Translations under genes and position numbers: made by a program
Part shown: one piece after another, positions 1 to 64,000 of the stretch
How positions within the stretch are numbered: position 1 is the first letter of the stretch
How the letters are laid out: the number at the start of each line of letters is the position of its first letter
Notes under the pieces: model-generated
Database searches by the model: none
The model's input: the letters and a program-made list of their open reading frames with translations, nothing else
Told to the model about the DNA's origin: nothing
Origin: an uncultured Gammaproteobacteria bacterium
Lineage (GTDB): Bacteria > Patescibacteriota > Patescibacteriia > Patescibacteriales > GWC2-42-12
Direction of reading: 5' to 3'
NCBI GenBank assembly: GCA_964526325.1
Contig: CAZGKM010000002.1
Coordinates: forward strand, 14,725-78,724
DNA: 64,000 nucleotides

Positions 1-645
1 TCTTTTTGCCCGATAGCCACATAAATACATTTCATGTTCTGGCCTTTTTGATTAATAATTGCATCAATAGCGATAGCGCTTTTACCGATCTGGCGGTCGC
101 CGATAATCAATTCTCTTTGGCCGCGGCCGATTGGTATAATCGCATCAATAGCTTTAATGCCGGTTTGTACCGGCTGCTTGACCGATTCGCGGGTAATAAC
201 GCCCGGAGCGATTTTTTCCACCGGATAAAATTTATCCGCCCGAATTTCTCCTTTGCCGTCCAACGGCACGCCCAAAGGATTGACAACGCGTCCTATTATC
301 GCATTACCGGCCGGTACTTCCAAAATTTTATTTAAACACTTGACTTCATCGCCTTCTTTAATGCCCAGATAATCGCCTAAAATAATAGCTCCCACGCGAT
401 CTTCTTCAAGATTTAACGCCATACCATAAACCGAACCTCTAGCGGCTTTTTTATCCTCCGGAGCTTTAGCGGCAGGGGAAAATTCTAACATCTCCGACAT
501 CATAACCTCGGAAATACCTTCAATTCTGGCAATACCATCGCCAACTTCAATAACCCGGCCGATGGTTTCATGTTTGATGCCGGTTTTAAAACCGGCAATC
601 TGCTCTTTTAATTGTTCAACAATAAAATCTTTTGTATTAGACATA
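1..645 (-). CDS. atpA: F0F1 ATP synthase alpha subunit, N-terminal part (continues beyond window start)
   Basis: Reverse-strand translation from ATG at 645 gives [20 protein letters not shown]...[21 protein letters not shown] (P-loop-like GDRQIGKSA), which is typical of atpA. It lies downstream of atpH on the same strand. Confidence 0.85.
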
Positions 646-654
646 TAATTGAAA

Positions 655-765
655 TATCTAATTTTTAATTTCTAATTTCTAAACAATTTCTCAATTTTTC
701 AATTTCTAAATTTGAAAATTAATTCATTGAAAATTGTTTGAAAATTGTAAATTGAAAATTGAAAA
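655..765. repeat. atp-operon intergenic repeat block (caatttc / gaaaattg units in inverted arrangement)
   Basis: Seen directly between atpA and atpH. Similar gaaaattg(ataatt) tandem units recur at 2134-2169 (atpE-atpB) and 1714-1790 (atpF-atpE). Confidence 0.6.
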
Positions 766-1167
766 TTATTTAATTAATTTCTCTTTTAACTCAGCTAATT
801 GTGTTTTAAGGCTTCCGTCTACCACCCTGTCTCCATATCTTATAACCACTCCGCCCAATATATTTTTATCAATTTTTTCAGTTAACAAAACTTCTTTGGC
901 GCCGGACAATTCGGCAATATAATTTTCCAATAATTTAATATTGGCTTTATCTAAATTATTGGCGCTTGAGATGTTAGCTTCTATTATGCCATGTTTTTCA
1001 TTCCAAATTTTTGTAAATTCGGCTGAAATTTTATCGGCTTTTGCCAGCATTTTTTTTTCGGCTAAAAGTTTAACGAATCCGGTTATAATAGCCTTAACCT
1101 CGCTAGGCGATTTTCCGTCTACTGCTTCATATAAACTTAAAGCGAATTGTTTTGGCTTTATTTTCAT
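766..1167 (-). CDS. atpH: F0F1 ATP synthase delta (OSCP) subunit
   Basis: 133 aa with an OSCP-like sequence (…LLENYIAELSGAKEV…GGVVIRYGDRVVDGSLKTQL). It sits between atpF and atpA. Confidence 0.7.
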   Translation of the reverse strand: MKIKPKQFALSLYEAVDGKSPSEVKAIITGFVKLLAEKKMLAKADKISAEFTKIWNEKHGIIEANISSANNLDKANIKLLENYIAELSGAKEVLLTEKIDKNILGGVVIRYGDRVVDGSLKTQLAELKEKLIK

Positions 1168-1193
1168 ATTATTAACTTATTATTCCCGCGCAG

Positions 1194-1207
1194 GCCTGCC
1201 GGCAGGC
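1194..1207. repeat. GC-rich perfect palindrome GCCTGCCGGCAGGC (family; other copies at 1798-1817, 62535-62549, and a degenerate copy at 5059-5083 inside tsaC)
   Basis: Seen directly. These are GC islands in an otherwise AT-rich sequence. Confidence 0.7.
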
Positions 1208-1224
1208 GGTGATCCAAAAATTAT

Positions 1225-1713
1225 TTACTTCATCATCCTCCTGATTATTTCCTTGTCTTTTTTTTCATCAATCTTTTCTCCTAAAACTTTTTCTACGGTA
1301 AAAATAACCAAATCGGCCACTTCTTTTTTAATTTCCTTTAAAGTGGCTGCCTTTTCCGTTTGCATTTTTTGCTTTTCCAAATTTATAATCTGGCCGATCT
1401 CTTCTTTGGCGCGGACAATCATTTCCTGCTTGCGCGCGTCGGCGTCAATCGCGGCTTTTTCCAATACGGCATTAGCTTGTTTCTTGGCTTCAGACATTGC
1501 TTTATTAAATTCGACTTGCGTTTCGTTTAATTTTTCTTCAACTTTTTTAGCGTCCAGAAGCCCTTTCTCAATCTTAGCCGTTCTTTCGGACATAACCTTA
1601 GTAAGCGGTTTAAAAACAAACCAAAATAAAATCGCAAAGATGATGGCAAAATTAACCATTTGCGCAATTAATAGATGCCAATCAATATGAAATGTTTCGA
1701 TTAAACTATCCAT
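1225..1713 (-). CDS. atpF: F0F1 ATP synthase subunit b
   Basis: 162 aa with an N-terminal TM helix followed by a long charged coiled coil. Its operon position is between atpE and atpH. Confidence 0.7.
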   Translation of the reverse strand: MDSLIETFHIDWHLLIAQMVNFAIIFAILFWFVFKPLTKVMSERTAKIEKGLLDAKKVEEKLNETQVEFNKAMSEAKKQANAVLEKAAIDADARKQEMIVRAKEEIGQIINLEKQKMQTEKAATLKEIKKEVADLVIFTVEKVLGEKIDEKKDKEIIRRMMK

Positions 1714-1919
1714 AATATTTATAATTTAAAGTTGAAATATCAAAATGCAAAATGATAATGTAAAATTTGAAATTTTTAATTACTTAATTTTTACATTCCT
1801 GCCTGCCGGCAGGCAGGTTAAATTGCCATTTTGATTTTTGCACTTTAAACTTTATATTAATAATTTTACCCTTGCCCCAAAGATTTAACCCCGGGGCAAT
1901 GCGTAATACTATTAATTTT

Positions 1920-2204
<285 letters not shown>

Positions 2205-2240
2205 TCAATATTTAATAATATATTAATTATAAATTTTTAC

Positions 2241-3152
2241 CTAGTGCTCCTCTTCAGCCGTATTCATGGTTAAATATGCCAAAATCAAAATTGAAAATAT
2301 AAACGCCTGCACTAATCCGACGATAATTTCTAAAAACATAAATGGTATGGGCAAACCGAAAGCCAGTAGAGCCGACATGGAAGCAAGCAATACTTCGCCG
2401 GCGAAAATATTACCGAATAAACGAAACGATAGGCTGGCAACTTTGGCAAATTCACCTACCACTTCAATTAAACCAACAAAAACTTTAATCGGATTGACCA
2501 CAATAATAGTCGGGTCTTTCATGATTTTTTTTGGTATTTCAAGCAGGGCCTTAATATTAATAAATTTATTGATATATTTCCAAAAACCGAGGGCGGCAAC
2601 GGAAAAAATATGGCTAAAAACCACGCCTATGATAGCTAAGGCGAGCGTGGTATTCAGGTCGGCCGTGCCGCCGCGAAAAAACGGAATAAAAACTTTTTCA
2701 CCATGCTCTGCCGCTACTTGGCCGATTGAACCGACGCCGGGTAAAAGCCCAAGCCAATTATTCAGCAATATAAAGACCAAAAAACTTAAGACGAAGGGAA
2801 AGTATTTTAAAGTTTTTTCGCGTGAACCCGTTACCGAATCAAATACGTCCAAAAGCATTTCCACTATCGTTTCCATTACATTCTGAATGCCGCGCGGAAT
2901 CATTTTAATTTTTGATTTAAAAAATAAACCGAAAATAACTACCATAAAAACCACCAGCCAGGTATTAAGCAAAGAATTAGTTATGGAAAAATTATTAATT
3001 TTAAAAATCGGTTCGGCGAATAATGTATTTTCCGTTTTAATCTCGCTAATTAATTCGGCGTTATGAGCTACGGCAGAATCCGATTCAACTTGATAAATTT
3101 CCGAATGATTTAAAGTTGCTTCAGTCTTAAGTTGTTCCGTGTTTGAAGACAT
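2241..3152 (-). CDS. atpB: F0F1 ATP synthase subunit a
   Basis: 303-aa polytopic membrane protein carrying the signature LSFRLFGNIFAGEVLL motif. Confidence 0.85.
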   Translation of the reverse strand: MSSNTEQLKTEATLNHSEIYQVESDSAVAHNAELISEIKTENTLFAEPIFKINNFSITNSLLNTWLVVFMVVIFGLFFKSKIKMIPRGIQNVMETIVEMLLDVFDSVTGSREKTLKYFPFVLSFLVFILLNNWLGLLPGVGSIGQVAAEHGEKVFIPFFRGGTADLNTTLALAIIGVVFSHIFSVAALGFWKYINKFINIKALLEIPKKIMKDPTIIVVNPIKVFVGLIEVVGEFAKVASLSFRLFGNIFAGEVLLASMSALLAFGLPIPFMFLEIIVGLVQAFIFSILILAYLTMNTAEEEH

Positions 3153-3219
3153 AAATAATCACAAAATTAAAAAAATTGGCTTTTAATTTCCAAAATTTAT
3201 TTAATGTAATCGCAAAAAT

Positions 3220-3519
3220 TTACAATTTTTTATCAATTTTCCCATTTTTGCCAATTCGATCTATTTTTTTATATTCTCTTATTGCTTCTTTAGTCAGACC
3301 GATCATAGAGATAAAAAAAGCCAAACCGATGCATGTTAATAGATAGCGCGGCGCGCTATCATATCTTTTATCTAACCATTTGCCTAAATAAAGCGCGATA
3401 ATTATCGGCGCGGCAATCCAGCCTGACAGTTTTGCGAACATCATAACAGCCGGCTGCCACCAGGCCGCTTGGCTTATTTTCTCATTTGCTTTCTTTCCCG
3501 GATTTATCTCCTCTGCCAT
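3220..3519 (-). CDS. AtpI/AtpZ-like small membrane protein (first gene of atp operon)
   Basis: 99 aa with two TM helices, lying directly upstream of atpB on the same strand. This is the usual atpI position. Confidence 0.35.
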   Translation of the reverse strand: MAEEINPGKKANEKISQAAWWQPAVMMFAKLSGWIAAPIIIALYLGKWLDKRYDSAPRYLLTCIGLAFFISMIGLTKEAIREYKKIDRIGKNGKIDKKL

Positions 3520-3779
3520 ATTTTTTTAAAAAAAATAATCGGGGTTGCCGATGAATGCTTTTCCGAACATTAATTTTCATTATAATAGAAAATTTAGAAA
3601 AATTTACTGAAATTCGTAAATTTAAGTCGAATATGGCATCTAGCGGCTATTTCTAAAGGAAAGTGGCTTCTTCTAAATTGCTAAATTATCCACACCTATC
3701 AACCTACTGGCAAGGTTACCCACTTATTTTATACAGCAAAATTAAAAAATAGTCAACCCTGTAAAAATTTTATTAAAAA

Positions 3780-4619
3780 CTAAATACTAAAAAATTGTCT
3801 AGCATTATTTGTGCTAATTTCAGCTATTCTTTCAAAACTTAAATTCTTTATTTCTGCGATTCTTTCCGCTACTTTTTTAACTAACAACGGCTCATTGCGC
3901 TGCCCGCGGAATGGCTCCGGGGTCATAAAAGGACAATCGGTTTCAATCATGAATTTATCGTTAGGTATGCGGCGGATTAAATCATCCCATTTGGCGGAAA
4001 AAGTTATCAGCCCGGTAAAAGAAATATTCAAGCCTAAGCTAAAATACTGCCAGGCCAATTCTTCATCGCCGGAAAAACAATGCATTACGCCCCAGGCTTT
4101 ATCTTTAGACAGACCGGCTTTATAATCTTTCTTAAAATTTTTTAAAATTTCCAGCATATCGTCATGCGCCTGACGGCAATGAATAATAACCGGCAACTTT
4201 AAATTAACGGCTAGCCTAAGCTGTTCTTTAAAAATTTCTTTCTGTTTTTGCTTAACCGCGGCCTCGTTAGCCGTAATATCAATATTGTAATAATCCAAGC
4301 CAATTTCGCCTACCGCCACCACCTTTTTAAATTGAGCCATTTTTTCAAACACGTCATAACTAAAATCTTCTTCCCGAGTTACAAAGTTATAATCATCCCC
4401 CGAAGCTTTTTGGGCATGAGTATGCATAGGGTGCAAGCCGACTGCGGCATAAACGCCTTTCTCATATTTATTGGCGTAATCTAAGGCGCGCTTAGAAGTT
4501 TTTGTTTCCGCGCCGACTAAAATCATCCAAGTTTCACCGGCCAAAGAACGGCGTATAACCTCATCGGCATCGTCTTTAAAGGCGTTAAAATTTATATGCG
4601 CATGGGTATCGATAAGCAT
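3780..4619 (-). CDS. tatD: TatD-family metal-dependent DNase/hydrolase
   Basis: The MLIDTHAHINF N-terminus (I chose this internal Met as the start) and GLHP…H and …ETD motifs match the TatD family. Confidence 0.8.
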   Translation of the reverse strand: MLIDTHAHINFNAFKDDADEVIRRSLAGETWMILVGAETKTSKRALDYANKYEKGVYAAVGLHPMHTHAQKASGDDYNFVTREEDFSYDVFEKMAQFKKVVAVGEIGLDYYNIDITANEAAVKQKQKEIFKEQLRLAVNLKLPVIIHCRQAHDDMLEILKNFKKDYKAGLSKDKAWGVMHCFSGDEELAWQYFSLGLNISFTGLITFSAKWDDLIRRIPNDKFMIETDCPFMTPEPFRGQRNEPLLVKKVAERIAEIKNLSFERIAEISTNNARQFFSI

Positions 4620-4620
4620 A

Positions 4621-4737
4621 AATGCTAAATGACAAATGGCAAATGACCAATCAAATCTAAAATCCAAATGTCAAAAAAGTATTAGTAATTTGTCATTTGA
4701 TATTGATTTGACATTTGTCATTGGAAATTTGTCATTT
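4621..4737. repeat. palindromic AATGACAAAT/ATTTGTCATT intergenic element, copy A
   Basis: The left arm (aatgacaaatggcaaatgacc) and right arm (gatttgacatttgtcattggaaatttgtcatt) are inverted. The right 32-mer is identical to copy B. Confidence 0.7.
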
Positions 4738-4745
4738 TAATTCTA

Positions 4746-5357
4746 TTATTTTCTTAAAACCTTAATATTATTAATATCTCTTAAATCCACCAATCTCGAC
4801 GGCTTTGATCTTTTGCATTCGCCCGCATCAATTATTAAATCCGGCAGATATTTAAAATTCTTTTCGAGATTTTGCACATCGCTTAAAGTCTTTTCTCCTT
4901 TTTTATTAAGACTGGTAGAGACAATCGGTAAACCGACTCCATTAATAATTCTAATTAAAAAATCATTATCCGGCAATCTAATGCCTATACTGTTTAAACC
5001 GCCGGTCAATTCAGTCGGTAAATTTGGCCTTCTTTTTAAAATTACGGTAATCGGACCTGGCCCGCCTGCCGGTGAGGCAGGCCAAATTTTTTCCAAATAA
5101 TCCATTTGCTCTAAATTCAAAAAACAATATTTTTTTAACATCTCAAAGTCGCTAATTAAAATGAGCAACGGCTTGGCTCTTTTTTCGCCCTTGATTTTAT
5201 TTATTCTTTTTATGGCTTCGGCGTTTAATGCGTCGCAGCCCAATCCATAAACCGTATCGGTCGGATATGCCAACACTTGCCCGCGTTTTAAATAATCAAT
5301 TATTAAATTGATTTGCCCTTGGGTTATTTTATTTAAATTTACTTTTAAAATTTGCAT
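4746..5357 (-). CDS. tsaC: L-threonylcarbamoyladenylate synthase (YrdC/Sua5 family)
   Basis: YrdC signature …LAYPTDTVYGLGCDA…. The gene contains a GC-rich palindrome-derived in-frame segment (see findings). Confidence 0.8.
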   Translation of the reverse strand: MQILKVNLNKITQGQINLIIDYLKRGQVLAYPTDTVYGLGCDALNAEAIKRINKIKGEKRAKPLLILISDFEMLKKYCFLNLEQMDYLEKIWPASPAGGPGPITVILKRRPNLPTELTGGLNSIGIRLPDNDFLIRIINGVGLPIVSTSLNKKGEKTLSDVQNLEKNFKYLPDLIIDAGECKRSKPSRLVDLRDINNIKVLRK

Positions 5358-5365
5358 AATAAAAA

Positions 5366-5406
5366 TTTGTCATTCCGGCCTCCGAGCCGGAATCCATTTC
5401 CTTATA
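5366..5406. promoter_or_regulatory. conserved leader hairpin element, copy D (TTTGTCATT-CCGGC…GCCGG-AATCCATTTCCTTAT) 8 nt upstream of tsaC start
   Basis: Seen in the sequence. It is related to the element at 9526-9566 by compensatory stem changes. Confidence 0.55.
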
Positions 5407-5409
5407 ATT

Positions 5410-6084
5410 TTATAATAATTTTTTTACAATTAATTCAACGGCTTTAGCGTTTTTCTCAGCCCCGATTTTATAATCAAAATGTCCCGTAGCGCCATTCCCG
5501 TAATTATCAACCGAACTTATTGCAGCTATTGCCATGTCTGATTCAGCAGCCAAAATAACTTCCGAGGCCAAGGTCATGCCGACGACATCGGCGAATTGAG
5601 AAAACATTTTTATCTCGGCCGCGGTTTCAAATCTGGGCCCGGTCGTCTGAAGATATATCCCCTTTTTATAAATAGACAAATTTATCTGGCAGCAAATTTT
5701 TATCAGCAACTCTCTTAATTCTTGAGAAAATACCGGTGTGGTATGAACGATTTTATCGTTGAAAAAAGTCAGATTGCCGTTTAAGCTGATAAAATCATGC
5801 GGTATTAAAAAGCTTGGCACTTTTACGCTCTTTTTCAAGCTGCCTACCGAATTAAAAGAAATAATCTTTTTAACGCCGTAATCGGCTAAAGCTTGAAAAT
5901 ATGCTTTAAAATTAACCCGGTGCGGCGGTAAATTCCCCTGATGACGCTCTATGAAAAAAATATGGCCACAGCGGAAAATAACCGCTTGCCCGTATTTATT
6001 TTTTACTTTTATCGACTTAAAATTATTAAATAAGCCCGATAACTTTAAGCCGTTTCCGCCAATTAGACAAATTTTTTGTTTCAT
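5410..6084 (-). CDS. purine nucleoside / 5'-methylthioadenosine phosphorylase (PNP_UDP_1 family)
   Basis: 224 aa beginning …ICLIGGNG…. An R/H-rich phosphate-binding region and …GMTLASEV… resemble the MTAP/PNP family. Confidence 0.65.
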   Translation of the reverse strand: MKQKICLIGGNGLKLSGLFNNFKSIKVKNKYGQAVIFRCGHIFFIERHQGNLPPHRVNFKAYFQALADYGVKKIISFNSVGSLKKSVKVPSFLIPHDFISLNGNLTFFNDKIVHTTPVFSQELRELLIKICCQINLSIYKKGIYLQTTGPRFETAAEIKMFSQFADVVGMTLASEVILAAESDMAIAAISSVDNYGNGATGHFDYKIGAEKNAKAVELIVKKLL

Positions 6085-6128
6085 AAACAGTTATTTTATC
6101 ATCTTAAATAAAGAAGGTCGGGAGGTTA

Positions 6129-7670
6129 TTATTTTACTTTTTCTCTCTTTAATATTTTCACTGTTCCAATGTCCGCGTCAACTTCCACTAAATCACCGTC
6201 TTTCAATATTTGAGTAGCAAATTTAGTTCCAACAATACACGGTTTTTTCATTTCTCTTGAAACAATAGCTGCATGGCACAAAATACCACCTTCGTCAGTA
6301 ATAAATGCTGATGCTTTACGCATCGCCGGAACATAATCTGGGTTTGTCATCGGACAAACTAATATATCACCTTTTTTAATTTTATTTATATCTAAAAAAA
6401 ATGGTACTACACGAACAATTCCCCTAACTATCCCTAAATATGTTGGCTGACCTTTAATAATATTCGTTTCTTTTATTTTTATATCGGCAAGTAGCTGCAA
6501 ATGGTTGGAATTATAATTAATAAGCTCTATTGTGTGGTCATTTATTCTAATTAAAGAATAATCATTAATTCTTCTTTTAATAACCTTTTTGTCAATTTCC
6601 TTACCTTTAATTAACAGATTAATTTCATCTGCCGATAAATATAAAACTTCAAAAAATGATAAATTATGCTTTACTCCAATTAATTCAAAAAAGGAACGAA
6701 AATTATTACCACAAATTCCAACCGCATCCCAATTGTACATTTTAGCATTTATCATTTCTCTAATTATTTTTACTTCTTCTTTAAGATTCACGCTATGTTT
6801 TTCGGCGTCTTCAATAATATTTTTTATTACAAACTCCTTTTTTCCATTTTCCTCTTTTTGTTTTATTATTCCTTTATCATCGCACAATAATAACGTAATT
6901 AGCTTAAAATAATGATTTAGAGAATAAAAAGGCATATGCCAACACAAAGAGCCCATCCAACCGTAATAATCACGATGCTTTAATATATCATTATAGATTC
7001 CTCGATATTTTGTTTTGATAATATCATGCGGTTGCGATTTTTTAAAAAATTTAATCGCTTTTTTGTCTTTTTTAATTTTATTAACAATTCTATTAAATTC
7101 CAATAGCTCTTTGGCTAAAAATGATTTACTTTTTGGCGCTGTCAAATTTGTTAATATTTCCGTAGGATTGATTTGTTCCTTTTTATTCTTTACATACTCT
7201 TTAATTTTACTTTCCAACATTTTAGCTAGCAAAGAGTCAATCATAATGATGCTATAAGCTAACGCCATGTTGCGTTTTTGATATTGAATAAATTTATTAA
7301 AAATTATGATCTGCTTATTTCTATCATTAATTACTGATTTTTTTACTAATTCAGAAAAGGTTATTGCCTCTTTGCCGGTTTTCATTAATAACTTAATGTA
7401 TTTTGTTAAATAATTAAAACTTTCTTTTTTTATCTTCGACTTAAAATAATTATTAAAATCGTCATAATCTTTTTTCGTAAAATAAATAGTGCCGGATACC
7501 GTTAACATTTTTTTAAACCAAACAGGAAAACCTGTTTCTTTAAATGATTCTTTTTTTGTTGATTCCAATATTAACCAATTCATCAAAAAAGGCGTATTCC
7601 ATTTTCCAGCTTTTATCCAACTCGTCTCTTTAATTTTCTTAATGATTAATTTTTTATCAACTTTTATCAT
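6129..7670 (-). CDS. paralog 1: unknown N-terminal domain fused to C-terminal PEP-utilising-enzyme phosphohistidine swivel (mobile) domain
   Basis: The C-terminus GDILVCPMTNPDYVPAMRKASAFITDEGGILCHAAIVSREMKKPCIVGTKFATQILKDGDLVEVDADIGTV is a canonical PEP-utilisers swivel domain with a catalytic His in the GG(x)(T/C)SHAAI core. The roughly 400-aa N-terminal domain shares a YGWM motif with paralog 3. Confidence 0.6.
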   Translation of the reverse strand: MIKVDKKLIIKKIKETSWIKAGKWNTPFLMNWLILESTKKESFKETGFPVWFKKMLTVSGTIYFTKKDYDDFNNYFKSKIKKESFNYLTKYIKLLMKTGKEAITFSELVKKSVINDRNKQIIIFNKFIQYQKRNMALAYSIIMIDSLLAKMLESKIKEYVKNKKEQINPTEILTNLTAPKSKSFLAKELLEFNRIVNKIKKDKKAIKFFKKSQPHDIIKTKYRGIYNDILKHRDYYGWMGSLCWHMPFYSLNHYFKLITLLLCDDKGIIKQKEENGKKEFVIKNIIEDAEKHSVNLKEEVKIIREMINAKMYNWDAVGICGNNFRSFFELIGVKHNLSFFEVLYLSADEINLLIKGKEIDKKVIKRRINDYSLIRINDHTIELINYNSNHLQLLADIKIKETNIIKGQPTYLGIVRGIVRVVPFFLDINKIKKGDILVCPMTNPDYVPAMRKASAFITDEGGILCHAAIVSREMKKPCIVGTKFATQILKDGDLVEVDADIGTVKILKREKVK

Positions 7671-7674
7671 ACGA

Positions 7675-8562
7675 TTATTCTCGATGTAAAGATAAATAAA
7701 ATCTTTTTAATTCATCTATTTTATTTTGATCTAAATACATCTCACCATTCTGTTGTCTATTTGGATTATCAAATGTTACTACCAAGGGCAGCTTTTTTCC
7801 ATTTTGATCAGTTCTAATTCTAATATTAAACGTTTCGGAAGGATTAAACTCACCGCCTATTTCTTTAAAATCTTTAAAGCCGACTACTTGTTCATTATTA
7901 TTTTTTCTTACTAAGGCATACCGAAGTATAAATTCCATCATACCACCATGCGTTCCTGCCGGAATTAAAACTTTTGAATTTGATTTTAATCTTGCCGCCA
8001 TTTGTTGATAATGATCAATCAGATAGGCAAAAGAACCGGCCATTTCTCTTTTGTAATTTTCAGCTTCTGGCGTATCAAGCAAAACCATATATTCCAATAT
8101 TTTAGCTTGCGCTACTTTAGAAGCTTGCGCTTTTTCCTCGGGTGATAAATCTTTAAAATTTTCTGGTAAAAATGAATTATATACGGCTACATGATCATAT
8201 GGTTTTGGCGAAACAATATTCTCATAATTTAAAATTTTATTTGCTCGAGTATTAAATTTCTTATCGCCAGCAATTTCTTTCGCGTAAATATCTGCGGTTT
8301 CTAACGCTCTGCCCATATTCTTTTCTACTACAGGATTAGGATCTGCTTGAGAACCGATTGCTTTAACAGCGTCATATTCCTCGTTATTAATTCTACTTTT
8401 ATTAGCAGCTTTTTTGGTTTGTTCTCTGCCTAAATCGTTTAAAAATTTTCCATCTTTTTCTCCATGCCGAATTAATTTTAAATCAATAATAACGTCTGCG
8501 CCCTCTGGTTTTTTTATCATTTCGATTGAATTTTGATCCAATGATTCTTGATAATTTTTCAT
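7675..8562 (-). CDS. histidine phosphatase superfamily protein (PGAM-like, RHG motif)
   Basis: An LIRHGEKDG catalytic motif near the N-terminus and a downstream …AGTHGG… second His motif. Confidence 0.55.
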   Translation of the reverse strand: MKNYQESLDQNSIEMIKKPEGADVIIDLKLIRHGEKDGKFLNDLGREQTKKAANKSRINNEEYDAVKAIGSQADPNPVVEKNMGRALETADIYAKEIAGDKKFNTRANKILNYENIVSPKPYDHVAVYNSFLPENFKDLSPEEKAQASKVAQAKILEYMVLLDTPEAENYKREMAGSFAYLIDHYQQMAARLKSNSKVLIPAGTHGGMMEFILRYALVRKNNNEQVVGFKDFKEIGGEFNPSETFNIRIRTDQNGKKLPLVVTFDNPNRQQNGEMYLDQNKIDELKRFYLSLHRE

Positions 8563-8578
8563 GTGTTTATTTTAATAA

Positions 8579-9517
8579 TTACAATGTTGTTATCGGTCTG
8601 GATTGAGTAATATAAAATTTGCCTTTAGCCAACGCCCATTCTATATCCTGGGGCTTTTTATAATGCTTCTCTATATTAGTACAAATTTTGGCTAATTCAA
8701 TAATCTGTCTATCGTTTAGCTTTTGCTTTTTTTGTTTAGCTTTTGGCGCGAACGTATGCTTAACTCCACCACTGGTTTTTCTGATTATCATCATTTTCTG
8801 CGTAGCAATATTTATATCCATTATTGAAAAATTTTGCTTGTCAATAACATAAGCGTCCGGCGTTATTTGACCCGATACTATAGCTTCGCCTAATCCCCAG
8901 CCGGCTTCAATTATCATTTGATTTTTGTCTTGAGTAACCGGATGCACGGTAAAAGCAATACCGGAAACTTCCGACTCTACCATGTATTGCACAACTACGG
9001 CCACGCTTACCTTGGTTTTTAGCAATTTTCTTTCATAGCGATAAAAAATCGCTCGCGGCGTAAAAAGCGATGACCAGCATTTTTTAACGTTTTCTAATAA
9101 ATCTTTTTTGGTTGTATCTAAATAAGTTTCTAATTCTCCGGCCCAAGAAGCTACTGACGAATCTTCGGCTGTGGCGGACGAACGCACGGCCACGAATTTA
9201 GCTTTTAGCTTTTTAAATTCCGATAAAATTTCTTTTTTGATGTCGGCCGGTATAGCGCGATCATGAATTAAATCGCGGATAACATTAGACGCTTTATCTA
9301 CCGAATTAATGTCTTTATAATTTACTTTTTTTAATATGGCTGCGATATCAACATCTAAATCGGTTTCTTCTAAAAAACGATCAAAGGCCGAGACTAAAAC
9401 TACGAAGCCTGGCGGTACCGGCAACTTAGCACCGCTCATCTCGCCTAAACTCGCGCCCTTACCCCCGGCTAAACCTATGTCTTTATATGAAAGTTGTTTA
9501 AAATTTTTAGTATGCAT
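8579..9517 (-). CDS. standalone PPDK_N / PEP-synthase-type ATP-grasp nucleotide-binding domain protein
   Basis: 312 aa. GLAGGKGASLGEM…LPVPPGFVV…AVRSSATAEDS…QDIEWALAKGKFYITQSRPIT matches the ATP/pyruvate-phosphate-dikinase N-terminal domain. No swivel or PEP-binding domain is fused to it. Confidence 0.75.
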   Translation of the reverse strand: MHTKNFKQLSYKDIGLAGGKGASLGEMSGAKLPVPPGFVVLVSAFDRFLEETDLDVDIAAILKKVNYKDINSVDKASNVIRDLIHDRAIPADIKKEILSEFKKLKAKFVAVRSSATAEDSSVASWAGELETYLDTTKKDLLENVKKCWSSLFTPRAIFYRYERKLLKTKVSVAVVVQYMVESEVSGIAFTVHPVTQDKNQMIIEAGWGLGEAIVSGQITPDAYVIDKQNFSIMDINIATQKMMIIRKTSGGVKHTFAPKAKQKKQKLNDRQIIELAKICTNIEKHYKKPQDIEWALAKGKFYITQSRPITTL

Positions 9518-9525
9518 ATAATTCT

Positions 9526-9566
9526 TTTGTCATTGCGGACAATAACCCGCAATCCATTTCCTTATT
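9526..9566. promoter_or_regulatory. conserved leader hairpin element, copy E (TTTGTCATT-GCGG…CCGC-AATCCATTTCCTTATT) 8 nt upstream of the PPDK_N-domain gene start
   Basis: The flanks match copy D. The stem is GCGG/CCGC where D has CCGGC/GCCGG, so the changes are compensatory. Confidence 0.55.
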
Positions 9567-9574
9567 AATTAATT

Positions 9575-10627
9575 TTATTTTATTATTTTAACAATTCCTT
9601 TATTCGCGTCAACTTCCACTAAGTCACCATCGTGCAAAATTTTAGTGGCAATTTTAGTACCGATGATGCAGGGAATTTCCATTTCTCTTGATACGATTGC
9701 CGCATGACAAAGAATTCCACCCTCGTCGGTAATAATTCCTGATACTTTTGAGAGGATGGCTACCATATCAGGATGCGTCATATAAGTAACTAAAATGTCG
9801 CCTTTATTAATTTTCGAATAATCTGACTTATTTAATACCAGTTTAGCTATTCCTTGAGCGTTCCCTTTGTAGGCAACTAAACCACGAACTTCTTTTTTAT
9901 CGGCGGTAATATTTTCTTTTTCAAACTCAATCTTATCTAACACCATCTTTGCTCTACTGCCGAATAGCAATTCCGACTTATAATTTTCTAATTTCATTAC
10001 TGTAAGATTTTCTCTTTGGTCCAATAAACTATCATTAATTTCTTTGTCGCCGGATAATAGTTCGGAAAACTCTTTATTTATATATAGATACAACTTGTTT
10101 AAAGATATATTTTTTGTGTTAGATACCATCTCAAAAAAACCTAATAATTCTTTCCACGCCGAACTACTTTTTACTTCCGCGTCATCGTAAATCCGTTGCA
10201 GTATTTCAATTTCCTTTTCATTCCCTTGAGATTGTTTCAAAAAAGTCGCTAAATTTGAAGAATAAAGAATTATCCCGCGCGACAGTTTATAGCATGCTTC
10301 AAATTCTTTCCATGCGTAAAGATTATTCTCTCCGGCTAATCTTGTACTTGCTTTGTCAAGGTTATTAAAAAATTGCTTCATCTGGCTTATTATTTTTTCA
10401 ATTCCTATTCTATTTATATCATTTTTTATACTTTCGACTTTGGACGTAAAATCATCTGGTTTAATATATTGAGTAGTCATGCCATGACTATAAATCGCTA
10501 ATAAATCTTTTTGTTTAACGGTAAAAGGACGGGGTAACATATTTTTATATCCCTCAAAACGAAGAGTCCGCTCTAAAAGAGTGGATTCTCTTGTTACAAG
10601 CTTCTCCCATTGATTACCGTTTGACAT
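9575..10627 (-). CDS. paralog 2: unknown N-terminal domain plus C-terminal phosphohistidine swivel domain
   Basis: C-terminus GDILVTYMTHPDMVAILSKVSGIITDEGGILCHAAIVSREMEIPCIIGTKIATKILHDGDLVEVDANKGIV. Confidence 0.6.
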   Translation of the reverse strand: MSNGNQWEKLVTRESTLLERTLRFEGYKNMLPRPFTVKQKDLLAIYSHGMTTQYIKPDDFTSKVESIKNDINRIGIEKIISQMKQFFNNLDKASTRLAGENNLYAWKEFEACYKLSRGIILYSSNLATFLKQSQGNEKEIEILQRIYDDAEVKSSSAWKELLGFFEMVSNTKNISLNKLYLYINKEFSELLSGDKEINDSLLDQRENLTVMKLENYKSELLFGSRAKMVLDKIEFEKENITADKKEVRGLVAYKGNAQGIAKLVLNKSDYSKINKGDILVTYMTHPDMVAILSKVSGIITDEGGILCHAAIVSREMEIPCIIGTKIATKILHDGDLVEVDANKGIVKIIK

Positions 10628-10629
10628 AT

Positions 10630-11478
10630 CTATCGTAGATTATTATTAAAATTTTTTTTTGGAATGTTGAATAATTCGGTATCAATTTCACCTTCTTCGT
10701 TGAATTTCAGACGCAATCCTTCTGCGTTGCCAGCCATTTGTATTCCTTTTGGATCCATATTCAATTCGCTCGACATAGCCACCGTTACTCTGGGCGCATG
10801 ACTATTGGCAATCACTACCATGGACTCATCTCCTCTGTCGTTAATTCTTTTTGCCAGTTTTTGCAGACCGGCCTTCGTCTCTTCCATATATCGTCTAGCC
10901 TGAGAATATGTTTCTATTCCCTTGGGGATTTCTTCGTCAGGTGTCAGCATCCAAGCGATTACACCGTCGGCGGCTCCGAGACTTTTTTGATATTCAGGAT
11001 CATCTAATTTTTTTCGAAAATCTGGTGTGGAATCAGTCACTGTACCGATACGGCTTTTTACCCCCGGACCGGCCTTGCGATTTCTTTGTTCGATATCAGC
11101 TGAATTATAGGCAGGGTGAAGAATATATATATTCTGATCGGGGACACCATGCTGGATCAACGCTTCTTTTTCAATTTGCGCCTGTTCCATCGTTCGAGGA
11201 GTCTCGGAGTCATATATACGGAACTTTACGGTCTTGAGTATTTCTTCATTTTGTTGTTTGTTACTACCTACTGGCACAAATTCTTGCACTTGAGTAATTA
11301 TTTTTTCTATAGCTTTCTCTACTTGCCTTTTACCCTTCTCTGTCAATTCCCTACTGACATCACTTTTATTGCTCGTTGTTTCTCCATGTCGTATCAAATA
11401 AACAACTAACGTTAGCGAAATCCGCTCTTTTTTCTTTTCCAGGCCTAATGATTCAATCGCATATTTTTCCCCCGCCAT
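10630..11478 (-). CDS. histidine phosphatase superfamily protein (PGAM-like)
   Basis: VVYLIRHGETTSN catalytic motif plus a downstream …IANSHAPR… second His motif. Confidence 0.55.
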   Translation of the reverse strand: MAGEKYAIESLGLEKKKERISLTLVVYLIRHGETTSNKSDVSRELTEKGKRQVEKAIEKIITQVQEFVPVGSNKQQNEEILKTVKFRIYDSETPRTMEQAQIEKEALIQHGVPDQNIYILHPAYNSADIEQRNRKAGPGVKSRIGTVTDSTPDFRKKLDDPEYQKSLGAADGVIAWMLTPDEEIPKGIETYSQARRYMEETKAGLQKLAKRINDRGDESMVVIANSHAPRVTVAMSSELNMDPKGIQMAGNAEGLRLKFNEEGEIDTELFNIPKKNFNNNLR

Positions 11479-11487
11479 AGTTTTTAT

Positions 11488-12990
11488 TTAAATTATTTTA
11501 TTAATAATGCCTCTGCTCATATCCATTTCGATGTGGTCACCGTCTTTAAAAACAGATGTTGCGATTTTCGTCCCGACGATACATGGTTTTAAAAATTCAC
11601 GAGAAAGTAACGCGGCATGGCTCGTTATCCCGCCTTCATCCGTTACCACGCCACGCGCTTTTTTAATCAAAAAAACAGCGTCGGGCGTAGTCATAGTCGT
11701 TATGATAATATCTTCTTTTTTTACATCTCTCTTCTTGTTTTTAATTAAAATTATTTTTGCACGACCTCTTATAATTTTTTCGTCATTTGGGCGGCTGGCT
11801 ACGGTACCTGCCACAAAATTTAAATTCTTGGTATTTTTATGCGTAAAAATTCCAAATTTTTGGAATCTTTTGTGCGCATCATTTCCGCTCATAAATATTG
11901 GCTTTTTGCCAAAAATTCCCTCATAAAGTAAATATGAGCGACTTCTAATCTTATATAATTTAGCTATCTTTTGCGGGGTGTCAATAAATGATTCAATTTC
12001 CCCTATATCAAAATACTTCAGCGCCATATATTCTACTGATATTTTTTTGGCAAAAGCTTCAAGAAACTGTCTAAAAACCCAATGCAACTTAGAGGTAACA
12101 TATTTGCGGTCATCCTGAAGAATATACATACCTTGAAATGCCTCTACTTGCCTTATGACATCATCCGTCAAGCTATGCCGTTTTATCAAATACTTAATCT
12201 TTTTATTTTTTTCGTCTTCATATTTCTGAAGAGTATAAATTACTTTTTCAATTTCTTTTTTTGTTTTACTCCCCACATTTTCTTCAATTATTTTTCTATA
12301 ATGCCGGGCATCCCAATATTCGTTTGCGTCATAAGAAACCGGCATCCAGCCGTATATTTTCGATAACATTTGCGAAATATTTTCAATATCAAATTTATTT
12401 TTTTTATTAAGTTTCTTCAATGTGGCTATACATATATCCAACTCTTCTTTTAACGCCCAGGATTTTTTTATCGGCCCGATTAAATCATTGATAACTTTTT
12501 GATCGGTTATATATTTTTTAAGCGTTGTTTCCAGGTCATTTTTTATATATTCGGATCCGACAAAATATATAGGCGGACTAACAACATTGTAATCGATCCA
12601 CCTTGACTTGATTCGCTTATAAAGTTTTATAAAGCCTGCTGTATTTTTTGGTAACGTTTTATTTTCAAGCTCATTTATTAACTCAAGAAGTTCGATTTCG
12701 GCTTTTTTATGTTTTTGTTGGAGCTGCTTAAAAAATTGCTTTTTTTTCTTTATTTTTTTAACGATAAAATTCCCGAATCTATCCCAGTCAGCTTGATTAT
12801 ATACGGCAAAAACATCTCCGGAAGGTGTAAAAAAATTAACATAGAATTGAATACCTACTCCATAGGTATCAGCAACTCGCTTGTCAGTAATTGCGCTCAC
12901 ATTCCAGGAAGCCGGGATGGGAAGATATTTTCTCGATCTCTTTAAATGGTAATGATTAGGCAAATTTTGTTTTTTTTCATTTATTAGCAT
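11488..12990 (-). CDS. paralog 3: large N-terminal domain plus C-terminal phosphohistidine swivel domain
   Basis: C-terminus IIITTMTTPDAVFLIKKARGVVTDEGGITSHAALLSREFLKPCIVGTKIATSVFKDGDHIEMD. The N-terminal domain shares a YGWM-containing region with paralog 1. Confidence 0.6.
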   Translation of the reverse strand: MLINEKKQNLPNHYHLKRSRKYLPIPASWNVSAITDKRVADTYGVGIQFYVNFFTPSGDVFAVYNQADWDRFGNFIVKKIKKKKQFFKQLQQKHKKAEIELLELINELENKTLPKNTAGFIKLYKRIKSRWIDYNVVSPPIYFVGSEYIKNDLETTLKKYITDQKVINDLIGPIKKSWALKEELDICIATLKKLNKKNKFDIENISQMLSKIYGWMPVSYDANEYWDARHYRKIIEENVGSKTKKEIEKVIYTLQKYEDEKNKKIKYLIKRHSLTDDVIRQVEAFQGMYILQDDRKYVTSKLHWVFRQFLEAFAKKISVEYMALKYFDIGEIESFIDTPQKIAKLYKIRSRSYLLYEGIFGKKPIFMSGNDAHKRFQKFGIFTHKNTKNLNFVAGTVASRPNDEKIIRGRAKIILIKNKKRDVKKEDIIITTMTTPDAVFLIKKARGVVTDEGGITSHAALLSREFLKPCIVGTKIATSVFKDGDHIEMDMSRGIINKII

Positions 12991-13083
12991 GTTTTTAGTT
13001 ATATCGTTTAGCCAAATTTTAAGCGTTTTTTATACTTTTTACCACCTCTTTATACGCATCCATATTATTAGGCTATGTAACTT

Positions 13084-13872
13084 TTATTGTGCTTCCTCTG
13101 TTTTTAATCTAGCCTTTATCATTACATAAACGGGAGTTTCTTCATATTCTTCCCAAAAATCTTGACCTAATTCTTTTTTGCCTTCTCCAGAAATTTCGCT
13201 ATTAATCCACTCTATTTCAAAACCCGCTTCCTTAAAAATTTTTTCGTAAGTTTCTTTGGTCCAGTAATAATTAGTGAATTCTCCCAGCTTTTTATTTTTA
13301 AAATCTTTAAGCTCAATTTTTACTTCACTGCCTTCCTCGCCTGTTGTTGGCGTCATTTTTACGCCATAAGAATCCGAGCCTTTCATTCTTTCCGGGTTGG
13401 CGATGGAAGCATAAAAAAATCCGCCGCTTTCTAAATTATTTTTAACGCCAGAGATTATTTTCCTCATCATTTCTTCGGAATCGGAATAATGAAGCGCCAT
13501 AGCTCCGGTAATAACATCAAACTTTCCTTTTATTGGTAGATTAGCTATATCACCAATGGCATATTCTATCGACCTATCTGAATTTATTCTTTTTTCTTCC
13601 ACCGCCGCTTTACTTATTAACTTCTCTGAAATATCAACGCCAACTACTTCTTCCGCACCCAAATCTCTTAACAATCTGCTGGAAACTCCCTCGCCGCAAG
13701 CCAAATCCAAGGCTCTTTTTCCTTTTAAATCGCCTAGCAATTTAACCCAAGTATAATCAGAGGTATATTTTCTTAATTCCCTTTTAGTCGCCTGCTCGTA
13801 CCCATCGACTATTTTACTGTATTCTTGTTTGACTTTTTCAGTCGACGGCTTAATTATTTCTATATTTTCCAT
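13084..13872 (-). CDS. class I SAM-dependent methyltransferase
   Basis: Motif I ALDLACGEGVSS and …VVGVDIS…, with a typical Methyltransf_11/25 layout. Confidence 0.7.
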   Translation of the reverse strand: MENIEIIKPSTEKVKQEYSKIVDGYEQATKRELRKYTSDYTWVKLLGDLKGKRALDLACGEGVSSRLLRDLGAEEVVGVDISEKLISKAAVEEKRINSDRSIEYAIGDIANLPIKGKFDVITGAMALHYSDSEEMMRKIISGVKNNLESGGFFYASIANPERMKGSDSYGVKMTPTTGEEGSEVKIELKDFKNKKLGEFTNYYWTKETYEKIFKEAGFEIEWINSEISGEGKKELGQDFWEEYEETPVYVMIKARLKTEEAQ

Positions 13873-13883
13873 AAATTATTAAT

Positions 13884-14963
13884 TTACTTGATTATTTTTA
13901 CCACTCCTTTATCCGCATCCACTTCCACTAAATCACCATTATGCAAAACTTTAGTAGCGATTTTTGTGCCAATAACGCATGGCTTCTTTAATTCCCGTGC
14001 AACTATGGCTGCATGAGAAAGCAACCCTCCGCCGTCAGTTACAATGGCCGCTGCTTTTTTCATTAATAATAAATAATTAGGATTAGTCATACCGGTTACC
14101 AGTATTTCTCCGCTCTTAATGGTTGCACCATAATAATCTAAAATTACTTTGCATCTTCCTTTAACTTTCCCCTTAAACGCCGACGCTCCTTTTAATATCT
14201 TTTTTTCAGAATCGTTAAGCCAAATTTTTTCAATTCTATCCGTATCTATGGCCGATAAAAAATAAATTTTCTTCTTAGTAAAATAGACCGAACTTCTTTT
14301 ATGTCTTAAAAATAATTGCCTTTCATCCGGTATCTTTACATTTTCAATAAAATTCAATAATTCATCCTGAGTCATCATTAAAATATTTTCTTTAGCATAT
14401 CCAGTCTGCTCAGAAATTAATTTAGCAACCTTGGCAAATATTATCGCGTTATTCTGATAAAATGACTCGGAATATTTTCGTGCATTTGCCAATATTTTTT
14501 TAGTTTTTTTATCCAATTCATCGTACATAACATCAAACACGACTTTAGTTGCAACATTATATGCTCCAAATATTTCATATAAAGGATTAAACAATTTTAA
14601 TTTTTTTATAAAATTATTTGGGGATTGACTAATTACTGACATTATCTCGCCAGCAACTTGTTTAAAATCTTTAGCCATCTCACCCGCATAATTATTTTTT
14701 TTTAATTTTTCACCCACATGTTTACCTAAGGCTTGATATTCATTTTCTGGCAATCTGATCGTAGCAATACCTTTTTTATAATCAATAAAAAAACTAGAAA
14801 AAGACAAACCGAATATTCTTTCTAAACCATTAAAATAAACCCTATAGGAATTATAAACTTCAAGCAAAGGAAATGATCCGCTCCAATCAACGTGCCAATC
14901 AATGTCATGTATTTTTTTTATTAACTTATTATTTTTTAATTTTGATTTTCTTCCTATTATCAT
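13884..14963 (-). CDS. paralog 4: unknown N-terminal domain plus C-terminal phosphohistidine swivel domain
   Basis: C-terminus GEILVTGMTNPNYLLLMKKAAAIVTDGGGLLSHAAIVARELKKPCVIGTKIATKVLHNGDLVEVDADKGVVKIIK. Confidence 0.6.
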   Translation of the reverse strand: MIIGRKSKLKNNKLIKKIHDIDWHVDWSGSFPLLEVYNSYRVYFNGLERIFGLSFSSFFIDYKKGIATIRLPENEYQALGKHVGEKLKKNNYAGEMAKDFKQVAGEIMSVISQSPNNFIKKLKLFNPLYEIFGAYNVATKVVFDVMYDELDKKTKKILANARKYSESFYQNNAIIFAKVAKLISEQTGYAKENILMMTQDELLNFIENVKIPDERQLFLRHKRSSVYFTKKKIYFLSAIDTDRIEKIWLNDSEKKILKGASAFKGKVKGRCKVILDYYGATIKSGEILVTGMTNPNYLLLMKKAAAIVTDGGGLLSHAAIVARELKKPCVIGTKIATKVLHNGDLVEVDADKGVVKIIK

Positions 14964-15997
14964 AATTTTAATATTTTAACTACCCCCTTATCTGCATCCA
15001 CCTCCACTAAATCACCGTCATGCAAAACTTTAGTGGCGATTTTTGTGCCGATGACACAAGGCTTCTTAAGTTCGCGCGCCACAATAGCCGCATGACATAA
15101 CATGCCGCCCTCATTAGTTATAATCGCCTTAGACTTTACTATCGCGGGTAGAAAATCTGGCGAGGTCATTTCGGCTACAAGAATTTCATTATTTTTTAAA
15201 TTACCTATATCTTTTTTCTCAATTACCAATCTAACTTTACCCCGAACTGGCGATATTTTTAATACACCTACGCCTTTTAAGTTAATAATTTTATTTGATT
15301 TTATTTCTTTTTCCAATTTAATCTTTTTTCTGACTAATTCTTTCATAAGATCTTTTTCTAAAAAAATCTTACCGTTAAACAAGCCAAAGCCTTTTAATCT
15401 ATTTTTTATCTCTCTCAATTTTTTCAGTGGTAAGCTATGCTTGTCGATTAAAACCGCTTCTTCGGGAGTTACAACATATTTATATCGTGAAAAGTCGGGA
15501 TAATTTTTCTGCCAATATGAGAAAAATACTTCATCCATTTTATCGGAAAATTTTTCTCCCCCTTGCCGTAATACAATAGCTTTTTCTTTTAAATCTTCTT
15601 TAACGCCCTTGAGGTCGGGAATATAAAATATGATGGACATAGCCGACCACCAGCGGATGACACAATTATAATATTTTTTAAATTCTTTAATATTTTTTAT
15701 CTGCCGACCGGTCGTTATAAACGGCCTTAAAAATTTCCATTCCTTATCCAGAGTAGCACTTAATTTATCCAAAAATTTTTTATCACTCTGTGTTTTAGTT
15801 TTTATTTTTTTAAAAATAATTTTAAACTCATCGTTATTATGCCAAATATAAGTACGATTGCCATTTTTTTTTAAAAAAAGCGAGTCTTTTAATTTATAAT
15901 TAAGCCACTTACGAAAACTAAGTTGATTGGACTTATAAAACATGAAAAAATAAAAAAGTGAACGTTCGCGCGAGAAATGTAAAGTTAATTTTGTCAT
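14960..15997 (-). CDS. paralog 5: unknown N-terminal domain plus C-terminal phosphohistidine swivel domain
   Basis: C-terminus NEILVAEMTSPDFLPAIVKSKAIITNEGGMLCHAAIVARELKKPCVIGTKIATKVLHDGDLVEVDADKGVVKIL. It overlaps paralog 4 by 4 nt, indicating operonic coupling. Confidence 0.6.
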   Translation of the reverse strand: MTKLTLHFSRERSLFYFFMFYKSNQLSFRKWLNYKLKDSLFLKKNGNRTYIWHNNDEFKIIFKKIKTKTQSDKKFLDKLSATLDKEWKFLRPFITTGRQIKNIKEFKKYYNCVIRWWSAMSIIFYIPDLKGVKEDLKEKAIVLRQGGEKFSDKMDEVFFSYWQKNYPDFSRYKYVVTPEEAVLIDKHSLPLKKLREIKNRLKGFGLFNGKIFLEKDLMKELVRKKIKLEKEIKSNKIINLKGVGVLKISPVRGKVRLVIEKKDIGNLKNNEILVAEMTSPDFLPAIVKSKAIITNEGGMLCHAAIVARELKKPCVIGTKIATKVLHDGDLVEVDADKGVVKILKL

Positions 15998-16134
15998 TTT
16001 ATCTTAAATTTTATCATTATAAAAATAAAGTTTCTTTATATTTTCCCTAAAAAATTTGCCCAATTATTTTTCGCTTTTTGGCCGATAATTTAATTGATTT
16101 CATTCTTTCTTTAAGCTATCTTTTATTTAATTTT

Positions 16135-16635
16135 TTACATCATCCCCTTAATCCGATCGAGCAGCCCGGGTAAAAGCGGCATGATAACCTTAGCGTAATT
16201 GATTAAAAACGGCGCTACTTTTAAATTATTAAGCCAGACGCTAAAAATAGTTTGTGAAATAAACAATAAAACCAAGCCTAAAACCAAACCGCCTTCTATA
16301 AAACCAAGAACCGCGCCGGCTAACCGGTTAATTGTTTTTAAAAATGGAATAATAGAAATTAGGTCAAAAGTCCGGTCAATCAAAATAAAAATAAAACCTA
16401 TCAGCCGGTTGATTAATGTAAACAAGACAAAAAAAGTAATTATTTTTCCTGATAATTCATGGCCGAAAAATAAATTTTTTATCCAGCCGAAAACATCTAA
16501 ATAAAAAATAAGCGTCAGCCACAAGCCGCCGACCATGCCGAATAGAGAACCGACTGTTCTGATTAAGCCGAAAAATAAACCATAAAAAATAAACCCGGCT
16601 AAAATTAAAAGAATAATTATGTCAAGAATTAGCAT
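16135..16635 (-). CDS. CvpA-family membrane protein
   Basis: 166-aa polytopic membrane protein with a CvpA-like N-terminus (MLILDIIILLILAGFIFYGLFFGLIR…). Confidence 0.5.
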   Translation of the reverse strand: MLILDIIILLILAGFIFYGLFFGLIRTVGSLFGMVGGLWLTLIFYLDVFGWIKNLFFGHELSGKIITFFVLFTLINRLIGFIFILIDRTFDLISIIPFLKTINRLAGAVLGFIEGGLVLGLVLLFISQTIFSVWLNNLKVAPFLINYAKVIMPLLPGLLDRIKGMM

Positions 16636-16648
16636 ATTGTTGCTTTAT

Positions 16649-18079
16649 TTATATTCTTGGAAATAACTGATCGCCTTTTTTAATTTGTTTGGCGCTAAAC
16701 TGCTTAATAATTTTTTCGGCTATTATCGGCATAAACGGCTTTAATAAGCAAGCTACGTTTAATAAATCTTGCGCTAACGGCTCTAAAATATTTTTTATTT
16801 CTTTCTTATCTTTAATTTTCCACGGCTTTTTTTCGCTTAAAATTTCATCGGCGGTCCGCAATTTATGCCAAAGACATTTTAATGCTTCGTCAAATTTAAA
16901 ATCTTGCATATAAGCTTCATGGGCTTTTGCTAACTTTCTATCGCTACCGACACGTAAATTTAATTCAATCTTATTTGTTTCCAATAAATTTGAAACCCGC
17001 GCCGTTAAATTACCTAAACCATTAGCCAAATCGGCATTATATTTATCGTCAAATTTTTCCCAGCCGATATCGCCGTCTTGGCCGAAAACAGCGGCGCTCA
17101 TTATTAAATAACGAGTGGCGTCGACTCCATACTTTTTTATTAAATCTCGGGGCGCGATCGCGTTGCCTAAAGATTTGCTCATTTTCTGTTCGTTAACTTG
17201 GAAATAGCCGTGAACAAATATTGTTTCGGGCAAAGGCAAATTTAATGACAATAACATAGCCGGCCAAATGGTTGAATGCACGCGTAAAATATCTTTACTC
17301 ATAAGCTGCACCGATGCCGGCCAAAACTTCATATTACCCCCTTTTTTAAAGGGGGTAGTGCCGTCCCAGCCCAAACCGGTTAAGTAGTTTAAAAAAGCAT
17401 CGGCCCAGACATAAACCGTGTGCGGCTTATCCCAGGGAATCGGTATGCCCCAATTAACGTTTTTGCGGGAAAATGATATATCGGACAATCCTTCTTTTTC
17501 GTAAAAGCTGATAATTTCATTTTTACGCACGTCCGGCAGAATTTTTAATTTATCTTTTTTTATCAGCCTTAACAATTCATCCTGATATTTTGAAAGTTTA
17601 AAATTATAGCATTCTTCGCTCATTTTTTCCGGAACGGTTTTATGGTCAGGGCATTCGCCATTAACTAAATCCCGCTCATTTTTATATTGTTCGCAGCCGC
17701 GGCAATACAAACCTTCATATTTGCCTAAATAAATATCGCCTTTATCGCACATAGACTGCAAAGCATTTTGCACGGCTGTCATATGGGCTTGGTCCGTAGT
17801 TCTTAAAAAATTATCATTGGAAATATTTAAATCTTTCCAGGCTCGTTTAAAAGCATCCGCAATTTCGTCGGCATATTGCTTCGGCGCCAATTTCATTTCT
17901 TTGGCCTTAGCTTCAATTTTTGCTCCATGCTCGTCCGTACCGGTCAAAAAGAAAGTTTCATTGCCGATTAAGCGATGCCAGCGCGCCAAAACATCGGCCG
18001 CCACTGTTGTATAAGTATGGCCGATATGCGGTACATCGTTAACGTAATAAACCGGCGTTGTTATGTAGAATTTTTTCAT
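16649..18079 (-). CDS. metG: methionine--tRNA ligase (short form)
   Basis: HIGH motif (PHIGHTYT), KMSKS motif (KMSKSLGN) and a zinc knuckle CPDH…C…C. At 476 aa it has no C-terminal tRNA-binding extension. Confidence 0.85.
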   Translation of the reverse strand: MKKFYITTPVYYVNDVPHIGHTYTTVAADVLARWHRLIGNETFFLTGTDEHGAKIEAKAKEMKLAPKQYADEIADAFKRAWKDLNISNDNFLRTTDQAHMTAVQNALQSMCDKGDIYLGKYEGLYCRGCEQYKNERDLVNGECPDHKTVPEKMSEECYNFKLSKYQDELLRLIKKDKLKILPDVRKNEIISFYEKEGLSDISFSRKNVNWGIPIPWDKPHTVYVWADAFLNYLTGLGWDGTTPFKKGGNMKFWPASVQLMSKDILRVHSTIWPAMLLSLNLPLPETIFVHGYFQVNEQKMSKSLGNAIAPRDLIKKYGVDATRYLIMSAAVFGQDGDIGWEKFDDKYNADLANGLGNLTARVSNLLETNKIELNLRVGSDRKLAKAHEAYMQDFKFDEALKCLWHKLRTADEILSEKKPWKIKDKKEIKNILEPLAQDLLNVACLLKPFMPIIAEKIIKQFSAKQIKKGDQLFPRI

Positions 18080-18122
18080 ATAGACACTAACTTAACGAAT
18101 AAATACTAAATAAACGAATGTA

Positions 18123-18524
18123 TTATTTAATTTTTCTTTCGTTAGTTAAAATTATTCTTTTTATATATAATTTTAGGCTTCTAAAATTTACAAAAATACC
18201 CAACTCAAAATCGCTAACTTTTAAATAACTATAAATCTGATCAATAAAATTTTTTGGAATAATATCTACCGCCTTAATTTCTAAAATAATTTTATTTTCA
18301 ATCACAAAATCTGGCCTATATACTCCTAATTTTCTACCAGTTAATTTTGATATTATATTAAAACTAGCTTCTCTTTTATATTTAATATTACTCGCTACCA
18401 AAAACTCTTCAATTATATTGCAATAAACTTTTTCTTTATGCCCTGGACCATAAATTTTTCTAGTTTTTATTAAAATTCCTTGAACTTTATAACTTAAATC
18501 TTTGAATAATATTTTATCCTCCAT
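18123..18524 (-). CDS. GxxExxY-family protein (PD-(D/E)xK fold)
   Basis: …YRPDFVIENKIILEIKAV…QIYSYLKVSDFELGIFVNF matches the GxxExxY family pattern. Confidence 0.6.
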   Translation of the reverse strand: MEDKILFKDLSYKVQGILIKTRKIYGPGHKEKVYCNIIEEFLVASNIKYKREASFNIISKLTGRKLGVYRPDFVIENKIILEIKAVDIIPKNFIDQIYSYLKVSDFELGIFVNFRSLKLYIKRIILTNERKIK

Positions 18525-18568
18525 AAATTATTTTCGTTTAATTCGTTTTATATTCGTTTCTTTTGTGT

Positions 18569-19297
18569 CTACTTCCCCACAATTACCACAAACTCCCCCT
18601 TCTGATCGTTAGTATTGGCTTTTATTTTCTCAATAATTTTATTAATCTCTCCGCGATAAACCGTTTCATGCATTTTTGAAAGCTCGCGGCAAACTACGAC
18701 TGATGTTAAATTTATCGGCTTATTTTCCACTTCACCTTTTTTATTCATTTCCGTATTTTCTTCAGCCGCTTTTTTTAATTCTTCAAGAAAATGCACAATC
18801 CGATGTTTTGATTCATAAACTACTACTGGGTAATCGCTTTTTAAAATACGCCTGGTAAAAGTCTGGCGGCCTTTTTTATGGGGAGGAAAACCCATAAAAA
18901 TAAACTTATCGGTCGGCATGCCGGAAATTGAAAGCGATGCAGTTACGGCCGACGGTCCGGGAACCGATTCTATCTCTACGGAGTTATCCAAACTTTCTAA
19001 AACAGCTTGTATTAATCTTCCTCCGGGATCGGAAATTCCTGGCGTGCCGGCGTCCGAAACCAGTGCCAAATTCTTGCCGCCGGATAATAAACCGATTACT
19101 TCCTCCACCTTATTTTCGTTAGAATGCTGATGATAAGAAATAGTCGGCGTATTAATCTTATAATGCGAGAGTAATTTCCTGGTCACGCGCGTATCTTCGC
19201 ATAAAATAAAATCAACTTCGCCTAAAATGCGAAGCGCTCTTAAACTTATATCTTCTAAATTGCCGATTGGCGTGCCAACAATATATAAAGTAGACAT
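18569..19297 (-). CDS. rsmI: 16S rRNA (cytidine1402-2'-O)-methyltransferase
   Basis: LYIVGTPIGNLEDISLRAL…ILCEDTR…LVSDAGTPGISDPG is the tetrapyrrole-methylase-like RsmI signature. I chose the internal Met (MSTLYIVG) as the start. Confidence 0.8.
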   Translation of the reverse strand: MSTLYIVGTPIGNLEDISLRALRILGEVDFILCEDTRVTRKLLSHYKINTPTISYHQHSNENKVEEVIGLLSGGKNLALVSDAGTPGISDPGGRLIQAVLESLDNSVEIESVPGPSAVTASLSISGMPTDKFIFMGFPPHKKGRQTFTRRILKSDYPVVVYESKHRIVHFLEELKKAAEENTEMNKKGEVENKPINLTSVVVCRELSKMHETVYRGEINKIIEKIKANTNDQKGEFVVIVGK

Positions 19298-19299
19298 AA

Positions 19300-19405
19300 A
19301 AAATGACAAATGACTAATTTCCAATGTCAAATAAAATTCAAAACGTAAATATTAAAATAAAATTATATTTACATTTGCCATTTGACATGGGAAATTTGTC
19401 ATTAT
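19300..19405. repeat. palindromic AATGACAAAT/ATTTGTCATT intergenic element, copy C
   Basis: aaaatgacaaatgactaatttccaatgtcaaat … atttgccatttgacatgggaaatttgtcatt. Confidence 0.6.
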
Positions 19406-19407
19406 TC

Positions 19408-21060
19408 TTACATGATTTCTTCCTTCCTCTCTTTCACGTATTTGGTCCATTCTTCGGCGATATCGACAAAAATTTTAAACGGCGCTTCAATAATAAAATC
19501 CAAAATGAAAACGAAAAAATTGATGCGGGAAAATTTTTCATTAAGCCATTTGCCAACTTCAATTATCGGCACATAGAAAAAATCCGTAATAAAGGAAAAG
19601 ATGTTTTCCCGGCTCTCGACAATATACATTTCGCGCGCCACCTTCCTGATTCTTAAACTAAAAAAGCTGACTAAGGTTAAAAAGAAAAGGAAAATTATAA
19701 TACTGACAAAATTAAAATGAATTCTATCCAAAAGATAAATTACCAGCCCGAAAGTTATAAAAAAAGTAATAGTATAAATCGCGGTAAAAGTGGCGCTAAC
19801 GCCTTGGCCGCGCTTTGACGGCTGCCTTAATACTATCGGTTCTTTACGCTCTTTTTCTTTAAATACTATTTCTTCAACGCCTTGGACAATTTTTTGAGTG
19901 TTGACTTCCGACGGCGTCCTGGTGCAAAGCACTATTAAAAATAATAACAGGGGCGGAAAAGTTATATTTATGGCCAAAGAATTATAATTTAATATCTCGC
20001 CCATCCAAATTGTAACCGGCACTTCAAGTATAAAGGCTAAAACCATTTTGGTTAAAAATATATAAATAATGCTTCTGACCGCGGCTCGGCGTAATTTTAT
20101 CTTGGCTTCATGATACCTTTTTTGCGTAAACTTTTTAACTAAACGAGGAAAAGCTTTGGGATCGTTTTTAAAACTTTCGTAAACTCCCACCGGATCATCG
20201 CTTACCACGTCATTTAAAATCGTAAAATAAACCGCGTAGCGATTAACGATTTTATTTAACTGCGCGATTAGCGGATGATTCATCTGCGCGTCGATTTCCG
20301 ACTTCATGGCTTCCAAGCGGTTGGCTAAATATTGTATTTCTTTATCAGTAGCTTTAGACCAATTGGCATTATAATATTTAAGCAATAAAAACTCCAGCAT
20401 GTCGTTGTCGAATTTCATAAAAATCCGATTGATGCTAAGATATATTTGAATTTCTCTGTCCGGTTGGTAAGTTGAGCCGTCCGGCAATGCGATGTGTTCG
20501 GACAATAATTCGTAGATATTGCCAATAGCGGTTTGCATAACCGGATTAACATCTAATTTTTCTTCAATTTCCGCCGCCGCTAAAGTAAAAATCCAGCGGC
20601 CGATTTTATTTCTGGTTTTTTCATCGGCGATCCCCGGCAAGCCTAAAGTTCTTAAGCTTAAATATTTTTTTATAACAATGGCCGTTTCGCTAATCTTAGT
20701 TTCCGGTAATTTATTATTCGGCAAATAACCGGCTCTAATTAATTCAAGCAGTAAATTTTTAGCGACCTCCTCGGCATTAATAGCTTTTAACGAACCTTCT
20801 ATTACGACTTGTCTCTTTAAATTTCTTAAAATAGAATTTTTTCTTAATAAATATTCCTCTTTATAATCAACCGAATTACGAATTTTTTCATAATAAAAAG
20901 CCAGCCGGGAAATCAACTCGGAAACTTTTATTTTTGGCATATCATTATCTTCTTCTGGCTTGTTCTTTTCGCGGTAGATTACTTGAAATAATTTTTTAGC
21001 GCTTTCATTGGGAGTAAAAATCACTTCTTCTTTCTTTGAAATAGTTGGATTTAAAGGCAT
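19408..21060 (-). CDS. hypothetical protein with C-terminal multi-pass membrane region
   Basis: 550 aa with a soluble helical N-terminal half and four or more TM helices in the C-terminal third. I recognise no confident family. Confidence 0.4.
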   Translation of the reverse strand: MPLNPTISKKEEVIFTPNESAKKLFQVIYREKNKPEEDNDMPKIKVSELISRLAFYYEKIRNSVDYKEEYLLRKNSILRNLKRQVVIEGSLKAINAEEVAKNLLLELIRAGYLPNNKLPETKISETAIVIKKYLSLRTLGLPGIADEKTRNKIGRWIFTLAAAEIEEKLDVNPVMQTAIGNIYELLSEHIALPDGSTYQPDREIQIYLSINRIFMKFDNDMLEFLLLKYYNANWSKATDKEIQYLANRLEAMKSEIDAQMNHPLIAQLNKIVNRYAVYFTILNDVVSDDPVGVYESFKNDPKAFPRLVKKFTQKRYHEAKIKLRRAAVRSIIYIFLTKMVLAFILEVPVTIWMGEILNYNSLAINITFPPLLLFLIVLCTRTPSEVNTQKIVQGVEEIVFKEKERKEPIVLRQPSKRGQGVSATFTAIYTITFFITFGLVIYLLDRIHFNFVSIIIFLFFLTLVSFFSLRIRKVAREMYIVESRENIFSFITDFFYVPIIEVGKWLNEKFSRINFFVFILDFIIEAPFKIFVDIAEEWTKYVKERKEEIM

Positions 21061-21196
21061 ATTATTTATCTACAAATTTATTCTATGGCTAATAACTATA
21101 ATATATAATAGCATTTATCACCTGAAAAATCAATCTAAACAAAAATTAAAGCGGGATAATTTTCCCGCCTTAATGGTTGGTTATTTAACTGTTTTG

Positions 21197-21424
21197 TTAA
21201 AATTTAAAATGCTTTTCGATTTCTTTTTTTACCCACCAGGCCTTATAGGCCAGATAAAAAAACATATAAGCAACGATTATAACCAAAAGACCTATAATAA
21301 GCCTTAGAAAAAAATCCGTCCAAACGATTAAAATTGCGGACATAATTAAAATTAAACCGGACACGACAAAATGAATAACCACGCCGTTTGCTGCCATCTT
21401 GATTTTTTTAAATAAATTTTGCAT
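21197..21424 (-). CDS. small hypothetical membrane protein
   Basis: 75 aa with two TM helices. The call rests only on ORF structure and position. Confidence 0.3.
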   Translation of the reverse strand: MQNLFKKIKMAANGVVIHFVVSGLILIMSAILIVWTDFFLRLIIGLLVIIVAYMFFYLAYKAWWVKKEIEKHFKF

Positions 21425-21465
21425 AAATTTTAAAAATACATTTTAGAGAATATATTTATAAGAAA

Positions 21466-21840
21466 TTATTTATTAAGTAATAAGTCTAAAAAATAAGGAA
21501 AAAATATAATTGCGCCGGTGATAATCGCCGCTAAAGACGCCAACAACACTCCGGCCGCCATAATATCTTTAATTTCTTTGACATAAGTATTAATCCTGGG
21601 CTTTAAAACATCGGTGATGCGTTCTACCGCGCTGTTGGCAATCTCCGCCACTAATACCAGACATACTACTAGCGTTAAAATCGCCCATTCAATCCGGTTA
21701 ATGGAAAAATAAAAACCTAAAATTAAAACAGCCAAGCTGGCGAAAGTTTGAATTTTTAAATTTTGTTCTTCGCGAAAAGTTTTAAATAATCCCTTATAAG
21801 CGTAGCCGAAACTTTTAAACAATCTGGTTATTTTTATCAT
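21466..21840 (-). CDS. dgkA: diacylglycerol kinase / undecaprenol kinase family
   Basis: 124 aa with three TM helices. …VVCLVLVAEIANSAVERITD… matches the prokaryotic DAGK motif. It follows ybeY, as is common. Confidence 0.7.
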   Translation of the reverse strand: MIKITRLFKSFGYAYKGLFKTFREEQNLKIQTFASLAVLILGFYFSINRIEWAILTLVVCLVLVAEIANSAVERITDVLKPRINTYVKEIKDIMAAGVLLASLAAIITGAIIFFPYFLDLLLNK

Positions 21841-22316
21841 AAATATTTTTTTATAAATTTCTCCCCGATTTTTATCATTTCCTCCCGATCTTTTTCCGTT
21901 TCATCGTTATAACCCAATAGATGCAATAGGCCATGCACCAAGATAAAAATCATTTCTTTTTTTGCGCTGTTATTAAAACGGGCGGCTTGCCTTTTAATTT
22001 GGCTATAATCAATGATAATTTCTCCGAAATAATCGCCATCGCCGGCTTGCCCAATTAAATCGCCCTCGGCGCTATTTAACGGGGAGAATGACAGAACGTC
22101 GGTTGCTTTGCTTAAGCCGCGATAAGTAAGATTTAATTTTTTCATTTCAGCATCGTCAACAAAGGCTAAAGAAATTTCCTTATTTTTATTTATTTTATAA
22201 ACTCTGGCAAAAATTTTAATAACATTTTCCGCCAATTTTAAATCAATTTTATCATCAGTCTGATTATTAATTCCGATTTTCACCCCGTTAGAATTTTTAT
22301 TTTGTTCTTTCATCAC
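21837..22316 (-). CDS. ybeY: rRNA maturation RNase YbeY
   Basis: Metal-binding motif HGLLHLLGYNDE (the H3xH5xH family signature). Confidence 0.8.
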   Translation of the reverse strand: MMKEQNKNSNGVKIGINNQTDDKIDLKLAENVIKIFARVYKINKNKEISLAFVDDAEMKKLNLTYRGLSKATDVLSFSPLNSAEGDLIGQAGDGDYFGEIIIDYSQIKRQAARFNNSAKKEMIFILVHGLLHLLGYNDETEKDREEMIKIGEKFIKKYL

Positions 22317-22363
22317 ATTAATATTTTATTTTAATAAATTTCAACGGGGTTCATATCAGATTC

Positions 22364-23395
22364 TTAATCTTTTAAATTAAACGATTTAACCATCATCTGA
22401 AAAATATTAAAATATTCCAAAACGTTTCCGCCGCCAGGATTATAAGTTAAGCTGAATATATAATTTTGTTTATTATCGATTAAATATATATTTAAACCAT
22501 CAGGGCTTTTAATGCCCAGCCAATTAGAACCGCTTACCCTATCCGCATCACTAATAGTTAAAACTCCAAGCTGTTCAATGTACCACTGATCAAGCATCTG
22601 CTTATCAACATTAGGCTGGACTATAACCTGCACAAACTGATTATCGTCTGTTTTAAACATTAATGAATCGTCTCCGCCGTTTATGCTGGTTTGCCAGGCG
22701 GAGGGATAAAGCAAGCCATAAGCAAAAGTTTTATTCTCATAAAGAGAAATATTGGAATTAGCGGTTAATTCTCCCGCGCCGGCCGGATTATATAAATTAA
22801 TAAGTTCGGAGCCGTCCAAATAACCATCGCCGTCGGTATCGGGCGTAGTTGAACTGGTGTTTAGAAGAATCTCTTCAATATCTGTTAAGCCGTCATTATC
22901 GCCATCCGTACCAACGCGTAAACTAAGCTCTGCTGTTCCCGGGCCAATCTCGACAGTGGTAGTAGCTATGGTTGTTGTTGCGATTTCATCGTCAAGAAGT
23001 AAAGTTGTTGGCTGGGTACCGGTAGCGGTTGCGGTTATGGTGCTAGGAGCTTCGGATTTTTGTTCAACTTTTTCTTCTATCTGATTACTCTGCTCTGGCT
23101 GATTATTTTCCGTAATTAAAGACGGTTCTTGGGTTATTACTACGGTAGGCTTTCTAAATAAAAAATAATATATTGCCGCTGAAGCTACCAATAAGATTAC
23201 CGCTCCACCGATAATTATTATTAAACCTGTAGTTTTAGCGCTATCCTGTTTAACCGGCTGATTACGAAAAGTGTCCGGCATAACATGAATAGCTATTTTA
23301 TCGTCTTTAATCTGCTCCTTTTGCTCCGGCTCGGTAACTTTTTCTTTGATTTCTTTCAACTCTTCAGGCTTGTTTTTTTTGAAAAAATTAAACAT
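22364..23395 (-). CDS. single-pass membrane protein with extracellular Ca-binding TSP3-like repeats
   Basis: Cytoplasmic N-terminus, TM helix (GLIIIIGGAVILLVASAAIYYFLF), a Thr/Pro-rich linker, then DGDNDGLTDIEE and DTDGDGYLDGSE motifs. Confidence 0.5.
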   Translation of the reverse strand: MFNFFKKNKPEELKEIKEKVTEPEQKEQIKDDKIAIHVMPDTFRNQPVKQDSAKTTGLIIIIGGAVILLVASAAIYYFLFRKPTVVITQEPSLITENNQPEQSNQIEEKVEQKSEAPSTITATATGTQPTTLLLDDEIATTTIATTTVEIGPGTAELSLRVGTDGDNDGLTDIEEILLNTSSTTPDTDGDGYLDGSELINLYNPAGAGELTANSNISLYENKTFAYGLLYPSAWQTSINGGDDSLMFKTDDNQFVQVIVQPNVDKQMLDQWYIEQLGVLTISDADRVSGSNWLGIKSPDGLNIYLIDNKQNYIFSLTYNPGGGNVLEYFNIFQMMVKSFNLKD

Positions 23396-23442
23396 ATTAT
23401 ATTAAATAACCCCAACGCGAGCGAATAGGGCGTTTGATTAAT

Positions 23443-24129
23443 TTATTCTTTTATTTCATACAGCTTCCCCTGACCATTAGGATTAAAATTATTTTTAATT
23501 TCTTCTCCATCATTAAAACCGTCTCCGTCAGTATCCGCCTTTAAAGGATCCGTTAAATACACTTTTACTTCTTCGCGGTCAGTCAATCCGTCATGATCGG
23601 TGTCAGGATCGTTTGGATTAATGCCAAGCCCAACCTCTTCTTCGTCGGATAAGCCGTCCTGGTCGCTGTCGACCGGCTGAATAACCTCAGGCTGAATCGG
23701 CTGATTAATAACATTATTATTTTCTACCGGCTCCGGAATTTCCGGAGTAACCGGAACTTCTGGCGCAATTTGATTATTATTAATTTCTTCTTTAATCTCA
23801 TTATTAACCGCCGCTGCATCCCTATTCATCAGCCTATAGCCAAAATAACCGCCGCCAATCAGAATAACCAAACCGACCAATATAAAACCGGCAATCAAGC
23901 CTTTGTTTTTTAGCCAGCTGTCATCTGGCGGTATAACCGTCCCTATTGTCGGTGAAGAATTATTTTCTTTTGGTCTAAGCACTTCGGGCTTAACGATCTT
24001 ATCCACCTCGGAAAAAATGTCTTCGGTTTTAGGCGGCAAAGTCTTCGCCACGAGATCTGGCCGAGGGACGCCGGTCGGTTGAGCGTCGCTCCCCGACATA
24101 GCATTCTGATTATCTAATTCGTCAAACAT
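23443..24129 (-). CDS. single-pass membrane protein with Pro-rich linker and TSP3-like Ca-binding repeats
   Basis: TM helix, a PEVPVTPEIPEP linker, then DSDQDGLSDEEE, DTDHDGLTDREE and DTDGDGFNDGEE repeats. Confidence 0.5.
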   Translation of the reverse strand: MFDELDNQNAMSGSDAQPTGVPRPDLVAKTLPPKTEDIFSEVDKIVKPEVLRPKENNSSPTIGTVIPPDDSWLKNKGLIAGFILVGLVILIGGGYFGYRLMNRDAAAVNNEIKEEINNNQIAPEVPVTPEIPEPVENNNVINQPIQPEVIQPVDSDQDGLSDEEEVGLGINPNDPDTDHDGLTDREEVKVYLTDPLKADTDGDGFNDGEEIKNNFNPNGQGKLYEIKE

Positions 24130-24140
24130 AAAATTATTTA

Positions 24141-24306
24141 AGGGACTATCACCGAATGCTCTTTCGAGTATAAATTTTCATAATTTTGAAAAAATTTTTT
24201 ATAAAATTTTAGAAACGATATAAACTATATCGTCGAATAAATTTTATATAAAAATTTACCGAAATTTGGAAATTTAGGCCGAATACGGCATTCGGCGATA
24301 GTCCCT
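24141..24306. repeat. 19-bp inverted repeat pair (agggactatcaccgaatgc … gcattcggcgatagtccct, 18/19 complementary) flanking a ~130-bp AT-rich segment
   Basis: Seen directly. It sits between the giant surface-protein gene stop and the start of the downstream TSP3-repeat gene. The enclosed segment has nested palindromes (acgatata-aac-tatatcgt; ccgaat-acggc-attcgg). Confidence 0.6.
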
Positions 24307-24315
24307 AATTATAAA

Positions 24316-27300
24316 TTATAATATTGTTAAATTAATTTCCTCCGACTTATCGCTTTCGTTAGCCTTAAGGTCTAAAGATGAAACCGCGAAATAATATGTA
24401 ACTCCGGCGCTTAAATTATTTATGGTAATTTCGCATTGTCCGGTTGCAGCCGAGCACTTATTTTTTTCAAGATTAACCGATGCGCCTAAAGAACCGCTCT
24501 CGGCGCCGAAATAAATTTTATAAATTGCCGTATCGTCCGTATTGGCTTGCCAAGTAATTACCGCTTTGCCGGCGCCGGCCGTACCGGCTAAATTTTGCGG
24601 AATCTGCGGCGGCCAAACATCCGCCGGAATAAAATTAGTTTCATTGGAATAGCTGCTCTCGGCGCCGCTTTTGTATTTAGCCGTAACCGCGAAATAATAT
24701 TTAACGCCATTGGTTAGATTGCTTATAACAACCGGGTTGGCGATTGTACCAGGATCGGCAACCGAAATCGACTGGCTATAGCCGCCTGATTTAGTGCCGT
24801 AATAAACCAAATATTTATCGAAAATTTGTCCGGTGGGTACAGAAATAGCCTGCCAAGTCAAACCGGCTTTACCGCCTTGCTTAATCGTATCATTAGTCGT
24901 AGTGGCTAAATTTGATGCGATATCCGGCGTATCTTCTCTGAAAAAATAAAACTCTTTTATAATATTCTGCTCGGCTGAAGAACCGCGGATTACGGCCTTG
25001 TCACTTAAAATAGGCGGGAAATCGTCGGCCGTTCCGGCTTCCCCGGTATCACGGCAATAATATAATTCAAAATTAGTGCCCGAACAACCACCGGCTACGG
25101 TAGTGCAATTACTTGACGCATCGCGCCACGGCTCCCAACTGCCATCATCTTTAAACGGCGGCCAAGGATTAGCGCATAAAAAGACATAAACATCCGCAGC
25201 ATTTTCTTTAAATTGACCAACGGTTGATATCTTGCCAACCGCATCCTGCGTAATGGTAGTTTTGACATGAAGCAAGGTATTAGCTTCCTTGACGTTTTGA
25301 GCAACCAGCGTTTGAACAGGATTGTCATCAAGAGCATTTTCTCCATTTATAAACTTAGCTACCGACTTATCGTCTATCAACCAATCCCAGCGCCAGTTAT
25401 AAACATTTTCAATCGGCATGACCGGCTGAGTGGGCGAAAAATATGCCGTAGCGCGGAAAACTTTATCAACATCTCTTATGGTATCATAAGCGGCATTAGC
25501 CGAATCGTCATCGGCCGGATCGTTCACTACGGTATTAAATAAATAACCCGACGGATTAATGGCGACATAATTAACAAAACAAACTCCTTTGTTATCCGCC
25601 GTTTCCGCTTTAGTGGTGAACGACCAAATTTTTCCTTTAAAATTTACGCCGTTAAAAATTTCTTCATCGGTAGTTTTTAAGCCTATGCCCGACTGGCTTA
25701 AAACTCCGTTGTTCATAGCGTCAGAAACATCGGAGTCGCCTTTAATTATAACATAATATTTTCGATTTGCCTCTAAAATTTTCTGCAGCCTAAATTCCAA
25801 TACGGTTGTTTCATTGGCTTGAATATAACCCTTGACCATCCCCGGAACAGCGCAAAAATTTCCTGCCATAGCTTGGGCTTGATTAATAAAAAATTTATTG
25901 AATATCGGTAGGCCGGCCAACCAGTTGGTTAATTTAACAAACAGTCCCGGCTTATAAATCGCGGTTAAATATTTAGTATTGGCCGGGCATTGGTCAGAGC
26001 CATATTCGCCGGCCACGATAATATTACCGTTAAAAGTGTCGGTCCTCATGGGCTGATCAAAAGTAACTTTTACCAGGCTGTTGCGGCAAACATCAACGGC
26101 TCCGGCGGCCGGTACGGTTTCAATCACGTTCGGCCTGGCATGGCAGCAGGTATCGTTGCCGCAACCAACAGAATTAGCATCTCCGCATTCGCTGTCTTGA
26201 CTGCAACCGCAGCAAAGCCCGCGCTTATCGCCGCTGCAAGGCGCTTGGTTGGGTTTGCAAATTAAGGAGGAGTTCAAGCTTGCGCAGCTATCTAGCGCCG
26301 CGAAAGGATCGCAACAGCAAGTACCGCAATTTGAAGGCACCGGACCGGTACCATCCTCGTTTAAACAAGCAAAGCCGACGCATTTATTGATATCGCAACT
26401 TTGCGTTGTCATGGCGCTCTCAAAGCAAGTATTGCCGAATTGCGCGGCAGGCTTACATTTATTATCACATTCGGCTAAAGTAGCGTAACTCGGCGAACTG
26501 GAGGAAGCGACGGCTATATTGGAGCAGCTGCCGGCGCCGCATTCATAATAAGCGCAATAATTATAGGCCGGAAGGCCGGTGGCATATGGCGCTTCCCCGC
26601 CGCGGCAAGCATTTTTATTTTTAGCATCAACACAGCAAGTACCCACGCCTAAACCGCTGCATGTAGCCGCGCTGCTAATCTGAGCGCAGTCTTGGCAAAC
26701 GCCGCTCGGATTAGCGCTGTCAATCAAGCAAAATTTACCGCTGGTACCGCTACAATTGCATGCTTCGTTATGTTCTATTTGAGTCGTGCCAACGCCGGCG
26801 CAGCCGGAACAACGGCCGTAAGTATTGGTATTGGCGGTTATATCACTGCCACATTTACCTTCGCATTTTAAAGGCGAGCAGCAATCTTCGCCGTCATGGC
26901 CGATGCGGCAGCAGCATTCGCAGCTGGCACTGTCGCTTTTTGTGCATTTATTATCACTGCCGCAAATTGAACCGATAGGACAAAGGCTTTGTTCAACCGC
27001 GCAGATACCGACAATCGCGCCGGACGTTTCCTTTATGCATTTAAAGCCGGTATCGCAAGCCGAACAGGTTGTATTATTTTCCATGCAGCGTCCGCCGAAA
27101 ATACTCGTCCACCCGCTGGGACAAGAGGTGCTAATCGTTATAATCCATCTATTTTCTCCGCCATAAGCCAGACAACTGGCCGTGGAAGTTGCGGCAATAT
27201 CGCTAAGCGTATAATTAACTACTTTAGGCAGACCGCAAGTTTGATTCTTTTTAGCGCATTTATCTACATTTAATTTATATTCGCACAAATCGGTTTTACA

Positions 27301-29661
27301 AACATTGAAATTATTACAGCTATAATCACAGGTGCCGGTTTCACTAACTTCCCCGCCGCCGTAAGTTGAGCATTTGCCGGGCGAGTTTGGACAAAAATAA
27401 CTGCTTGAGCATTGGCTTAAGCCATAATTTGAGCAGGCCTGCCCATCGGAACATTCGGTTTTTCCGTCACTGTCCAAATCTTTACAGCCGCCGGTGGAAC
27501 AGCATTGCAGATCGCCGTCGCATTGATCCGGTTTATTGACGGGACAGCTATCACATTGGCCGGTAAGATGGTTGCATTGATTGGGAGCGCAACAGTTGAA
27601 GGTAATGGCACTGCCCTGCTGGACATTGGGTATATCGCATTTTTCTTGATTAACCGAACATTCACCTGACTTAGTGGAAAATGTCCAGCCAAAACCGCAG
27701 CCTCCTGGCGAACCCTGAGCGCAAGTCCCGGTTGCGCGGCAGATGCCTGACCAATAAGTGCCGCCGCCGCAACATTCTTCTCCCAACTCGCATTCGGAGC
27801 TGGAAGAACATTTGCCTACGCGAAAAGGCAAAGGATTGCTGATATATCCTTGGCTATCAATTATTCTGAACGGACCGCTGATTGAATCCACAGGCACATT
27901 ATTATCAACTTTTTGATCACCCCAGCTTCGTATTGAAGCTTCCTTATTATTAAAATATTGGGCGCGGCCGCTTCCCTGATTAACGCCGAATCTTTCGCCA
28001 TTTGCGGTTACCGGCCAGCCAACCGGACCGTTATTCGGATTTAACAGACAAAGGCCCGGAGTAGGCGTCTTGTTATTGATCGTAAAGTTGGCCGGCAAGC
28101 TGGTTTTATCATAAGAGTTGGTAACTTCAACTTTATAATCGCCCAGATTATTTACCTTTGGCACTTTAACAACAATATAAGTATCATGCCACCAATTATT
28201 GCGGCAGGCCTCGGGAAAATCAATATCGGCGTTGATTTTTGTATTCGGATCAGCCGGCCAATAAAATTTTACCGAACTTTTTTGCGCGTTGTAAATTTTA
28301 AAATTACGGCCGTAAATAGTTATATACTGGCCGGGCGGACCGTTATCCGGCTCGATATAGTCAATTGCCGGATTAGTATCAATATTATTAATCACCGTAA
28401 AAACAAGATCATTGGAATTGACATTATTCGTTTGAACAAACACCGAATTCCTGCCGTCTTGAATATTGGGTACGGTAGCGTCAACAGAAGTATTGGTCCA
28501 ATTGGCAATATTATTAGCTTCAATGGCGTTAGCGCTATTGCCGAATAAAACCGAATGAGGAGAAAGATTAAAGGCCGTGCCCTGGACATTAAAGTCATCG
28601 TCCAAACCGCCTCTGGACGGGTCAATCTGGCAGACTCCCGGACGCTTAATATTGTTTACCAAAAAATCATTAATCCGCGCGCCGCGGTTATTATCGGTCG
28701 TATCGTAATAATTTTTACTGTCGATTACTTTAATCGGACCGCTAACGGCTCCGTTAGGCACAGCGACTATAATCTGATTATCCTGCCAAAAACTAGTGCA
28801 GAGCGGATTAACTTCGTTCGGGAAAGTCGCAATTTTATCGTCGCTTGTATTATTGGGGTCGCCCATAAAAACTACTTGGCCGGTGGTTGTGCCGAAATAT
28901 CTGCCGCCTATGGTAATAAAATTTCCCACAGCGCCATTAGGCGTACTTGAAGCATCGATCGGGCTTACCCAGGCGATTAAAGGCGTTTTAATACAAGTAC
29001 AATTATCGTTAGACGAACAAACTAAATTATCCGCGCAATCAACCGCTTGGCAGCCGGCCAGATCGGTATCGGCGTCGCAACTTTGGCCGTCTGACGGCTG
29101 AGTTGATTTTTGGCAGGTACAGGTAGAACTAACGCAATCTAGACCGGACGCGCAGTCGCCGTTCGCGCATTGAGTATCTTGTAAATCAACCAAGCAAGGA
29201 TCGCCTTCTCCGGGCAAACCTCCGCCGCCCGGAGGTACGGTGCCTCCGCCGCCCGGAGGTACGGTGCCTCCGCCGCCGGTAGCATCTAGCAAACTGTTTA
29301 AAACAAAGCTGGCGATAGCGAATGAAGCCAAACAAATCAATAAGCCGATAACAGCGCCGATTAACACTTTTTTGGCTTTTTCAACTTTATCCGCCTCGCC
29401 TTCAGCCGTCATCCAAAGCCAGCCGGCATACATTATTAAGCCCACGGCGATAATTCCTAAAAAGCCCAATATTATTCTTATTATTCTGGCCGCGATAATT
29501 CTCGGATCGCTGGCCGCGCTTAAGCCCGTGCCTTCAGCGTAGTTTAAGCCAATATCAGGACCGGTAGCGGCCAAAACAAAATTAGCCACAGCAAAAACGG
29601 CTATTGCTAAAAAAATTAATAATAATAATTTCTTGATTACTTTATTCATGAGTGAAAACAA
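24316..29661 (-). CDS. giant (1781 aa) cysteine-rich surface protein with VirB2/TrbC-like N-terminal double-TM anchor and C-terminal FN3 domains
   Basis: Signal-like leader, the conserved ATGPDIGLNYAEGTGLS segment, two TM helices flanking a charged loop, and a (GGGGTVPP)x2 linker. A cysteine-rich region of about 1000 aa with EGF/CxxC-like spacing follows, then Ig-like segments and two C-terminal FN3-like domains (…VKYYFAVTAKY… and …VTYYFAVSSLD…). Confidence 0.7.
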   Translation of the reverse strand: MFSLMNKVIKKLLLLIFLAIAVFAVANFVLAATGPDIGLNYAEGTGLSAASDPRIIAARIIRIILGFLGIIAVGLIMYAGWLWMTAEGEADKVEKAKKVLIGAVIGLLICLASFAIASFVLNSLLDATGGGGTVPPGGGGTVPPGGGGLPGEGDPCLVDLQDTQCANGDCASGLDCVSSTCTCQKSTQPSDGQSCDADTDLAGCQAVDCADNLVCSSNDNCTCIKTPLIAWVSPIDASSTPNGAVGNFITIGGRYFGTTTGQVVFMGDPNNTSDDKIATFPNEVNPLCTSFWQDNQIIVAVPNGAVSGPIKVIDSKNYYDTTDNNRGARINDFLVNNIKRPGVCQIDPSRGGLDDDFNVQGTAFNLSPHSVLFGNSANAIEANNIANWTNTSVDATVPNIQDGRNSVFVQTNNVNSNDLVFTVINNIDTNPAIDYIEPDNGPPGQYITIYGRNFKIYNAQKSSVKFYWPADPNTKINADIDFPEACRNNWWHDTYIVVKVPKVNNLGDYKVEVTNSYDKTSLPANFTINNKTPTPGLCLLNPNNGPVGWPVTANGERFGVNQGSGRAQYFNNKEASIRSWGDQKVDNNVPVDSISGPFRIIDSQGYISNPLPFRVGKCSSSSECELGEECCGGGTYWSGICRATGTCAQGSPGGCGFGWTFSTKSGECSVNQEKCDIPNVQQGSAITFNCCAPNQCNHLTGQCDSCPVNKPDQCDGDLQCCSTGGCKDLDSDGKTECSDGQACSNYGLSQCSSSYFCPNSPGKCSTYGGGEVSETGTCDYSCNNFNVCKTDLCEYKLNVDKCAKKNQTCGLPKVVNYTLSDIAATSTASCLAYGGENRWIITISTSCPSGWTSIFGGRCMENNTTCSACDTGFKCIKETSGAIVGICAVEQSLCPIGSICGSDNKCTKSDSASCECCCRIGHDGEDCCSPLKCEGKCGSDITANTNTYGRCSGCAGVGTTQIEHNEACNCSGTSGKFCLIDSANPSGVCQDCAQISSAATCSGLGVGTCCVDAKNKNACRGGEAPYATGLPAYNYCAYYECGAGSCSNIAVASSSSPSYATLAECDNKCKPAAQFGNTCFESAMTTQSCDINKCVGFACLNEDGTGPVPSNCGTCCCDPFAALDSCASLNSSLICKPNQAPCSGDKRGLCCGCSQDSECGDANSVGCGNDTCCHARPNVIETVPAAGAVDVCRNSLVKVTFDQPMRTDTFNGNIIVAGEYGSDQCPANTKYLTAIYKPGLFVKLTNWLAGLPIFNKFFINQAQAMAGNFCAVPGMVKGYIQANETTVLEFRLQKILEANRKYYVIIKGDSDVSDAMNNGVLSQSGIGLKTTDEEIFNGVNFKGKIWSFTTKAETADNKGVCFVNYVAINPSGYLFNTVVNDPADDDSANAAYDTIRDVDKVFRATAYFSPTQPVMPIENVYNWRWDWLIDDKSVAKFINGENALDDNPVQTLVAQNVKEANTLLHVKTTITQDAVGKISTVGQFKENAADVYVFLCANPWPPFKDDGSWEPWRDASSNCTTVAGGCSGTNFELYYCRDTGEAGTADDFPPILSDKAVIRGSSAEQNIIKEFYFFREDTPDIASNLATTTNDTIKQGGKAGLTWQAISVPTGQIFDKYLVYYGTKSGGYSQSISVADPGTIANPVVISNLTNGVKYYFAVTAKYKSGAESSYSNETNFIPADVWPPQIPQNLAGTAGAGKAVITWQANTDDTAIYKIYFGAESGSLGASVNLEKNKCSAATGQCEITINNLSAGVTYYFAVSSLDLKANESDKSEEINLTIL
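29223..29270. repeat. 24-nt perfect tandem duplication (ccgccgcccggaggtacggtgcct x2), in-frame in the giant gene, encoding the Gly/Pro linker
   Basis: The direct tandem repeat is seen in the sequence. It translates (minus strand) to GGGGTVPPGGGGTVPP. Confidence 0.8.
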
Positions 29662-29690
29662 ATTTTAATTTTTAATTTTTAAATAATTTT

Positions 29691-31457
29691 TTACCAACAA
29701 CTGCTATTACTGCTCGGCGTGCCATCGCAACAAGAAGGATTGCCGTTTACGCCAAGGCCGGAGCAAGGCGTATAACAATTCTGATAAATGTCTTTAATGC
29801 CGGAATTCAACTCAACCGAGTAATTGGTGTCTTCATTAAACTGATCATGATTAACGTAAGCGGTCGTTTTACTGTCGCTAAAATTATCGCTTTTGGTTAT
29901 CCAGTAGTTATAAAGAGTGGCCGCGCTTTTTAAATTTATGCTTGAGCTATTTAACGATGAGCTCATTAAAAATTTATTAAAAGTAGCTTCCGGTACGGCC
30001 GATAAATCCACTCCGCTGATGCCGACCGACGGATTTATCTGATCTACCTTTGGCGGTATAATATCAATCGTATTGTTAGTATTGAACAACCAATAATAAT
30101 CATCGCCTTGGCCATCGTGCGTTTGGCTGTTGGCGTTATAGGGCACTAAATTGCTTTGCGACTCCGGCCCCTGAGACGTGCCATCGCTATTGCCGTCAAA
30201 CGAATTATCCGCCATATCAACTACGCCGTCGTAAGGGAAAACGGCCGAAGCAATATTAACGTCAAAAGTCGCGGCATTAATAAAAGCTTTAATTTGCTTA
30301 TTGCCGGGCAAGCAATAAATCGTCTGACCGCAAGAATTAATGCCGCAAGCGTCAAAAGTTAAATATTCCACGGTTTTATACTGGTTGGAAATATAAAAAA
30401 TACCCTCGATTATGACGCTATCGGTATTATTTAAAACCTTGATATTATCAAATCCGTCACCATCTTTAAAAAATCCACTGGCCGAAATCGGGTCAACCGC
30501 CTCGGAAAAATTTATTTGCACGACGACGTTTCTCGGTTCGGTAGTGCTGGGCTGTGGAATTATGCTTTCTACTTTCGGCGGCGTGGTATCAATAAAAGTT
30601 CCGACTTCAAACATCCAGTCATAAGCTATTTCGCCTAACACGGCGCCAAAAGCCAAATCGCCATTGGCTTTTTTTATGTTCTTGCTTAAGCCGACCGTGT
30701 ACCAAATTTTTTCCGTGGGCGAGCCTAAATATTGCGTCGGCTTAAAAACAAAAGTTTTATTATCGTCGGTTTTAAACGCGCTGACATCAAAAGTCACCGC
30801 GCCGGCTACGCCGTCTACGGTTTTATAAATTTTAATATTTTGCTGGTTGATCTTGCCATCGGTTATAATAGTGGCCGGATCGATAGCCTCTTTAAAAGTA
30901 ACCGCGATTTTGGTGTTTCTCGGAACGTCTTTTTGGTTGCGTGCCGGATAATGGGAATTGATTATGCCTGAACCTAAAGCTGAAATTCCGCCGCCGGCGC
31001 CTCCGCCCGGAGGTCCGGCAACGTTGCCGTCAACTATGCCCATTAATTTATTAAGAATAAAGCTGACTATCGCGAAAGCCGCTAAAATAATTAATAGACC
31101 GATAACCGCGTTGGTTAACGTCTTTTTGGCCTGCGCGATTTTTTCTTCATTGCCTTCGCTTGTCATCCAGAGCCAGCCGGCATACATTATTAAACTCACC
31201 GCTATAATGCCAAGAAAACCGATAATTATTCTGATAATTTTAGCGATAGTTACTCTTATATCCTGGGAATTGCTTAAGCCCGTGCCTTCAGCGTAGTTTA
31301 AGCCAATTTCAGGTCCGGTCGCGGCCAAAACAAAATTTGACAACAAAAAAATAGCCAATAGCATAAATAAACATACGCCGGCTATTTTATAAAGCCTATT
31401 AAATTTTCCGTTTTTTAGCATGGTAAAAAATAAGTTTAAAAACTTTGACTTTTGCAC
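29691..31457 (-). CDS. 588-aa surface protein sharing the VirB2/TrbC-like N-terminal module, with Ig-like domains and a Cys-rich C-terminus
   Basis: The N-terminal roughly 130 aa are about 70% identical to the giant protein (FVLAATGPEIGLNYAEGTGLS…IIRIIIGFLGIIAVSLIMYAGWLWMTSEG…). A GPPGGGAGGG linker follows, then TPPKV- and IPPKVDQ-type Ig-like segments and a C-terminal CYTPCSGLGVNGNPSCCDG. Confidence 0.65.
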   Translation of the reverse strand: MQKSKFLNLFFTMLKNGKFNRLYKIAGVCLFMLLAIFLLSNFVLAATGPEIGLNYAEGTGLSNSQDIRVTIAKIIRIIIGFLGIIAVSLIMYAGWLWMTSEGNEEKIAQAKKTLTNAVIGLLIILAAFAIVSFILNKLMGIVDGNVAGPPGGGAGGGISALGSGIINSHYPARNQKDVPRNTKIAVTFKEAIDPATIITDGKINQQNIKIYKTVDGVAGAVTFDVSAFKTDDNKTFVFKPTQYLGSPTEKIWYTVGLSKNIKKANGDLAFGAVLGEIAYDWMFEVGTFIDTTPPKVESIIPQPSTTEPRNVVVQINFSEAVDPISASGFFKDGDGFDNIKVLNNTDSVIIEGIFYISNQYKTVEYLTFDACGINSCGQTIYCLPGNKQIKAFINAATFDVNIASAVFPYDGVVDMADNSFDGNSDGTSQGPESQSNLVPYNANSQTHDGQGDDYYWLFNTNNTIDIIPPKVDQINPSVGISGVDLSAVPEATFNKFLMSSSLNSSSINLKSAATLYNYWITKSDNFSDSKTTAYVNHDQFNEDTNYSVELNSGIKDIYQNCYTPCSGLGVNGNPSCCDGTPSSNSSCW

Positions 31458-31507
31458 AATCTTGTAATAATATTATAACATAAACAAAATAACAAAAGCA
31501 AATAATC

Positions 31508-32974
31508 ATGACCATAAATCAAATTATAAACAACTTTAAGCAAAATTACCCGAAAGCTGATACGACCATGATTCAGCTGGCTTATGAATTCGCCGTTAAG
31601 GCCCACTCGGGCCAAAAAAGAAAAAGCGGCGAACCTTATATCCAGCACTCTTTACATACGGCTTTTGTTTTAGTTCAGATTAAAGCTGACATGGAAACTA
31701 TTATTGCCGGTCTTTTGCATGATATCCCGGAAGATAGCGAATATACTTTGGCGGATATAGAAAAAAATTTTGGCAAAGAGATAGCCGATCTGGTGGAAGG
31801 CATAACCAAATTAAGTAAAATTAAATACCGCGGCATTGAACGCTACCGCGAAAGTCTGCGCAAGATGTTTTTAGCCATGGCGCAAGACTTAAGAGTTATT
31901 TTGATAAAATTCGCCGACCGCCTGCATAACCTAAGAACGCTGGAATCCCTGCCTTTGGAAAAACGCCAACGCATCGCCCGCGAAACTTTGGAAATTTACG
32001 CTCCGATCGCTGGCCTTCTGGGTATCTGGAGATTAAAATGGCAGATGGAAGATATCTGCTTTAAGCATCTCCACCCGGAAGACTATAAAAAAATAGCTTA
32101 TAAATTTGAAGTGGAAAAAAAACTTGAGCACAATCAATATATCCAAAGAGTTAAAAACATGCTGGGCGCGAAACTCCGAGAGGCAAAAATTTCTTTCCAT
32201 ATTATCAGCCGTTTTAAGCATCTTTACAGCATCTATTTAAAACTGCAGAAAAAAGACAGAAAATTCGACGAAATTCACGATGTTTTTGCCTTGCGGATTA
32301 TTGTATCCAACGTTGCCGATTGTTACAAAACATTAGGCATAATTCATTCTTTATGGCGGCCCAACCCGGGAAGGTTTAAAGATTACATCGCCGTGCCAAA
32401 GCCTAACGGCTATCGAGCTCTTCATACTACTGTTTACGGCCCGGAAGGCAAATCCACTGAATTTCAAATCAGAACCGAAGAAATGGATGACGTGGCCAAA
32501 TACGGCATAGCCGCCCATTGGTCCTATAAAATGAGCGGCGGCCGCAGCGAAAATTCAAAAAAACAGCCGGATTGGGTAAAAGAAGTCTTGCAAATTCAAA
32601 AAGAAACCGAAAACACCTCTGATTTTATCAAGCAAATAAAATTCGACGTTTTCCGCGACCGTATTTTTATTTTTACGCCCAAAGGCGACGTCTTTGATTT
32701 GCCGGAAGGAGCTACGCCGATTGATTTCGCTTATTATGTACATTCGGATATCGGCAACCAAGCGGTCAGCGCTTTAGTTAATGATAATATCGCTCCTTTA
32801 AGTCAAGAACTGAAAAACGGCGACTTGGTGGAAATTATCACTGAAAAAAAACGCCAAGGCCCGAGCCGCGACTGGCTTAAATTCGTTAAAACCGCCACGG
32901 CCAGAAATAAAATCAAACAAAATTTAAAAAATACCATGATGGATAATATTAAAAGATTCATACCAAAGATATAA
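31508..32974 (+). CDS. rel: (p)ppGpp synthetase/hydrolase, short RelA/SpoT homolog (HD + synthetase + TGS)
   Basis: HD motif (…HSLHTAFVL…LLHDIPED), a RelA_SpoT synthetase region and a TGS-like C-terminus. At 488 aa it lacks the ACT/RRM tail. Confidence 0.85.
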   Translation: MTINQIINNFKQNYPKADTTMIQLAYEFAVKAHSGQKRKSGEPYIQHSLHTAFVLVQIKADMETIIAGLLHDIPEDSEYTLADIEKNFGKEIADLVEGITKLSKIKYRGIERYRESLRKMFLAMAQDLRVILIKFADRLHNLRTLESLPLEKRQRIARETLEIYAPIAGLLGIWRLKWQMEDICFKHLHPEDYKKIAYKFEVEKKLEHNQYIQRVKNMLGAKLREAKISFHIISRFKHLYSIYLKLQKKDRKFDEIHDVFALRIIVSNVADCYKTLGIIHSLWRPNPGRFKDYIAVPKPNGYRALHTTVYGPEGKSTEFQIRTEEMDDVAKYGIAAHWSYKMSGGRSENSKKQPDWVKEVLQIQKETENTSDFIKQIKFDVFRDRIFIFTPKGDVFDLPEGATPIDFAYYVHSDIGNQAVSALVNDNIAPLSQELKNGDLVEIITEKKRQGPSRDWLKFVKTATARNKIKQNLKNTMMDNIKRFIPKI

Positions 32975-32991
32975 AATAGAAACACACAAAA

Positions 32992-33024
32992 AACACCGCG
33001 GCTTAAGCGGTGTTTTATGTTATT
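32992..33024 (+). terminator. rho-independent terminator after rel
   Basis: aacaccgc-ggcttaa-gcggtgtt stem-loop followed by a T-rich tract. Confidence 0.6.
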
Positions 33025-33084
33025 TTGGCAGTTTAATTTTTTCTTTTAATTTCTTTCAACAGTTTTTATCCTCGCTTTAGATTT

Positions 33085-33270
33085 TTATTTTAAAATTTTT
33101 TGATAGCATGGAAAACAATATGACCTATTCCCAGAAATTACGGTTCCGCATTTTTTGCATTTACGCCGCCCAAAACTAACAAAACTTCTGCTTTTATTTT
33201 TTTCGTGGCACGAATAACATGCAGAAAATATTCCTGGTGTAACTCTGCCACATTTGCCACATTTCCCCAT
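33085..33270 (-). CDS. small zinc-ribbon protein
   Basis: 61 aa with two CxxC…CxxC pairs (CGKCG…CYSC; CKKCG…CFPC). It is co-directional with, and immediately downstream of, the ImmA-like gene. Confidence 0.35.
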   Translation of the reverse strand: MGKCGKCGRVTPGIFSACYSCHEKNKSRSFVSFGRRKCKKCGTVISGNRSYCFPCYQKILK

Positions 33271-33271
33271 A

Positions 33272-33880
33272 TTATTTATTTAAATCGGCTAAAGCTATTT
33301 CAAGTGGCGTAGGGCTAACGCCAAAATATTTTGCTATCGGTCCGGCCATATATTCATTAAGCGTCTTAGGATCTATTTTTGAAATATCAATGTTATTATC
33401 AAACAAAAATTTATTTAATACTTTAATTTTTATTTCTCTTAATTTATCCCTGGGTATCAATAAATAATTGGCAAAATTATTTGCTTGCACTTCTATAAAA
33501 TGGTGTTGATCGCCGGTTAATTCGTCATGAAATTTAGTAATATCGTCAGAATCTTTGATTTTAAACCGTTCAAAAAGATTTTTATGCAAAATTAAATGGC
33601 CCACTTCGTGAGCATAGGAAAATCTTAATCTGTTGTTTCCAGCTCTATACGACTCATCATCCACTACCATGTGTTGCCAATCAGATGTTATAAATGCATC
33701 AAAACCTTTTAATTTAAGTAGCTCGGGCTTTGTTACGATATTAATTTTCAACTTTACATCAATGATTGTCTCTATATCTACAGGAATTGTATTATTCCAA
33801 TATTTTTCTCTGAATATTTCTGCCGCTTTATAAATATCAGCCTTGGACAAATAAGGCACCATGAAATTTTGAAAATTCAT
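33272..33880 (-). CDS. ImmA/IrrE-family zinc metallopeptidase
   Basis: HEXXH motif in YAHEVGHLILH with the DUF955/ImmA layout. It overlaps or abuts the XRE gene upstream. Confidence 0.7.
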   Translation of the reverse strand: MNFQNFMVPYLSKADIYKAAEIFREKYWNNTIPVDIETIIDVKLKINIVTKPELLKLKGFDAFITSDWQHMVVDDESYRAGNNRLRFSYAHEVGHLILHKNLFERFKIKDSDDITKFHDELTGDQHHFIEVQANNFANYLLIPRDKLREIKIKVLNKFLFDNNIDISKIDPKTLNEYMAGPIAKYFGVSPTPLEIALADLNK

Positions 33881-33884
33881 TTTT

Positions 33885-34265
33885 TTATTTGTTATTTTTT
33901 ATTAACTTGAATAAATCTTCAATTTCTTCCTTTGTCGGCTTTTCATTTCTGACAGTTCTAAAAAATGCCGGCATTAATTTTAATGCTTCCGCGTCCGAAA
34001 GAATGTCTTGCGGAATTATCCCCTGAGCAATTTGTGCTTCATCTATAAATTCACGCATTTCTTCACTCCCGTTTTTTAGCCCTAATATTTTCGCCCATCT
34101 CGCCAATATTTTTTCATCCGCCGGCGGCGGAATTAAGCCTCTTTCAACTTTACTCCAGTTGCTTGGATCATATCCAGTTTCTTTACAAACATTCCTTAAG
34201 CTTAATTCTTGCTTAATTCTTAAATCTTTAAGCATTTCGCCGAATTTTTGTAGATTTTTTTTCAT
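33885..34265 (-). CDS. XRE-family helix-turn-helix transcriptional regulator
   Basis: N-terminal HTH (…FGEMLKDLRIKQELSLRNVCKETGYDPSNWSKVERG…). Confidence 0.7.
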   Translation of the reverse strand: MKKNLQKFGEMLKDLRIKQELSLRNVCKETGYDPSNWSKVERGLIPPPADEKILARWAKILGLKNGSEEMREFIDEAQIAQGIIPQDILSDAEALKLMPAFFRTVRNEKPTKEEIEDLFKLIKNNK

Positions 34266-34301
34266 TGATTCACCACCTTTCTAGTTTTTTATAAATTAAA
34301 T

Positions 34302-34327
34302 AAGTGTGGTATTATTTTACCACACTT
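34302..34327. promoter_or_regulatory. perfect 10-bp inverted repeat operator (aagtgtggta-ttattt-taccacactt) in the divergent promoter region
   Basis: Seen directly in the sequence. It lies between the XRE gene start (34265) and the TTGACA -35-like box at 34349. A strong RBS aaggagga sits at 34409-34416, before the ATG at 34421. Confidence 0.6.
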
Positions 34328-34420
34328 AAAATATTTGTAAAGTTATTATTGACATTTATATTGTATTGATATAACATCAATAATTAAACAAAATTTTGTT
34401 CATTTCATAAGGAGGAAATT

Positions 34421-34918
34421 ATGGCATCGTTAGAAAACGTGAAAGGCAGAATAGCGGAAATGGCGGTTGAAGCAATCTTTATGGCGTCAGGACATACTAT
34501 ATACCAAACCGGCATAGAGTATCGTATGCCATCGCTTTTTCATTGCGAAGTTAAACCGAAAAAAAATTTCTATGACAAGACAACGGATAAGCTGTGTGAC
34601 ATTCCTGACTTTGCTTTACCTGGTTTCAACGGAGAATTAGAATATATTGAGGTAAAATTTAGGCAATATGGGAACTTCTACAAAGAAGATAAACCCCTGC
34701 TTGAAAAACTCGCCAAATTCTGGGAACCTACTATTATTATAGTTTCATTAAAGAACGGCCAAGCTCATTTTACGAAAGTTGAACCACCCTACATAAAAGA
34801 TGGCAGTTGTGCACCGCTAAACGGAATATCAATTTTTGAAGTTGTTCGTTGGGCGCTTGATCCTTTATTACTTCCGTATTGTACAAAATTTGTAGAGATG
34901 TTGAATGAAATAAAATAG
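34421..34918 (+). CDS. hypothetical protein with Hjc-like / restriction-endonuclease-like PD-(D/E)xK motif arrangement
   Basis: N-terminal GRIAEMAVEAIFMASGH (G-x-x-x-E helix), then …DIPDFAL… and ELEYIEVKFRQ (a D…E-x-K arrangement). It has a strong SD and sits downstream of the operator palindrome. Confidence 0.4.
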   Translation: MASLENVKGRIAEMAVEAIFMASGHTIYQTGIEYRMPSLFHCEVKPKKNFYDKTTDKLCDIPDFALPGFNGELEYIEVKFRQYGNFYKEDKPLLEKLAKFWEPTIIIVSLKNGQAHFTKVEPPYIKDGSCAPLNGISIFEVVRWALDPLLLPYCTKFVEMLNEIK

Positions 34919-34934
34919 CAAACAGTTGCTACTC

Positions 34935-34970
34935 GCGTCTTGAATTAAATTTCGAGACGCTTTTTATTTT
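34935..34970 (+). terminator. rho-independent terminator
   Basis: gcgtcttgaa-ttaaat-ttcgagacgc stem followed by tttttatttt. Confidence 0.55.
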
Positions 34971-35514
34971 ATTTAAATTAGAATATTTCTTATAAAATTA
35001 TTTAATATTAGCTAATATTGTAACTTATAATTAATATATTTATCCGCAACTATTTGACATATTTTTTTCAATAAAATCAATTATTTTAGCTAATTTTAGA
35101 AAAAAACAGCAATTTTTAATTAAAAATAGAAAAAAACAGCATGCTATAATATTAATAGAGTACTTTCTCGTTCCTCGGAAACGAGCTAATTAACCCGATC
35201 TGTAGTCTGAGGCGTAGATCGAAAAAATATATACGTATGGGGAAAGAGTCAAAAACTTTTCTTATCGGTCGCAAAGCTGACAAAGGAACTTTAGTCAGTG
35301 TTGAATACGCTCGAGCTCATAAAAAAAGTTGTATTGTAGAAAGAATGCCAAAAAAAGGATTCGGCGACACAAAATAATTATTCAACTATCAAACGGTTAG
35401 AAGAAAGGCTTGGTACCAAACGAGCGACTCACCTCGAGAAAATATTAAAGTTAAGTAATTCCAGATTTGAGAGGGTTAAAAGATTGCTTGTGTTATAGCT
35501 CCTGACTCTACCAT

Positions 35515-35548
35515 AAAGCCCGCCAATAAAAGGCGGGCTTTAAAATTT
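35515..35548. terminator. bidirectional stem-loop terminator
   Basis: aaagcccgcc-aataaaa-ggcgggcttt followed by T-rich sequence. It lies directly after the stop of the minus-strand J-domain gene and at the end of an ORF-poor plus-strand segment. Confidence 0.55.
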
Positions 35549-36168
35549 TAGAATCTTCTTTTAAACTTTCTTTCTATTTCTTCCTGCATTTTTCTAATTC
35601 TTTCGCTCGCATCATTTAAAGTTTTATTAACTCTTACATTTTCACTGCTGTGATTTAATTTTCTTATTAAATCTTCCTTCATTTTATCTATGCGCGCCTG
35701 AGCTTCATCAATAGTTTTTTGAGTATTTACATAACCGCTACCGCCCCTCACTCGCTCATGAATTTCTCTTTGGATGGCTTCCATTTTTTCTTTGTGTTTC
35801 CTCTCGGTTTCCCTTAAACTTTCTTCGGCTTTTCTTAGTTCTTCTTTCGCTTTTTGAGCTTTTTCCACGGCCTTAAAATAATCTTGAAAAAAATCATCAA
35901 ATTTTTTTTCTGGTTTCGCTTTTTCAAGCTTTAAATTATAATTTTTTCTTTTATTAGGATCGCTCAATACTTCATAAGCTCCGCTTATCTCCCTAAATTC
36001 GTCTTCCCTGCCTTTATTTTCCGGAATATCCGGGTGGGTTTCTTTAACGCGTGTTCTGTAGGCTAATTTAATTTCGTCGTCCGTAGCGTCCGGCAAAACG
36101 CCAAGAATCTCATAATAATTTTTTGGCTGTCTTACTTCTCTATTTGATTCAAAATTTTCATGCCCCAT
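35548..36168 (-). CDS. J-domain (DnaJ-like) protein with long coiled-coil tail
   Basis: YYEILGV…AYR…HPD…E…F…I…AYEVLSD is the J-domain HPD signature. The rest is a charged coiled coil. It is 16 nt downstream of the Type IIG gene on the same strand. Confidence 0.7.
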   Translation of the reverse strand: MGHENFESNREVRQPKNYYEILGVLPDATDDEIKLAYRTRVKETHPDIPENKGREDEFREISGAYEVLSDPNKRKNYNLKLEKAKPEKKFDDFFQDYFKAVEKAQKAKEELRKAEESLRETERKHKEKMEAIQREIHERVRGGSGYVNTQKTIDEAQARIDKMKEDLIRKLNHSSENVRVNKTLNDASERIRKMQEEIERKFKRRF

Positions 36169-36183
36169 ATTGTTATTTAAAAT

Positions 36184-38730
36184 TTATTTTCCTTCTATAA
36201 TTTTTATCTCCCCCTCCCCCAACCCATACAACTTATAAACTTCTTCATCAATTTTTTTATCAGTTTTAGAAATTTCATCTTTAATTTTCTGCCATTGGTC
36301 GGAATTTTCGGCTATTTTTCTAAACTCTTTATTTAAGTCTAAAATTTTATCAACCAATAGCACAATTTTCTTTTGCCCTAACTCTGACACTTTAATTAAA
36401 GGCAATTTTTCAACTTGAAAAACTCTCAGCTCAATAAAGCCACCCCTTAATGCAGTTTCGGAATATTTTTGCCTTACATAATAAGTTAGTAATTTAGAAT
36501 TGAGTAAACCCAAAATATATTTATTATCAGTATCATCTTCTGTCTTAATACAATAAGTAGTATTAATAGGATAATAACCAAATTCGTCTATACCAGCTTC
36601 CAAATTATAACAAAGTTTTTTCATTATTATTTTATTTTTAGAAAAATCCATTTCTCGCGCATTGCTCAAACTACCTTTATTATGTGTATTCAGATAATAT
36701 CTGCTTACTTGACGATTGCTAATAATAATATGATCTCCATCAATAATATTGCTTGAAGCGGCTAGCGGTCTCCATGCCTTAATTTTTATCACTTCTTTTA
36801 TATTTTCGCATTTTGAAATAATCGAATTTTTTTTCGTGAATCCGAAAGTTTCTAAAAGATTATAATCACCAACAACTTTTAATTTAGAATTTTTTATTTT
36901 ATTCAAAACTATGACCACGGGGTATACACTTGCATCTGGAAAAACGTTGAAACCAGAATAATCCTGAAAAGCAGATAAAATTGAATTTTCTAAAATTACT
37001 TTTCTTAATTCTAGGCCATATTTTGTAATCAAAAATTTATTAGGAGTAATAAAACTTAAAAAGCCAGCCGCTTTTAAAATACCCAATGATTTTTCTATAA
37101 ACAATATATATAAATCATATTGTTCCTTGGCTGTTAAATACTTTTTTTCAAAAAATATTTTATCATCCTGCGCTAATTCCCTTGCCCCGACATACGGCGG
37201 ATTACCAATCACACAATCAAATCCTCCCTGTTTAAAAACCTCCGGAAATTCTTCCTGCCAGTTAAAGGGATTTTTATCACGATAATTCTTGCCAAAATAT
37301 TTTTCCAGCTCCTCGTCCGTTCCGGAAATTAAAGAATTGCCGCATTCTATGTTATGGCCTAAATTAGGCAGCTTGGTCTGGCTGTCAAAAGTATTTAAGA
37401 GCAAATTCAGGCGCGCTAGTTCCACGGCCTGCTGGTCCAAATCCACGCCGTAAATGTTATTCTCTAAAATCTGAATCTTTAAATAGCCATCCGGCTTGGC
37501 GCCAAATTCTTCGTACTTTTTTATTAAAAAATTCATGGCCGCGACTAAAAACGAGCCCGAGCCGCAGGCCGGATCTAAAATCTTTATTTTTTGCAGATCG
37601 TTTATGCTTTGGCACTTATCCAGTACCGGACCGAGAGCGTTAGCTACGATATAATCCACAATATATTTAGGCGTATAATAAATTCCCTGCTCTTTGCGCT
37701 TTTTTAAATTTTTTCCGGTAGTTTCTTTTTCTTTGGATTTTTTTAACTGATGCCCTAAATAATTTTCATAAACATTGCCTAAAACGTCGGCCGGAATAAC
37801 CGAAAAGTCATATTCAAAATAATTCTTTTTGCCATATAAAATATTAATTACTTTTTCCGTGGCGCCGCCAAACTCTTCCCATTTTTCAAATGGGTGCTCG
37901 TCAAACATGTTGGAATTATATATTTTATCCAATTCTCTGAATTTTTTTATCATTGCCTGATAAGGGCTTACCTGCCCGGCTTTACCGCTTGATTTATATT
38001 CATGGATTAACGGCATTAAAGTCGGCGGTTCAATTTTTTTATCTTCGGCGCTGCGGATAAAAATTAAACGATTTAATAATTTTTGTACACCTTCATCTAT
38101 TAGATGCGGATCAACTTTTTCATTCCATTGAATAAAGGCATCGGTCAAAATTTCCCGGCAGTCGTTTAAATCTTTAGCTAAAGTTTCCGTAACCGATATT
38201 TTCTGCAATTTTTTGCCGACTTTTTCCGCTTCTTTATCTAAAATATCGTCGCCAAACGCTTCTTTGGAAAGCCGCCACAGTTCGTCAAAACGGGTTAAAT
38301 ATTCTTCGTAATTAAAAGATAAGTATTTCTTACCTGCTAAAGTTTTTTCCGGCGACAAAGCGTTAAAAATAATCAAACTTTCAAAATCGGTTAATACCGC
38401 CCAAGTCACGCCCTTATTCCAAGAATAGCGGATGGCCTGTTTAGCGAATTCTTCGCGGTGCAAATCAACCGATAATTTTTTAGCCTCCAAATAAAATTTT
38501 ATCCGGCCGTTTAAATAAAAACCGTAGTCTACGCGGTCGCCGGAAATCTGCTCTTCTAAAGTTATTTCTTCTTTACTTGAAAAATTCCACCCTAGCGCCT
38601 CAAACAACGGCTCAATAAAACCTCTCTTAGTTTCCTCTTCGCTATATCGTGAAATCTTCCCGGTGGCCTTCTCGACTTCGTATTTACTGATTAAATCTTG
38701 AATTTTAATTTTAGCCTGATCTTTATTCAT
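36184..38730 (-). CDS. Type IIG restriction-modification enzyme (MmeI-like: N-terminal nuclease + gamma-class N6-adenine methyltransferase + TRD)
   Basis: The N-terminus …EEETKRGFIEPLFEALGWNF… is MmeI/HsdR-N-like (D…E-x-K follows). Motif I is ILDPACGSGSFLVAA and motif IV is GNPPYVG. At 848 aa it is a single polypeptide. Confidence 0.75.
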   Translation of the reverse strand: MNKDQAKIKIQDLISKYEVEKATGKISRYSEEETKRGFIEPLFEALGWNFSSKEEITLEEQISGDRVDYGFYLNGRIKFYLEAKKLSVDLHREEFAKQAIRYSWNKGVTWAVLTDFESLIIFNALSPEKTLAGKKYLSFNYEEYLTRFDELWRLSKEAFGDDILDKEAEKVGKKLQKISVTETLAKDLNDCREILTDAFIQWNEKVDPHLIDEGVQKLLNRLIFIRSAEDKKIEPPTLMPLIHEYKSSGKAGQVSPYQAMIKKFRELDKIYNSNMFDEHPFEKWEEFGGATEKVINILYGKKNYFEYDFSVIPADVLGNVYENYLGHQLKKSKEKETTGKNLKKRKEQGIYYTPKYIVDYIVANALGPVLDKCQSINDLQKIKILDPACGSGSFLVAAMNFLIKKYEEFGAKPDGYLKIQILENNIYGVDLDQQAVELARLNLLLNTFDSQTKLPNLGHNIECGNSLISGTDEELEKYFGKNYRDKNPFNWQEEFPEVFKQGGFDCVIGNPPYVGARELAQDDKIFFEKKYLTAKEQYDLYILFIEKSLGILKAAGFLSFITPNKFLITKYGLELRKVILENSILSAFQDYSGFNVFPDASVYPVVIVLNKIKNSKLKVVGDYNLLETFGFTKKNSIISKCENIKEVIKIKAWRPLAASSNIIDGDHIIISNRQVSRYYLNTHNKGSLSNAREMDFSKNKIIMKKLCYNLEAGIDEFGYYPINTTYCIKTEDDTDNKYILGLLNSKLLTYYVRQKYSETALRGGFIELRVFQVEKLPLIKVSELGQKKIVLLVDKILDLNKEFRKIAENSDQWQKIKDEISKTDKKIDEEVYKLYGLGEGEIKIIEGK

Positions 38731-38835
38731 GTTTTTACTTTATCATTTCTCCGCTAATATTTCAACTTTACAAAACTTACCTTGTAAGATATTATTAATA
38801 TATGAAAGCTAACAATCATTGAGAGGAGGCAGGCT

Positions 38836-39402
38836 ATGGGGAAAGTGATTGATTTAAGCACCTTAAAAAATCGGCGGACAAGTTCGGAAACAGAGAATAT
38901 TCAAGGAGGCGACTTAACCGAACTGCTTAAAACGGCGACAACTTTGAGGCAAGAAGCGGTAGAAATTAAAGAAACCATTGTGGTCATGAATTTTGGTAAA
39001 TTTAAACGCCTACTGGAGGCCAGGCTTTCGGCCATTATTCTGAAAAGAAAAAATATCGGAGTTGATTTTTTTCTATGCAGCAATTATATCGCAGCCTTGC
39101 TGTCCGACCTCGGCAAAACCCCTCCCGAAAGCTGGTACGCGGTTGATTACTTTATGAAAGCCGCAACCGAAGACAAACCGACCGCCTTAAGAGAAGGAGC
39201 GAACATCTGTTTTTTAATTTGTGCCGTTTTCCCGGAAAAAGGCAAGGTCAGATGCATGAAACTGACAGATTACGAAACTCTTGGCCAAGGGTTATACTAC
39301 AATTATTACGGTCAAACCGGAGCGATTGTCGCCTATTTCATGAGTAAGCAATTTCAGCCGATGGTTGAAATAACTAAGGAATGCCTTCATGAACTAAAAT
39401 AA
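38836..39402 (+). CDS. hypothetical protein
   Basis: 188-aa ORF with a plausible SD (gagaggagg) and a terminator immediately downstream. I recognise no family. Confidence 0.4.
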   Translation: MGKVIDLSTLKNRRTSSETENIQGGDLTELLKTATTLRQEAVEIKETIVVMNFGKFKRLLEARLSAIILKRKNIGVDFFLCSNYIAALLSDLGKTPPESWYAVDYFMKAATEDKPTALREGANICFLICAVFPEKGKVRCMKLTDYETLGQGLYYNYYGQTGAIVAYFMSKQFQPMVEITKECLHELK

Positions 39403-39417
39403 ATCCATACACTCTAT

Positions 39418-39479
39418 ATCAGCACTTTATGTGCTGATTTTTTTATAAAAAAACACCGCTTAAAAAGCGGTGTTTTTTT
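39418..39479. terminator. two adjacent stem-loop terminators (convergent genes)
   Basis: atcagcac-tttat-gtgctgat+T7 and aacaccgc-ttaaaaa-gcggtgtt+T7. The second resembles the terminator at 32992. Confidence 0.65.
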
Positions 39480-39488
39480 GTATATTTT

Positions 39489-39938
39489 TTATTCGGCTAA
39501 TAATTTTTTTACTATCTCTCCGACTTTTCCGCCGTCGGCCTTGCCTTTGACGCGCGCCATTACCTGCCCCATAACTTTACCGAAATTATCATCCCCGGCC
39601 GCGATTACTTCCTTAATAATTTTCTCAAGCTCATCTTCCGACATCTGTTCCGGCAAATATTTTCCTAAAATCTTTATTTCGTTGTTCTCTTTATCAACTA
39701 AATCCTGCCGTCCGCCGGCCGCATAAGCCTCGGCCGAATCGCGGCGCTTTTTTATCTCGCTGGATAAAACTTCAAGCGCTATCTCGTCGGTCAGCTCGAC
39801 TGCGCCTTTATCGCGCAAAGCGATTTCTTTATTGCGCATAGCCGCGATCAGCATCCTTAAAACCGACGTGGTCTCCGCGTCTTTGCTTTTCATAGCAAGC
39901 ACCAAATCCTGATTTATTTGCTCCAATAATTTTGGCAT
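39489..39938 (-). CDS. GatB/YqeY domain protein
   Basis: 149 aa. …LVLAMKSKD…LRML…A… and a C-terminal …GKVMGQVMARVKGKADGGKV… are characteristic of YqeY. Confidence 0.7.
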   Translation of the reverse strand: MPKLLEQINQDLVLAMKSKDAETTSVLRMLIAAMRNKEIALRDKGAVELTDEIALEVLSSEIKKRRDSAEAYAAGGRQDLVDKENNEIKILGKYLPEQMSEDELEKIIKEVIAAGDDNFGKVMGQVMARVKGKADGGKVGEIVKKLLAE

Positions 39939-40090
39939 AACTTATTATGCCATTGCGAGCGACTGGAAGGAACGAAGCAATCTCACATACTCGGAGCTTA
40001 ACCAGAGATTGCCGCGTCGCCCCGTAAATGCAGGGCTCCTCACAATGACAACTAATAATCTTTATACTTTATACTTTATACTTTTTTTAT

Positions 40091-40327
40091 TTACCAGCGT
40101 TTTCTCGGCTCTTCTTCAAGCTTGCCGATTTTTTTTAAATATTCCCTTTTTGATCTTAATTTCATGCCGACAAGCGCGCGTTTTTTCTGCTGGGTTTTAT
40201 TTATTTTTGGCTTAACATGCTGAATTTGGCGGGCTAAATATAATTTGCCGCTTTGCTGGAGTTTCTTATTGAATCTTCTCAAAAAACTTTCGAAACTTTC
40301 TCCTTTTTTTCTTTTGAATTCTGCCAT
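40091..40327 (-). CDS. rpsU: 30S ribosomal protein S21
   Basis: 78-aa basic protein (MAEFKRKKGESFESFLRRFNKKLQQSGKL…KREYL). Start chosen at an internal Met. The pattern is S21-like. Confidence 0.55.
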   Translation of the reverse strand: MAEFKRKKGESFESFLRRFNKKLQQSGKLYLARQIQHVKPKINKTQQKKRALVGMKLRSKREYLKKIGKLEEEPRKRW

Positions 40328-40388
40328 GAGTCCACCTACCTCTCTAGATATGTTATTTTCTATGTCAAAATTATTCGACAAAGTTAAT

Positions 40389-41774
40389 TTATAATTTACT
40401 CGACGGCTTGCCCAATCTTTTTTCAATTTCCGCCACGATCTTTTTATAATCCACTATTTCCTGGATGCCCGACTCCATATCCCGGATTAAAATAGTGCCG
40501 TCCATAATTTCTTTTTGTCCTAAAATTAAAGTGTATCTTACTCCGGCCTGATTAGCCATTTCCAACTGGCTCTTTAAGCTGTCTTTAGTAAAAGCCTGGC
40601 GGACTTTAAAACCGTTTTTCCTTAATTCTTCAAACAAAACCATTATTTTTTTTCTGGCTTGTTCGCCTAAATGAGCTAAAAACAAATCGCCTTTTTCTTC
40701 ATCGCGCAAAGGAATGCTCTTTTCTTTTATTTTTAAAATCACCCTTTCTATGCCGATAGCGAAACCGCAAGCCGGAGTCGGCCGGCCGCCCATATATTCA
40801 ACCAATCCGTCGTAGCGTCCGCCGCCGCCCATGGCGTTCTGCCGTGATTGCTCTTCGGCCGACTTACCCTCCGCAGCCTCGGCAGAGGAAGGCCAAACTT
40901 CAAATACGGTTTTATTATAATAATCCAAACCCCTGACTAGGGTTGGGTTTAAATTATAAGGTATATTCAATTCATCCAAATACTCCAAAACTTTAATAAA
41001 ATGATTGCGGCAGTCATCGCACAAGCTATCGACTATCTGCGGCGCCTCAGCGGCAATTTTTTGACACTGCTTTTCCTTGCAATCAAGCAAGCGCAAAGGA
41101 TTTTTCACCAATCTTTTTTTGCAATCAATGCATAATTTTGCTCTGCGCCCGCGCTCTTTGTAAAAATTTTCCAGCTTTCCTAAATATTCCTTGCGGCATA
41201 AAGGGCAGCCGACGCTATTTATCTGAATTACGACTTCAAGCTGTAATTCGCTGAAAAAATAATAAGTTATGGCAATAAGTTCGGCGTCAGCGACCGGGCT
41301 GGCTTCACCGATATTTTCCAAATTAAACTGGCTGAATTGGCGAAAACGCCCTGCCTGCGGCTTGTCATGCCTAAAAACCTGACCGAGCCAAAATAACTTT
41401 ACCGGCTGGGGCAGATTAAACATGCCGTGCTCTATATATGACCTGACTATGCCCGGAGTTGCTTCCGGCCTAAGAGCGATCTTCTCGCCGTTCTTATCGA
41501 TGAAAGAAAACATTTCTTTAGTGACAATATCCGAACCGCGGCCGCTTGAACGCTCAAATAATTCTAAATTTTCAAGCACCGGCGTATCCATCCGCCTAAA
41601 GCCATAAGACCTTGAAAGTTCGGTAGCTTTTTTAATAACCAAATTCCAATATTTATATTCGTCGGGTAAAATATCTTTTGTGCCTCTTAAGCGCGAAATA
41701 AATCTGTTTTTTCTTGACCTGGAAGCTTTTTCTTCAGCTTCTTTATTGTCTTTTTTCTTAAAAAATTTTGGCAT
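40389..41774 (-). CDS. hisS: histidine--tRNA ligase
   Basis: Class II motifs, including …FRHDKPQAGRFRQFSQFNLE… (motif 2-like) and GGGRYDGL (motif 3 region). Confidence 0.85.
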   Translation of the reverse strand: MPKFFKKKDNKEAEEKASRSRKNRFISRLRGTKDILPDEYKYWNLVIKKATELSRSYGFRRMDTPVLENLELFERSSGRGSDIVTKEMFSFIDKNGEKIALRPEATPGIVRSYIEHGMFNLPQPVKLFWLGQVFRHDKPQAGRFRQFSQFNLENIGEASPVADAELIAITYYFFSELQLEVVIQINSVGCPLCRKEYLGKLENFYKERGRRAKLCIDCKKRLVKNPLRLLDCKEKQCQKIAAEAPQIVDSLCDDCRNHFIKVLEYLDELNIPYNLNPTLVRGLDYYNKTVFEVWPSSAEAAEGKSAEEQSRQNAMGGGGRYDGLVEYMGGRPTPACGFAIGIERVILKIKEKSIPLRDEEKGDLFLAHLGEQARKKIMVLFEELRKNGFKVRQAFTKDSLKSQLEMANQAGVRYTLILGQKEIMDGTILIRDMESGIQEIVDYKKIVAEIEKRLGKPSSKL

Positions 41775-41804
41775 AAATATTATGATTTTAAATTTTATTC
41801 TAGA

Positions 41805-42368
41805 TTAATAACTGTAATGCGGCGCGGAAAAAACATCAATTCTATTAAACGGCCAGCCTCTGAGCAAGACTCTGCCGGTTATTAATTTTCTATCCACCGG
41901 ACCGAAACTCCTTGAATCTTTTGATGAATTTCTATTATCGCCCAAAACATAATACTCACTATCGCTTAAAGTTATAATTTCTTCATTTAGGCCGTAAGTT
42001 TTATCGCCTGATTGCAAATATGTTTCTTCCAGCTTTACGCCCAGCGGATTTTCTTGATTATAAACATAAGCGTACCCGTCTTTAATTTGAATTTTTTCTC
42101 CCGGCAAGCCGATAATTCTTTTTATAAAATATTCTTCCTGATTTCTCGGATAGCGAAAAACAATTATATCGCCTCGCGCCGGCTCATGAAAACGATAGCT
42201 AATTTCATCAATAATTAAATATTCTTTATCGTAAAAATTAGGCTCCATAGAAGCTCCTTTAACATAAAACGGCTGGATTAAATAATACCTGACAGGAATA
42301 ATAATGGCCAAAGATACCGCCACCACCTTGATTAATTCAAATACATAGCTGAAAAAATTTTTCACCAT
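41805..42368 (-). CDS. lepB: signal peptidase I
   Basis: GASMEPN (catalytic Ser box), …GDIIVFRYP…, and YYVLGDNRNSSKDSR (box E). Confidence 0.8.
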   Translation of the reverse strand: MVKNFFSYVFELIKVVAVSLAIIIPVRYYLIQPFYVKGASMEPNFYDKEYLIIDEISYRFHEPARGDIIVFRYPRNQEEYFIKRIIGLPGEKIQIKDGYAYVYNQENPLGVKLEETYLQSGDKTYGLNEEIITLSDSEYYVLGDNRNSSKDSRSFGPVDRKLITGRVLLRGWPFNRIDVFSAPHYSY

Positions 42369-42713
42369 AAATTAAGTTTAATAGTTGCGTAATTCATCCT
42401 GTTAAATATAGCTCTTATCGCCAAATAATTCAAGTATTAGAATAAAAGCCAAAAAAAGCTATTTAGCATGAATAAACAAGCATGTAACTTTAGTTAATAT
42501 TTTGTCTACCCATTATTATAACAGCTTATCGTAAAAAAGACAAAAATATTTAAAACTGCGAACCGGTTGACAAAATTGGAATAAAAGATAATAATAAACT
42601 GGGCAACGAACCGCCGAAGTTGTCAAAATCCGTAAACAAATATATAATTATTACGTAATTAACCCCGTTAGATATTCATTATTAACGGGTATAAATAAAA
42701 TATCATTACAATC

Positions 42714-44222
42714 ATGAAAATATCTAACGGGGTGGATAAAAAAATTGATTTATTAAACCCAAGATCAGCCCAACCTGAAATTGCCGGAAAAACCGCAATC
42801 AAAACAAATAAAAATCTTAATACCAGACAATTTAAACCCATAGGGTTTATTTTAATTTTTCTCTTGGTTATTTATATAATTTTTTCTTTTAATAAAACGT
42901 CCAAAGAAGAATCGTCTTGGTTTTATAACCTGCCGATTATAAACCAGATTAAACATCTGGTAGAAAGCGCGGATACTAAATTAAAAGGCGAATCGGATGA
43001 CCGGATAAATATTCTGCTCTTGGGCATCGGCGGAAAAAATCATGACGGCGGCCTTCTGACCGATACTATTATGTTAGTCAGCCTAAAACCGAGTGAAAAA
43101 AAAGTGTCTTTTCTTTCCATTCCGCGCGACTTAGCCGTACCAATCGAAAATATGGGCTGGAGAAAAATTAATAGCGTCAACGCTTATGCCGAAATGAAAA
43201 ATCCGGGCACGGGCGGATTGGCGATAAGCCAAACAATAAGCGATATTTTTCAAATCCCGATTGACTATTATATAACCGTGGATTTTGCCGGCTTTGAAAA
43301 AATTATTGATGATTTAGGAGGTGTTAAAATTGATGTAGAAAACACTTTTGATGACTACGCATATCCAATATTGGGAAACGAAGATGCGCCGTGGAAAGAA
43401 AGATTCGAGCATTTGCACATAGAAAAAGGAGAACAAATCATGGACGGCGAATTAGCCTTGAAATATGTCCGCTCAAGGCATGCTTATGGCATTGAAGGTT
43501 CTGATTTCGCGCGCTCGCGTAGGCAGCAAAAAGTCTTGGAAGCAATCAAAGAAAAAGCTCTATCGCTTAATTTTTTATTTAAACCCAGCATGATTTCCAA
43601 AATAATTTCCGATATTAACGAAAATCACAGTACAAATTTAAAAATTTGGGAAATTATCAAGCTCTGGGGAATGGCGAAAGAAATAAAGAATGAAAATATA
43701 TCAAGCCGCGTTCTTGATAACAGCCCGAGCGGTCTTTTAGTAGATATAATCGGAGAAGACGGCGCCTACCTTCTCTCGCCCAGAAGCGGCGACTTCTCGG
43801 AAATAAAATATTTAGTAAATAATATTTTTACCGACGCGCCGGCAACCGATAAAGAAAAAGTAAAAATAGAAAAAGCTACTGTTGAAATCAGAAACGGCAC
43901 CTGGATAAACGGCCTGGCCAATAAAGCGGCTCTGGATTTAGAAAAATACGGCTTCAGCATTGTGCGCATCGGCAACACCGCGCAGAAAAATTTTGAAAAA
44001 TCGGTTATCTACGATTTAACCTACGGCGAAAAAATTCAAGCTTTATCTATTTTAAAAAATAAAACCGACGCTAATGTAGCTTTAGGCATGCCACAATGGT
44101 TGATAGACGACCTGGCTAAAGAAATTCAAGGCCGAATAAATCCGGTACAGCCTGATTTTATTTTAATTCTCGGCCAAGACGCGGATGAAACCCAATCCGG
44201 CGCAGTTAATACGCAACAGTAA
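42714..44222 (+). CDS. LytR-CpsA-Psr (LCP) family cell-envelope phosphotransferase with C-terminal LytR_C-like domain
   Basis: N-terminal TM, then ILLLGIGG…DTIMLVSL…SIPRD…GGV motifs. Confidence 0.7.
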   Translation: MKISNGVDKKIDLLNPRSAQPEIAGKTAIKTNKNLNTRQFKPIGFILIFLLVIYIIFSFNKTSKEESSWFYNLPIINQIKHLVESADTKLKGESDDRINILLLGIGGKNHDGGLLTDTIMLVSLKPSEKKVSFLSIPRDLAVPIENMGWRKINSVNAYAEMKNPGTGGLAISQTISDIFQIPIDYYITVDFAGFEKIIDDLGGVKIDVENTFDDYAYPILGNEDAPWKERFEHLHIEKGEQIMDGELALKYVRSRHAYGIEGSDFARSRRQQKVLEAIKEKALSLNFLFKPSMISKIISDINENHSTNLKIWEIIKLWGMAKEIKNENISSRVLDNSPSGLLVDIIGEDGAYLLSPRSGDFSEIKYLVNNIFTDAPATDKEKVKIEKATVEIRNGTWINGLANKAALDLEKYGFSIVRIGNTAQKNFEKSVIYDLTYGEKIQALSILKNKTDANVALGMPQWLIDDLAKEIQGRINPVQPDFILILGQDADETQSGAVNTQQ

Positions 44223-44231
44223 TCAACTGAA

Positions 44232-44340
44232 AATGACTAATGTCAAATGACAAATCAAATCCTAATATCAAAAAATTAATTAATTTTTTATTTAGTCATT
44301 TGACATTGATTTGACATTTGTCATTGGAAATTTGTCATTA
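44232..44340. repeat. palindromic AATGACAAAT/ATTTGTCATT intergenic element, copy B
   Basis: aatgactaatgtcaaatgacaaatcaaat … tagtcatttgacattgatttgacatttgtcattggaaatttgtcatt. The 32-mer is identical to copy A. Confidence 0.7.
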
Positions 44341-44350
44341 AAAATATTTT

Positions 44351-45805
44351 ATGGCAGTAACAGAAGAAAAAATGAATACCCTCCTTCCTCTCGTCGTTAT
44401 CTTCGGCCGAGCTAACGTTGGCAAATCAACTTTATTTAATTGCCTGACCGAAAAAAGGCAAGCCCTTATTTCCAATATCGCCGGCACTACCCGCGACAGC
44501 AATCTCGGCTTGGTCAATTGGAACGGCCGCAGCTTTGAAATTGTGGATACCGGCGGCATTATTGATTTAAAACATTTAACTAAAAAAACCGTTTCTGCCG
44601 ACGATATCTCCGATCAAGTGCAAAGTCAAGCCAGCCGATATCTGAAGCGGGCCGATTTGGTCATATTTTTAGTTGACAATAAAACCGGCTTACTGCCCCA
44701 GGATAAAGAAATGGCTCTTCTGATTAAAAAAAACGTTAACTCCGATAAGGTTATTTTAACTATTAATAAGGTTGATGCTCCGCGCGACCATTTAAAAATA
44801 TCTGAATTCTACAAATTATCGTTTGGCGAACTTTGCCCGATTTCCGCGGCTAACGGCTCCGGTACCGGCGATTTACTTGATATTATAATCAATAAATTAA
44901 TATTTAAAGACAAAAAAGGCTCTTCGGCTAATTCAAGGCAAGACGAGGAAGAAAAAGAAAGCCAAGCGCTTAAAATTAAAACTGATGAAGAAAATTTAAT
45001 CAAAGTCTGCATCATCGGTAAGCCTAACGTAGGAAAATCCAGCCTCCTAAATTCCCTTTTAGGTTACGAGCGGGTGCTTGTCAGCCCGAAGCCTCATACC
45101 ACGCGCGAACCCCAGCACACAAAAATAATTTATCAAGATCAGCCCATATTATTGATTGACACGGCCGGCATAAGCAAAAGAGGAACTAAAACAAAAGGTC
45201 TGGAAAAATTCGGCATTACTAAATCATTATCCGCCCTGGCAAAAAGCGATATCGCTTTAATGACCTTTGATATTAGCCAGGAAATTACTCATCAAGACGC
45301 CAGATTGATTGAGGAAATAGTTAATGCCCAAAAAAGTTTTATTTTTATCGCCAATAAATGGGATAAAATCGAAGAGCGGGACACAAAAAAATACACCGAT
45401 TATATTTACGGTAAACTGCCTTTCGCCCGTTTCGCGCCCATCCAATTTACTTCGGCTCTGACTGGAGAAAAAATAAAAAAAATCCTGGATTTAATTTTGC
45501 AAATAGCCAAAGAAAGAAAATTACGACTTAGCGATTCCCAGCTTAATAAATTTTTGTCTCGCATAGTTAAAATCCATCGGCCGGCCAAAGGCAAAGGCGT
45601 TAAGCACCCAAGAATCAGGGAATTTAAGCAAATCCAAGCTAACCCGCCAAAATTTGAAATGAAAATCGGCGCCAAAGAAGATTTGCATTTTTCCTATGTG
45701 CGCTTTATTGAAAATCGTTTGCGCGAAACTTACGGCTTCTTAGGCACTCCGCTTCATATTAACGTAGCAAAAAATAAAAATGTCCACGGTCTCCATAAAG
45801 ACTAA
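44351..45805 (+). CDS. der: ribosome-associated GTPase Der (EngA), tandem GTPase domains + KH-like domain
   Basis: Two G1 motifs (GRANVGKSTLFN and GKPNVGKSSLLN), DTGG/DTAG G3 motifs and NKVD/NKWD G4 motifs. The start may be the internal Met at 44372. Confidence 0.85.
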   Translation: MAVTEEKMNTLLPLVVIFGRANVGKSTLFNCLTEKRQALISNIAGTTRDSNLGLVNWNGRSFEIVDTGGIIDLKHLTKKTVSADDISDQVQSQASRYLKRADLVIFLVDNKTGLLPQDKEMALLIKKNVNSDKVILTINKVDAPRDHLKISEFYKLSFGELCPISAANGSGTGDLLDIIINKLIFKDKKGSSANSRQDEEEKESQALKIKTDEENLIKVCIIGKPNVGKSSLLNSLLGYERVLVSPKPHTTREPQHTKIIYQDQPILLIDTAGISKRGTKTKGLEKFGITKSLSALAKSDIALMTFDISQEITHQDARLIEEIVNAQKSFIFIANKWDKIEERDTKKYTDYIYGKLPFARFAPIQFTSALTGEKIKKILDLILQIAKERKLRLSDSQLNKFLSRIVKIHRPAKGKGVKHPRIREFKQIQANPPKFEMKIGAKEDLHFSYVRFIENRLRETYGFLGTPLHINVAKNKNVHGLHKD

Positions 45806-45966
45806 AGAATTTTTAATTTTATAATTTTAAAATAATATTTTAATATCTTAATTTTAATATTAAAAATTTAATAATTATTTAAAAATTAAAAATTGGAAAT
45901 AAAAATTTTCTATTATCATAAATTAATAAATTCAATATAATTTATAATATAAGCAAATTCAATTAT

Positions 45967-46518
45967 ATGCTCAAAGTCATAATAGGCTTGGGAAACCCGG
46001 GCGAACAATATAAATTAACCAGACATAATGCCGGATTTATGGCGGTTGACGCTTTAGCCGAGCGTCTCGGCCTAGTATGGGAAACTAATAAAAAATTCAA
46101 AGCTGAAACGGCCAAGGGTCAAAATCTCATATTAATAAAACCGCAGGATTTTATGAATAACTCCGGCTTCTCGGTCAGCGCTGTTTTTCAATATTATAAA
46201 TTACTGCCAAAAAAATTAGGTATAATAAAAATTAAAAATGCCGATTTATCGAATACTTTAACCGTTATTCATGATGATTTAGATATTGAACTTGGCAAAT
46301 ATAAAATTTCCGTAGATTCAAGAAGCGCCGGACATCGGGGCGTTGAATCAATAATCAACCATTTAAAAACCAAAAATTTCAAACGCATTAGAATCGGCAT
46401 TAAAACGCCGCATTTAGAAAAAATTCCGGCTGATAAATTTGTTTTGCAAAAATTAAATGATGAAGAAAAAAATATAATTCACCGATTAATACTAAAAATA
46501 ATTAGTGAAATAAAATAA
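45967..46518 (+). CDS. pth: peptidyl-tRNA hydrolase
   Basis: MLKVIIGLGNPGEQYKLTRHNAGF… is the classic Pth N-terminus. Confidence 0.85.
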   Translation: MLKVIIGLGNPGEQYKLTRHNAGFMAVDALAERLGLVWETNKKFKAETAKGQNLILIKPQDFMNNSGFSVSAVFQYYKLLPKKLGIIKIKNADLSNTLTVIHDDLDIELGKYKISVDSRSAGHRGVESIINHLKTKNFKRIRIGIKTPHLEKIPADKFVLQKLNDEEKNIIHRLILKIISEIK

Positions 46519-46523
46519 ACAAA

Positions 46524-46556
46524 AAATATCCGGAATTAACCGGATATTTTATATTA
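46524..46556 (+). terminator. rho-independent terminator after pth
   Basis: aatatccgg-aattaa-ccggatatt followed by a T-rich tract. Confidence 0.6.
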
Positions 46557-46967
46557 TTCACAATTCTGCCTAGAAGCCTAGGGATAACCCCGATTTAAGG
46601 CTCCGGCCAAACCAGGAGGGAGGTTTAACTTTCGCCGCTCCTAGACAAAATTCTAAATAATATCTGTCGAGTCTGTATAAAATATGTTATCATGAAAAAA
46701 GATAATTGCCAAAAAATTTGATAGTAATAAAATAGCGCCCAATATGCTACTTGCTTAGAAGGGATGCAAAATTTATAAATAATTAAGGAGGAAAACTATT
46801 TATTAATTAGGCCCTTAAGCAAGTAACAGACTGAACGCTATCAATATAAAAAAATTAAATATCATAGTATATTATCACAAATAAACCTTCGTGTCAAGGC
46901 TTAAACGCCTAACTGGTTTCTACTGATAAATTATATATTTTAAGCAATATAAAACAAAATTATAAAT

Positions 46968-48059
46968 ATGAACGATCTTAAATATTGGCTGGCCTTAAGC
47001 CATTTTTATAAATTTGGCCCGGCTAAATTTAAAAAATTGAAAAATTATTTTTCCGATATACCCAGCGCCTATAAAGCTTCGCAAAAGGATTATGTTCGAG
47101 CCGGCATTGAAGAAAAAGTAGCTGAAGAATTCATGATTTATAAGCATCAGGTCGAGCCGGAAAAATTATTGGAAAATTTATACAAAGAAAAATTAAATGC
47201 TTTGACTATAGAAGACCCATCTTACCCGAAGCTTTTAAAACAAATTTACGACCCGCCTTTTATTCTGTATTACAGCGGTTCGCTAGAAGCTTTTAACGGA
47301 TTCCTTTTAGCCGTGGTAGGCGCCAGAAAATATAGCGCTTACGGAGCGCAAGTTACGGAAAAATTAGTCAGAGAGCTGGCTTTTAATAAACTAACTATTG
47401 TTAGCGGCCTGGCTTTAGGCATAGATACTTTGGCTCATTCGGCCGCCATAGGGGCAAACGGAAAAACCATAGCGGTTTTAGGTTCAGGCTTGGATAAACA
47501 AAATATTTATCCTTCACAAAACCGCTACTTGGCTGATAAAATTCAAGCTCACGGCGGACTGATTTTATCGGAATATCCTATCGGCACCATGCCTTTGAAG
47601 CATCATTTTCCGCAGCGAAACCGCATAATTTCCGGTTTATCCAGCGCTACTTTAGTGATAGAGGCCGGTGAAAAATCGGGCGCGCTTATTACGGCTTTTC
47701 ATGCCTTAGAGCAAAACCGAGAAGTATTCGCCGTGCCCGGGAGTATTTATTCCGGCTCCTCGGAAGGCACCAACCGTTTAATCACTATGGGAGCTAAGCT
47801 TGTAGCCGGCGTCAAAGATATTATTGAAACTCTTAATTTAGCGGAGGCGGCTTCCTATATTGAAAATAAAAAAATAATTCCAGAAACAGCCGAAGAGGAA
47901 TTAATTTTCGCCCACCTGTCTTACGAACCGGTGCATATTGACGAACTTAAGCAATTGACAAAACTTGACACATCAATTATAAATAGTACACTTACTATCA
48001 TGGAAATGAAAGGAATGGTAAAAAATCTAGGCAATATGCAATATGTGTTAGCGCGATAA
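46968..48059 (+). CDS. dprA: DNA processing protein DprA (Smf)
   Basis: Rossmann-like DprA core (…AVVGARKYSAYG…IVSGLALGIDTLAH…) plus a C-terminal DML1-like winged helix. Confidence 0.8.
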   Translation: MNDLKYWLALSHFYKFGPAKFKKLKNYFSDIPSAYKASQKDYVRAGIEEKVAEEFMIYKHQVEPEKLLENLYKEKLNALTIEDPSYPKLLKQIYDPPFILYYSGSLEAFNGFLLAVVGARKYSAYGAQVTEKLVRELAFNKLTIVSGLALGIDTLAHSAAIGANGKTIAVLGSGLDKQNIYPSQNRYLADKIQAHGGLILSEYPIGTMPLKHHFPQRNRIISGLSSATLVIEAGEKSGALITAFHALEQNREVFAVPGSIYSGSSEGTNRLITMGAKLVAGVKDIIETLNLAEAASYIENKKIIPETAEEELIFAHLSYEPVHIDELKQLTKLDTSIINSTLTIMEMKGMVKNLGNMQYVLAR

Positions 48060-48100
48060 TTTTCAATTGAAAATTTATTTTTTTATAACTTTATAAATTC

Positions 48101-50326
48101 ATGAAACTCGTAATTGTCGAATCTCCAACCAAAGCAAAAACTATAGCTAAATTTTTAGGCTCTGATTTTAATATTGAGTCTTCTTTCGGCCATATTCGCG
48201 ATCTTCCCGTGAGTAAAATGGGCATTGATATTGAACATGGCTTTGAACCTAATTATGTCGTGCCGGTAAAAGCTAAAAAAAATCTTAAAAAACTCCAGGA
48301 ATTAGCTAAAAAATCAGATAAAATTATCTTGGCTACCGACGAAGACCGCGAAGGCGAAGCTATTGCCTGGCATTTAGTTGAAGCTCTTAAGGTTGATCTT
48401 GAAAATACTGACCGCATTGTCTTCCATGAAATCACTAAATCGGCGATTGAGCAAGCCTTGGAAAATCCGAGAAAAATTGATATGAAGCTGGTTAATGCCC
48501 AGCAAGCCAGAAGAATTCTTGACCGGCTGGTCGGCTACGAGCTATCCCCTTTCTTATGGAAAAAAGTGGCTAAAGGTTTGTCGGCCGGACGCGTGCAATC
48601 GGTGGCGGTTCGTTTAATCGTTGAACGGGAACGAGAAATAAAAAAATTTATTACCGAGGAATACTGGTCGGTTTCGGCCAAACTGCAAAATACCGAACAT
48701 CTGCCGTTTTTAGCCAGACTGAATAAAATTGATAATAAGACTATCAATAAGCTGGAAATTAAAAACGAGGAGCAGGCAAAAAAAATATTATCCGAGCTAA
48801 ACGGCGCCGAATATATAGTGGCAAATTTAGAAAAAAAACAAACTAAAAAACAGCCCCCTAAGCCTTTTACTACTTCAACTCTGCAGCAAACCGCCAACCG
48901 TTGGCTCGGTTTCTCGGCCAAACAAACTATGATGGTGGCGCAGCAGCTTTATGAAATGGGTTTTATAACTTACATGAGAACTGATTCTCTGAATTTAGCG
49001 GATAAATTTTTGCATGATGCGGCCAAGTATTTAACCGCTAATTTAGGCGCTACTTACGCACTTTCGTCGCCGCGACGCTTTAAAACCAAATCCAAAAGCG
49101 CCCAAGAAGCGCATGAAGCCATTCGGCCATCCGAAGCCTCGCGCACTCCGGAATCGGTTGAGAGTGATTTAAATCCTAATCAAAATAAATTATACAAATT
49201 AATCTGGCAAAGAGCTTTAGCCTCGCAGATGAGCGAAGCTATAGTTGATGCTACGGTAGTTGATATTGACGCCGGAAATACGCCCTACCAATTCCGAGCC
49301 AACGGCCAAATTTTAAAATTCAACGGTTATCTTAAAATCTACCCTGAAAAGAGCCAAGAGATTGAACTGCCGGAATTAAAAATAAAAGAAAAACTTGATT
49401 TAGAAGAAATAAAAAAAGAACAGCATTTTACTAAACCGCCAGCCAGATATTCTGATGCCGGTCTGGTCAAAGAACTGGAAAAATACGGCATCGGCCGGCC
49501 CTCAACCTATGCTCCGACCATAGCTACGATTGTTGACAGAAATTACGTCCAACGCGACGAGAACAAACGCTTAGGTCCGACCGATATTGCTTTTATAGTT
49601 ATTGATTTGCTGGTAGAGCACTTCCCTAAAATCGTCGATTATCAATTTACCGCCAAACTGGAAAATGACCTGGATAGAGTCGCCGACGGGAATGTTAAAT
49701 GGCAGCCGATAATTAAAGAATTTTACGAACCATTTCACGCTAATTTAGAAAATAAATACGAAATTATAAATAAAAATGATATTATGCCTGAAGAAAAATC
49801 AACCGAGGTATGCGATAAATGCGGTGCTCCCATGATCATTAAAACCGGCCGTTACGGAAAATTTTTAGCCTGCAGCGCTTTTCCTGAATGTAAAAACATT
49901 AAATCAATGCCCGGCACGGACAAAAACGGGAACGGCCAAACCGATAGCGAAGAAATCAAAGAGTTAAAAGAAAAATATAAAGGCGAAATTTGCGAAAAAT
50001 GCGGCGCGCCCATGGCGATAAAAGTCGGAAAATTCGGCCCATTTCTAGCCTGTACCGGTTACCCAAAATGCAAAAATTTAAAAAATATCAGCGGCGGAAA
50101 TAACTCGACCGGCATAACCTGCCCGGTTTGCGGTAAAGGAGAAGTTGTGCAAAAACGCAGCCGCCGCGGCATCTTTTACGCTTGCAATCAATACCCGGAT
50201 TGCAAAACCGCTTTCTGGGGAAAACCTACCGGCGAAAAATGCCCTGACTGCGATAGCCTATTAATTGAAGACGCGAAAAAGGGTGAAATTAAATGTTCCA
50301 ATAAAGACTGCGGATACATAAAATAA
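48101..50326 (+). CDS. topA: DNA topoisomerase I with C-terminal zinc-ribbon repeats
   Basis: Toprim N-terminus MKLVIVESPTKAKTIAKFLG, an active-site Tyr region, and three CxxC…C zinc ribbons at the C-terminus. Confidence 0.9.
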   Translation: MKLVIVESPTKAKTIAKFLGSDFNIESSFGHIRDLPVSKMGIDIEHGFEPNYVVPVKAKKNLKKLQELAKKSDKIILATDEDREGEAIAWHLVEALKVDLENTDRIVFHEITKSAIEQALENPRKIDMKLVNAQQARRILDRLVGYELSPFLWKKVAKGLSAGRVQSVAVRLIVEREREIKKFITEEYWSVSAKLQNTEHLPFLARLNKIDNKTINKLEIKNEEQAKKILSELNGAEYIVANLEKKQTKKQPPKPFTTSTLQQTANRWLGFSAKQTMMVAQQLYEMGFITYMRTDSLNLADKFLHDAAKYLTANLGATYALSSPRRFKTKSKSAQEAHEAIRPSEASRTPESVESDLNPNQNKLYKLIWQRALASQMSEAIVDATVVDIDAGNTPYQFRANGQILKFNGYLKIYPEKSQEIELPELKIKEKLDLEEIKKEQHFTKPPARYSDAGLVKELEKYGIGRPSTYAPTIATIVDRNYVQRDENKRLGPTDIAFIVIDLLVEHFPKIVDYQFTAKLENDLDRVADGNVKWQPIIKEFYEPFHANLENKYEIINKNDIMPEEKSTEVCDKCGAPMIIKTGRYGKFLACSAFPECKNIKSMPGTDKNGNGQTDSEEIKELKEKYKGEICEKCGAPMAIKVGKFGPFLACTGYPKCKNLKNISGGNNSTGITCPVCGKGEVVQKRSRRGIFYACNQYPDCKTAFWGKPTGEKCPDCDSLLIEDAKKGEIKCSNKDCGYIK

Positions 50327-50388
50327 ATTATTTAATTTTAAATTAAAAAAAGAAGGCCACTTGGCTTTCTTTTTATTTTTAATATATC

Positions 50389-50691
50389 TTATTCGCTCTT
50401 TTTACTACGCTTCTTTTTTTCCGCTCTATTTTTCATAATCTCAACCAATTTTTTCACTCCTTCGCCGATTAAGGGCAGATAGGAAGCGCTGTGCTCAATT
50501 TTTTCTTTTATCATTTTAACTAATTCATCAAATTTATTAAGCCGCTCGCGAGTTTCTTTAAGCACTTTAAAAAACTGCTGCAAAATTCTGGCTAAATAAT
50601 ATATCGCCCAGCAAGAAAATATGGTAAACAGTAAAACCGACAAAGCAATAATTATATTTAATAAATCGTGGCTATCATTGATCGGCGGCAT
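50389..50691 (-). CDS. hypothetical small membrane protein
   Basis: 100 aa with one TM helix and a coiled-coil tail. I recognise no family. Confidence 0.3.
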   Translation of the reverse strand: MPPINDSHDLLNIIIALSVLLFTIFSCWAIYYLARILQQFFKVLKETRERLNKFDELVKMIKEKIEHSASYLPLIGEGVKKLVEIMKNRAEKKKRSKKSE

Positions 50692-50815
50692 AAATTTATA
50701 AAATTAAAATTAATTAATAAAATATTAATTTGTCTTTCTTTGTCAAAATCGAAATCGCCGGCTAATTTAAATCAGTAACGCATTAATCCAGAGTCTACCC
50801 TATTATAACATCAAT

Positions 50816-51649
50816 TTATTTTAAACCCAATTGTTTTTTTATTTTTTCAACAATCTCTTCGGTAGTAAAATGCGCTTTAACAAGATAATCGCTCGCTCCT
50901 AAATCTAAAGCTTTTCTATTATCTTCTTCCTGGCCTAAATTAGTCAGCATGATAACCGGCACATTTTTAATCGTTTTATTACTATTGGAACGAATTGCTT
51001 TTAATACTTCGAAGCCATCCATAGCCGGTAAAATAATATCCAATAAAATAACCGCCGGATTAAATTCACTGACTTTTTTTATGGCATCTTCTCCGTTAGT
51101 CGCCACAATAACATTAAAACCTTCTTTCTTTAATTTTTTGTTGCAAAGATCGCTTAAAAACGGATCGTCTTCAACTAATAATATTTTAATACCATGGTTA
51201 ATATCTTCTTCTTTCTCGATATTTTTTTCTTTTTCGTTATTAGCCCCAGCCTGAAAATTTAAAAATTTTTTTGCTTTTTCCACAACCTCTCCGGGATTAA
51301 TCTGGGTTTTGATTATATAATCGACTGCTCCCAATTTTTTTATTTTTTCTATCTCAACATCCTGCCCGGAATTGGAAATTACAACTATCGGAATTTTATT
51401 ATCCTTTTTTTGTAAATCTTCCATAACTTCATAACCATTCATTACCGGCATAATTATATCCAGTAAAATCAAATCCGGCTGCCATTCTTCAATTTCCTTT
51501 AAACCGCTTTCCCCATTATTCTCTATTAACACATCAAATCCTTCTAATTTGAATTTTGACGCTAAAACGCTGGCTAACGCATCTTCGTCTTCAATTATTA
51601 GAATTTTTTTGTTTTCCCCGTCAAAAATTTTATTTTTTTTGGTTTGCAT
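50816..51649 (-). CDS. response regulator with two tandem receiver (REC) domains and no output domain
   Basis: KILIIEDEDAL…LILLDIIMPVMNGYEV and KILLVEDDPFL…ILLDIILPAMDGFEV. Each has the conserved Asp and a K near its end. Confidence 0.75.
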   Translation of the reverse strand: MQTKKNKIFDGENKKILIIEDEDALASVLASKFKLEGFDVLIENNGESGLKEIEEWQPDLILLDIIMPVMNGYEVMEDLQKKDNKIPIVVISNSGQDVEIEKIKKLGAVDYIIKTQINPGEVVEKAKKFLNFQAGANNEKEKNIEKEEDINHGIKILLVEDDPFLSDLCNKKLKKEGFNVIVATNGEDAIKKVSEFNPAVILLDIILPAMDGFEVLKAIRSNSNKTIKNVPVIMLTNLGQEEDNRKALDLGASDYLVKAHFTTEEIVEKIKKQLGLK

Positions 51650-51667
51650 ATAATTTTATATTATAAA

Positions 51668-53788
51668 TTATAAATTAGTTGTTTTTTTAATGGGTATATA
51701 AAAACTTATTTCCGTACCCTTGCCTTCTTCGCTTTTCAAGCTAACTTTGCCGTTATGTTTTTCAATAATATTCTTTACTAAAAATAGGCCCAATCCGGTT
51801 CCGTCAGTTTCCAATTTAATTACATTAGTCGCCCTAAAAAATTTAGAAAAAAGCTTTGGCTGATCTTCCGCCGGAATTCCGACTCCCTGATCATTAATTT
51901 TAACATGAAGATATTGTTTGTCAACTTCAATAAGCACTCGGATTTTACCATATTCCGGAGTATACTTGATTGCATTACTCAATAAATTTTGCATAACCAT
52001 AACCATTCTTTCTTTATCTAAAAATACTTTTGGCAATTTAGACGGTTTTTTGATTGTCAGCTCTTGATGATTTTTTGTTGCCAAACTTTCAACGTTGCTG
52101 ATTGCCGCGTCCAAAATTTCTTGAAAATCAGCTTTTTCAAAATTAAATCCAAATTTGCCTTCCTCAATGCGAGAAACATTTAATAAATCATTAACCAGCC
52201 TGATAATTCTTTCGTTGCTTAAATAGCCTTTATTTAATAACTCCTGCTGTTCCACGGATAACTTTCCGGCGTCACCATCCAAAATCATTTTAATCACCCA
52301 TTTAATGGCTGACAGAGGAGTTCTTAACTGATGGGCGGCAATGGAAATAAATTCAGATTTCATTTTATCAATCGCTTTTTCGCGCGTAGTATCATAAAAT
52401 ATTTTCATCGTGCCAAGCGGTTCATTATTAAGGCTTAAAACTTTAGCCGTAATTACTTTATATGTGGCTCCTCGGACATTTTCTTTTAAATTGGCGTCTT
52501 TTAAAGTAATTTCTTCGGACACAAAATGCTGATCCTTGCCTTCTTCGCTGATTTGCTTGATTTCATAATCAATTTTTATAATCGGCTTAAAATTGGACAT
52601 GCTGAATTTATCTTTCGTAGCCACCTGCCGGCCTAAATCAGCGCTGCTTAAACCAAAAATCCTGGAAGCGGCCGGATTAATCATGCTGATTTTATAATCC
52701 TTATCCAAAACAATAATCGGATCGGTAAAATTAGCGATAATGGCTAAAGTTTTATTTTCTTCTTCCTCCATCTCTCTCCTGGCCTCGGTGTTATCTTCCA
52801 ATATATTAATCAGCGCTCTTTTTGATTGATCCAGCTCCTTGATTTTAAGCTGCAATTCATCGGTTTTTTTATTTACTATTTTTTCTAAACTTAAATTCAA
52901 TTCTTCAAGTTTTTTAGCCAATTCTTCGGTTTTTTCTTCTTTCTCAATTTCTTTATTGGTTGATTTGACCAATAGATAACCGATCATTAAATAAAGTAAG
53001 AATACGATAATATTAACCGCTTTTGCCTGCATGCTCTGGGTTAAAAATATTTGAGCCAATAAGATTAAGCCGATTAAGGCCACAAGCAATTCGGTAAGAA
53101 TAACTTTAATTTCAAACAGTTTTCTTTTGATAATCGCGTAAGTGGCTAAGCCCAGCCAGACAATCGAAAAATAAACTGGAGCGTCAAGGTAAGAAAAAAA
53201 CTTTTCGGGAAAAAGAAGCGGCAGAATTCCGTAAAAAAGAAAAGAGCCAAAAAAATAAACCGCAATACCGGTTATGAAATATTTCATTTGCAATCTTTTA
53301 GCGCCGATGCTTTTACTATAAAAACTGATTAAATAATAAAATGGGATAATCAGCATCGGTAAAATAATAATTCTGGCCAGCTGGTTTAAAGGCCCGGCCG
53401 TTTCAAGGCTGATAAACGGATATTGATCGGAAACTTTATAAATTATATAAGGCGTAGTAAAAGAAACTATGGCTAAGGCCGCCGCTAAACCATGCCAAAA
53501 AATTAATTTTAATCTAAAAAAATTAGTTTTCCCTGTAAAGTAATAAATAAAAATCACATAAGAGCTAGCCGCTAAAGCGGCCAGCCAGGTAGCTTTAGTC
53601 CAAAATAATTTATTTTCAAAAAAGAACACCCCTGCCCAAGCAAAGGCGTTAATCGCTGAAAAAAAAGCCACCCAGCCTAAATAAAAAGCTTCTTTACTCT
53701 TGCCTTTTGACCAAATTAAAAAAGTAAAAATGCATTGCAAAAAAGCCGCAAGAAACAACGCAATCGGTCTAAGCTGGGCTAAATCCAT
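51668..53788 (-). CDS. sensor histidine kinase (multi-TM sensor, coiled coil, PAS-like, HisKA, HATPase_c)
   Basis: H-box ISIAAHQLRTPLSAIKW, N-box NLLSNAIKYT, G-boxes DQGVGI and GTGLGL, and a six- or seven-TM N-terminal region. Confidence 0.8.
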   Translation of the reverse strand: MDLAQLRPIALFLAAFLQCIFTFLIWSKGKSKEAFYLGWVAFFSAINAFAWAGVFFFENKLFWTKATWLAALAASSYVIFIYYFTGKTNFFRLKLIFWHGLAAALAIVSFTTPYIIYKVSDQYPFISLETAGPLNQLARIIILPMLIIPFYYLISFYSKSIGAKRLQMKYFITGIAVYFFGSFLFYGILPLLFPEKFFSYLDAPVYFSIVWLGLATYAIIKRKLFEIKVILTELLVALIGLILLAQIFLTQSMQAKAVNIIVFLLYLMIGYLLVKSTNKEIEKEEKTEELAKKLEELNLSLEKIVNKKTDELQLKIKELDQSKRALINILEDNTEARREMEEEENKTLAIIANFTDPIIVLDKDYKISMINPAASRIFGLSSADLGRQVATKDKFSMSNFKPIIKIDYEIKQISEEGKDQHFVSEEITLKDANLKENVRGATYKVITAKVLSLNNEPLGTMKIFYDTTREKAIDKMKSEFISIAAHQLRTPLSAIKWVIKMILDGDAGKLSVEQQELLNKGYLSNERIIRLVNDLLNVSRIEEGKFGFNFEKADFQEILDAAISNVESLATKNHQELTIKKPSKLPKVFLDKERMVMVMQNLLSNAIKYTPEYGKIRVLIEVDKQYLHVKINDQGVGIPAEDQPKLFSKFFRATNVIKLETDGTGLGLFLVKNIIEKHNGKVSLKSEEGKGTEISFYIPIKKTTNL

Positions 53789-53796
53789 AAAAATTA

Positions 53797-54612
53797 TTAA
53801 TTACTTCTTAATTTATTTTCCAAGCTTTTTATCTTATTCTTCAACTCTATCATTTTTAACTCTCTGCCTACGGTCTGTTTCTGAAACCTTTCCAGCTCGT
53901 CGACTTTATCGTCTAATTCCCGGTTGGCCGCGGTTAACTCCTTGCCCCGCCTGGCTAAACTTTTTGTTTGCTCATCAAGCTGCTGCATTTTTTCTTCAAA
54001 TGATTTTTCCCGCTTAAATAGCATTTTAGCGCCATAGCCGGAGAATGACCCTACTATCACATAAAAAATAGCAATGGTTATAGTTTTAGTCAAAGCTATG
54101 GACAAACTTTGAAATTCTATGGTTGTTGCGCCATAGCGGGGAATATGGCTGATAAATCCGTAATATTCCGCGATAACAAGCAAATTAATTAAAACACCGG
54201 AAGCTAAGGCAGTTAAAATTGAACCCGTTGAGCCAAAAATTAACGAAGCTGAAACTACCGTCAAAAAAAAGAAAACCATGGAAACGCTTTCAACTCCGCC
54301 GGCCGAATGCATAATGATGGTAAAAAAGACCAATTCAATAATAATTTGAGTATAACTGATAAAGGACAATAACGTTTTGGAAAAAACTTTTTCCACTCTT
54401 TTTTGCGCAAAATGCAACATTATGTTTACGGCGGAAAAAGTTACAAACAAAAAAACCATGGCGGTGAAAGAAAATTCAACATTAGATTCGCTGATAGTTT
54501 TAGTTAAAATTCCTATTAAAAGAATGCCGACCGTATAAAACCAGCGAATCTTAATAATCCACCCGTTAGTAACGATTCTTCTTTCTAAATTGACATCAAA
54601 ATTTTTTAACAT
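53797..54612 (-). CDS. membrane protein: multi-TM sensor-like domain + C-terminal coiled coil, no kinase core
   Basis: 271 aa with six or seven TM helices, then the MQQLDEQTKSLARRGKELTAANRELDDKVDELER coiled coil. It lies immediately upstream of the histidine kinase gene on the same strand. Confidence 0.35.
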   Translation of the reverse strand: MLKNFDVNLERRIVTNGWIIKIRWFYTVGILLIGILTKTISESNVEFSFTAMVFLFVTFSAVNIMLHFAQKRVEKVFSKTLLSFISYTQIIIELVFFTIIMHSAGGVESVSMVFFFLTVVSASLIFGSTGSILTALASGVLINLLVIAEYYGFISHIPRYGATTIEFQSLSIALTKTITIAIFYVIVGSFSGYGAKMLFKREKSFEEKMQQLDEQTKSLARRGKELTAANRELDDKVDELERFQKQTVGRELKMIELKNKIKSLENKLRSN

Positions 54613-54633
54613 AAATTAAAATAGCGAAAACCA

Positions 54634-55470
54634 CTAAAAATTAGCGAATAGCTTAAGCCAATCTTCAACCGATAGCTCCTGCGCCCTGATTTTCGGATTA
54701 AAGCCGGCATCGGTTATTTTATTCTCGGCTTCAGCCTGATTAATCCTTAAGCCGGACGCCAAATTATTCTTTAACATTTTTCTTTTAGCGCTAAAGCCGA
54801 ATTTTACCAGCCTAAAAAAATCTCTTTCCTTGTCCGAGCTAAGTTTTACTTTTAACTTTTTACTTTCAACTTTTAACTTAACTATAGCGCTATCGACTTC
54901 CGGCTTAGGCCAAAAACAATCCTTAGAAACTAGCTTAATTATTTCCGGTTGGGCATAAAATTGCGCCGACACGGCGAGTAAACTCATTTTGCCGGGCTTA
55001 GCCGTTATGCGCTTAGCCACTTCTTCCTGTAGCATCAGCACCATTGACTTAGGCTTTATTTCAATTTCAGATAAAAATTTTCTTAAAAAAAACGAAGTAA
55101 TATTATAAGGTAAATTTGCTACAACCTTATACCCATCTTTAGCAAAAGAGGGTAGGGAGGATTTTAATATATCATCGTTTACCACTTCAACGTTATTAAT
55201 CCCCTTGGCCACCAGCCCAATCTTCAGCACTTCGGCCAATTTATCATCAAGCTCAACGGCGATTACCCGACCGGCCTTTTGGGCCAATTTGACTGTTAAA
55301 AAACCTAAGCCCGGTCCGACTTCTAAGACCGTGTCGTTAGATGTAAGCCCGGCCGCGTCAGCAATCTGACAATAAATTTCTTCTTTTATCAAAAAATTCT
55401 GTCCTTTAGAACGCGCCGGCTTAATATCATAGAGACGGCAAAGTTCTTTGGTTTGTTCGAGTAAATCCAT
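54634..55470 (-). CDS. rsmA: 16S rRNA (adenine1518/1519-N6)-dimethyltransferase
   Basis: …KGQNFLIKEEI…VLEVGPGLGFLT…NLPYNIT… is the KsgA signature. Confidence 0.8.
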   Translation of the reverse strand: MDLLEQTKELCRLYDIKPARSKGQNFLIKEEIYCQIADAAGLTSNDTVLEVGPGLGFLTVKLAQKAGRVIAVELDDKLAEVLKIGLVAKGINNVEVVNDDILKSSLPSFAKDGYKVVANLPYNITSFFLRKFLSEIEIKPKSMVLMLQEEVAKRITAKPGKMSLLAVSAQFYAQPEIIKLVSKDCFWPKPEVDSAIVKLKVESKKLKVKLSSDKERDFFRLVKFGFSAKRKMLKNNLASGLRINQAEAENKITDAGFNPKIRAQELSVEDWLKLFANF

Positions 55471-55482
55471 TTCTTGTTTTTC

Positions 55483-55977
55483 TTATTTAATCTTATCTCT
55501 AAATCCTGCTATAATATAATTAGTAATATTTGCAATTCTGTCCAGTAAACTTGAATCGGCCTTGCCCATGCCGCAGCCGGAACAACCGCCTGGCGTTGCC
55601 AAAACTCCCTGATCCATCTCAGTCATACTCATACCTCCGGCTATAATTGAATCGCCTGGCTTATATCCGGACATTGAAGTTTGGGTCGTTGAAAACAAAG
55701 CCATTGTGCCAGAGCCGCCGGACATAGTACCGCTTATTTCAGAATATGTCGTGCAAATACCAGCGGCTTTAGTAGTACAAAGCGAACCGCCGGTACAACA
55801 ACCGCCATTGCATGAAATAGTGCAAAAAATTTGTTTTGTGCTTGTTAAGCCAAGCTGATATGCATAACCGCCGGCAGCTTGCACGGCTTTCTGCCAGCGC
55901 ACTTTTGGTAAATAAAAATAATACCCGCTCACTAAAACAATTACTATTAATAATAAAGTTAAAAATAATTTCTTCAT
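55483..55977 (-). CDS. small secreted/anchored Cys- and Gly/Ser/Thr-rich protein
   Basis: N-terminal hydrophobic anchor followed by CTISCNGGCCTGGSLCTTKAAGICTT…PGGCSGCGMG. I recognise no family. Confidence 0.35.
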   Translation of the reverse strand: MKKLFLTLLLIVIVLVSGYYFYLPKVRWQKAVQAAGGYAYQLGLTSTKQIFCTISCNGGCCTGGSLCTTKAAGICTTYSEISGTMSGGSGTMALFSTTQTSMSGYKPGDSIIAGGMSMTEMDQGVLATPGGCSGCGMGKADSSLLDRIANITNYIIAGFRDKIK

Positions 55978-56075
55978 AGTAACTTTATTATACCATTTTT
56001 TTATAAAATATTCACCCCATTAGAAATTAATCTATATTAACGGTTTGCAAATTACGCTTATATCTATATAACTTT

Positions 56076-57038
56076 ATGAATAATACTACTAGCGATGTAA
56101 AAAAAATCCTACTGACCAGTTTAATATTTTATATAATATTCCCTGCTTTTGCCTTAGGCGATGCCACGCTAACCGGCAGAATATTGCTGCAAATAGAAGA
56201 AAAAGGCCAGGCCTGGTATGTTCACCCGGAAAATAAAACCAGATATTACCTCGGAACGCCGACCGACGCTTTTAATCTAATGCAAAAATTAAGCGTTGGT
56301 ATCAGCGATAAAGATTTGGAAAAAATACCGATCGGCATTTCGGTTAGCAATTATACCGACAGCGATGCCGACGGCATCTATGATAGCTTAGAAAACGCTA
56401 TCGGCACAAATAAGCAAAACAAAGACACTGATAATGATGGCTATGGAGATAAAGAAGAATTGGATAATGGATATAATCCGCTTAATGGCGGAAAACAACC
56501 TATTGATAAAAAATTTACTCAAAAAAATTCCGGAAAAATATTTTTGCAGGTGGAAAAAAATGGCGAAGCTTGGTATGTCGAGCCCATGACTCAAAAGCGA
56601 TATTTTTTAGGACGGCCGAACGATGCCTTTCAAATAATGAAAAACTTCGGTCTAGGTATTACCAACGCTGATTTACAAAAAATTCCGATTAGTATTTTAT
56701 TAATTACTAAAATTCAAAATACGGATAATCCTGCGCCCGTTACAACTACCGGAGATATTATGCAATTGGCGGCAGCGGCTATAAGAAAAATTGATATAGA
56801 ACAAACGTTGTTATATTTTACGCCAAATATGCATAAATCAATTACATATTCTCTACAAAATATGAGAAAAGAAGATTTGCTTATACTGGCCAATATACTT
56901 TCCGGCAGCGTCCTGCAATCGTCTACTGAAATTAAAAAAACTTATTTTAACGAAGTATACTTCCGAGACGAAAAACACCAACTTTATTTTTATGTCGAGA
57001 AACAGCCTGATGGCAATTGGTTAATAACGAACTTATAG
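56076..57038 (+). CDS. secreted protein with internally duplicated domain and TSP3-like Ca-binding repeats
   Basis: Signal peptide present. Repeats GRILLQIEEKGQAWYVHPENKTRYYLGTPTDAFNLMQKLSVGISDKDLEKIP and GKIFLQVEKNGEAWYVEPMTQKRYFLGRPNDAFQIMKNFGLGITNADLQKIP are separated by DSDADGIYD…DTDNDGYGDKEE. Confidence 0.45.
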   Translation: MNNTTSDVKKILLTSLIFYIIFPAFALGDATLTGRILLQIEEKGQAWYVHPENKTRYYLGTPTDAFNLMQKLSVGISDKDLEKIPIGISVSNYTDSDADGIYDSLENAIGTNKQNKDTDNDGYGDKEELDNGYNPLNGGKQPIDKKFTQKNSGKIFLQVEKNGEAWYVEPMTQKRYFLGRPNDAFQIMKNFGLGITNADLQKIPISILLITKIQNTDNPAPVTTTGDIMQLAAAAIRKIDIEQTLLYFTPNMHKSITYSLQNMRKEDLLILANILSGSVLQSSTEIKKTYFNEVYFRDEKHQLYFYVEKQPDGNWLITNL

Positions 57039-57153
57039 TACCTGCTATTTCGAGGAGCCTACCAGTAGGCAGTCAGGCGCTTACGACGAAATAGTTTCAT
57101 AAACGTAAACAAAAAACACACTTACATTAAGCTAAGCGTGTTTTTATTTTTCT

Positions 57154-57576
57154 TTATTTAGCCGTCAATAAAATTATGCTTACCGTCCCCAAAATCATGC
57201 CGGCTAAAACCGTCGGACTGACGGCTTCTTTAAAAATAAAAATTCCGGCCAGCGCGCCGACTATAAGGCTGCCGATTCCGTAAACCGGCATAGCTACGGA
57301 TAAGGGCGCGCCTAATTTAATGGTATAAAAGAAAAAAATAGTTCCGGCGGCGAGTAAAACGCCCATTAAACCGGAAATACAATAACCTCTAACCGAAGAA
57401 TTCAATCCTCCGCTATAAAAAGCATAAATTAAAAAAGGAATGGCTATGAATAATTGGCCCAGCGAGATAATAAATAACGCTAAAAAATAATTTATTTCAT
57501 TACCTATTAATTTAAAAAAAACATCGTAAGAAGTCCAGGCCAAAGTCGCCAATATTAAAAACAACAGCCAAAGCAT
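57154..57576 (-). CDS. small DMT-superfamily (EamA/SMR-like) 4-TM transporter
   Basis: 140 aa with four TM helices and EamA-like half-transporter topology. Confidence 0.45.
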   Translation of the reverse strand: MLWLLFLILATLAWTSYDVFFKLIGNEINYFLALFIISLGQLFIAIPFLIYAFYSGGLNSSVRGYCISGLMGVLLAAGTIFFFYTIKLGAPLSVAMPVYGIGSLIVGALAGIFIFKEAVSPTVLAGMILGTVSIILLTAK

Positions 57577-57586
57577 AATTTTATTT

Positions 57587-60067
57587 TTATTGAATTACAA
57601 TATTTATCAGCTTCCCTTTAACAAAAATTATTTTTATCACTTCTTTGCCTTTAAGCCATTTTTTAATTTTTTCGCTTGCTAAAGCGATTTTTTTTGCTTC
57701 ATTTTCACTAATGTCGGAGGAAACTTCAATCATATCGCGCACCTTGCCGTTAATTTGAATCACTAAATTTATGGTTTCGTCTTTAACCAGCGCCGGATCA
57801 TACTCTGGCCATTTTTCTTTAAAAATACTTTGTTTATGCCCTAGACCGGTCCAGAGCTCTTCGGTTAAATGCGGCGCGAACGGACTTAAAATAATCAAAA
57901 ATTTTTCCGCAGCCACCCGGGGCATGGTTTTAAACTTATCGACAAAATTGATGAAAATCATCATCTGCGAAATCGCCGTATTAAAGCGCAAATTATCTAT
58001 ATCTTCGCCGACTTTCTTAATAGTTTTATGAAGTAGCTGCGGCAGGCCTGATTCTTTCATCTGGCAGTTGCCCCCGCAATCAATAAATTTTTTGCCTTGG
58101 TATAAATTCCAAGTTTTTTCCAAAAACCTAACCTGGCCGATTATGCCTTTGGTATTCCACGGCTTCATGTCTTCAAGCGGCCCCATAAACATCTCAAACA
58201 AGCGCAACGCGTCAGCGCCGTATTGTTTTACCACGTCATCAGGATTAACCACATTGCCCAAAGATTTGGACATCTTGCGGCCGTCTTCGGCTAAAATTAT
58301 GCCCTGATGCCTTAATTTTTTAAACGGCTCGTCAAAATCAATATAACCTAAATTATGCAAAACTTTGGTAAAAAATCGGGAATAAAGCAAATGTAAAACC
58401 GTATGCTCGGCTCCGCCGACATATAAATCAACCGGCAGATATTTTTTTATCATGGCTTTGTCCGCAAATTCTTTTTCGTTATTCGGGTCACTGAAGCGGA
58501 AATAATACCATGATGAGCAGACGAAAGTATCCATGGTATCCGCTTCCCGCCTGGCCGGTTCGCCGCACTTCGGGCATTTTACATCATGGAATTTCTTGGA
58601 TTTCATTAAAGGCGACTCGCCGGTCGGCATAAAATCAACGTCGGTCGGAAGTTCTACCGGCAAATCTTTTTCCGGTACCGGCCATTCGCCTTGTCCGCCG
58701 AAGCCTTGGCGAAGGCGGGCGCATTTAGCGCAATAAATTATCGGTATCGGCGCGCCCCAATAGCGCTGGCGCGATACCAGCCAATCGCGGATTTTATAAT
58801 TTACTTTTTTACAACCGATTTTCTTCTCTTCAAGCCATTCGGTAATTTTCTCTCTCGCTTCTTCCGAAGTTAATCCGTTATACTCGCCGGAATTCAATAA
58901 TATGCCGTCGTCAGTAAACGATTCTTTTTCGATAGAAGATTTGCCGTCAATACTCTTAATAACTTCGCGAATCTCAAGATTATATTTTTTGGCGAATTCA
59001 AAATCACGCTCGTCATGCGCCGGCACAGCCATGACCGCTCCTGTGCCGTAATGGGCTAAAATATAATCGCCAACAAAAAGCGGTATGGTCTGATTATTAA
59101 ACGGATTGATTAATTCCACGCCTTCAAGCTTAACTCCGGTTTTTTCTCTTGTCTCTGCCATTCTTTGTAATTCGGTTTTTTTCTTTGATTCTGCAATATA
59201 TTCGCTAACTTCAGATAAATTTTTAATATCACTTTTTAACTTTTCCATGGCCGGATGTTCCGGAGCCATAACCGCGTAAGTCATGCCAAAAACCGTATCT
59301 ATGCGAGTAGTATAAAATTCTATTGCTAAATCACTGCCTTTTATTTTCATTTTAAACTGCGCGCCGTCCGACCGTCCGATCCAATTTTTCTGCGCCGCCT
59401 TTGTTGATTCCGGCCAGTCAACTTTATCTAAACCGCTAATCAGGCCGGAGGTCTTACCTTTGTCCTCTATAAAATCAGTAATTTTAAAAAACCATTGCTC
59501 CAAATCTTTTTGCCTTACCGGATTTTTACAACGATCGCAAACTCCGCCTTCGGCCTGCTCATTGGCTAAAACCGTTTGGCAATTACCGCACCAATTAACT
59601 TTGGCCTTGCTTTTATAGGCCAAGCCGTTTTTATAAAGCAAAAGAAAAAACCACTGCGTCCATCTATAATAATCCGGGTCGGAAGAATTTACTTCCCTGG
59701 ACCAATCGTAAGAAAAGCCCATCATATTCATCTGCTTGGTAAAATTTTCTATGGCTTTTTTAGTGGTAATTTTAGGATGAGTTTTGGTTTTAACCGCATA
59801 ATTTTCCGCCGGTAAACCGAAAGCGTCCCAGCCTTGTGGATGTAAAACATTCTTGCCTTTCATTCTTAAATAGCGCGAAATAATATCCGTTGCCGTATAG
59901 CTTTCTACGTGGCCGGCGTGCAAACCATTTGAAGACGGATAAGGAAACATGTCTAAAATAAATTGTTTTTCCGCCTGGCTTTTATCATCTGCCTGAAAAA
60001 GATCTGAATGTTTCGCCCAAAATTTTTGCCATTTAGCTTCTATTTTTTTGTGATTATACTTTTCCAT
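57587..60067 (-). CDS. leuS: leucine--tRNA ligase
   Basis: HIGH motif (…NGLHAGHVESYT…), KMSKS motif (KMSKSLGN), and a CP1 editing region. Length 826 aa. Confidence 0.9.
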   Translation of the reverse strand: MEKYNHKKIEAKWQKFWAKHSDLFQADDKSQAEKQFILDMFPYPSSNGLHAGHVESYTATDIISRYLRMKGKNVLHPQGWDAFGLPAENYAVKTKTHPKITTKKAIENFTKQMNMMGFSYDWSREVNSSDPDYYRWTQWFFLLLYKNGLAYKSKAKVNWCGNCQTVLANEQAEGGVCDRCKNPVRQKDLEQWFFKITDFIEDKGKTSGLISGLDKVDWPESTKAAQKNWIGRSDGAQFKMKIKGSDLAIEFYTTRIDTVFGMTYAVMAPEHPAMEKLKSDIKNLSEVSEYIAESKKKTELQRMAETREKTGVKLEGVELINPFNNQTIPLFVGDYILAHYGTGAVMAVPAHDERDFEFAKKYNLEIREVIKSIDGKSSIEKESFTDDGILLNSGEYNGLTSEEAREKITEWLEEKKIGCKKVNYKIRDWLVSRQRYWGAPIPIIYCAKCARLRQGFGGQGEWPVPEKDLPVELPTDVDFMPTGESPLMKSKKFHDVKCPKCGEPARREADTMDTFVCSSWYYFRFSDPNNEKEFADKAMIKKYLPVDLYVGGAEHTVLHLLYSRFFTKVLHNLGYIDFDEPFKKLRHQGIILAEDGRKMSKSLGNVVNPDDVVKQYGADALRLFEMFMGPLEDMKPWNTKGIIGQVRFLEKTWNLYQGKKFIDCGGNCQMKESGLPQLLHKTIKKVGEDIDNLRFNTAISQMMIFINFVDKFKTMPRVAAEKFLIILSPFAPHLTEELWTGLGHKQSIFKEKWPEYDPALVKDETINLVIQINGKVRDMIEVSSDISENEAKKIALASEKIKKWLKGKEVIKIIFVKGKLINIVIQ

Positions 60068-60210
60068 AATTTACCCCAACATTATTAATTTTTTATAATT
60101 TTTATCCTTAATCAATGCTTATTACTGTTTATAAACAACCTATTAATATTAATTTATGATGTAAGGGGTGCGTTTATTTTATACTAAAATTGGCGAAAAG
60201 GCAAGTAAAA

Positions 60211-60654
60211 CTACTTTTTATAAATCAGCCAATTTTTTTTGTCTTTCAACCTGACTAAAACATACTCGCCTTTTAATTTTTTACCGGCCAGATTAAATTT
60301 CATACTGCCATGCTCTAGACTTCCGTCAAGCGCTTGCCATTTGCCTTTGTCATAAATTTCTACCGTACCGGCGCCGTATTCGCCTTTAGGTATGCAGCCG
60401 GAAAAATTTATGTAATCAACCGGATGATCTTCAACTTCAATCGCCAATCTTTTAACGCCTATTTTTTCCGGCACGCCTTTAGGCACGGCCCAAGATTTTA
60501 AAACACCTTGCCGTTCTAAACGAAAATCATAATGCAAATGGCTGGCTTGATGCTTTTGCACCACAAAACGCGACAAGCCCTGATTTTTTACCGCACCTTT
60601 AGGCTCGGGTGTTACGGAAAATTTTCTTTTGGCTTGATATTTTTCTAAAGCCAT
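60211..60654 (-). CDS. LigD 3'-phosphoesterase-like domain protein (standalone)
   Basis: …FVVQKHQASHLHYDFRLERQGVLKSWAVPKG… matches the LigD-PE / DNA ligase D polymerase-ligase N-terminal domain family. Confidence 0.55.
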   Translation of the reverse strand: MALEKYQAKRKFSVTPEPKGAVKNQGLSRFVVQKHQASHLHYDFRLERQGVLKSWAVPKGVPEKIGVKRLAIEVEDHPVDYINFSGCIPKGEYGAGTVEIYDKGKWQALDGSLEHGSMKFNLAGKKLKGEYVLVRLKDKKNWLIYKK

Positions 60655-60737
60655 ATATTTTTACAAAAGCAGGCTTAATCCGGAAAAAGGACTAAGCCTG
60701 TTTTAAATATAAACGGAGATTAACCGTTTTCGCGGTT

Positions 60738-61352
60738 TTACTTTTTGCCGTTGCCGTTTTGTATTTCATCTTTAATCATCGGAGCAAACACATCTTTATG
60801 AAAATTAAAATCGCAAAAAACCGCCACGGCAATGACGGTAGTCCATAAACCGTCTTTGTTGCCTTCGGCCGATTGGCAAAAATGCGTGGTCTTAAAAATA
60901 TTGCCGCTGGAAATATAAATCTGCTTTCTTTCGTCCCAGGCCTTATCCGGATCAAACTCAATGCCTAAAGTCGTAGCAAGCATGGTTGCGGCCAAATCTT
61001 CGGCGTATTCTCCGGTCTTTTTGGCAACTTCGCCGAAAGAATGGTGCTCCGACAAATAACCATAATTATTTCCATCACTCGGCTTGGCTAAACCAATAGC
61101 GGCCGAAACCAAACGATTAGGCTCGTTAGTCTCGCTTCTGGCCATTACGCAAAAAACTATTTGGCCTGGATAAAGCATTTTTTCTCCTTTTTCTTTGGAA
61201 ATAATCTGGCAATTAGGCGGTAGAATACTGGAAACTGTCACTAAATTGCATTTTTCAATGCCGGCATTTCTTAAAGCTCGCTCAAAAGAAGCCAGTTTGT
61301 CTTTATGGACGCCGACTCCTTTAGTAAAAAACATTTTCTTGGGTGTAAACAT
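60738..61352 (-). CDS. pyruvoyl-dependent arginine decarboxylase (PvlArgDC family)
   Basis: About 200 aa. The …[10 protein letters not shown]… Ser-Ser self-cleavage site context and overall layout resemble archaeal-type PdaD. Confidence 0.5.
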
Positions 61353-61834
61353 ACTTTTTTTCTTCTGTTGTTAAAAATTAAGTAAACTCCGTTAAATCTG
61401 CATCGCTTATTAGTACCTTTAGGCCACTAACTGCGATTGATTTATAGCCACCTATTTCATTAGAGACTTTATTTAACGAGGTAAAAAATAAAACGCCTGA
61501 CAGCGTGATTTAATTATACAACTTTCCAGTTATTTTGCAATAATAATTTTTTGAAGTTTTTTTACCGTGGATCCGCTTACTTTCATGCATTTTCTTTTTC
61601 TTTTTTCGCGTATTTTTAGCTGTTTTTCTATATCCAGCTCAAGTTTATCTAAATTTTGTTTATTCGTCCCGTTAGAAGTTATCATAAATTATATTATTGT
61701 ATATAAATAAAACATAATCAAGGGTAGCCAAAGTGCGATGGTAAATGTTATAATATTTATATCCATGAAATCACTGATTGTATCGCCTGCCAATAAGCCT
61801 TACTATATAATAAAACTATTTTTCATATTATTCA

Positions 61835-62512
61835 ATGGATTCATTTAAAAAACCTTGGTTTAAAACCTGGTGGGGCGTTGGCTTAACAATTCTCGCAACT
61901 GTAACTTTAATTTTAATAACGGCAGTCGGTTTTTATTTTTTTGCCAGTCTAAAAAAATCAAAATCAGAATTAAGCCAAGCCGATATAAAATTAAACGGAC
62001 AAAAATACCAAGCCGCGGATAATGATCACTACTGGCTAGGCTCGGCTAAAGCAAATATAACCATAGTGGAATTTGGCGATTTCTCTTGTCCATACTGTAA
62101 AAAAGCTTTTTCCACTATCAGAGAAATTAGCTTAAAATATAAAAATGATATAAAATACATTTGGCGGGATTACCCGGTCGTGCATGAATATTCGGCTACT
62201 CTGGCGTTAGCCGCCAGATGCGCCGGCGAACAAGGTTTATTCTGGCCTATGCATGATAAATTATTTCAAAATCAAAGTATTAATACAGCTGATCAGCTCA
62301 TAGCCGTGGCTAACCAAATTGGCGCAGACATAACAAGATTTAACGACTGCCTTAACAAGCAAAAATATCTGCCGCAAATTCAAAAAGATTTGAATGACGG
62401 CCAAAAATTCGGCATTACCGGCACGCCAACCTATTTTATCAACGGTTACAAAATTGAAGGCGATATTCCATATGATTTTTTTGTAAAAATTATTGAGGAA
62501 CTAAAAAAATAA
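61835..62512 (+). CDS. DsbA-family thiol:disulfide oxidoreductase with N-terminal membrane anchor
   Basis: CPYC active site within a thioredoxin fold (…EFGDFSCPYCKKAF…). A TM helix follows the N-terminus. Confidence 0.7.
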   Translation: MDSFKKPWFKTWWGVGLTILATVTLILITAVGFYFFASLKKSKSELSQADIKLNGQKYQAADNDHYWLGSAKANITIVEFGDFSCPYCKKAFSTIREISLKYKNDIKYIWRDYPVVHEYSATLALAARCAGEQGLFWPMHDKLFQNQSINTADQLIAVANQIGADITRFNDCLNKQKYLPQIQKDLNDGQKFGITGTPTYFINGYKIEGDIPYDFFVKIIEELKK

Positions 62513-62515
62513 CAT

Positions 62516-62563
62516 CTTTTGTCATTCCGGCGAAGGCCTGCCGGCAGGCAGTTTGAGGATGAC
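62516..62563. promoter_or_regulatory. related palindromic leader element, copy F (tttgtcattccggc-gaaggcctgccggcaggcag-…gatgacaaa) upstream of porG
   Basis: Shares TTTTGTCATTCCGGC with copy D and contains the GCCTGCCGGCAGGC palindrome. It ends 11 nt before the porG ATG. Confidence 0.5.
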
Positions 62564-62574
62564 AAATAAAAAAT

Positions 62575-63120
62575 ATGATACAAATCAGAATTCACGGCCG
62601 CGGCGGCCAGGGCGTAGTAACTGCCGCGGAATTAATCGCGATTGCCGCTTTCAAAAACGGAAAGCAAGCCCAAGCTTTTCCTTCTTTTGGAGTAGAAAGA
62701 ACCGGCGCTCCGGTAGAGTCATATGTTAGAATTGACGACCAGCCGATTATTTTAAGAGAACAAATTAGCAAGCCGGATATCTTAATCATTCAAGATGCCA
62801 CCTTGCTTGAAAGCAATGACTTAGCTAAAGGCGCTGATAAAAAAACTATTGCCATTATTAACACGGCAAAAACTAAACAGAGCTTAAAGATAAGCCTGGC
62901 TCAAGCCAATATTTATACGATTGATGCCACTAAAATCGCCTTGGAAATAATCGGTAAAAATATCGTTAATACTGTTATTTTGGGCGCTTTTGCCAAAATA
63001 AGCGGTCTAGTTGATTTAGTTTCGCTTAAACAGGCGATTGAAGAAAAATTTTCCGGCAATCAAAATTTAATCGATAAAAATATAAAAGCCATAGAACAAG
63101 CTTACCGGAATAATTTTTAA
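62575..63120 (+). CDS. porG: pyruvate/2-oxoacid:ferredoxin oxidoreductase gamma subunit
   Basis: MIQIRIHGRGGQGVVTAAELIAIAAF… is the classic POR_N gamma-subunit start. Confidence 0.75.
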   Translation: MIQIRIHGRGGQGVVTAAELIAIAAFKNGKQAQAFPSFGVERTGAPVESYVRIDDQPIILREQISKPDILIIQDATLLESNDLAKGADKKTIAIINTAKTKQSLKISLAQANIYTIDATKIALEIIGKNIVNTVILGAFAKISGLVDLVSLKQAIEEKFSGNQNLIDKNIKAIEQAYRNNF

Positions 63121-63141
63121 TAATTAAACTTAAAACTACAT

Positions 63142-63399
63142 ATGGAAATTGTTTCTAAACCCAACACCTCAAATATCAATAAAACCGGTTCTTGGCGCAC
63201 AAACCGGCCGAAATTTATATATGAAAAATGTACTGCTTGCGGAACTTGCGCGCGCGTTTGTCCGGAAGGTATAATTGAAAAATTTACGGATAAAACTAAG
63301 CCTTATTATAATTGTGACCTTAATTTTTGCAAAGGCTGCGGACTGTGCGCCCAAGAGTGCCCGTTCAAAGCCATAGAGATGGAATTAGACGAAAAATAA
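63142..63399 (+). CDS. porD: PFOR delta subunit, 2x[4Fe-4S] ferredoxin
   Basis: Two CxxCxxCxxxCP motifs (CTACGTCARVCP and CKGCGLCAQECP). Confidence 0.75.
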   Translation: MEIVSKPNTSNINKTGSWRTNRPKFIYEKCTACGTCARVCPEGIIEKFTDKTKPYYNCDLNFCKGCGLCAQECPFKAIEMELDEK

Positions 63400-63542
63400 A
63401 AATCTTTGAAAACTTTTTCAAAAAAAGTTTTCTCCCACAAGGGGATGATAAATACTTTCAAAAATTATATCGTATCAAATAAAATTTTATAGCGAGCAAA
63501 CTCTACGGCCATAAAATTTTATTTGATTATGAATCTATTATT

Positions 63543-64000
63543 ATGAATAATAAACAGCAGATTCTTGAGGGTTCGCGCGCTATTGCTCTAACCGTTAAAA
63601 ACATCCAACCAGCGGTAATCTCCGCCTACCCGATTACCCCGCAAACCCATATAGTTGAAGATTTAGCTAAATTTAAAGCCGACGGCGAGGCTAATTATGA
63701 ATACGTGCGCGCCGAATCCGAATTCGCGGCCGCTTCTATCGTGGCCGGAGCCAGCGCCGCCGGCGTACGCGCTTATAGCGCCACTAGCTCGCAAGGGCTT
63801 CTCTTAATGGCTGAGGTAATTTATAATATCGCCGGTATGCATTTGCCCGTAGTTATAACTTGCGCCAACCGCGCTATAAGCGCGCCCATCAATATTTGGA
63901 ACGACCAGCAGGACGTTATGGCGATCCGGGACGCGGGCTGGATTTTACTTTTCGCGGAAAACCACCAAGAGGCGGTTAATCAGCATATTATGGCTTTTAA
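63543..64000 (+). CDS. porA: PFOR alpha subunit, N-terminal part (runs off window end)
   Basis: ATG at 63543 gives MNNKQQILEGSRAIALTVKNIQPAVISAYPITPQTHIVEDLA…SSQGLLLMAEV…, the POR alpha N-terminus. No stop occurs before the window end. Confidence 0.7.
   Translation, partial: MNNKQQILEGSRAIALTVKNIQPAVISAYPITPQTHIVEDLAKFKADGEANYEYVRAESEFAAASIVAGASAAGVRAYSATSSQGLLLMAEVIYNIAGMHLPVVITCANRAISAPINIWNDQQDVMAIRDAGWILLFAENHQEAVNQHIMAF

What the first reader, a model, noticed from the sequence alone, without database searches (positions are those of the whole stretch)
7675..11478. Two RHG-motif histidine-phosphatase paralogs embedded among the swivel-domain genes
Both proteins (295 and 282 aa) carry the LIRHGE(K/T) phosphoacceptor motif and a downstream second-His motif, typical of the PGAM-like histidine phosphatase branch. 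Finding them between phosphohistidine-carrier genes implies either dephosphorylation of the carriers or of phosphorylated products. Pairing a dikinase-type system with dedicated phosphatases is unusual.
Basis: partly seen in the sequence, partly recalled or inferred. Interest (0 to 1): 0.6.

Follow-up and report, generated by a model that had tools for sequence, protein, structure and literature searches.

The report
Divergent histidine phosphatases inside split dikinase cluster
Two very divergent histidine-phosphatase-type enzymes sit inside a tightly packed cluster that encodes one ATP-binding "charging" protein and five phosphohistidine-carrier proteins, and this pairing recurs across many candidate-phyla (Patescibacteria) genomes, pointing to an undescribed modular phosphoryl-transfer system whose substrates are unknown.

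Summary
ORFs 7675-8562(-) (HP-A, 295 aa) and 10630-11478(-) (HP-B, 282 aa) both carry LIRHGE[K/T], a conserved second Arg (R85/R95) and a second His (H205/H227).

- **HP-B:** it just passes Pfam His_Phos_1 (24.6 bits against a cut-off of 21.7), and 23 of 25 family members hit it.
- **HP-A:** it has no Pfam, NCBIfam or PDB sequence hit. Its AlphaFold model (pLDDT 93) matches only histidine-phosphatase structures, and its profile aligns to the HP-B profile (hhalign 95.9%, E 6e-9).
- **Relationship:** the two are remote relatives, not close paralogs (BLASTP E 0.004).

They lie in a ~9.9 kb co-directional cluster with one stand-alone PPDK_N ATP-grasp, five proteins made of a variable N-domain plus a PF00391 swivel domain, and a methyltransferase. 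In 23 of 23 informative non-redundant HP-A loci, a swivel or PPDK_N gene lies within 100 nt on the same strand.

HP-A conservation (48% identity) tracks the conserved core, not the hypervariable N-domains. I therefore favour a SixA-like phosphatase acting on the carriers' phosphohistidine (~0.4). A product phosphatase is nearly as likely (~0.35). I found no description of this system. Known analogues use HAD phosphatases or SixA.

The parts
7675..8562 (-). HP-A: 295-aa divergent histidine-phosphatase-superfamily protein (RHG at 32-34, R85, H205).
   Evidence: It has no Pfam, NCBIfam or PDB sequence hit. About 146 homologues were found, and every one that carries an organism name is from Patescibacteria/CPR (most are unnamed metagenome proteins). 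None has a precomputed Pfam domain. The catalytic residues are invariant. The AF2 model has pLDDT 93.3. All of the top 50 Foldseek PDB hits are histidine phosphatases, led by PGAM5 at E 6e-6.
10630..11478 (-). HP-B: 282-aa histidine-phosphatase-superfamily protein (RHG at 30-32, R95, H227).
   Evidence: PF00300 gives E 2.2e-5 and 24.6 bits against a cut-off of 21.7, covering residues 26-60 only. The family has 33 representatives among 1.84 billion proteins, and 23 of 25 members hit PF00300. hhalign against the HP-A profile gives 95.9%. The AF2 model is unusable at pLDDT 49.
8579..9517 (-). Stand-alone PPDK_N ATP-grasp (nucleotide-binding) protein of 312 aa. It is the only one in the cluster.
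   Evidence: PF01326 gives E 1.5e-99. It aligns to the N-terminal ~315 residues of PEP synthase, RPH and PigC models. No other copy is in the window.
6129..7670 (-). Swivel protein of 513 aa: variable N-domain (cluster c0) plus a C-terminal phosphohistidine domain.
   Evidence: PF00391 gives E 4.7e-26. The motif GGILCHAAIVSRE is present. The gene starts 4 nt after HP-A.
9575..10627 (-). Swivel protein of 350 aa (N-domain cluster c3).
   Evidence: PF00391 gives E 2e-25. It lies 2 nt downstream of HP-B. A c3-type swivel gene follows HP-B in all three non-redundant close HP-B loci.
11488..12990 (-). Swivel protein of 500 aa (N-domain cluster c5).
   Evidence: PF00391 gives E 6.1e-21. Residues 245-497 align to the C-terminal third of RPH-like PRK06241 models. 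PDB sequence hits cover only the swivel domain.
13084..13872 (-). SAM-dependent methyltransferase of 262 aa embedded in the cluster. It is an accessory gene that is not conserved in other clusters.
   Evidence: Methyltransf_31/25/11 hits at E 1e-13 to 1e-15. It is absent from most related loci, which carry other inserts instead.
13884..14963 (-). Swivel protein of 359 aa (N-domain cluster c4).
   Evidence: PF00391 gives E 9.4e-25. The motif GGLLSHAAIVARE is present.
14960..15997 (-). Swivel protein of 345 aa (N-domain cluster c10), the first gene of the cluster.
   Evidence: PF00391 gives E 9e-26. It overlaps the next gene by 4 nt. Upstream are CvpA and MetRS housekeeping genes.

Best explanation
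**Shown**
- HP-A and HP-B are catalytically intact but very divergent members of the histidine-phosphatase superfamily.
- They belong to one clade whose annotated members are all from Patescibacteria.
- They are core, co-oriented and tightly spaced components of a modular 'split dikinase' cluster.

**Inferred from the known chemistry of PEP synthase, PPDK and rifampin phosphotransferase**
- The single PPDK_N ATP-grasp protein uses ATP to phosphorylate the conserved histidine of each of the five swivel-domain proteins.
- Their unrelated N-terminal domains then direct the phosphoryl group to different acceptors.

**My committed inference for the phosphatases**
- They act on the one element all these partners share, the phosphohistidine of the swivel domain.
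- The RHG histidine (H33 in HP-A, H31 in HP-B) takes the phosphoryl group from the carrier His~P.
- The second His and the two Arg residues stabilise it, and it is then released as phosphate.
- This is what SixA does to the PTS carrier NPr. It would reset or throttle the relay so that charged carriers do not accumulate when acceptors are absent.

HP-A and HP-B may work as a pair, because a natural tandem fusion of an HP-A-like and an HP-B-like domain exists.

I put ~0.85 on 'active histidine-phosphatase-fold enzymes functionally coupled to the swivel system' and ~0.4 on the specific phosphohistidine-carrier substrate.
For: **Family**
- RHG, the second Arg and the second His are conserved in 107 HP-A sequences and 25 HP-B sequences.
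- The HP-A model has pLDDT 93.3, and all of the top 50 Foldseek PDB hits are histidine phosphatases.
- HP-B and 23 of 25 relatives pass PF00300.
- hhalign of HP-A against HP-B gives 95.9%, E 6.4e-9, and aligns all catalytic motifs.

**Coupling**
- In 23 of 23 informative non-redundant HP-A loci, a swivel or PPDK_N gene lies within 100 nt on the same strand, usually 3-20 nt upstream.
- The same adjacency holds for 5 of 6 HP-B loci, including a distant member (L035) flanked by a swivel gene and PPDK_N.
- Gaps in the window are 2-16 nt.

**Core rather than substrate-specific role**
- HP-A appears next to stand-alone swivel genes of at least 10 different N-domain clusters and next to full-length PPDK_N-X-swivel fusions.
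- Only 3.7% of N-domain pairs are detectably similar. Between loci, HP-A (48% identity) is conserved like the swivel domain (50%) and PPDK_N (60%).
- Swivel domains adjacent to HP-A do not form a special lineage (permutation p 0.34).
- Counts per cluster are 1-3 HP genes and one PPDK_N gene (two in two of the loci) against 1-10 swivel genes.

**Precedent**
- SixA, of the same superfamily, removes phosphate from phosphohistidine of NPr and Ndk (PMC7948535; PMC12934123).
- HP-B's best NCBIfam and PDB sequence matches are SixA-type proteins: TIGR00249 at E 1e-5 and 3f2i at E 4e-4.

**Tandem fusion**
- P0146 is an HP-A-like plus HP-B-like fusion and sits in a swivel cluster.
Against: - No biochemical or structural-complex evidence was obtainable, so the substrate assignment rests on gene-neighbourhood logic.
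- A phosphohistidine phosphatase next to a self-sufficient, full-length RPH-like enzyme (L003, L026, L027, L030) would simply turn it into an ATPase unless it is regulated.
- Both proteins are much larger than SixA (~160 aa). HP-A has a ~65-residue helical insertion (residues 124-189) in the position of the cap that usually encloses small-molecule substrates in this superfamily.
- The SixA model score is far below its cut-off (25.4 against 74.5 bits) and covers only the RHG region.
- No HP-swivel or HP-PPDK_N fusion protein was seen among ~180 family members.
- Small-molecule metabolism genes embedded in related clusters fit small-molecule products equally well: NDP-sugar, riboflavin/FMN and NAD genes, and a HAD hydrolase.
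Confidence: 0.4

Rival explanations
1. Product phosphatase. The swivel proteins phosphorylate small molecules or polymers, and HP-A/HP-B hydrolyse those phosphomonoesters. This could be a second step after an intervening reaction. It could also be the eraser of a reversible modification, or the partner in a kinase/phosphatase pair that sets the level of a phosphorylated metabolite, as in PFK-2/FBPase-2.
For: - Most characterised members of the superfamily act on small phosphoesters (established knowledge, Rigden 2008, cited in PMC7948535).
- HP-A has a large helical insertion where the substrate cap normally sits.
- Its structural neighbours include TIGAR, bisphosphoglycerate mutase and glucosyl-3-phosphoglycerate phosphatase.
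- The HP-B profile also hits YKR043C, which to my knowledge is a sugar bisphosphatase.
- Known split dikinases (phenylphosphate synthase, AcvAB) are followed by a dedicated product phosphatase.
- Related clusters embed small-molecule metabolism genes and in one case a HAD hydrolase.
Against: - One or two highly conserved phosphatases would have to serve the products of up to ten carriers whose specificity domains are unrelated (3.7% similar pairs).
- HP-A adjacency is independent of N-domain type.
- In two-gene modules (fused dikinase plus HP-A), a direct product phosphatase gives a futile cycle with no intervening enzyme encoded.
Confidence: 0.35
2. Phosphoryl acceptor, transferase or mutase. 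The RHG histidine of HP-A/HP-B receives the phosphoryl group from the swivel His~P and passes it to a substrate rather than to water. Alternatively it isomerises phosphorylated products, as dPGM-type mutases do. Either way the HP proteins would be the terminal catalytic module of a His-to-His relay.
For: - The first half-reaction is identical to that of a phosphohistidine phosphatase.
- The superfamily contains true mutases (dPGM, BPGM), which are among the fold hits.
- This reading would explain why a single conserved HP accompanies many carriers without creating a futile cycle.
Against: - I know of no precedent for a histidine-phosphatase-fold enzyme being charged by a PEP-utilizer swivel domain.
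- The swivel proteins keep large N-domains partly alignable to the substrate-binding region of RPH-like enzymes. That suggests they bind acceptors themselves.
- Nothing in the sequences distinguishes a transferase from a hydrolase.
Confidence: 0.12
3. Non-catalytic or regulatory subunit. The HP proteins bind phosphorylated carriers or products without turnover (pseudo-enzyme or sensor).
For: - Three distant HP-B-family members replace the second His with Asn (P0141, P0145, P0147).
- The HP-B half of the tandem fusion P0146 does the same.
Against: - In HP-A, R32/H33/G34 and H205 are invariant across 107 sequences and R85 is kept in at least 90% of them.
- HP-B in this window and its close relatives keep all four residues.
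Confidence: 0.05
4. Unrelated housekeeping phosphatases that merely happen to lie in the cluster.
For: Related clusters do pick up unrelated inserts: a methyltransferase, epimerases, riboflavin genes and a MatE transporter.
Against: - Adjacency holds in 23 of 23 informative HP-A loci across very different Patescibacteria lineages, with gene gaps of a few nucleotides.
- The neighbourhoods of distant HP-B relatives and of the tandem fusion are also swivel clusters.
- A canonical dPGM is encoded separately in at least one of these genomes (L001, PF00300 E 1.5e-30).
Confidence: 0.03

Closest known systems
SixA phosphohistidine phosphatase acting on the PTS(Ntr) carrier NPr (also on ArcB HPt and Ndk)
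   Same: It has the same superfamily and RHG catalytic histidine. It acts on a phosphohistidine carrier that is charged by an enzyme with a PEP-utilizer swivel domain (PMC7948535). HP-B's best NCBIfam and PDB sequence matches are SixA-type proteins.
   Different: SixA is ~160 aa and lacks the insertions. HP-A and HP-B are 295 and 282 aa. The TIGR00249 score is 25.4 against a cut-off of 74.5, and HP-A does not match it at all. To my knowledge SixA is not encoded inside a dikinase operon. Activity on phosphohistidine was not tested here.
Phenylphosphate synthase (Thauera proteins 1 and 2) and AcvAB acetovanillone phosphotransferase, with their HAD phosphatases (phenylphosphate carboxylase delta subunit, AcvF)
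   Same: The dikinase is split. The ATP-grasp subunit is separate from the subunit that carries the swivel His and the substrate site, and a dedicated phosphatase is encoded in the same cluster (bioRxiv 10.1101/2022.04.28.489975). The swivel regions here also match the PRK08296 models. To my recollection PRK08296 is the phenylphosphate-synthase-like family, but I did not verify that.
   Different: Those systems have one swivel subunit, a HAD-fold phosphatase and a coupled carboxylase. This cluster has 5 swivel proteins (up to 10 elsewhere) with unrelated N-domains, histidine-phosphatase-fold partners and no carboxylase.
Rifampin phosphotransferase (RPH), PigC/RedH and the PRK06241 'PEP synthase-like' family
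   Same: The domain logic is the same: ATP-grasp, then a substrate-binding domain, then a C-terminal swivel His (PMC4844700). The window's PPDK_N matches the first ~315 residues of these models, and the swivel proteins match their last 110-250 residues. Fused full-length versions sit next to HP-A in other genomes.
   Different: In the window the ATP-grasp is a separate gene shared by five carriers. The N-domains are mostly not alignable to the RIF-binding domain. To my knowledge RPH needs no phosphatase partner.
PFK-2/FBPase-2 and TIGAR (a kinase paired with a histidine-phosphatase-fold eraser)
   Same: A kinase activity is coupled to a histidine-phosphatase-fold domain acting on the kinase's product. 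TIGAR is among the top structural matches of HP-A.
   Different: The kinase fold is different (not a dikinase). The domains are fused rather than operonic, and there is a single defined metabolite. The resemblance is one of logic only.
Plant glucan, water dikinase (GWD/PWD) with the phosphoglucan phosphatases SEX4/LSF2
   Same: A swivel-His dikinase phosphorylates a polymer and dedicated phosphatases remove the phosphate again (established knowledge, not retrieved here).
   Different: Those phosphatases are dual-specificity (Cys-based) enzymes, and the genes are eukaryotic and unlinked. No carbohydrate-binding module was detected in the window's proteins.

Membership tests
Histidine phosphatase superfamily, branch 1 (PF00300 His_Phos_1) | An RHG motif with the nucleophilic His at the end of the first beta-strand. 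| tested here: met
   HP-A has R32-H33-G34 after strand 25-32, invariant in 107 sequences. HP-B has R30-H31 invariant in 25 sequences, with G32 in most of them (A in two).
Histidine phosphatase superfamily, branch 1 (PF00300 His_Phos_1) | A second Arg and a second His completing the phosphate pocket. | tested here: met
   HP-A has R85 (GRALETA, at least 90% conserved) and H205 (PAGTHGG, invariant). HP-B has R95 invariant and H227 in 22 of 25 sequences. hhalign puts these residues in register between the two families.
Histidine phosphatase superfamily, branch 1 (PF00300 His_Phos_1) | An acidic proton donor (the Glu of the 'GES' motif). | tested here: inconclusive
   HP-B's G-V/I-E-T aligns to the GE(S/T) motif of YKR043C. 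In HP-A, E166 (TPEA, variable) aligns there, while E173 is at least 90% conserved.
Histidine phosphatase superfamily, branch 1 (PF00300 His_Phos_1) | The alpha/beta/alpha PGAM-like fold. | tested here: met
   This is met for HP-A only. Its model has pLDDT 93.3 and pTM 0.89. There are 57 PDB hits at E <= 1e-3, and the top 50 are all superfamily members. TM-scores are only 0.32-0.55, so it is very divergent. The HP-B model (pLDDT 49) is unusable.
Histidine phosphatase superfamily, branch 1 (PF00300 His_Phos_1) | A score above Pfam's gathering threshold. | tested here: inconclusive
   HP-B scores 24.6 bits against 21.7, on residues 26-60 only, and 23 of 25 relatives hit the model, the best at 4.8e-14. 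HP-A has no hit even at E <= 1, and none of ~146 relatives has a precomputed Pfam domain.
SixA (TIGR00249) phosphohistidine phosphatase | An equivalog model score above the cut-off, and a compact ~160-aa architecture without a cap. | tested here: not met
   HP-B scores 25.4 bits against a cut-off of 74.5, on residues 26-58 only. HP-A has no hit. The proteins are 282 and 295 aa with long insertions.
SixA (TIGR00249) phosphohistidine phosphatase | Hydrolysis of protein phosphohistidine. | not testable with these tools
   This requires a biochemical assay.
Split dikinase of the PEP synthase / RPH / phenylphosphate synthase kind (the surrounding system) | A PPDK_N ATP-grasp nucleotide-binding module. 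| tested here: met
   ORF 8579-9517 hits PF01326 at E 1.5e-99, covering 3-311 of 328 profile positions.
Split dikinase of the PEP synthase / RPH / phenylphosphate synthase kind (the surrounding system) | A PEP-utilizer swivel domain with the catalytic His. | tested here: met
   Five ORFs hit PF00391 at E 6e-21 to 5e-26. All carry GGxxxH-A-A-[IL].
Split dikinase of the PEP synthase / RPH / phenylphosphate synthase kind (the surrounding system) | An acceptor-binding domain homologous to a characterised one (the PEP/pyruvate TIM barrel or the RIF-binding domain). | tested here: inconclusive
   There is no PEP-utilizers_C or other Pfam domain in the N-regions. Only the 50-150 residues before the swivel domain align to RPH/PRK06241 models. 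PDB sequence hits are limited to the swivel domain. The N-domains are mutually unrelated.
Split dikinase of the PEP synthase / RPH / phenylphosphate synthase kind (the surrounding system) | ATP-dependent phosphorylation of the swivel His in trans by the separate ATP-grasp protein. | not testable with these tools
   Support is indirect. Natural fusions exist of one PPDK_N to one, two or three X-swivel modules (L003 799 aa, L024 1110 aa, L030 1649 aa).

The most novel reading that the evidence does not exclude
Patescibacteria carry a previously unrecognised modular histidine phosphorelay. It has one ATP-grasp 'charger', up to ten interchangeable swivel carriers with hypervariable target-recognition domains, and a dedicated clade of histidine-phosphatase-fold proteins. 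Those proteins talk directly to the carriers' phosphohistidine, either as the reset phosphatase or as a His-to-His terminal acceptor or transferase. This would be a third type of His-based phosphotransfer network, beside two-component systems and the PTS. It takes up about 10 kb here. If these genomes are ~1 Mb (my assumption for this lineage, not measured here), that is about 1% of the genome.
Probability: 0.3. Interest if true: 0.8.

Novelty: new variant of a known kind. Interest (0 to 1): 0.6.

Why it matters
Patescibacteria (CPR) genomes are generally small (my background knowledge, not measured here). Yet these organisms keep a ~10-15 kb cluster in which one ATP-binding protein appears to serve many phosphohistidine carriers with unrelated specificity domains. 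That cluster always comes with a family of histidine-phosphatase-fold proteins that current profile libraries mostly fail to recognise.

Three things would follow if the phosphatases act on the carriers:
- It would extend enzymatic phosphohistidine erasure, so far known for SixA and a few eukaryotic enzymes, to dikinase-type carriers.
- It would define a new modular phosphotransfer network.
- It would give a concrete experimental handle (three to four small soluble proteins) on an unexplored part of CPR physiology.

If they instead act on products, the system is a multi-substrate kinase/phosphatase battery relevant to how these symbionts salvage or modify host-derived compounds.

Either way, HP-A deserves its own family model. 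About 146 members are currently annotated almost entirely as hypothetical proteins.

Tried and rejected
- **Sequence searches with HP-A.** Pfam, NCBIfam and PDB searches with the single sequence and with a 24-sequence profile gave nothing relevant. So 'ordinary PhoE or dPGM' was rejected as a label.
- **First profile comparison.** hhalign of the small alignments A1 and A2 gave only 53%. The homology became clear only after enlarging the HP-B family through the exhaustive representative search.
- **HP-B structure.** The prediction from 3 sequences failed (pLDDT 49), so no fold search was run on it.
- **Single canonical dPGM as comparator.** Using L001 for residue mapping was uninformative.
- **Rosetta-stone fusions.** I looked for HP fused to swivel or PPDK_N. 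None was found among ~180 family members. P0037, P0042 and P0114 have unannotated C-terminal extensions, and P0146 is an HP-HP tandem.
- **Special swivel partner.** I tested whether HP-A pairs with a particular N-domain cluster or swivel lineage. It does not.
- **Anti-phage defence.** There were no PADLOC hits.
- **PDRP/PSRP-type regulation.** Four of the five carriers lack the regulatory Thr two residues before the catalytic His.
- **RNA elements and signals.** There were no Rfam hits. The promoter and terminator scans did not exceed shuffled controls.
- **Literature.** Searches for an existing description of CPR swivel arrays with phosphatases found none.

Full report
**1. What is at the coordinates**

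The interval 7675-11478 holds four minus-strand genes:
- HP-A, 7675-8562, 295 aa.
- A stand-alone PPDK_N ATP-grasp protein, 8579-9517, 312 aa.
- A 350-aa protein with a C-terminal PEP-utilizer swivel domain, 9575-10627.
- HP-B, 10630-11478, 282 aa.

They are the middle of a co-directional cluster running from 15997 to 6129. In transcription order it reads: swivel-345, swivel-359, SAM methyltransferase, swivel-500, HP-B, swivel-350, PPDK_N, HP-A, swivel-513. Intergenic gaps range from -4 to 93 nt, and the gaps around the two HP genes are 2-16 nt.

The flanks are housekeeping genes: CvpA, MetRS and RsmI-like upstream, and a PNP-family phosphorylase, Sua5, TatD and an ATP-synthase subunit downstream. 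No other swivel, PPDK_N or HP gene occurs in the 64 kb window.

**2. The observation**

LIRHGEK (HP-A) and LIRHGET (HP-B) are present. RHGE occurs nowhere else among the window's ORFs of at least 60 aa. The second-His motifs are PAGTH205GG in HP-A and ANSH227AP in HP-B.

All five swivel domains carry the GGxxxHAA catalytic-histidine motif.

**3. Are they histidine phosphatases?**

HP-B:
- It passes Pfam PF00300 narrowly: E 2.2e-5, 24.6 bits against a gathering cut-off of 21.7, through residues 26-60 only.
- Its best NCBIfam model is SixA, far below the cut-off.
- An exhaustive HMMER search of 1.84 billion representatives found only 33 relatives.
- In an alignment of 25 of them, R30, H31 and R95 are invariant. 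H227 is kept in 22; three distant members have Asn.
- 23 of the 25 hit PF00300, the best at 4.8e-14.
- The family profile hits SixA-like 3f2i, YKR043C and PGAM5 in the PDB.

HP-A:
- It has no hit in Pfam (E <= 1), NCBIfam or PDB sequences, even with a family profile.
- It belongs to a compact family of about 146 clusters, roughly 290-300 aa long. Every member that carries an organism name is from Patescibacteria/CPR, though most are unnamed metagenome proteins.
- The members are almost all annotated as hypothetical, and none has a precomputed Pfam domain.
- Across 107 members, R32, H33, G34, H205 and R269 are invariant. R85 (GRALETA), E88 and E173 are at least 90% conserved.
- An AlphaFold2 model built from this alignment is confident (pLDDT 93.3, pTM 0.89).
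- Its 50 best Foldseek matches in the PDB are all histidine-phosphatase-superfamily structures: PGAM5, TIGAR, acid phosphatases, GpgP and BPGM/dPGM. E-values run from 6e-6 upward, but TM-scores are only 0.32-0.55. This is a very divergent member.

Relationship between the two:
- Profile-profile comparison of the HP-A and enlarged HP-B alignments gives 95.9% probability, E 6.4e-9, over 208 columns.
- It places RHG, the second Arg, the second His and a C-terminal GGE/NAEG motif in register.
- The pairwise proteins share only 15/41 identities.

So both are superfamily members with an intact catalytic core, and they are remote relatives rather than recent paralogs. The HP-B structure prediction failed (pLDDT 49).

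**4. The surrounding system**

- The 312-aa protein is just the nucleotide-binding ATP-grasp of PEP synthase, RPH and PigC-type enzymes.
- The five carriers share a highly similar ~105-aa swivel domain, but their N-terminal 240-400 residues show no significant similarity to one another.
- Only the stretch just before the swivel domain aligns to RPH-like PRK06241 models. PDB sequence hits are limited to the swivel domain.
- By the established chemistry of this enzyme class, the ATP-grasp should phosphorylate the swivel His, which then delivers the phosphoryl group to an acceptor. Here that would happen in trans from one ATP-grasp to several carriers.
- Natural fusions support this. Other genomes have PPDK_N joined to one (799 aa), two (1110 aa) or three (1649 aa) X-swivel modules.

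**5. Is the association conserved?**

I collected 39 loci by exact-protein look-ups and degenerate-pattern scans. I annotated them with HMMs built from the window's own proteins.

- All 23 non-redundant HP-A loci with enough flanking DNA have a swivel or PPDK_N gene within 100 nt on the same strand. Usually it lies 3-20 nt upstream.
- The neighbour can be a stand-alone carrier of many different N-domain clusters or a full-length fused dikinase.
- HP-B relatives are likewise flanked by carriers. A distant member (P0141, L035) sits between a swivel gene and PPDK_N.
- Arrays reach at least ten carriers with one PPDK_N (L006).
- Several clusters carry two or three HP-type genes. P0146 is a natural tandem of an HP-A-like and an HP-B-like domain inside such a cluster.
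- Accessory inserts vary. They include the methyltransferase here, NDP-sugar genes, CYTH and MatE, riboflavin/FMN genes, and a HAD hydrolase.

**6. Which substrate?**

Nothing here tests activity, so this is inference. Several facts argue that the HP proteins belong to the conserved core rather than to a particular carrier's chemistry:
- Only 3.7% of 1,711 N-domain pairs are detectably similar (23 clusters among 59 domains). Between loci, HP-A (48% identity) is conserved like the swivel domain (50%) and PPDK_N (60%).
- Swivel domains adjacent to HP-A are not a distinct lineage (p 0.34).
- There are 1-3 HP genes and one PPDK_N gene (two in two loci) per cluster, whatever the carrier number.

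The shared feature of all neighbours is the phosphohistidine domain. SixA, of the same superfamily, is a documented phosphohistidine phosphatase for NPr and Ndk (PMC7948535, PMC12934123). I therefore favour a carrier phosphohistidine phosphatase (~0.4).

Points against this view:
- The proteins are large.
- HP-A has a helical insertion at residues 124-189 where small-molecule caps sit.
- No HP-swivel fusions were found.
- The activity would be wasteful next to self-sufficient fused dikinases.

A product phosphatase (~0.35) has direct precedent in split dikinases followed by HAD phosphatases, namely phenylphosphate synthase and AcvAB/AcvF. A His-to-His acceptor or mutase role (~0.12) cannot be excluded. 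Chance adjacency is effectively ruled out.

**7. Comparison with the known, and novelty**

- The phosphatases are new, very divergent members of a known superfamily. HP-A is not captured by current family models.
- I did not find described the combination of multi-carrier arrays sharing one ATP-grasp with a dedicated histidine-phosphatase-fold clade, conserved across Patescibacteria.
- There are no PADLOC matches and no Rfam matches.
- I rate it a new variant of a known kind, with interest 0.6.

**8. Limits**

- All loci were seeded on the HP genes, so the reverse question (do all swivel arrays carry an HP gene?) is untested.
- No multimer prediction was possible.

Noticed in passing
window 5370-5403 (-) and 9530-9563 (-): There are two copies of an intergenic element, AAGGAAATGG-ATT[G/C]CGG-loop-CCG[C/G]AAT-GACAAA. 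It forms a hairpin whose stem differs by a compensatory G/C swap. The copies end 12-15 nt upstream of the start codons of PPDK_N and of Sua5. Shuffled sequence gives 0 matches to the gapped pattern. Among the fetched loci it occurs only in contigs of the same organism. It could be a regulatory or processing hairpin.
   Followed up: partly
window 24316-31457 (-): This is a GC-rich island (0.42-0.50 against a background of ~0.35). It encodes a 1781-aa protein with TIG, fn3 and Big_5 repeats and a 588-aa protein with T4SS-pilin and Big_5 domains, which are likely surface or pilus proteins.
   Followed up: partly
L024:1710-5042 and L030:2997-7946: These are giant natural fusions of one PPDK_N ATP-grasp to two (1110 aa) or three (1649 aa) consecutive 'variable domain + swivel' modules. 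HP-A lies immediately downstream in L030 and two genes downstream in L024.
   Followed up: partly
L039:10001-12013 (P0146, 670 aa; Magasanikbacteria-type contig): This is a tandem fusion of an HP-A-like and an HP-B-like domain, and the second His of the HP-B half is replaced by Asn. It lies in a cluster with PPDK_N, at least 6 swivel genes, a third His_Phos_1 gene (298 aa) and a HAD hydrolase. The HP genes are on the opposite strand to the carriers.
   Followed up: partly
L013 (JWKQ01000003.1, titled 'archaeon GW2011_AR5'): A contig filed under a DPANN archaeon carries the same PPDK_N, swivel and HP-A cluster (HP-A 56% identical) together with a sortase gene. I did not resolve whether this reflects mis-binning or inter-domain transfer.
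   Followed up: partly
L004:12618-13387 and L020:6591-8120: These are further HP-A-like genes within swivel clusters. One is split into 88-aa and 171-aa ORFs, which suggests a frameshift or pseudogene. The other is 509 aa, with an RHA motif in place of RHG and a long unannotated C-terminal extension.
   Followed up: partly
L036, L004, L037, L038 (clusters related to the window's): Genes embedded in or abutting the swivel arrays repeatedly concern nucleotide or cofactor chemistry. They include NTP_transferase, RmlD-type epimerases, CYTH, NUDIX and HIT; NAD synthase and a CTP_transf_like gene; and flavokinase, riboflavin synthase and lumazine synthase. In the window the cluster is followed by a PNP-family phosphorylase. 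This may hint at the acceptors.
   Followed up: no
window 36184-38730 (-) and 31508-32974 (+): There is an Eco57I/MmeI-like type IIG restriction-modification enzyme (848 aa) and a RelA/SpoT-family (p)ppGpp synthetase/hydrolase (488 aa).
   Followed up: no
P0037 (480 aa) and P0042 (446 aa): These HP-A homologues have ~150-185-aa C-terminal extensions with no Pfam match. I did not check whether they are gene-call run-ons or real fusions.
   Followed up: no

What the first reader, a model, noticed from the sequence alone, without database searches (positions are those of the whole stretch)
24316..31457. Giant cysteine-rich surface protein and a paralog, both anchored by a VirB2/TrbC-like N-terminal double-TM module
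The 1781-aa and 588-aa proteins share a roughly 130-aa N-terminus: a leader, the conserved ATGP(D/E)IGLNYAEGTGLS segment, then TM helix, charged loop, TM helix. This is the topology of type IV secretion pilins (VirB2/TrbC). The module is followed by Gly/Pro linkers and large extracellular regions.

The giant protein then has:
- about 1000 aa of densely spaced Cys, probably more than 150 residues, with EGF/CxxC-like spacing;
- Ig-like segments;
- two C-terminal FN3 domains.

Fusing a pilin-like membrane hairpin to a huge disulfide-rich ectodomain is the kind of cell-surface apparatus proposed for episymbiotic attachment in reduced-genome bacteria. A DsbA-family oxidoreductase is encoded in the same window at 61835-62512, consistent with extracytoplasmic disulfide formation.
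Basis: partly seen in the sequence, partly recalled or inferred. Interest (0 to 1): 0.78.

Follow-up and report, generated by a model that had tools for sequence, protein, structure and literature searches.

The report
Pilin-anchored giant surface protein pair
Two neighbouring genes of an uncultivated ultra-small bacterium each fuse a secretion-pilus subunit to a large outward-facing protein, one of them 1,781 residues with 108 cysteines, and this pair is conserved in over a hundred related species, making them candidates for the unknown host-contact molecules of these bacteria.

Summary
Two intact minus-strand ORFs, A (24316-29661, 1781 aa) and B (29691-31457, 588 aa), share a 126-aa N-terminus at 62% identity. 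It consists of a signal peptide, a conserved mature N-segment and a confidently predicted two-helix membrane hairpin, followed by Gly/Pro linkers and ectodomains.

- A has 108 Cys, not more than 150. The dense block is about 560 aa, not 1000.
- EGF-like identity is not supported. The block matches no solved fold, but its Cys positions are strongly conserved.

The module belongs to the curated Patescibacteria T4SS_pilin family (PF18895). Profile-profile comparison links it specifically to genuine VirB2/TrbC (66-79% probability; negative controls at most 4%).

New findings:
- B, A and two Ca-binding TSP3 membrane proteins form a conserved chromosomal cassette in at least 114 species-level genomes (class ABY1, Falkowbacteria-like). 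It never lies next to T4SS genes.
- The hairpin is the most conserved part of A.
- The A and B modules evolve in concert within each genome.

Most likely this is a pilin-module-anchored adhesin complex. Whether the proteins enter a pilus is open. No paper found describes such fusions, so this is a new variant of a known kind.

The parts
29691..31457 (-). Gene B: 588-aa pilin-module protein (module aa 1-143, Gly/Pro linker, three Big_5 Ig-like stretches, Cys-containing C-terminal tail)
   Evidence: ORF. Pfam PF18895 32.3 bits (above the 26.6 threshold) and Big_5 E = 1.9e-22. NCBIfam NF045849 40.9 bits. B-like orthologues lie upstream of A-like genes in 60 loci.
31029..31457 (-). B pilin module: leader, conserved mature N-segment, TM1, loop, TM2
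   Evidence: BLASTP against A, hydropathy, short-pilin HMM E = 5e-42.
24316..29661 (-). Gene A: 1781-aa giant pilin-module protein
   Evidence: ORF. Identical NCBI protein P0070 and more than 230 homologues of 1436-2718 aa with the same architecture.
29569..29661 (-). A signal peptide (aa 1-31): n-region charge +3, hydrophobic core, cleavage motif V-L-A|A
   Evidence: Sequence and hydropathy. The Ala at -1 (A31) is nearly invariant in the family alignment. Predicted as a helix, aa 3-33. Cleavage itself is inferred.
29506..29568 (-). A mature N-terminal segment ATGPDIGLNYAEGTGLSAASDPR (aa 32-52), predicted extracellular and disordered
   Evidence: Its DNA is near-identical to B's, including an exact 36-nt run.
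29287..29505 (-). A pilin hairpin (aa 53-125): TM1, short charged loop, TM2
   Evidence: AlphaFold2 hairpin, pLDDT 87-94. Most conserved region of the protein: mean pairwise identity 0.75, 0.59 and 0.67. hhalign to VirB2/TrbC 66-79%.
29206..29286 (-). A Gly/Pro linker (aa 126-152), including a perfect 24-nt tandem duplication (29219-29266) that encodes GGGGTVPP twice
   Evidence: Sequence; direct repeat family D3.
28987..29205 (-). Two duplicated 6-Cys modules (aa 153-225; pattern C-x8-C-x4-C-x5-C-x4/5-C-x-C)
   Evidence: Cys spacing; Cys conserved in homologues. No Pfam match.
27817..28986 (-). Array of IPT/TIG Ig-like domains (aa 226-615; three Pfam stretches, about four domains, one conserved Cys each)
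   Evidence: PF01833 E = 1.8e-16. PDB profile hits to the E-set domain of cyclodextrin glycosyltransferases.
26137..27816 (-). Large Cys-rich block (aa 616-1175; 82 Cys), with an indel-prone sub-region at aa ~703-769
25612..26136 (-). Big_5 Ig-like domain (aa 1176-1350), homologous to B's membrane-proximal Big_5 domain
   Evidence: PF13205. hhalign between the A and B families: 90% probability, E = 1.5e-6.
24892..25611 (-). Conserved region X of unknown fold (aa 1351-1590), with invariant W/C/Y positions and the motif NFELYYCRD
   Evidence: Invariant columns. No Pfam or PDB sequence match.
24319..24891 (-). Two C-terminal fibronectin type III domains (aa 1591-1781)
   Evidence: PF00041 E = 2.2e-11, two stretches. 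PDB profile hits to titin and other FN3 pairs.
23443..24129 (-). Cassette gene 3 (TSP3-1): 228-aa single-pass membrane protein with a Pro/Glu-rich spacer and Ca-binding TSP3 repeats
   Evidence: PF18884 E = 1.2e-15. TM helix at aa 72-101. Found directly downstream of A-like genes in nearly all loci.
22364..23395 (-). Cassette gene 4 (TSP3-2): 343-aa single-pass membrane protein with a Thr-rich spacer, DxDxDG repeats and a C-terminal domain
   Evidence: TM helix at aa 51-81 and sequence. Orthologues carry PF18884. Conserved position.
31467..31495 (-). Promoter-like site directly upstream of B (TTGTTA-17-TATTAT); suggestive only
   Evidence: Site counts in the region are not clearly above shuffled controls.
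21145..21174 (-). Terminator-like hairpin (12-bp stem plus T-run) after the downstream ybeY-dgkA genes; a possible end of the transcription unit, suggestive only

Best explanation
A and B are paralogous cell-surface proteins of a Falkowbacteria-like (GTDB class ABY1) Patescibacterium. In each, a VirB2-like type IV secretion pilin module serves as the membrane-embedded foot of a large extracellular adhesin-like stalk.

SHOWN
- Each protein starts with a signal peptide, a conserved mature N-segment and a two-helix hairpin homologous to the stand-alone PF18895 pilins.
- A Gly/Pro linker follows, then Ig-like domains (TIG, Big_5, FN3).
- A additionally carries a position-conserved, 82-Cys block of unknown fold.
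- B, A and two single-pass TSP3 (Ca-binding repeat) proteins form a vertically inherited four-gene cassette.

INFERRED
- Sec-dependent insertion and signal-peptidase cleavage after V-L-A leave the protein N-out/C-out. This is the VirB2 topology, and it places the whole ectodomain outside the cell.
- The Cys-rich block is disulfide-stabilised, with help from a membrane-anchored DsbA-like oxidoreductase.
- The multi-domain ectodomain reaches through the wall to bind a host or particle surface. Some family members carry lectin-type domains.
- The hairpin is more than a passive anchor. It keeps pilin-type, sequence-specific helix packing, pairing A with B and possibly with the genome's short pilins.

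I commit to a membrane-resident adhesin complex as the default state. Extraction into a pilus is treated as a separate, less certain step.
For: Module identity
- PF18895: B 32.3 bits, above the threshold.
- An HMM built only from short pilins hits A at 1.4e-40, B at 5e-42, and 120 of 122 giant homologues at their N-termini.
- All 36 aligned modules hit PF18895.
- hhalign to genuine TrbC/VirB2: 79% with alignment A1 and 66% with a giant-only profile spanning both helices. Controls (DAGK, YbeY, ATP synthase c) give 0.15-4%.

Topology
- Hydropathy and charge distribution.
- AlphaFold2 hairpin.
- The -1 Ala of the cleavage site is nearly invariant.

Ectodomain
- Pfam domains; PDB profile hits to FN3 and TIG only.
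- Cys conservation.
- Lectin-type domains (Laminin_G_3, pentaxin) occur in some family members.

Cassette
- RelA(-) | B -> A -> TSP3-1 -> TSP3-2 -> YbeY -> DAGK in L001-L004, L007 and L008-L087. 114 species-level genomes matched, and 60 loci show both modules.

Hairpin specificity
- Mean pairwise identity is 0.75 (TM1), 0.59 (loop) and 0.67 (TM2), against 0.35-0.47 for every ectodomain region.
- A and B modules of the same genome are 60% identical, against 46-48% across genomes.
- Patchy near-identical DNA tracts between the two modules.

Other
- DsbA-like protein with CPYC and a TM anchor.
- Cassette-bearing genomes also encode VirB4/TrsD and separate short VirB2-like genes.
Against: - No experiment exists, and no cultivated representative of class ABY1 is named among the cocultured classes in PMC12102498. 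Localisation, cleavage, disulfides and binding are all inferred.
- The cassette is never adjacent to virB4 or to pilin arrays in 80 loci or in the window.
- A is below the Pfam threshold for PF18895. Both proteins are below the TrbC threshold.
- A plain HMM of genuine VirB2 does not separate B (E = 0.34) from DAGK (E = 0.007).
- Foldseek finds no solved pilin for the hairpin model.
- The high hairpin conservation and within-genome similarity could result from gene conversion alone.
- No recognised binding domain is present in this particular A protein.
- Three loci (L057, L061, L075) appear to lack a B-like gene.
Confidence: 0.55

Rival explanations
1. True minor or tip pilins. After membrane insertion, the VirB4-type T4SS extracts the A and B hairpins and builds them into a VirB2-like pilus made mainly of the genome's short pilins. 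Incorporation is at low stoichiometry or at the tip, so the giant ectodomains are displayed on the filament as its adhesins.
For: - The module is homologous to short PF18895 pilins and shares their motifs, including the mature N-segment IGLNYA found in array pilins.
- The hairpin is under stronger constraint than any ectodomain region.
- The A and B modules co-evolve.
- The same genomes carry VirB4/TrsD and short VirB2-like genes.
- The published survey found no adhesin for the Patescibacteria T4SS.
- From my own knowledge: both termini of VirB2-type pilins lie on the pilus exterior in solved T- and F-pilus structures, so a C-terminal fusion would point outward.
Against: - The cassette is never linked to virB4 or to pilin arrays in 80 loci.
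- A ~1650-aa appendage is sterically incompatible with dense helical packing, so only rare or terminal incorporation is possible.
- No VirB2-family precedent was found in the literature.
- A C-terminal fusion excludes the head-to-tail cyclisation seen in some VirB2/TrbC pilins.
- Pilus formation has not been demonstrated for any ABY1 organism.
Confidence: 0.3
2. Structural envelope scaffold. The cassette builds a wall-spanning or S-layer-like structural complex that depends on calcium through the TSP3 repeats and is stiffened by disulfides. It is needed for envelope integrity or division rather than for adhesion. The pilin-derived hairpin is just an inherited anchor, kept uniform between A and B by gene conversion.
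For: - Single-copy, vertically inherited core position next to ybeY, dgkA, ftsA and ftsZ in all lineages examined.
- Big_5 is the Ig-like domain of the S-layer protein SbsA; UniRef names the B orthologue 'SbsA Ig-like domain-containing protein'.
- Two Ca-binding TSP3 partners.
- DNA tracts consistent with gene conversion.
- No recognised ligand-binding domain in this A protein.
Against: - Passive anchors normally conserve hydrophobicity rather than sequence, yet TM1 is 75% identical across orthologues that share 35-47% elsewhere.
- Ectodomain length and content vary widely between species (1660-3067 aa, with lectin-type insertions), which is more typical of adhesins than of lattice proteins.
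- Nothing is known about its abundance.
Confidence: 0.13
3. Secreted or surface enzyme, as suggested by the GenBank name 'Beta-1,3-glucanase' on orthologue KKS35353.1.
For: - The GenBank name.
- One PDB hit of the family profile is a beta-1,3-glucanase chain (9vsf_A).
Against: - That PDB hit covers only profile positions 1570-1648, which is the FN3 domain and not a catalytic domain.
- No glycoside-hydrolase or other catalytic Pfam family is found in A, even at E <= 1-10.
- NCBI names for other orthologues are 'IPT/TIG domain-containing' or 'hypothetical'.
Confidence: 0.02

Closest known systems
Stand-alone VirB2-like pilins of Patescibacteria (Pfam PF18895 T4SS_pilin; NCBIfam NF045849 'Mbov_0395 family pilin-like conjugal transfer protein'), including the essential pilin array in the T4SS cluster of Ca. 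Southlakia epibionticum (PMC10633639, PMC12102498, PMC12857230)
   Same: - Homologous leader, cleavage-site Ala, mature N-segment and two-helix hairpin.
- Same phylum.
- The same genomes encode VirB4/TrsD.
   Different: - Those pilins are 100-160 aa with nothing after TM2. They lie in tandem arrays and are often near virB4.
- A and B carry 445-aa and ~1650-aa C-terminal ectodomains.
- A and B sit in a separate conserved cassette never linked to virB4 or to arrays.
- They were not listed as VirB2 in the published survey for genome GCA_000997945.1.
Classical TrbC/VirB2 conjugative pilins (Pfam PF04956; Agrobacterium VirB2, RP4 TrbC)
   Same: - Long leader, N-out/C-out helical hairpin, similar module size.
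- In-register profile-profile match at 66-79% probability.
   Different: - Below the PF04956 threshold.
- Not encoded between virB1 and virB3 (compare).
- Monoderm host.
- The C-terminal fusion precludes cyclisation.
- No structural hit to solved pilins.
Large minor or tip pilins of type IV pili and type II secretion pseudopili, such as CofB, TcpB and GspK (my own knowledge, not tested here)
   Same: Same design principle: a pilin-type membrane or assembly module carries a bulky extra domain that can only sit at the filament tip and mediates initiation or adhesion.
   Different: - Unrelated fold and machinery: type IV pilins have a single N-terminal helix and are processed by prepilin peptidase.
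- This is an analogy only.
'Extended VirB6' T4SS subunits with large hydrophilic domains (reviewed in PMC12857230)
   Same: A core T4SS membrane component enlarged by big hydrophilic domains of unknown function.
   Different: - A different subunit family: polytopic VirB6, not the pilin.
- No equivalent 'extended VirB2' is described in that review.
Surface adhesins of Gram-positive conjugation systems, such as PrgB (cited in PMC12102498)
   Same: Large multi-domain surface proteins thought to supply cell-cell contact for a monoderm T4SS.
   Different: - PrgB-type adhesins are wall-anchored by LPXTG and encoded in the T4SS locus.
- A ends in ...EEINLTIL without a sorting signal, is membrane-anchored by a pilin hairpin, and is unlinked to the T4SS.
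- The survey detected no PrgB homologues in Patescibacteria.

Membership tests
Pfam PF18895 T4SS_pilin (Patescibacteria VirB2-like pilins) | HMM match at or above the curated gathering score (26.6 bits) | tested here: met
   B scores 32.3 bits. A scores 17.9 bits as the whole protein and 24.5 bits as the isolated module, which is below the threshold. An HMM built only from 95-170-aa family members scores A at E = 1.4e-40 and 131 bits. So the feature is met for B by the curated test, and for A by a family-specific test only.
Pfam PF18895 T4SS_pilin (Patescibacteria VirB2-like pilins) | Signal peptide, then a two-helix membrane hairpin with a short charged loop | tested here: met
   Hydropathy. 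AlphaFold2: H3-33, H53-85, H90-127, pLDDT 87-94 in the hairpin. The -1 Ala is nearly invariant.
Pfam PF18895 T4SS_pilin (Patescibacteria VirB2-like pilins) | Small stand-alone protein (about 100-160 aa) ending shortly after TM2 | tested here: not met
   A is 1781 aa and B is 588 aa. Stand-alone relatives have a median length of 136 aa.
Pfam PF18895 T4SS_pilin (Patescibacteria VirB2-like pilins) | Genomic association with virB4/T4SS genes or with tandem pilin arrays | tested here: not met
   No T4SS gene and no further pilin module in the 64-kb window or within +/-10 kb in 80 orthologous loci. VirB4 is present elsewhere in the same genomes.
Pfam PF04956 TrbC/VirB2 pilin | HMM match at or above the gathering score (27.9 bits) | tested here: not met
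   B scores 18.1 bits, E = 0.003. A has no hit. 3 of 36 aligned modules give weak hits.
Pfam PF04956 TrbC/VirB2 pilin | Detectable remote homology to genuine VirB2/TrbC, above negative controls | tested here: met
   hhalign of A1 against a 6-sequence profile of annotated TrbC/VirB2 genes lying between virB1 and virB3: 79.3% probability, E = 1.6e-5. A giant-only module profile gives 65.8%, E = 5.7e-5, over 68 columns. Controls give 0.15-4%. The strength is moderate and the VirB2 profile is thin.
Pfam PF04956 TrbC/VirB2 pilin | Structural similarity to solved conjugative pilins | tested here: inconclusive
   Foldseek against the PDB returns only generic helical hairpins (best E = 0.07) and no pilin. 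The PDB sequence-profile search returns only spurious hits. A two-helix hairpin is too simple to discriminate.
Pfam PF04956 TrbC/VirB2 pilin | Polymerises into an extracellular pilus via a VirB4-type machine | not testable with these tools
   Needs microscopy or biochemistry on an uncultivated organism.
NCBIfam NF045849 (Mbov_0395 family pilin-like conjugal transfer protein) | Score at or above the curated cut-off (40 bits) | tested here: inconclusive
   B scores 40.9 bits, just above the cut-off. A scores 28.9 bits, below it. The model is an 'equivalog' for ~80-aa proteins, and the fused proteins are clearly not equivalogs.
Ig-like / FN3 surface-protein domains (PF01833 TIG, PF13205 Big_5, PF00041 fn3) | HMM matches above the gathering scores | tested here: met
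   In A: TIG 47.1-60.3 bits, Big_5 37.7 bits, fn3 40.3-44.2 bits. In B: Big_5 80.4 bits. PDB profile hits to FN3 pairs and E-set domains.
DsbA-family thiol-disulfide oxidoreductase (ORF 61835-62512) | Thioredoxin/DSBA HMM above threshold, CxxC active site, extracytoplasmic targeting | tested here: met
   PF13462 107.9 bits and PF01323 74.7 bits. CPYC at residue 85 and an N-terminal TM helix at 11-40. A functional link to A was not tested.

The most novel reading that the evidence does not exclude
A and B would be the first known 'extended VirB2' pilins. In this reading they are genuine minor or tip subunits of the Patescibacteria T4SS-type pilus, and their fused giant ectodomains are the long-sought adhesins that let the essential T4SS of these epibionts find and hold host cells. 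The two modules would be kept matched within each genome because they must co-assemble at the start of the filament.
Probability: 0.3. Interest if true: 0.85.

Novelty: new variant of a known kind. Interest (0 to 1): 0.62.

Why it matters
The Patescibacteria T4SS and its VirB2-like pilins are essential for epibiotic growth in the one system tested (PMC10633639). What the apparatus touches, and how, is unknown. A phylum-wide survey reported no adhesins (PMC12102498).

Here a pilin module is physically fused to large, variable, Ig-like and Cys-rich ectodomains, which carry lectin domains in some species. The fusion occurs in two adjacent genes conserved across at least 114 species. This gives concrete candidate contact molecules and a testable link between pilin biology and host recognition.

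It would also be the first case of a VirB2-family pilin carrying a large C-terminal domain. That extends to T4SS pili the 'pilin plus tip domain' principle known from type IV pili.

On the practical side:
- Surveys that count PF18895 or VirB2 hits should separate short pilins from fused forms.
- Plain VirB2 HMMs give false positives on small membrane proteins such as DAGK.

Tried and rejected
1. Sequence-profile search of the module against PDB chains: only spurious hits to designed 'Pizza' proteins.
2. Foldseek of the AlphaFold2 module model against the PDB: generic hairpins and no pilin. Uninformative.
4. Self-BLAST for periodicity in the Cys-rich block: none found.
5. Plain hmmsearch with a genuine VirB2/TrbC profile: its best window hit was DAGK, so I rejected it as a discriminating test and replaced it with controlled hhalign comparisons.
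6. Hypothesis that the six 'VirB2' rows of Table S3 for GCA_000997945.1 (genes 281-302) were the cassette genes plus false positives: rejected. The cassette proteins are KKS35352-KKS35357, not KKS33699-KKS33720.
7. Identifying the window's own assembly accession: P0070 is not in the gene-position index and carries no accession.
8. Looking for T4SS genes, further pilins, or a DsbB/VKOR partner in the window: none.
9. tRNA and Rfam scans of the window: nothing.
10. Horizontal transfer as the cause of gene A's higher GC (0.42-0.50 against ~0.35): rejected. Synteny is conserved, and the composition follows from Cys-, Gly- and Ala-rich coding.
11. The GenBank name 'Beta-1,3-glucanase': rejected as an FN3-driven misannotation.

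Full report
**1. What is in the sequence**

The two reported ORFs exist as described. Gene A is 24316-29661 on the minus strand: 1781 aa with a TTG start. An identical NCBI protein, P0070, begins four codons later at MNKVIKK. Gene B is 29691-31457 on the minus strand: 588 aa with a GTG start, and the true start is probably the ATG at residue 13. Only 29 nt separate them.

Their N-termini are 62% identical over 126 residues (E = 2e-41), including ATGP(D/E)IGLNYAEGTGLS. Beyond that the ectodomains are dissimilar by BLAST.

Hydropathy shows a leader and two hydrophobic helices in each protein. AlphaFold2 on a 36-sequence alignment predicts a signal helix (aa 3-33), a disordered stretch (34-52) and a tight helical hairpin (53-85 and 90-127) with pLDDT 87-94. 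The leader has a positively charged n-region and ends V-L-A|A. The -1 Ala is nearly invariant in the family.

After cleavage, the expected topology is N-out, loop-in, C-out. This places everything after TM2 outside the cell. Cleavage and topology are inferred, not shown.

**2.

- A contains 108 Cys, not more than 150.
- The Cys lie in two duplicated 6-Cys modules (aa 156-223) and one dense block (aa 618-1173, 82 Cys). About four TIG domains separate these and hold only four Cys.
- Pfam finds TIG, Big_5 and two fn3 domains in A, and three Big_5 stretches in B. It finds no EGF-type or other Cys-rich family, even at E <= 1-10.
- Self-BLAST finds no periodicity in the large block.
- The block is still not noise. 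In 40 homologues (36-82% identical), 84 of 108 Cys are conserved in at least 80% of sequences. Cys columns average 0.90 conservation against 0.42 for the other columns.
- A family profile searched against PDB sequences hits only FN3 pairs and the E-set domain of cyclodextrin glycosyltransferases. The Cys-rich block and a conserved ~240-aa region X (aa ~1351-1590) therefore remain of unknown fold.
- The DsbA-like ORF at 61835-62512 is real: a DSBA/thioredoxin fold, a CPYC motif and an N-terminal TM anchor. It lies 30 kb away, and no DsbB/VKOR partner is in the window.

**3. Identity of the N-terminal module**

B passes the curated threshold of Pfam PF18895 'T4SS_pilin' (32.3 against 26.6 bits). 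It narrowly passes NCBIfam NF045849, 'Mbov_0395 family pilin-like conjugal transfer protein'. A falls below both thresholds.

A search with the module returns 69 proteins. Nearly all are PF18895 members of 100-160 aa from Patescibacteria, and some are named 'pilin'.

An HMM built only from those short proteins scores A at 1.4e-40 and B at 5e-42. It also hits 120 of 122 long homologues at their N-termini; the two misses are truncated fragments. Membership of this pilin family at the module level is therefore secure.

The deeper link to classical VirB2/TrbC is weaker:
- PF04956 scores only 18.1 bits for B, against a threshold of 27.9.
- PDB sequence and fold searches are uninformative.
- A plain HMM of genuine VirB2/TrbC scores DAGK better than B.

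I therefore ran controlled profile-profile comparisons. The genuine profile used six annotated pilins, each encoded between virB1 and virB3 on conjugative plasmids.
- The module alignment matches it at 79% probability (E = 1.6e-5).
- A profile built only from the giants' own modules matches at 66% (E = 5.7e-5), across both helices.
- Controls against DAGK, YbeY and ATP synthase c profiles or sequences give 0.15-4%.

The relationship is specific but of moderate strength.

**4. Distribution and context**

Full-length A has more than 230 homologues of 1436-2718 aa with the same architecture, all from Patescibacteria. Their source names are uninformative: 'IPT/TIG domain-containing', 'Ig-like domain-containing' or 'hypothetical'.

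A scan of species-representative genomes found relatives in 114 genomes. The named ones are Ca. Falkowbacteria and the Parcubacteria/Patescibacteria groups. The T4SS survey's Table S1 places four of them in GTDB class ABY1.

Across the 80 fetched loci and five further contexts, the gene order is nearly invariant: RelA/SpoT (divergent), then B-like (pilin module + Big_5, 525-1056 aa), A-like (pilin module + giant, 1660-3067 aa), TSP3-1, TSP3-2, YbeY and DAGK. FtsA and FtsZ follow in several loci.
- Sixty loci show both modules.
- Most of the rest are cut by contig ends.
- Three loci (L057, L061, L075) seem to lack a B-like gene.

TSP3-1 and TSP3-2 are single-pass membrane proteins. Each has an acidic, Pro- or Thr-rich spacer and thrombospondin-type-3 Ca-binding repeats.

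The cassette is thus a vertically inherited core operon, not a mobile T4SS island. No T4SS gene or extra pilin module lies in the window or within 10 kb in any locus.

The same genomes do have a T4SS. Four of the five cassette-bearing genomes listed in Table S1 are VirB4-positive. GCA_000997945.1, the source of L084, has TrsD and VirB4 plus six separate short VirB2-like genes. Its cassette proteins (KKS35352.1 and KKS35353.1) are not among the survey's VirB2 rows.

The closest stand-alone pilins sit in tandem arrays of 7-9 genes beside glycosyltransferases.

**5. Clues to mechanism**

- *Hairpin conservation.* Among 40 orthologues the hairpin is the most conserved part of A. Mean pairwise identity is 0.75 (TM1), 0.59 (loop) and 0.67 (TM2), against 0.35-0.47 for every ectodomain region. 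This is unusual for a passive anchor.
- *Concerted evolution.* In 60 genomes the A and B modules of the same genome are 60% identical. A-A and B-B orthologues are 47-48% identical, and A-B across genomes 46%. In the window, the two modules' DNA has a 68-nt stretch with three mismatches, including an exact 36-nt run across all synonymous sites, and a second exact 23-nt run. The background identity is ~73%. This fits local gene conversion, selection for matched hairpins, or both.
- *Origin of A.* A's Big_5 domain after the Cys block aligns with B's membrane-proximal Big_5 domain at 90% probability. A's ~1050-aa middle has no counterpart in B. So A looks like a B-type paralogue that gained a large insertion.
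- *Variable, lectin-bearing ectodomains.* Ectodomain length and content vary between species. Some members carry Laminin_G_3 or pentaxin lectin-type domains, as is typical of adhesins.
- *Family size.* The module family is very large: 78,664 representatives at E <= 0.001. A few long members have ectodomains unrelated to A or B, so the design is used more than once.

**6. Best explanation and rivals**

I commit to a membrane-resident, pilin-module-anchored adhesin complex (confidence 0.55). A and B are exported, cleaved by signal peptidase, and held by a VirB2-like hairpin that keeps sequence-specific packing, pairing A with B and perhaps with short pilins. Their Ig-like and disulfide-rich stalks project through the wall for contact with host or particle surfaces, together with the two Ca-binding TSP3 proteins.

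Architecture, homology, conservation and synteny are shown. Cleavage, topology, disulfides, partners and binding are inferred.

Rivals:
- True minor or tip pilins built into a T4SS-type pilus (0.30). This is attractive because the survey found no adhesin and the hairpin is so constrained. Against it are the lack of any genomic linkage and the steric problem.
- A structural, S-layer-like envelope scaffold with a merely inherited anchor (0.13).
- An enzyme, as one GenBank name suggests (0.02). This is contradicted by the domain content.

**7. Comparison with the known, and novelty**

Stand-alone VirB2-like pilins of Patescibacteria are known and are essential in Ca. Southlakia (PMC10633639, PMC12102498, PMC12857230).

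I found no paper describing VirB2-family pilins fused to large ectodomains, or describing this cassette. The caveat is that the library covers only open-access papers and preprints.

Databases already hold these proteins with automatic domain labels, so the sequences are not new. The recognition of an 'extended VirB2' pair in a conserved cassette appears to be new.

I classify it as a new variant of a known kind. It passes the module-level test for PF18895. It fails that family's size and context features, and it fails the PF04956 threshold.

Interest is 0.62: surprising to T4SS and CPR specialists and a concrete handle on an open question, but entirely in silico and in an uncultivated lineage.

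Noticed in passing
Proteins P0190-P0270 from the exhaustive search, e.g. P0196 (1775 aa, 17 modules), P0220 (1147 aa, 11), P0190 (552 aa, 6): Many proteins consist of 2-17 tandem copies of the pilin hairpin module in one continuous polypeptide ('poly-pilins'). The sequences of P0190 and P0196 show uninterrupted repeats. They could be polyprotein precursors, multi-hairpin membrane proteins, or fused gene calls.
   Followed up: partly
window 33272-39402: Relatives have YqeY directly next to RelA/SpoT. This window instead has a ~6-kb insertion between them. It carries an HTH_31 regulator plus an IrrE/M78 peptidase pair, a DnaJ-domain protein, an 848-aa Eco57I/MmeI-type restriction-modification enzyme and two unannotated ORFs. 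It looks like a small defence or mobile islet (compared with 30, 31, 34, 50).
   Followed up: partly
window 6129-15997: Five ORFs each end in a PEP-utilizers mobile domain (PF00391): 6129-7670, 9575-10627, 11488-12990, 13884-14963 and 14960-15997. They sit around a separate PPDK_N ATP-binding ORF (8579-9517), a His_Phos_1 ORF and a methyltransferase. This is an unusual cluster of split or paralogous phosphotransfer modules.
   Followed up: no
window 29219-29266: The Gly/Pro linker of A (GGGGTVPPGGGGTVPP) is encoded by a perfect 24-nt tandem duplication, which is a likely slippage-prone length variable.
   Followed up: no
window 21466-21840 (DAGK) and L084 16536-16910: A plain HMM of genuine VirB2/TrbC pilins scores the diacylglycerol kinase (a small multi-TM protein) better than the real pilin modules: E = 0.007 against 0.34. 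VirB2 calls based on such HMMs with lenient thresholds may therefore include false positives.
   Followed up: partly
Loci L009, L013, L019, L022, L026 and many others: Dozens of 'binchicken' TPA metagenome-assembled genomes that carry this Patescibacteria-specific cassette are titled 'uncultured Gammaproteobacteria bacterium'. This is evidently a placeholder or wrong taxon label in the records.
   Followed up: no
L084 6809-14104 (KKS35353.1): The A orthologue in GW2011_GWC2_42_12 is named 'Beta-1,3-glucanase' in GenBank. The only similarity to such an enzyme is through the FN3 domain, so this is probably a misannotation.
   Followed up: yes
L060 (A-like split into 936 aa + 1072 aa ORFs); L003 15215-19651: One orthologous locus has the giant gene split into two ORFs, by a frameshift, a pseudogene or an assembly error. 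Another has an extra 1478-aa He_PIG/NHL-repeat protein inserted between the A-like gene and the TSP3 genes.
   Followed up: no
window 56076-57038 (+): A further 320-aa ORF has a weak TSP3_bac repeat match (E = 2.6e-4, below threshold). It lies outside the cassette and may be another Ca-binding surface protein.
   Followed up: no
L005 10001-14113 and L006 9460-12978: The stand-alone pilins closest to the A/B module lie in arrays of 7-9 tandem PF18895 genes, directly beside a conserved block of glycosyltransferases (GT2, GT4, PMT_2, LPG_synthase_TM). This hints at pilin glycosylation or a shared envelope locus.
   Followed up: no

What the first reader, a model, noticed from the sequence alone, without database searches (positions are those of the whole stretch)
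33085..34918. CapH/CapP-like regulatory pair (XRE HTH + ImmA/IrrE metallopeptidase) with a perfect operator palindrome controlling a PD-(D/E)xK-like gene
Three features point to a regulated module.
- The divergent promoter region holds a perfect 10-bp inverted repeat (34302-34327, aagtgtggta/taccacactt) between the XRE gene and a TTGACA box.
- The XRE and ImmA genes abut, as in ImmR/ImmA and CapH/CapP systems that de-repress mobile-element or defense genes in response to a signal, often DNA damage.
- The controlled gene (34421-34918) has a strong SD and a G-x-x-x-E … D … E-x-K arrangement reminiscent of Hjc-type/restriction-like nucleases.

The pair therefore appears to gate an effector whose nature is unknown.
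Basis: partly seen in the sequence, partly recalled or inferred. Interest (0 to 1): 0.68.

Follow-up and report, generated by a model that had tools for sequence, protein, structure and literature searches.

The report
Self-repressing XRE–ImmA switch beside nuclease
A repressor/protease gene pair of a well-known regulatory kind sits next to an uncharacterised DNA-cutting enzyme and a restriction system in a small defence island of a CPR-type bacterium; every part is real, but they look like separate modules packed together, not one dedicated system.

Summary
These are an XRE HTH gene (33885-34265, -), an abutting ImmA/M78 metallopeptidase gene (33272-33880, -), a perfect palindrome (34301-34328), and a divergent 165-aa gene (34421-34918, +).

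- **Nuclease:** the E13...P62-D63...E77-V-K79 motif is conserved across the gene's family. A confident AlphaFold model is closest to Hjc-type PD-(D/E)xK nucleases.
- **Operator:** the palindrome is conserved. Related XRE(-ImmA) cassettes from 27 CPR loci carry TTGACA-N11-TGTGGTA-N6-TACCACA, with the -10 box of the XRE's own promoter inside the palindrome. Its best-supported role is therefore self-repression.
- **Cassette neighbours:** the neighbouring genes differ between loci, and the upstream gene is co-directional in 25 of 27.
- **Module boundary:** DNA homology to a close relative covers only 33270-34347. It stops 2 nt before the nuclease promoter.
- **Nuclease family contexts:** the family lies near Type I or Type IIG restriction systems in 5 of 9 contexts and near this cassette in 2 of 9.
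- **Island:** everything sits in a 6.5-kb low-GC insertion at a RelA/YqeY hotspot.

CapH/CapP-like gating of the nuclease fits the local geometry but is unproven and is not a family trait. This is an ordinary member of a known regulator class beside an unnamed nuclease family that recurs near restriction systems.

The parts
32982..39468 (.). About 6.5-kb low-GC variable (defence) island inserted between the RelA/SpoT gene and YqeY
   Evidence: Relatives without an island have RelA directly followed by YqeY (e.g. L138, L139, L145-L149). blastn homology to L138 stops at 32981 and resumes at 39469. GC is 0.28-0.36 over most of the island and rises at its right end, against 0.41-0.44 in the flanks.
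32990..33016 (.). Bidirectional intrinsic-terminator-like hairpin ending both the RelA/SpoT gene and the XRE-ImmA-ZnR transcript
   Evidence: 10-bp stem with 5 GC pairs and T runs on both strands.
33085..33270 (-). 61-aa double zinc-ribbon ORF (four CxxC pairs). It starts 1 nt after the ImmA stop codon and is probably co-transcribed.
   Evidence: Pfam DZR at E 1.1e-5, just below the gathering score. No homolog was found in any related cassette locus. It lies outside the cassette homology block.
33272..33880 (-). ImmA/IrrE-type (M78, COG2856) zinc metallopeptidase, 202 aa, consisting of the peptidase domain plus a short tail
   Evidence: Pfam Peptidase_M78 at 3.3e-8. PADLOC capP at 2e-18. PDB CapP 7t5t at 1.1e-9 over the peptidase domain only. 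HEvGH and the downstream E-x-Q-A-N motif are conserved in 23 homologs.
33885..34265 (-). XRE-family HTH repressor, 126 aa, with an N-terminal HTH and a conserved C-terminal region
   Evidence: Pfam HTH_31 at 3.7e-9. PADLOC capH at 5.4e-6. The YDPSNWSK-ERG helix is at least 90% conserved except for one position (I in over 60% of sequences, V here), and the C-terminal PAFFR motif is conserved in 27 homologs.
33270..34347 (-). The discrete cassette unit: ImmA, XRE, the operator and the XRE gene's own promoter
   Evidence: This is the only island DNA shared with L165 (72% identity over 1089 nt), apart from patches inside the Type IIG gene. The homology ends 2 nt before the nuclease -35 box and excludes the ZnR ORF.
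34301..34328 (.). Operator: perfect 11-bp inverted repeat TAAGTGTGGTA-N6-TACCACACTTA, with core TGTGGTA-N6-TACCACA
   Evidence: The same core lies upstream of XRE homologs in five loci that were found independently of the pattern (L003, L005, L007, L008, L165), and in about 20 further CPR genomes.
34314..34341 (-). Predicted promoter of the XRE-ImmA operon: -35 TTTACA at 34341-34336, 16-nt spacer, TG-extended -10 TAAAAT at 34319-34314, which lies inside the operator
   Evidence: 10 of 12 matches, with TG. A -35 box at a fixed N11 distance from the operator is exact TTGACA in 16 of 27 XRE loci, against 2 of 97 pattern matches without an XRE gene.
34349..34377 (+). Predicted promoter of the nuclease gene: TTGACA, 17-nt spacer, TAACAT. 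It sits back to back with the XRE promoter and 21 bp from the operator edge.
   Evidence: 10 of 12 matches. This is a consensus match only, with no transcript data.
34411..34416 (+). Shine-Dalgarno sequence AGGAGG of the nuclease gene
   Evidence: Read directly from the sequence.
34421..34918 (+). 165-aa PD-(D/E)xK nuclease (Hjc-like core) belonging to an unnamed family
   Evidence: 92 representative homologs and 354 proteins at E <= 1e-5, none with a Pfam domain. D63, E77 and K79 are invariant. The AlphaFold model has pLDDT 90.8. Top Foldseek hits are Hjc, the SPARDA nuclease and influenza PA-N, and NOV_C, RecU and VRR-NUC.
34935..34960 (+). Intrinsic-terminator-like hairpin after the nuclease gene
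   Evidence: 10-bp stem followed by TTTTTATTTT.
35548..38730 (-). Type IIG restriction-modification enzyme (36184-38730) with a co-directional J-domain/coiled-coil gene (35548-36168). This is a neighbouring module of the same island.
   Evidence: Pfam Eco57I at 2e-45 and N6_Mtase at 4e-24, and DnaJ at 4e-22. PADLOC REase_MTase_IIG at 8.6e-121.

Best explanation
**The cassette (33270-34347).** This is a self-contained, self-repressing XRE repressor / ImmA-type metalloprotease cassette. It belongs to a family scattered through CPR (Patescibacteria) genomes.

- **Inferred from sequence comparison:** an XRE dimer binds the palindrome TGTGGTA-N6-TACCACA (34301-34328). That palindrome encloses the -10 box and the start region of the cassette's own promoter, so binding shuts off transcription of XRE, ImmA and probably the small zinc-ribbon ORF.
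- **Inferred by analogy** with ImmR/ImmA, DdrO/IrrE and CapH/CapP: a stress signal, most likely linked to DNA damage, activates the protease. The protease cleaves the repressor in its conserved C-terminal part, which relieves repression.

**The 165-aa gene.** It encodes a genuine PD-(D/E)xK, Hjc-like nuclease. It is a separate module with its own promoter, Shine-Dalgarno sequence and terminator. Elsewhere its family is found mostly next to Type I and Type IIG restriction-modification genes.

**The island.** The cassette, the nuclease, the DnaJ-Type IIG operon and a 188-aa orphan gene are independent modules. They are packed into a 6.5-kb low-GC island at a RelA/YqeY insertion hotspot.

**Possible coupling.** In this genome the repressor bound 21 bp upstream of the nuclease -35 box may also dampen the nuclease promoter. 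That would be a local, opportunistic coupling and not the purpose of the pair. It has not been shown.
For: **Domains and catalytic residues.**

**Operator.**
- It is unique in the window and far beyond chance.
- It is present with the same register in five loci that were found by protein homology or synteny and not by the pattern: L003, L005, L007, L008 and L165.
- A genome scan with the 20-mer found about 20 further CPR loci where an XRE homolog starts just downstream, nearly always followed by ImmA.
- A -35 TTGACA box sits 11 nt upstream, so the -10 TAAAAT/TATAAT falls inside the palindrome. It is exact in 16 of 27 XRE loci, against 2 of 97 matches without an XRE gene.
- The DNA-recognition helix YDPSNWSK-ERG is at least 90% conserved except at one position, which fits the conserved operator.
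- There is one operator per locus, one in the 64-kb window, and one in 815 kb of relatives' DNA.

**Autonomy of the cassette.**
- Neighbouring genes differ in essentially every locus. The upstream gene is co-directional in 25 of 27.
- Homology with L165 is confined to 33270-34347.

**Nuclease.**
- Family alignment, AlphaFold model (pLDDT 90.8) and fold matches.
- Weak TnsA_N and VRR_NUC Pfam hits in family members.
- Contexts next to HsdR (L010), an MmeI-type IIG enzyme (L132), a IIG enzyme at the same hotspot without the cassette (L199), and directly upstream of hsdM-hsdS-hsdR (L217-L220).

**Island and hotspot.**
Against: - No binding, cleavage or transcript data exist. The promoters are consensus matches in AT-rich DNA: 20 promoter-like sites were found against 11 expected.
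- Most operator-bearing loci were retrieved with the operator pattern itself, so its presence there is by construction. Only five loci, plus the fixed -35 spacing, are independent evidence.
- The nuclease family adjoins this cassette twice (window and L027, E 4.7e-24). That is far more than expected for a rare family and argues for some functional or ecological link.
- The divergent layout with the operator upstream of the partner's -35 box is exactly the layout reported for CapH/CapP, so co-regulation in this genome cannot be excluded.
- The neighbourhood tables rest on a crude ORF caller of my own.
- The signal that activates a 202-aa ImmA without a sensor domain is unknown.
Confidence: 0.68

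Rival explanations
1. The XRE-ImmA pair is a CapH/CapP-type regulator dedicated to the divergent nuclease. XRE represses the nuclease promoter, and ImmA cleaves XRE on DNA damage or infection and releases a toxic or defensive nuclease.
For: - The arrangement is divergent, with a shared 155-bp control region and back-to-back -35 boxes.
- CapH is reported to bind a 22-bp site upstream of the -35 box of its divergent CBASS operon, and capH-capP lie on the opposite strand to the regulated operon.
- capP and capH are the best PADLOC hits, and CapP is the best PDB hit.
- The nuclease family adjoins the cassette a second time, in L027.
- RecB/Cas4-like nucleases lie close to the cassette in L061 (adjacent) and L165 (one gene away).
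- The setting is a defence island.
Against: - The operator embeds the XRE gene's own -10 box and does not overlap the nuclease promoter.
- 25 of 27 family loci have no divergent partner.
- The cassette homology block ends 2 nt before the nuclease -35 box.
- In L027 a terminator, a separate promoter and the absence of an operator separate ImmA from the nuclease.
- The nuclease occurs with a Type IIG enzyme and without the cassette at the same hotspot in L199.
- ImmA lacks the GAF/ssDNA-sensing C-terminal domain of CapP and has K where the switch cysteine sits.
Confidence: 0.27
2. The pair is a selfish toxin-antitoxin-like addiction module. It would be the Xre-COG2856 type II toxin-antitoxin pair predicted by Makarova et al. 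2009, with the protease as toxin and the XRE protein as antitoxin and autorepressor.
For: - It is a stand-alone two-gene cassette with autoregulation, scattered positions and a discrete recombining unit.
- Xre-COG2856 is listed among predicted toxin-antitoxin-like mobile modules.
- NCBIfam gives a weak hit to 'spr1629 family repressor/antitoxin' (far below the cutoff).
Against: - The characterised members (ImmA, IrrE, CapP) are repressor-cleaving regulators, not toxins.
- XRE-only variants that lack ImmA exist in L032, L069, L090 and L102. That is the reverse of what is expected if the protease were the maintained toxin.
- Synteny is stable within clades (L005/L032 and L059/L085).
Confidence: 0.08
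3. The pair is a genome-wide stress regulator of the DdrO/IrrE type, whose regulon carries the same palindrome elsewhere in the chromosome.
For: - The operator and recognition helix are conserved across CPR lineages.
- The repressor has a DdrO-like architecture: about 125 aa, with an HTH followed by a conserved C-terminal domain.
Against: - There is only one operator in the 64-kb window, and one in 815 kb of relatives' DNA.
- No CPR genome appeared twice in the (capped) genome scan.
- The cassette is absent from most close relatives and lies in an accessory island.
- Whole genomes could not be scanned.
Confidence: 0.07
4. The pair is the leftover immunity region (ImmR/ImmA-like) of a degraded prophage or integrative element.
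For: - An integrase lies near related cassettes in L007 and L090, and a TraG/VirD4-like gene lies in L007.
- There are PHROG hits to phage repressor and metalloprotease families.
- The island has low GC.
Against: - The island contains no integrase, phage structural gene or tRNA.
- The flanking genes are conserved core genes in dozens of relatives.
- The island content is defence-type (Type IIG restriction-modification enzyme, nuclease).
- The nuclease has no match in 50,697 phage records.
Confidence: 0.05
5. The palindrome is only a transcription-terminator-like hairpin or a chance inverted repeat in AT-rich DNA.
For: The consensus scan lists it as terminator-like on both strands.
Against: - It lies upstream of both genes and not after any gene.
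- It is conserved in sequence and in register with a -35 box in many loci while the flanks diverge.
- The chance expectation is 0.02.
Confidence: 0.02

Closest known systems
CapH/CapP (regulators of CBASS and other defence operons; Lau et al. 2022 preprint 10.1101/2022.04.27.489752; PDB 7t5t)
   Same: - An XRE-type HTH repressor is paired with an adjacent M78 metallopeptidase.
- They are the best PADLOC and PDB matches.
- In this window there is a divergent neighbour gene with the operator upstream of its -35 box, in a defence-island setting.
   Different: - The protease is 202 aa with no GAF or second domain and no cysteine switch. The match covers CapP residues 53-150 of 291.
- The family's default context has no divergent operon (25 of 27 loci).
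- The operator embeds the repressor's own -10 box.
- The repressor is 126 aa and only weakly similar to CapH (5e-6).
ImmR/ImmA of Bacillus subtilis ICEBs1 (and phage Xre/ORF2-type pairs)
   Same: - The gene order is repressor then small COG2856 protease in one autoregulated operon, with a divergent promoter next to it.
- The protease is small and lacks a sensor domain. From my own knowledge, ImmA is about 170 aa.
- Some relatives (L007, L090) have an integrase close by.
   Different: There is no integrase, excisionase or conjugation/phage gene in this island. The flanks are core genes. No sequence-level match to ImmR or ImmA was specifically demonstrated.
DdrO/IrrE (PprI) radiation-desiccation response of Deinococcus
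   Same: An XRE repressor of about 125-130 aa whose C-terminal domain is needed for dimerisation is cleaved by a COG2856 protease, and it binds palindromic operators.
   Different: IrrE carries a GAF-like domain and is unlinked to ddrO, and DdrO controls a multi-gene regulon. Here the genes are adjacent, only one operator was found, and the cassette is accessory.
Xre-COG2856 'mobile stress-response / toxin-antitoxin-like' two-gene modules (Makarova, Wolf & Koonin 2009, PMC2701414)
   Same: It is an abundant, mobile two-gene Xre + COG2856 operon, often on islands, predicted to cleave an Xre repressor.
   Different: That class is defined only by gene pairing. This CPR subfamily adds a fixed promoter-operator design and is not linked to RelE or PIN toxins here.
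Hjc archaeal Holliday-junction resolvases (PDB 4tkd, 1gef, 2wcw) and other minimal PD-(D/E)xK nucleases (RecU, VRR-NUC, NOV_C, SPARDA DREN, TnsA-N)
   Same: It shares the K-G-x-x-x-E helix, then PD, then E-x-K catalytic arrangement and the core fold. These are the best Foldseek hits. Family members give weak TnsA_N and VRR_NUC Pfam hits.
   Different: - TM-scores are only 0.35-0.5 with 13-17% identity.
- It has a helical insert of about 25 residues (residues 32-59) and a C-terminal helix that Hjc lacks.
- No Pfam family is matched by the protein itself.
- Its distribution is sporadic and island-borne and does not fit a housekeeping resolvase.
Accessory genes embedded in restriction-modification loci (e.g. 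PrrC in the EcoprrI hsd operon; from my own knowledge, not tested here)
   Same: The nuclease family recurs inside or beside Type I and Type IIG restriction-modification gene clusters (L010, L132, L199, L217-220, window).
   Different: There is no sequence or fold relation to PrrC, and no evidence of any functional interplay with the restriction enzymes.

Membership tests
Peptidase M78 / COG2856 (ImmA/IrrE) | Pfam PF06114 match above the gathering score | tested here: met
   33.8 bits against a cutoff of 22, E 3.3e-8.
Peptidase M78 / COG2856 (ImmA/IrrE) | HEXXH zinc-binding motif plus a downstream glutamate ligand | tested here: met
   H-E-V-G-H and E-V-Q-A-N-N-F-A are present. They align with H96/E97/H100 and E129 of CapP and are conserved in 23 homologs.
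XRE-family HTH repressor | Cro/C1-type HTH domain above the Pfam threshold | tested here: met
   HTH_31 at 37.2 bits against a cutoff of 27.
XRE/COG2856 repressor-protease switch (ImmR/ImmA, DdrO/IrrE, CapH/CapP) | The repressor binds a palindromic operator in a promoter | tested here: inconclusive
   A perfect palindrome conserved in register with a -35/-10 promoter lies upstream of about 27 homologs. Binding itself cannot be tested with these tools.
XRE/COG2856 repressor-protease switch (ImmR/ImmA, DdrO/IrrE, CapH/CapP) | The protease cleaves the repressor in response to a signal | not testable with these tools
   This needs co-expression or in-vitro cleavage assays. Only the conserved C-terminal region of the XRE protein (PAFFR motif) hints at a target.
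CapH/CapP | The pair lies upstream of, and on the opposite strand to, the regulated defence operon and shares its promoter region | tested here: inconclusive
   This is met locally: the nuclease gene is divergent with a 155-bp shared region. It is not a property of the cassette family, where 25 of 27 loci lack a divergent partner, and the homology block ends before the nuclease promoter.
CapH/CapP | CapP has a C-terminal GAF/ssDNA-sensing domain (central HTH plus GAF in Thauera CapP) | tested here: not met
   The protein is 202 aa. The CapP alignment covers only residues 53-150 of 291, and the PADLOC capP profile is matched over positions 4-120 of 242. About 50 residues remain after the peptidase domain.
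CapH/CapP | Cysteine-switch loop (present in about 33% of CapP proteins, so not obligatory) | tested here: not met
   Reading the alignment against the CapP numbering given, the column of the CapP 'FQC' cysteine, taken to be Cys113, holds lysine here ('FKIKD').
ImmR/ImmA of integrative elements or prophages | Located in a mobile element with integrase and excision or lytic genes under the divergent promoter | tested here: not met
   The island has no integrase or phage genes. The flanks are core synteny.
DdrO/IrrE-type global regulon | Several operator copies upstream of stress or repair genes | tested here: inconclusive
   One site in 64 kb and one in 815 kb of relatives' DNA. The whole genome is not available.
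PD-(D/E)xK nuclease superfamily | Conserved E...(P)D...(D/E)xK catalytic residues on the alpha-beta-beta-beta-alpha-beta core | tested here: met
   D63, E77 and K79 are invariant. E13 and P62 are at least 90% conserved in 50 sequences. The model has pLDDT 90.8, with strands 64-67, 73-80 and 104-111 carrying the motif. All top fold hits are PD-(D/E)xK nucleases.
Hjc Holliday-junction resolvase family | Sequence membership (Pfam Hjc) and a close structural match | tested here: not met
   The protein has no Pfam hit. The Hjc family does not appear among the members' weak hits, which are TnsA_N in 17 of 50 and VRR_NUC in 9 of 50. Foldseek gives TM 0.35-0.5 at E 2e-4 or worse.
Type II toxin-antitoxin module | One product is toxic and the other neutralises it | not testable with these tools
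   Only context is available. The XRE-only variants argue weakly against this.

The most novel reading that the evidence does not exclude
The 165-aa protein would define an unnamed family of Hjc-like PD-(D/E)xK nucleases. At least 354 proteins in CPR bacteria, Bacteroidota and Methanosarcina belong to it, and none has a Pfam domain. The family would be a recurrent passenger of Type I and Type IIG restriction-modification loci and would act as a new restriction-linked defence accessory or back-up effector. In this CPR genome it would have been captured under a damage-responsive XRE-ImmA switch whose operator-in-promoter design is conserved across the CPR radiation.
Probability: 0.22. Interest if true: 0.55.

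Novelty: new member of a known kind. Interest (0 to 1): 0.35.

Why it matters
- **Regulation in CPR bacteria.** These organisms are uncultured and their regulation is almost unstudied. This work yields a precisely defined promoter-operator-repressor-protease cassette (TTGACA-N11-TGTGGTA-N6-TACCACA) that recurs across many CPR lineages and could be tested directly in a heterologous host.
- **Genome organisation.** It identifies a RelA/YqeY insertion hotspot that collects defence modules in one CPR lineage.
- **A candidate defence gene.** It flags an unnamed, structurally confident PD-(D/E)xK nuclease family that keeps appearing beside Type I and Type IIG restriction systems.
- **Limits.** None of this overturns current understanding. 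The regulatory pair is a routine member of the Xre/COG2856 class, and the attractive idea of a gated effector is not supported as a general rule.

Tried and rejected
**Searches that gave nothing useful**
- The word-index homology search with the nuclease found only itself. The exhaustive phmmer search was needed to find relatives.
- The single-sequence AlphaFold model was unusable, with pLDDT 40. The alignment-based model was used.
- PDB sequence and profile searches for the nuclease gave only noise.
- The nuclease had no hits in PADLOC, NCBIfam or PHROGs and no match in phage genomes.
- The search for related loci with alignments A1 and A2 failed because no stretch was conserved enough.
- Rfam and tRNA scans of the window were empty.
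- No paper mentions both Patescibacteria and ImmA.

**Readings rejected**
- The palindrome as a terminator.
- The nuclease co-transcribed with XRE-ImmA in L027; a terminator and a separate promoter lie between them.
- The XRE gene next to a reverse transcriptase in L131 as a homolog of this XRE; there was no hit at E < 1 and no operator.
- Extra operator half-sites near other window genes; the count was at chance level.
- A prophage origin.

**Looked at briefly and not resolved**
- The same palindrome also occurs in Rhizobiaceae, Pedobacter and Acetobacteraceae.

Full report
**1. The observation**

All ORFs are present as described.
- The XRE gene (33885-34265, minus strand, 126 aa) and the ImmA gene (33272-33880, minus strand, 202 aa) lie 4 nt apart.
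- The XRE protein passes the Pfam threshold for HTH_31 and the ImmA protein passes it for Peptidase_M78.
- A 61-aa ORF with four CxxC pairs (33085-33270) starts 1 nt after the ImmA stop codon. It scores just below the Pfam threshold for a double zinc ribbon.
- A bidirectional terminator-like hairpin at 32990-33016 closes this transcription unit and the convergent RelA/SpoT gene.
- On the other side lies a 165-aa ORF (34421-34918, plus strand). It has an AGGAGG ribosome-binding site and a terminator-like hairpin at 34935-34960.

The inverted repeat is exact. It extends to 11-bp arms, TAAGTGTGGTA-N6-TACCACACTTA, at 34301-34328. Even with three mismatches allowed it is the only such site in the 64-kb window, against 0.02 expected.

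**2. The palindrome is a conserved operator embedded in the XRE's own promoter**

- On the minus strand, a -35 TTTACA (34341-34336) and a TG-extended -10 TAAAAT (34319-34314) bracket the palindrome, so the -10 box lies in its spacer and arm.
- ImmA homologs at 42-62% identity exist in metagenomes and in CPR genomes named Kuenenbacteria or 'Patescibacteria group'.
- Four homologous loci retrieved through the protein alone (L003, L005, L007, L008) all carry TTGACA-N11-TGTGGTA(A/T)6-7ACCACA directly upstream of a homologous XRE gene.
  - In about 20 of them an XRE homolog (E 1e-42 to 1e-53) starts just downstream, usually followed by ImmA. These genomes include Falkowbacteria, Parcubacteria, Paceibacterota, Saccharibacteria, Moraniibacteriota and Nealsonbacteria.
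  - The operator's presence in these loci is by construction. The -35 box was not part of the query, yet it sits at the same 11-nt distance.
  - It is exact TTGACA in 16 of 27 XRE loci, against 2 of 97 pattern matches without an XRE gene.
- A close relative found through RelA synteny (L165) has an almost identical promoter-operator.
- The XRE recognition helix YDPSNWSK-ERG is at least 90% conserved except at one position, which is I in over 60% of the sequences and V here. A C-terminal PAFFR motif is also conserved.
- ImmA keeps HExxH and the downstream glutamate.

The inference is that an XRE dimer occludes its own -10 box and start site, giving autorepression. Cleavage of XRE by ImmA is inferred only by analogy with ImmR/ImmA, DdrO/IrrE and CapH/CapP.

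**3. The 165-aa protein is a real PD-(D/E)xK nuclease of an unnamed family**

- It has no Pfam, NCBIfam, PHROG, PADLOC or PDB sequence match.
- Exhaustive phmmer found 92 representatives. A profile search found 354 proteins at E <= 1e-5. They come from CPR bacteria, Bacteroidota and Methanosarcina, and all are annotated as hypothetical.
- In 50 aligned members G31, D63, E77 and K79 are invariant. K8, G9, E13, E33, P62, F64, V78 and R81 are at least 90% conserved.
- With this alignment AlphaFold gives pLDDT 90.8 and pTM 0.87.
- Top Foldseek hits are Hjc resolvases, the SPARDA nuclease domain and influenza PA-N in the PDB. In viral models they are bunyavirus cap-snatching endonuclease regions, NOV_C, RecU, Hjc and VRR-NUC.
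- TM-scores are only 0.35-0.5, so this is a distant and distinct branch. It has a helical insert at residues 32-59 and a C-terminal helix.
- Family members give weak TnsA_N (17 of 50) and VRR_NUC (9 of 50) Pfam hits.

**4. Whether the pair is dedicated to the nuclease**

*Evidence that it is not an obligate system*
- Across 27 distinct cassette loci the neighbouring genes are unrelated to one another. Examples include Mur ligases, tRNA synthetases, a penicillin-binding protein, NUDIX and ribosomal protein L20.
- The upstream gene is co-directional in 25 of the 27. Only the window and L063 have a divergent neighbour.
- Four loci have XRE without ImmA.
- blastn between the window and L165, whose RelA is 93% identical, aligns only 33270-34347 within the left part of the island. 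That block covers ImmA, XRE, the operator and the -35 box. It stops 2 nt before the nuclease TTGACA and excludes the zinc-ribbon ORF.

*Evidence for some link*
- The nuclease family adjoins the cassette a second time, in L027 (profile E 4.7e-24). This is too often to be chance for so rare a family.
- Even there, a terminator and a separate extended -10 promoter lie between ImmA and the nuclease, and no operator is present.
- CapH is reported to bind upstream of the -35 box of its divergent operon, so the window's geometry is compatible with control. The operator edge lies 21 bp from the nuclease -35 box.

I rate local co-regulation at roughly one in four to one in three.

**5. What the nuclease family is found with**

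Of nine informative contexts, five have restriction-modification genes within about 2 kb:

| Locus | Nearby genes |
|---|---|
| Window | Type IIG enzyme, 1.3 kb away |
| L010 | two tandem paralogs directly after a Type I HsdR |
| L132/133 | downstream of an MmeI-type IIG enzyme |
| L199 | a IIG enzyme, no cassette |
| L217-220 (Flavobacteriia) | 9 bp upstream of hsdM-hsdS-(hipBA)-hsdR |

The other four contexts are the XRE-ImmA cassette (L027), an unrelated XRE gene plus a reverse transcriptase (L131), a GIY-YIG nuclease (L134), and no defence genes (L136).

**6. The setting is a defence-island hotspot**

- Eighty relatives share the core order p588-RelA-YqeY-p111-HisRS-signal peptidase-LytR. 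In most of them RelA abuts YqeY or p111.
- The window has a 6.5-kb insertion (32982-39468) with GC 0.28-0.36 over most of its length, against 0.41-0.44 in the flanks.
- Other relatives carry different cargo at the same junction:
  - L165 has a Type IIG enzyme, AbiU2, a LexA-like protein plus MazF, a RecB/Cas4-RNase H nuclease, Bro-N/PDC-S13, XRE-ImmA and MazG.
  - L137 has a Type IIG enzyme, Mrr_cat and a 986-aa protein.
  - L199 has the nuclease, DUF4325, a 272-aa protein and a Type IIG enzyme.
- There is no integrase, tRNA or phage gene in the island, so a prophage remnant is unlikely.

**7. Comparison with known systems, and verdict**

- The pair is a member of the Xre/COG2856 repressor-protease class, which has been known since 2008-2009.
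- By sequence the protease is nearest to CapP. It lacks the GAF sensor domain and the cysteine switch, so it should not be filed as CapP. In size it resembles ImmA.
- The operator-in-promoter design conserved across CPR lineages is a neat and, as far as one full-text search showed, undescribed detail.
- The nuclease family is unnamed and recurs next to restriction-modification genes.
- The finding is real and correctly read at the level of parts. As a system, it is best described as separate modules juxtaposed in a defence island.
- Interest is moderate to low at 0.35. The most novel tenable reading has a probability of about 0.22.

Noticed in passing
window 35548-36168 (-) and 36184-38730 (-): A 206-aa J-domain (DnaJ, E 4e-22) plus coiled-coil protein lies 15 bp downstream of a Type IIG restriction-modification enzyme and is co-directional with it. 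It appears to share the enzyme's operon, which is an unusual partner for a restriction enzyme.
   Followed up: no
window 32982-39468; loci L137, L165, L199, L154, L166, L170, L187, L192, L194, L201: The RelA/SpoT-YqeY junction is an insertion hotspot in this CPR lineage. Relatives carry different cargo there, including Type IIG enzymes, AbiU2, LexA-like plus MazF, RecB/Cas4-RNase H, Bro-N/PDC-S13 and Mrr_cat. Most relatives have none.
   Followed up: partly
L217-L220 (gene at 1427-2068 in L217); L010 2799-3904; L132 5001-5483; L199 5608-6102: The unnamed PD-(D/E)xK family of the 165-aa protein recurs inside or beside restriction-modification loci. It lies 9 bp upstream of hsdM in Flavobacteriia, occurs as two tandem paralogs after HsdR, lies after an MmeI-type enzyme, and lies near a Type IIG enzyme at the RelA hotspot.
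   Followed up: partly
window 33085-33270 (-): A 61-aa ORF with four CxxC pairs (double zinc ribbon) starts 1 nt after the ImmA stop codon. It is absent from all related cassette loci and lies outside the cassette homology block. Its function is unknown.
   Followed up: partly
window 34961-35547: A non-coding stretch of about 590 bp with GC near 0.30 lies between the nuclease terminator and the DnaJ gene. It contains a direct repeat AGAAAAAAACAGCA (about 35100 and 35128), a TATAAT-like box, a short hairpin, and a 46-aa ORF (35237-35377, +). There is no Rfam match.
   Followed up: no
L032, L069, L090, L102: Operator plus XRE is present without ImmA. In L032 the layout is otherwise syntenic with L005, which has ImmA. 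This implies either loss of the protease or a repressor that works alone.
   Followed up: no
L031 5300-5341: A Flavobacteriaceae genome carries two tandem operator copies 22 bp apart, upstream of a more distant XRE-ImmA pair (E 5e-22 and 3e-23).
   Followed up: no
L061 2437-3939 and L165 13544-15037: A protein of about 500 aa combining a RecB/Cas4-like nuclease with an RNase H-fold domain lies next to the cassette in L061 and one gene away in L165. In L061 a superfamily-1 helicase-like gene lies on the other side of the cassette; that call rests on reading its sequence only. The L061 protein was called a homolog from its sequence only and was not aligned to the L165 protein.
   Followed up: no
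L007 6362-7312 and 9275-10606; L090 4184-5143: A tyrosine integrase lies close to the cassette in two CPR loci, and a TraG/VirD4-type coupling protein lies a few kb away in L007. This hints that some cassettes ride on integrative or conjugative elements.
   Followed up: no
L012-L130: about 90 loci from other phyla, e.g. L015 3587, L023 4581, L028 5699, L057 473: The same TGTGGTA-N6-TACCACA 20-mer recurs at conserved positions in Rhizobiaceae, Pedobacter and Acetobacteraceae, with no homolog of this XRE gene nearby. In Acetobacteraceae it sits about 11 nt from a TTGACC box, and in Pedobacter it probably lies inside a gene. This is unexplained.
   Followed up: partly
L131 297-2746: In a Harrisonbacteria contig a member of the nuclease family lies 640 nt upstream of an unrelated XRE gene that overlaps a reverse-transcriptase gene (RVT_1). 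This may be a retron- or DRT-like defence locus.
   Followed up: no
L027 1742-3614: About 2.4 kb from the L027 nuclease lie a LexA-like S24 peptidase gene and a Y-family polymerase gene (IMS), forming a umuDC-like pair. The bin is labelled 'uncultured Gammaproteobacteria', yet it carries the cassette otherwise seen in CPR genomes here, so the label may be wrong.
   Followed up: no
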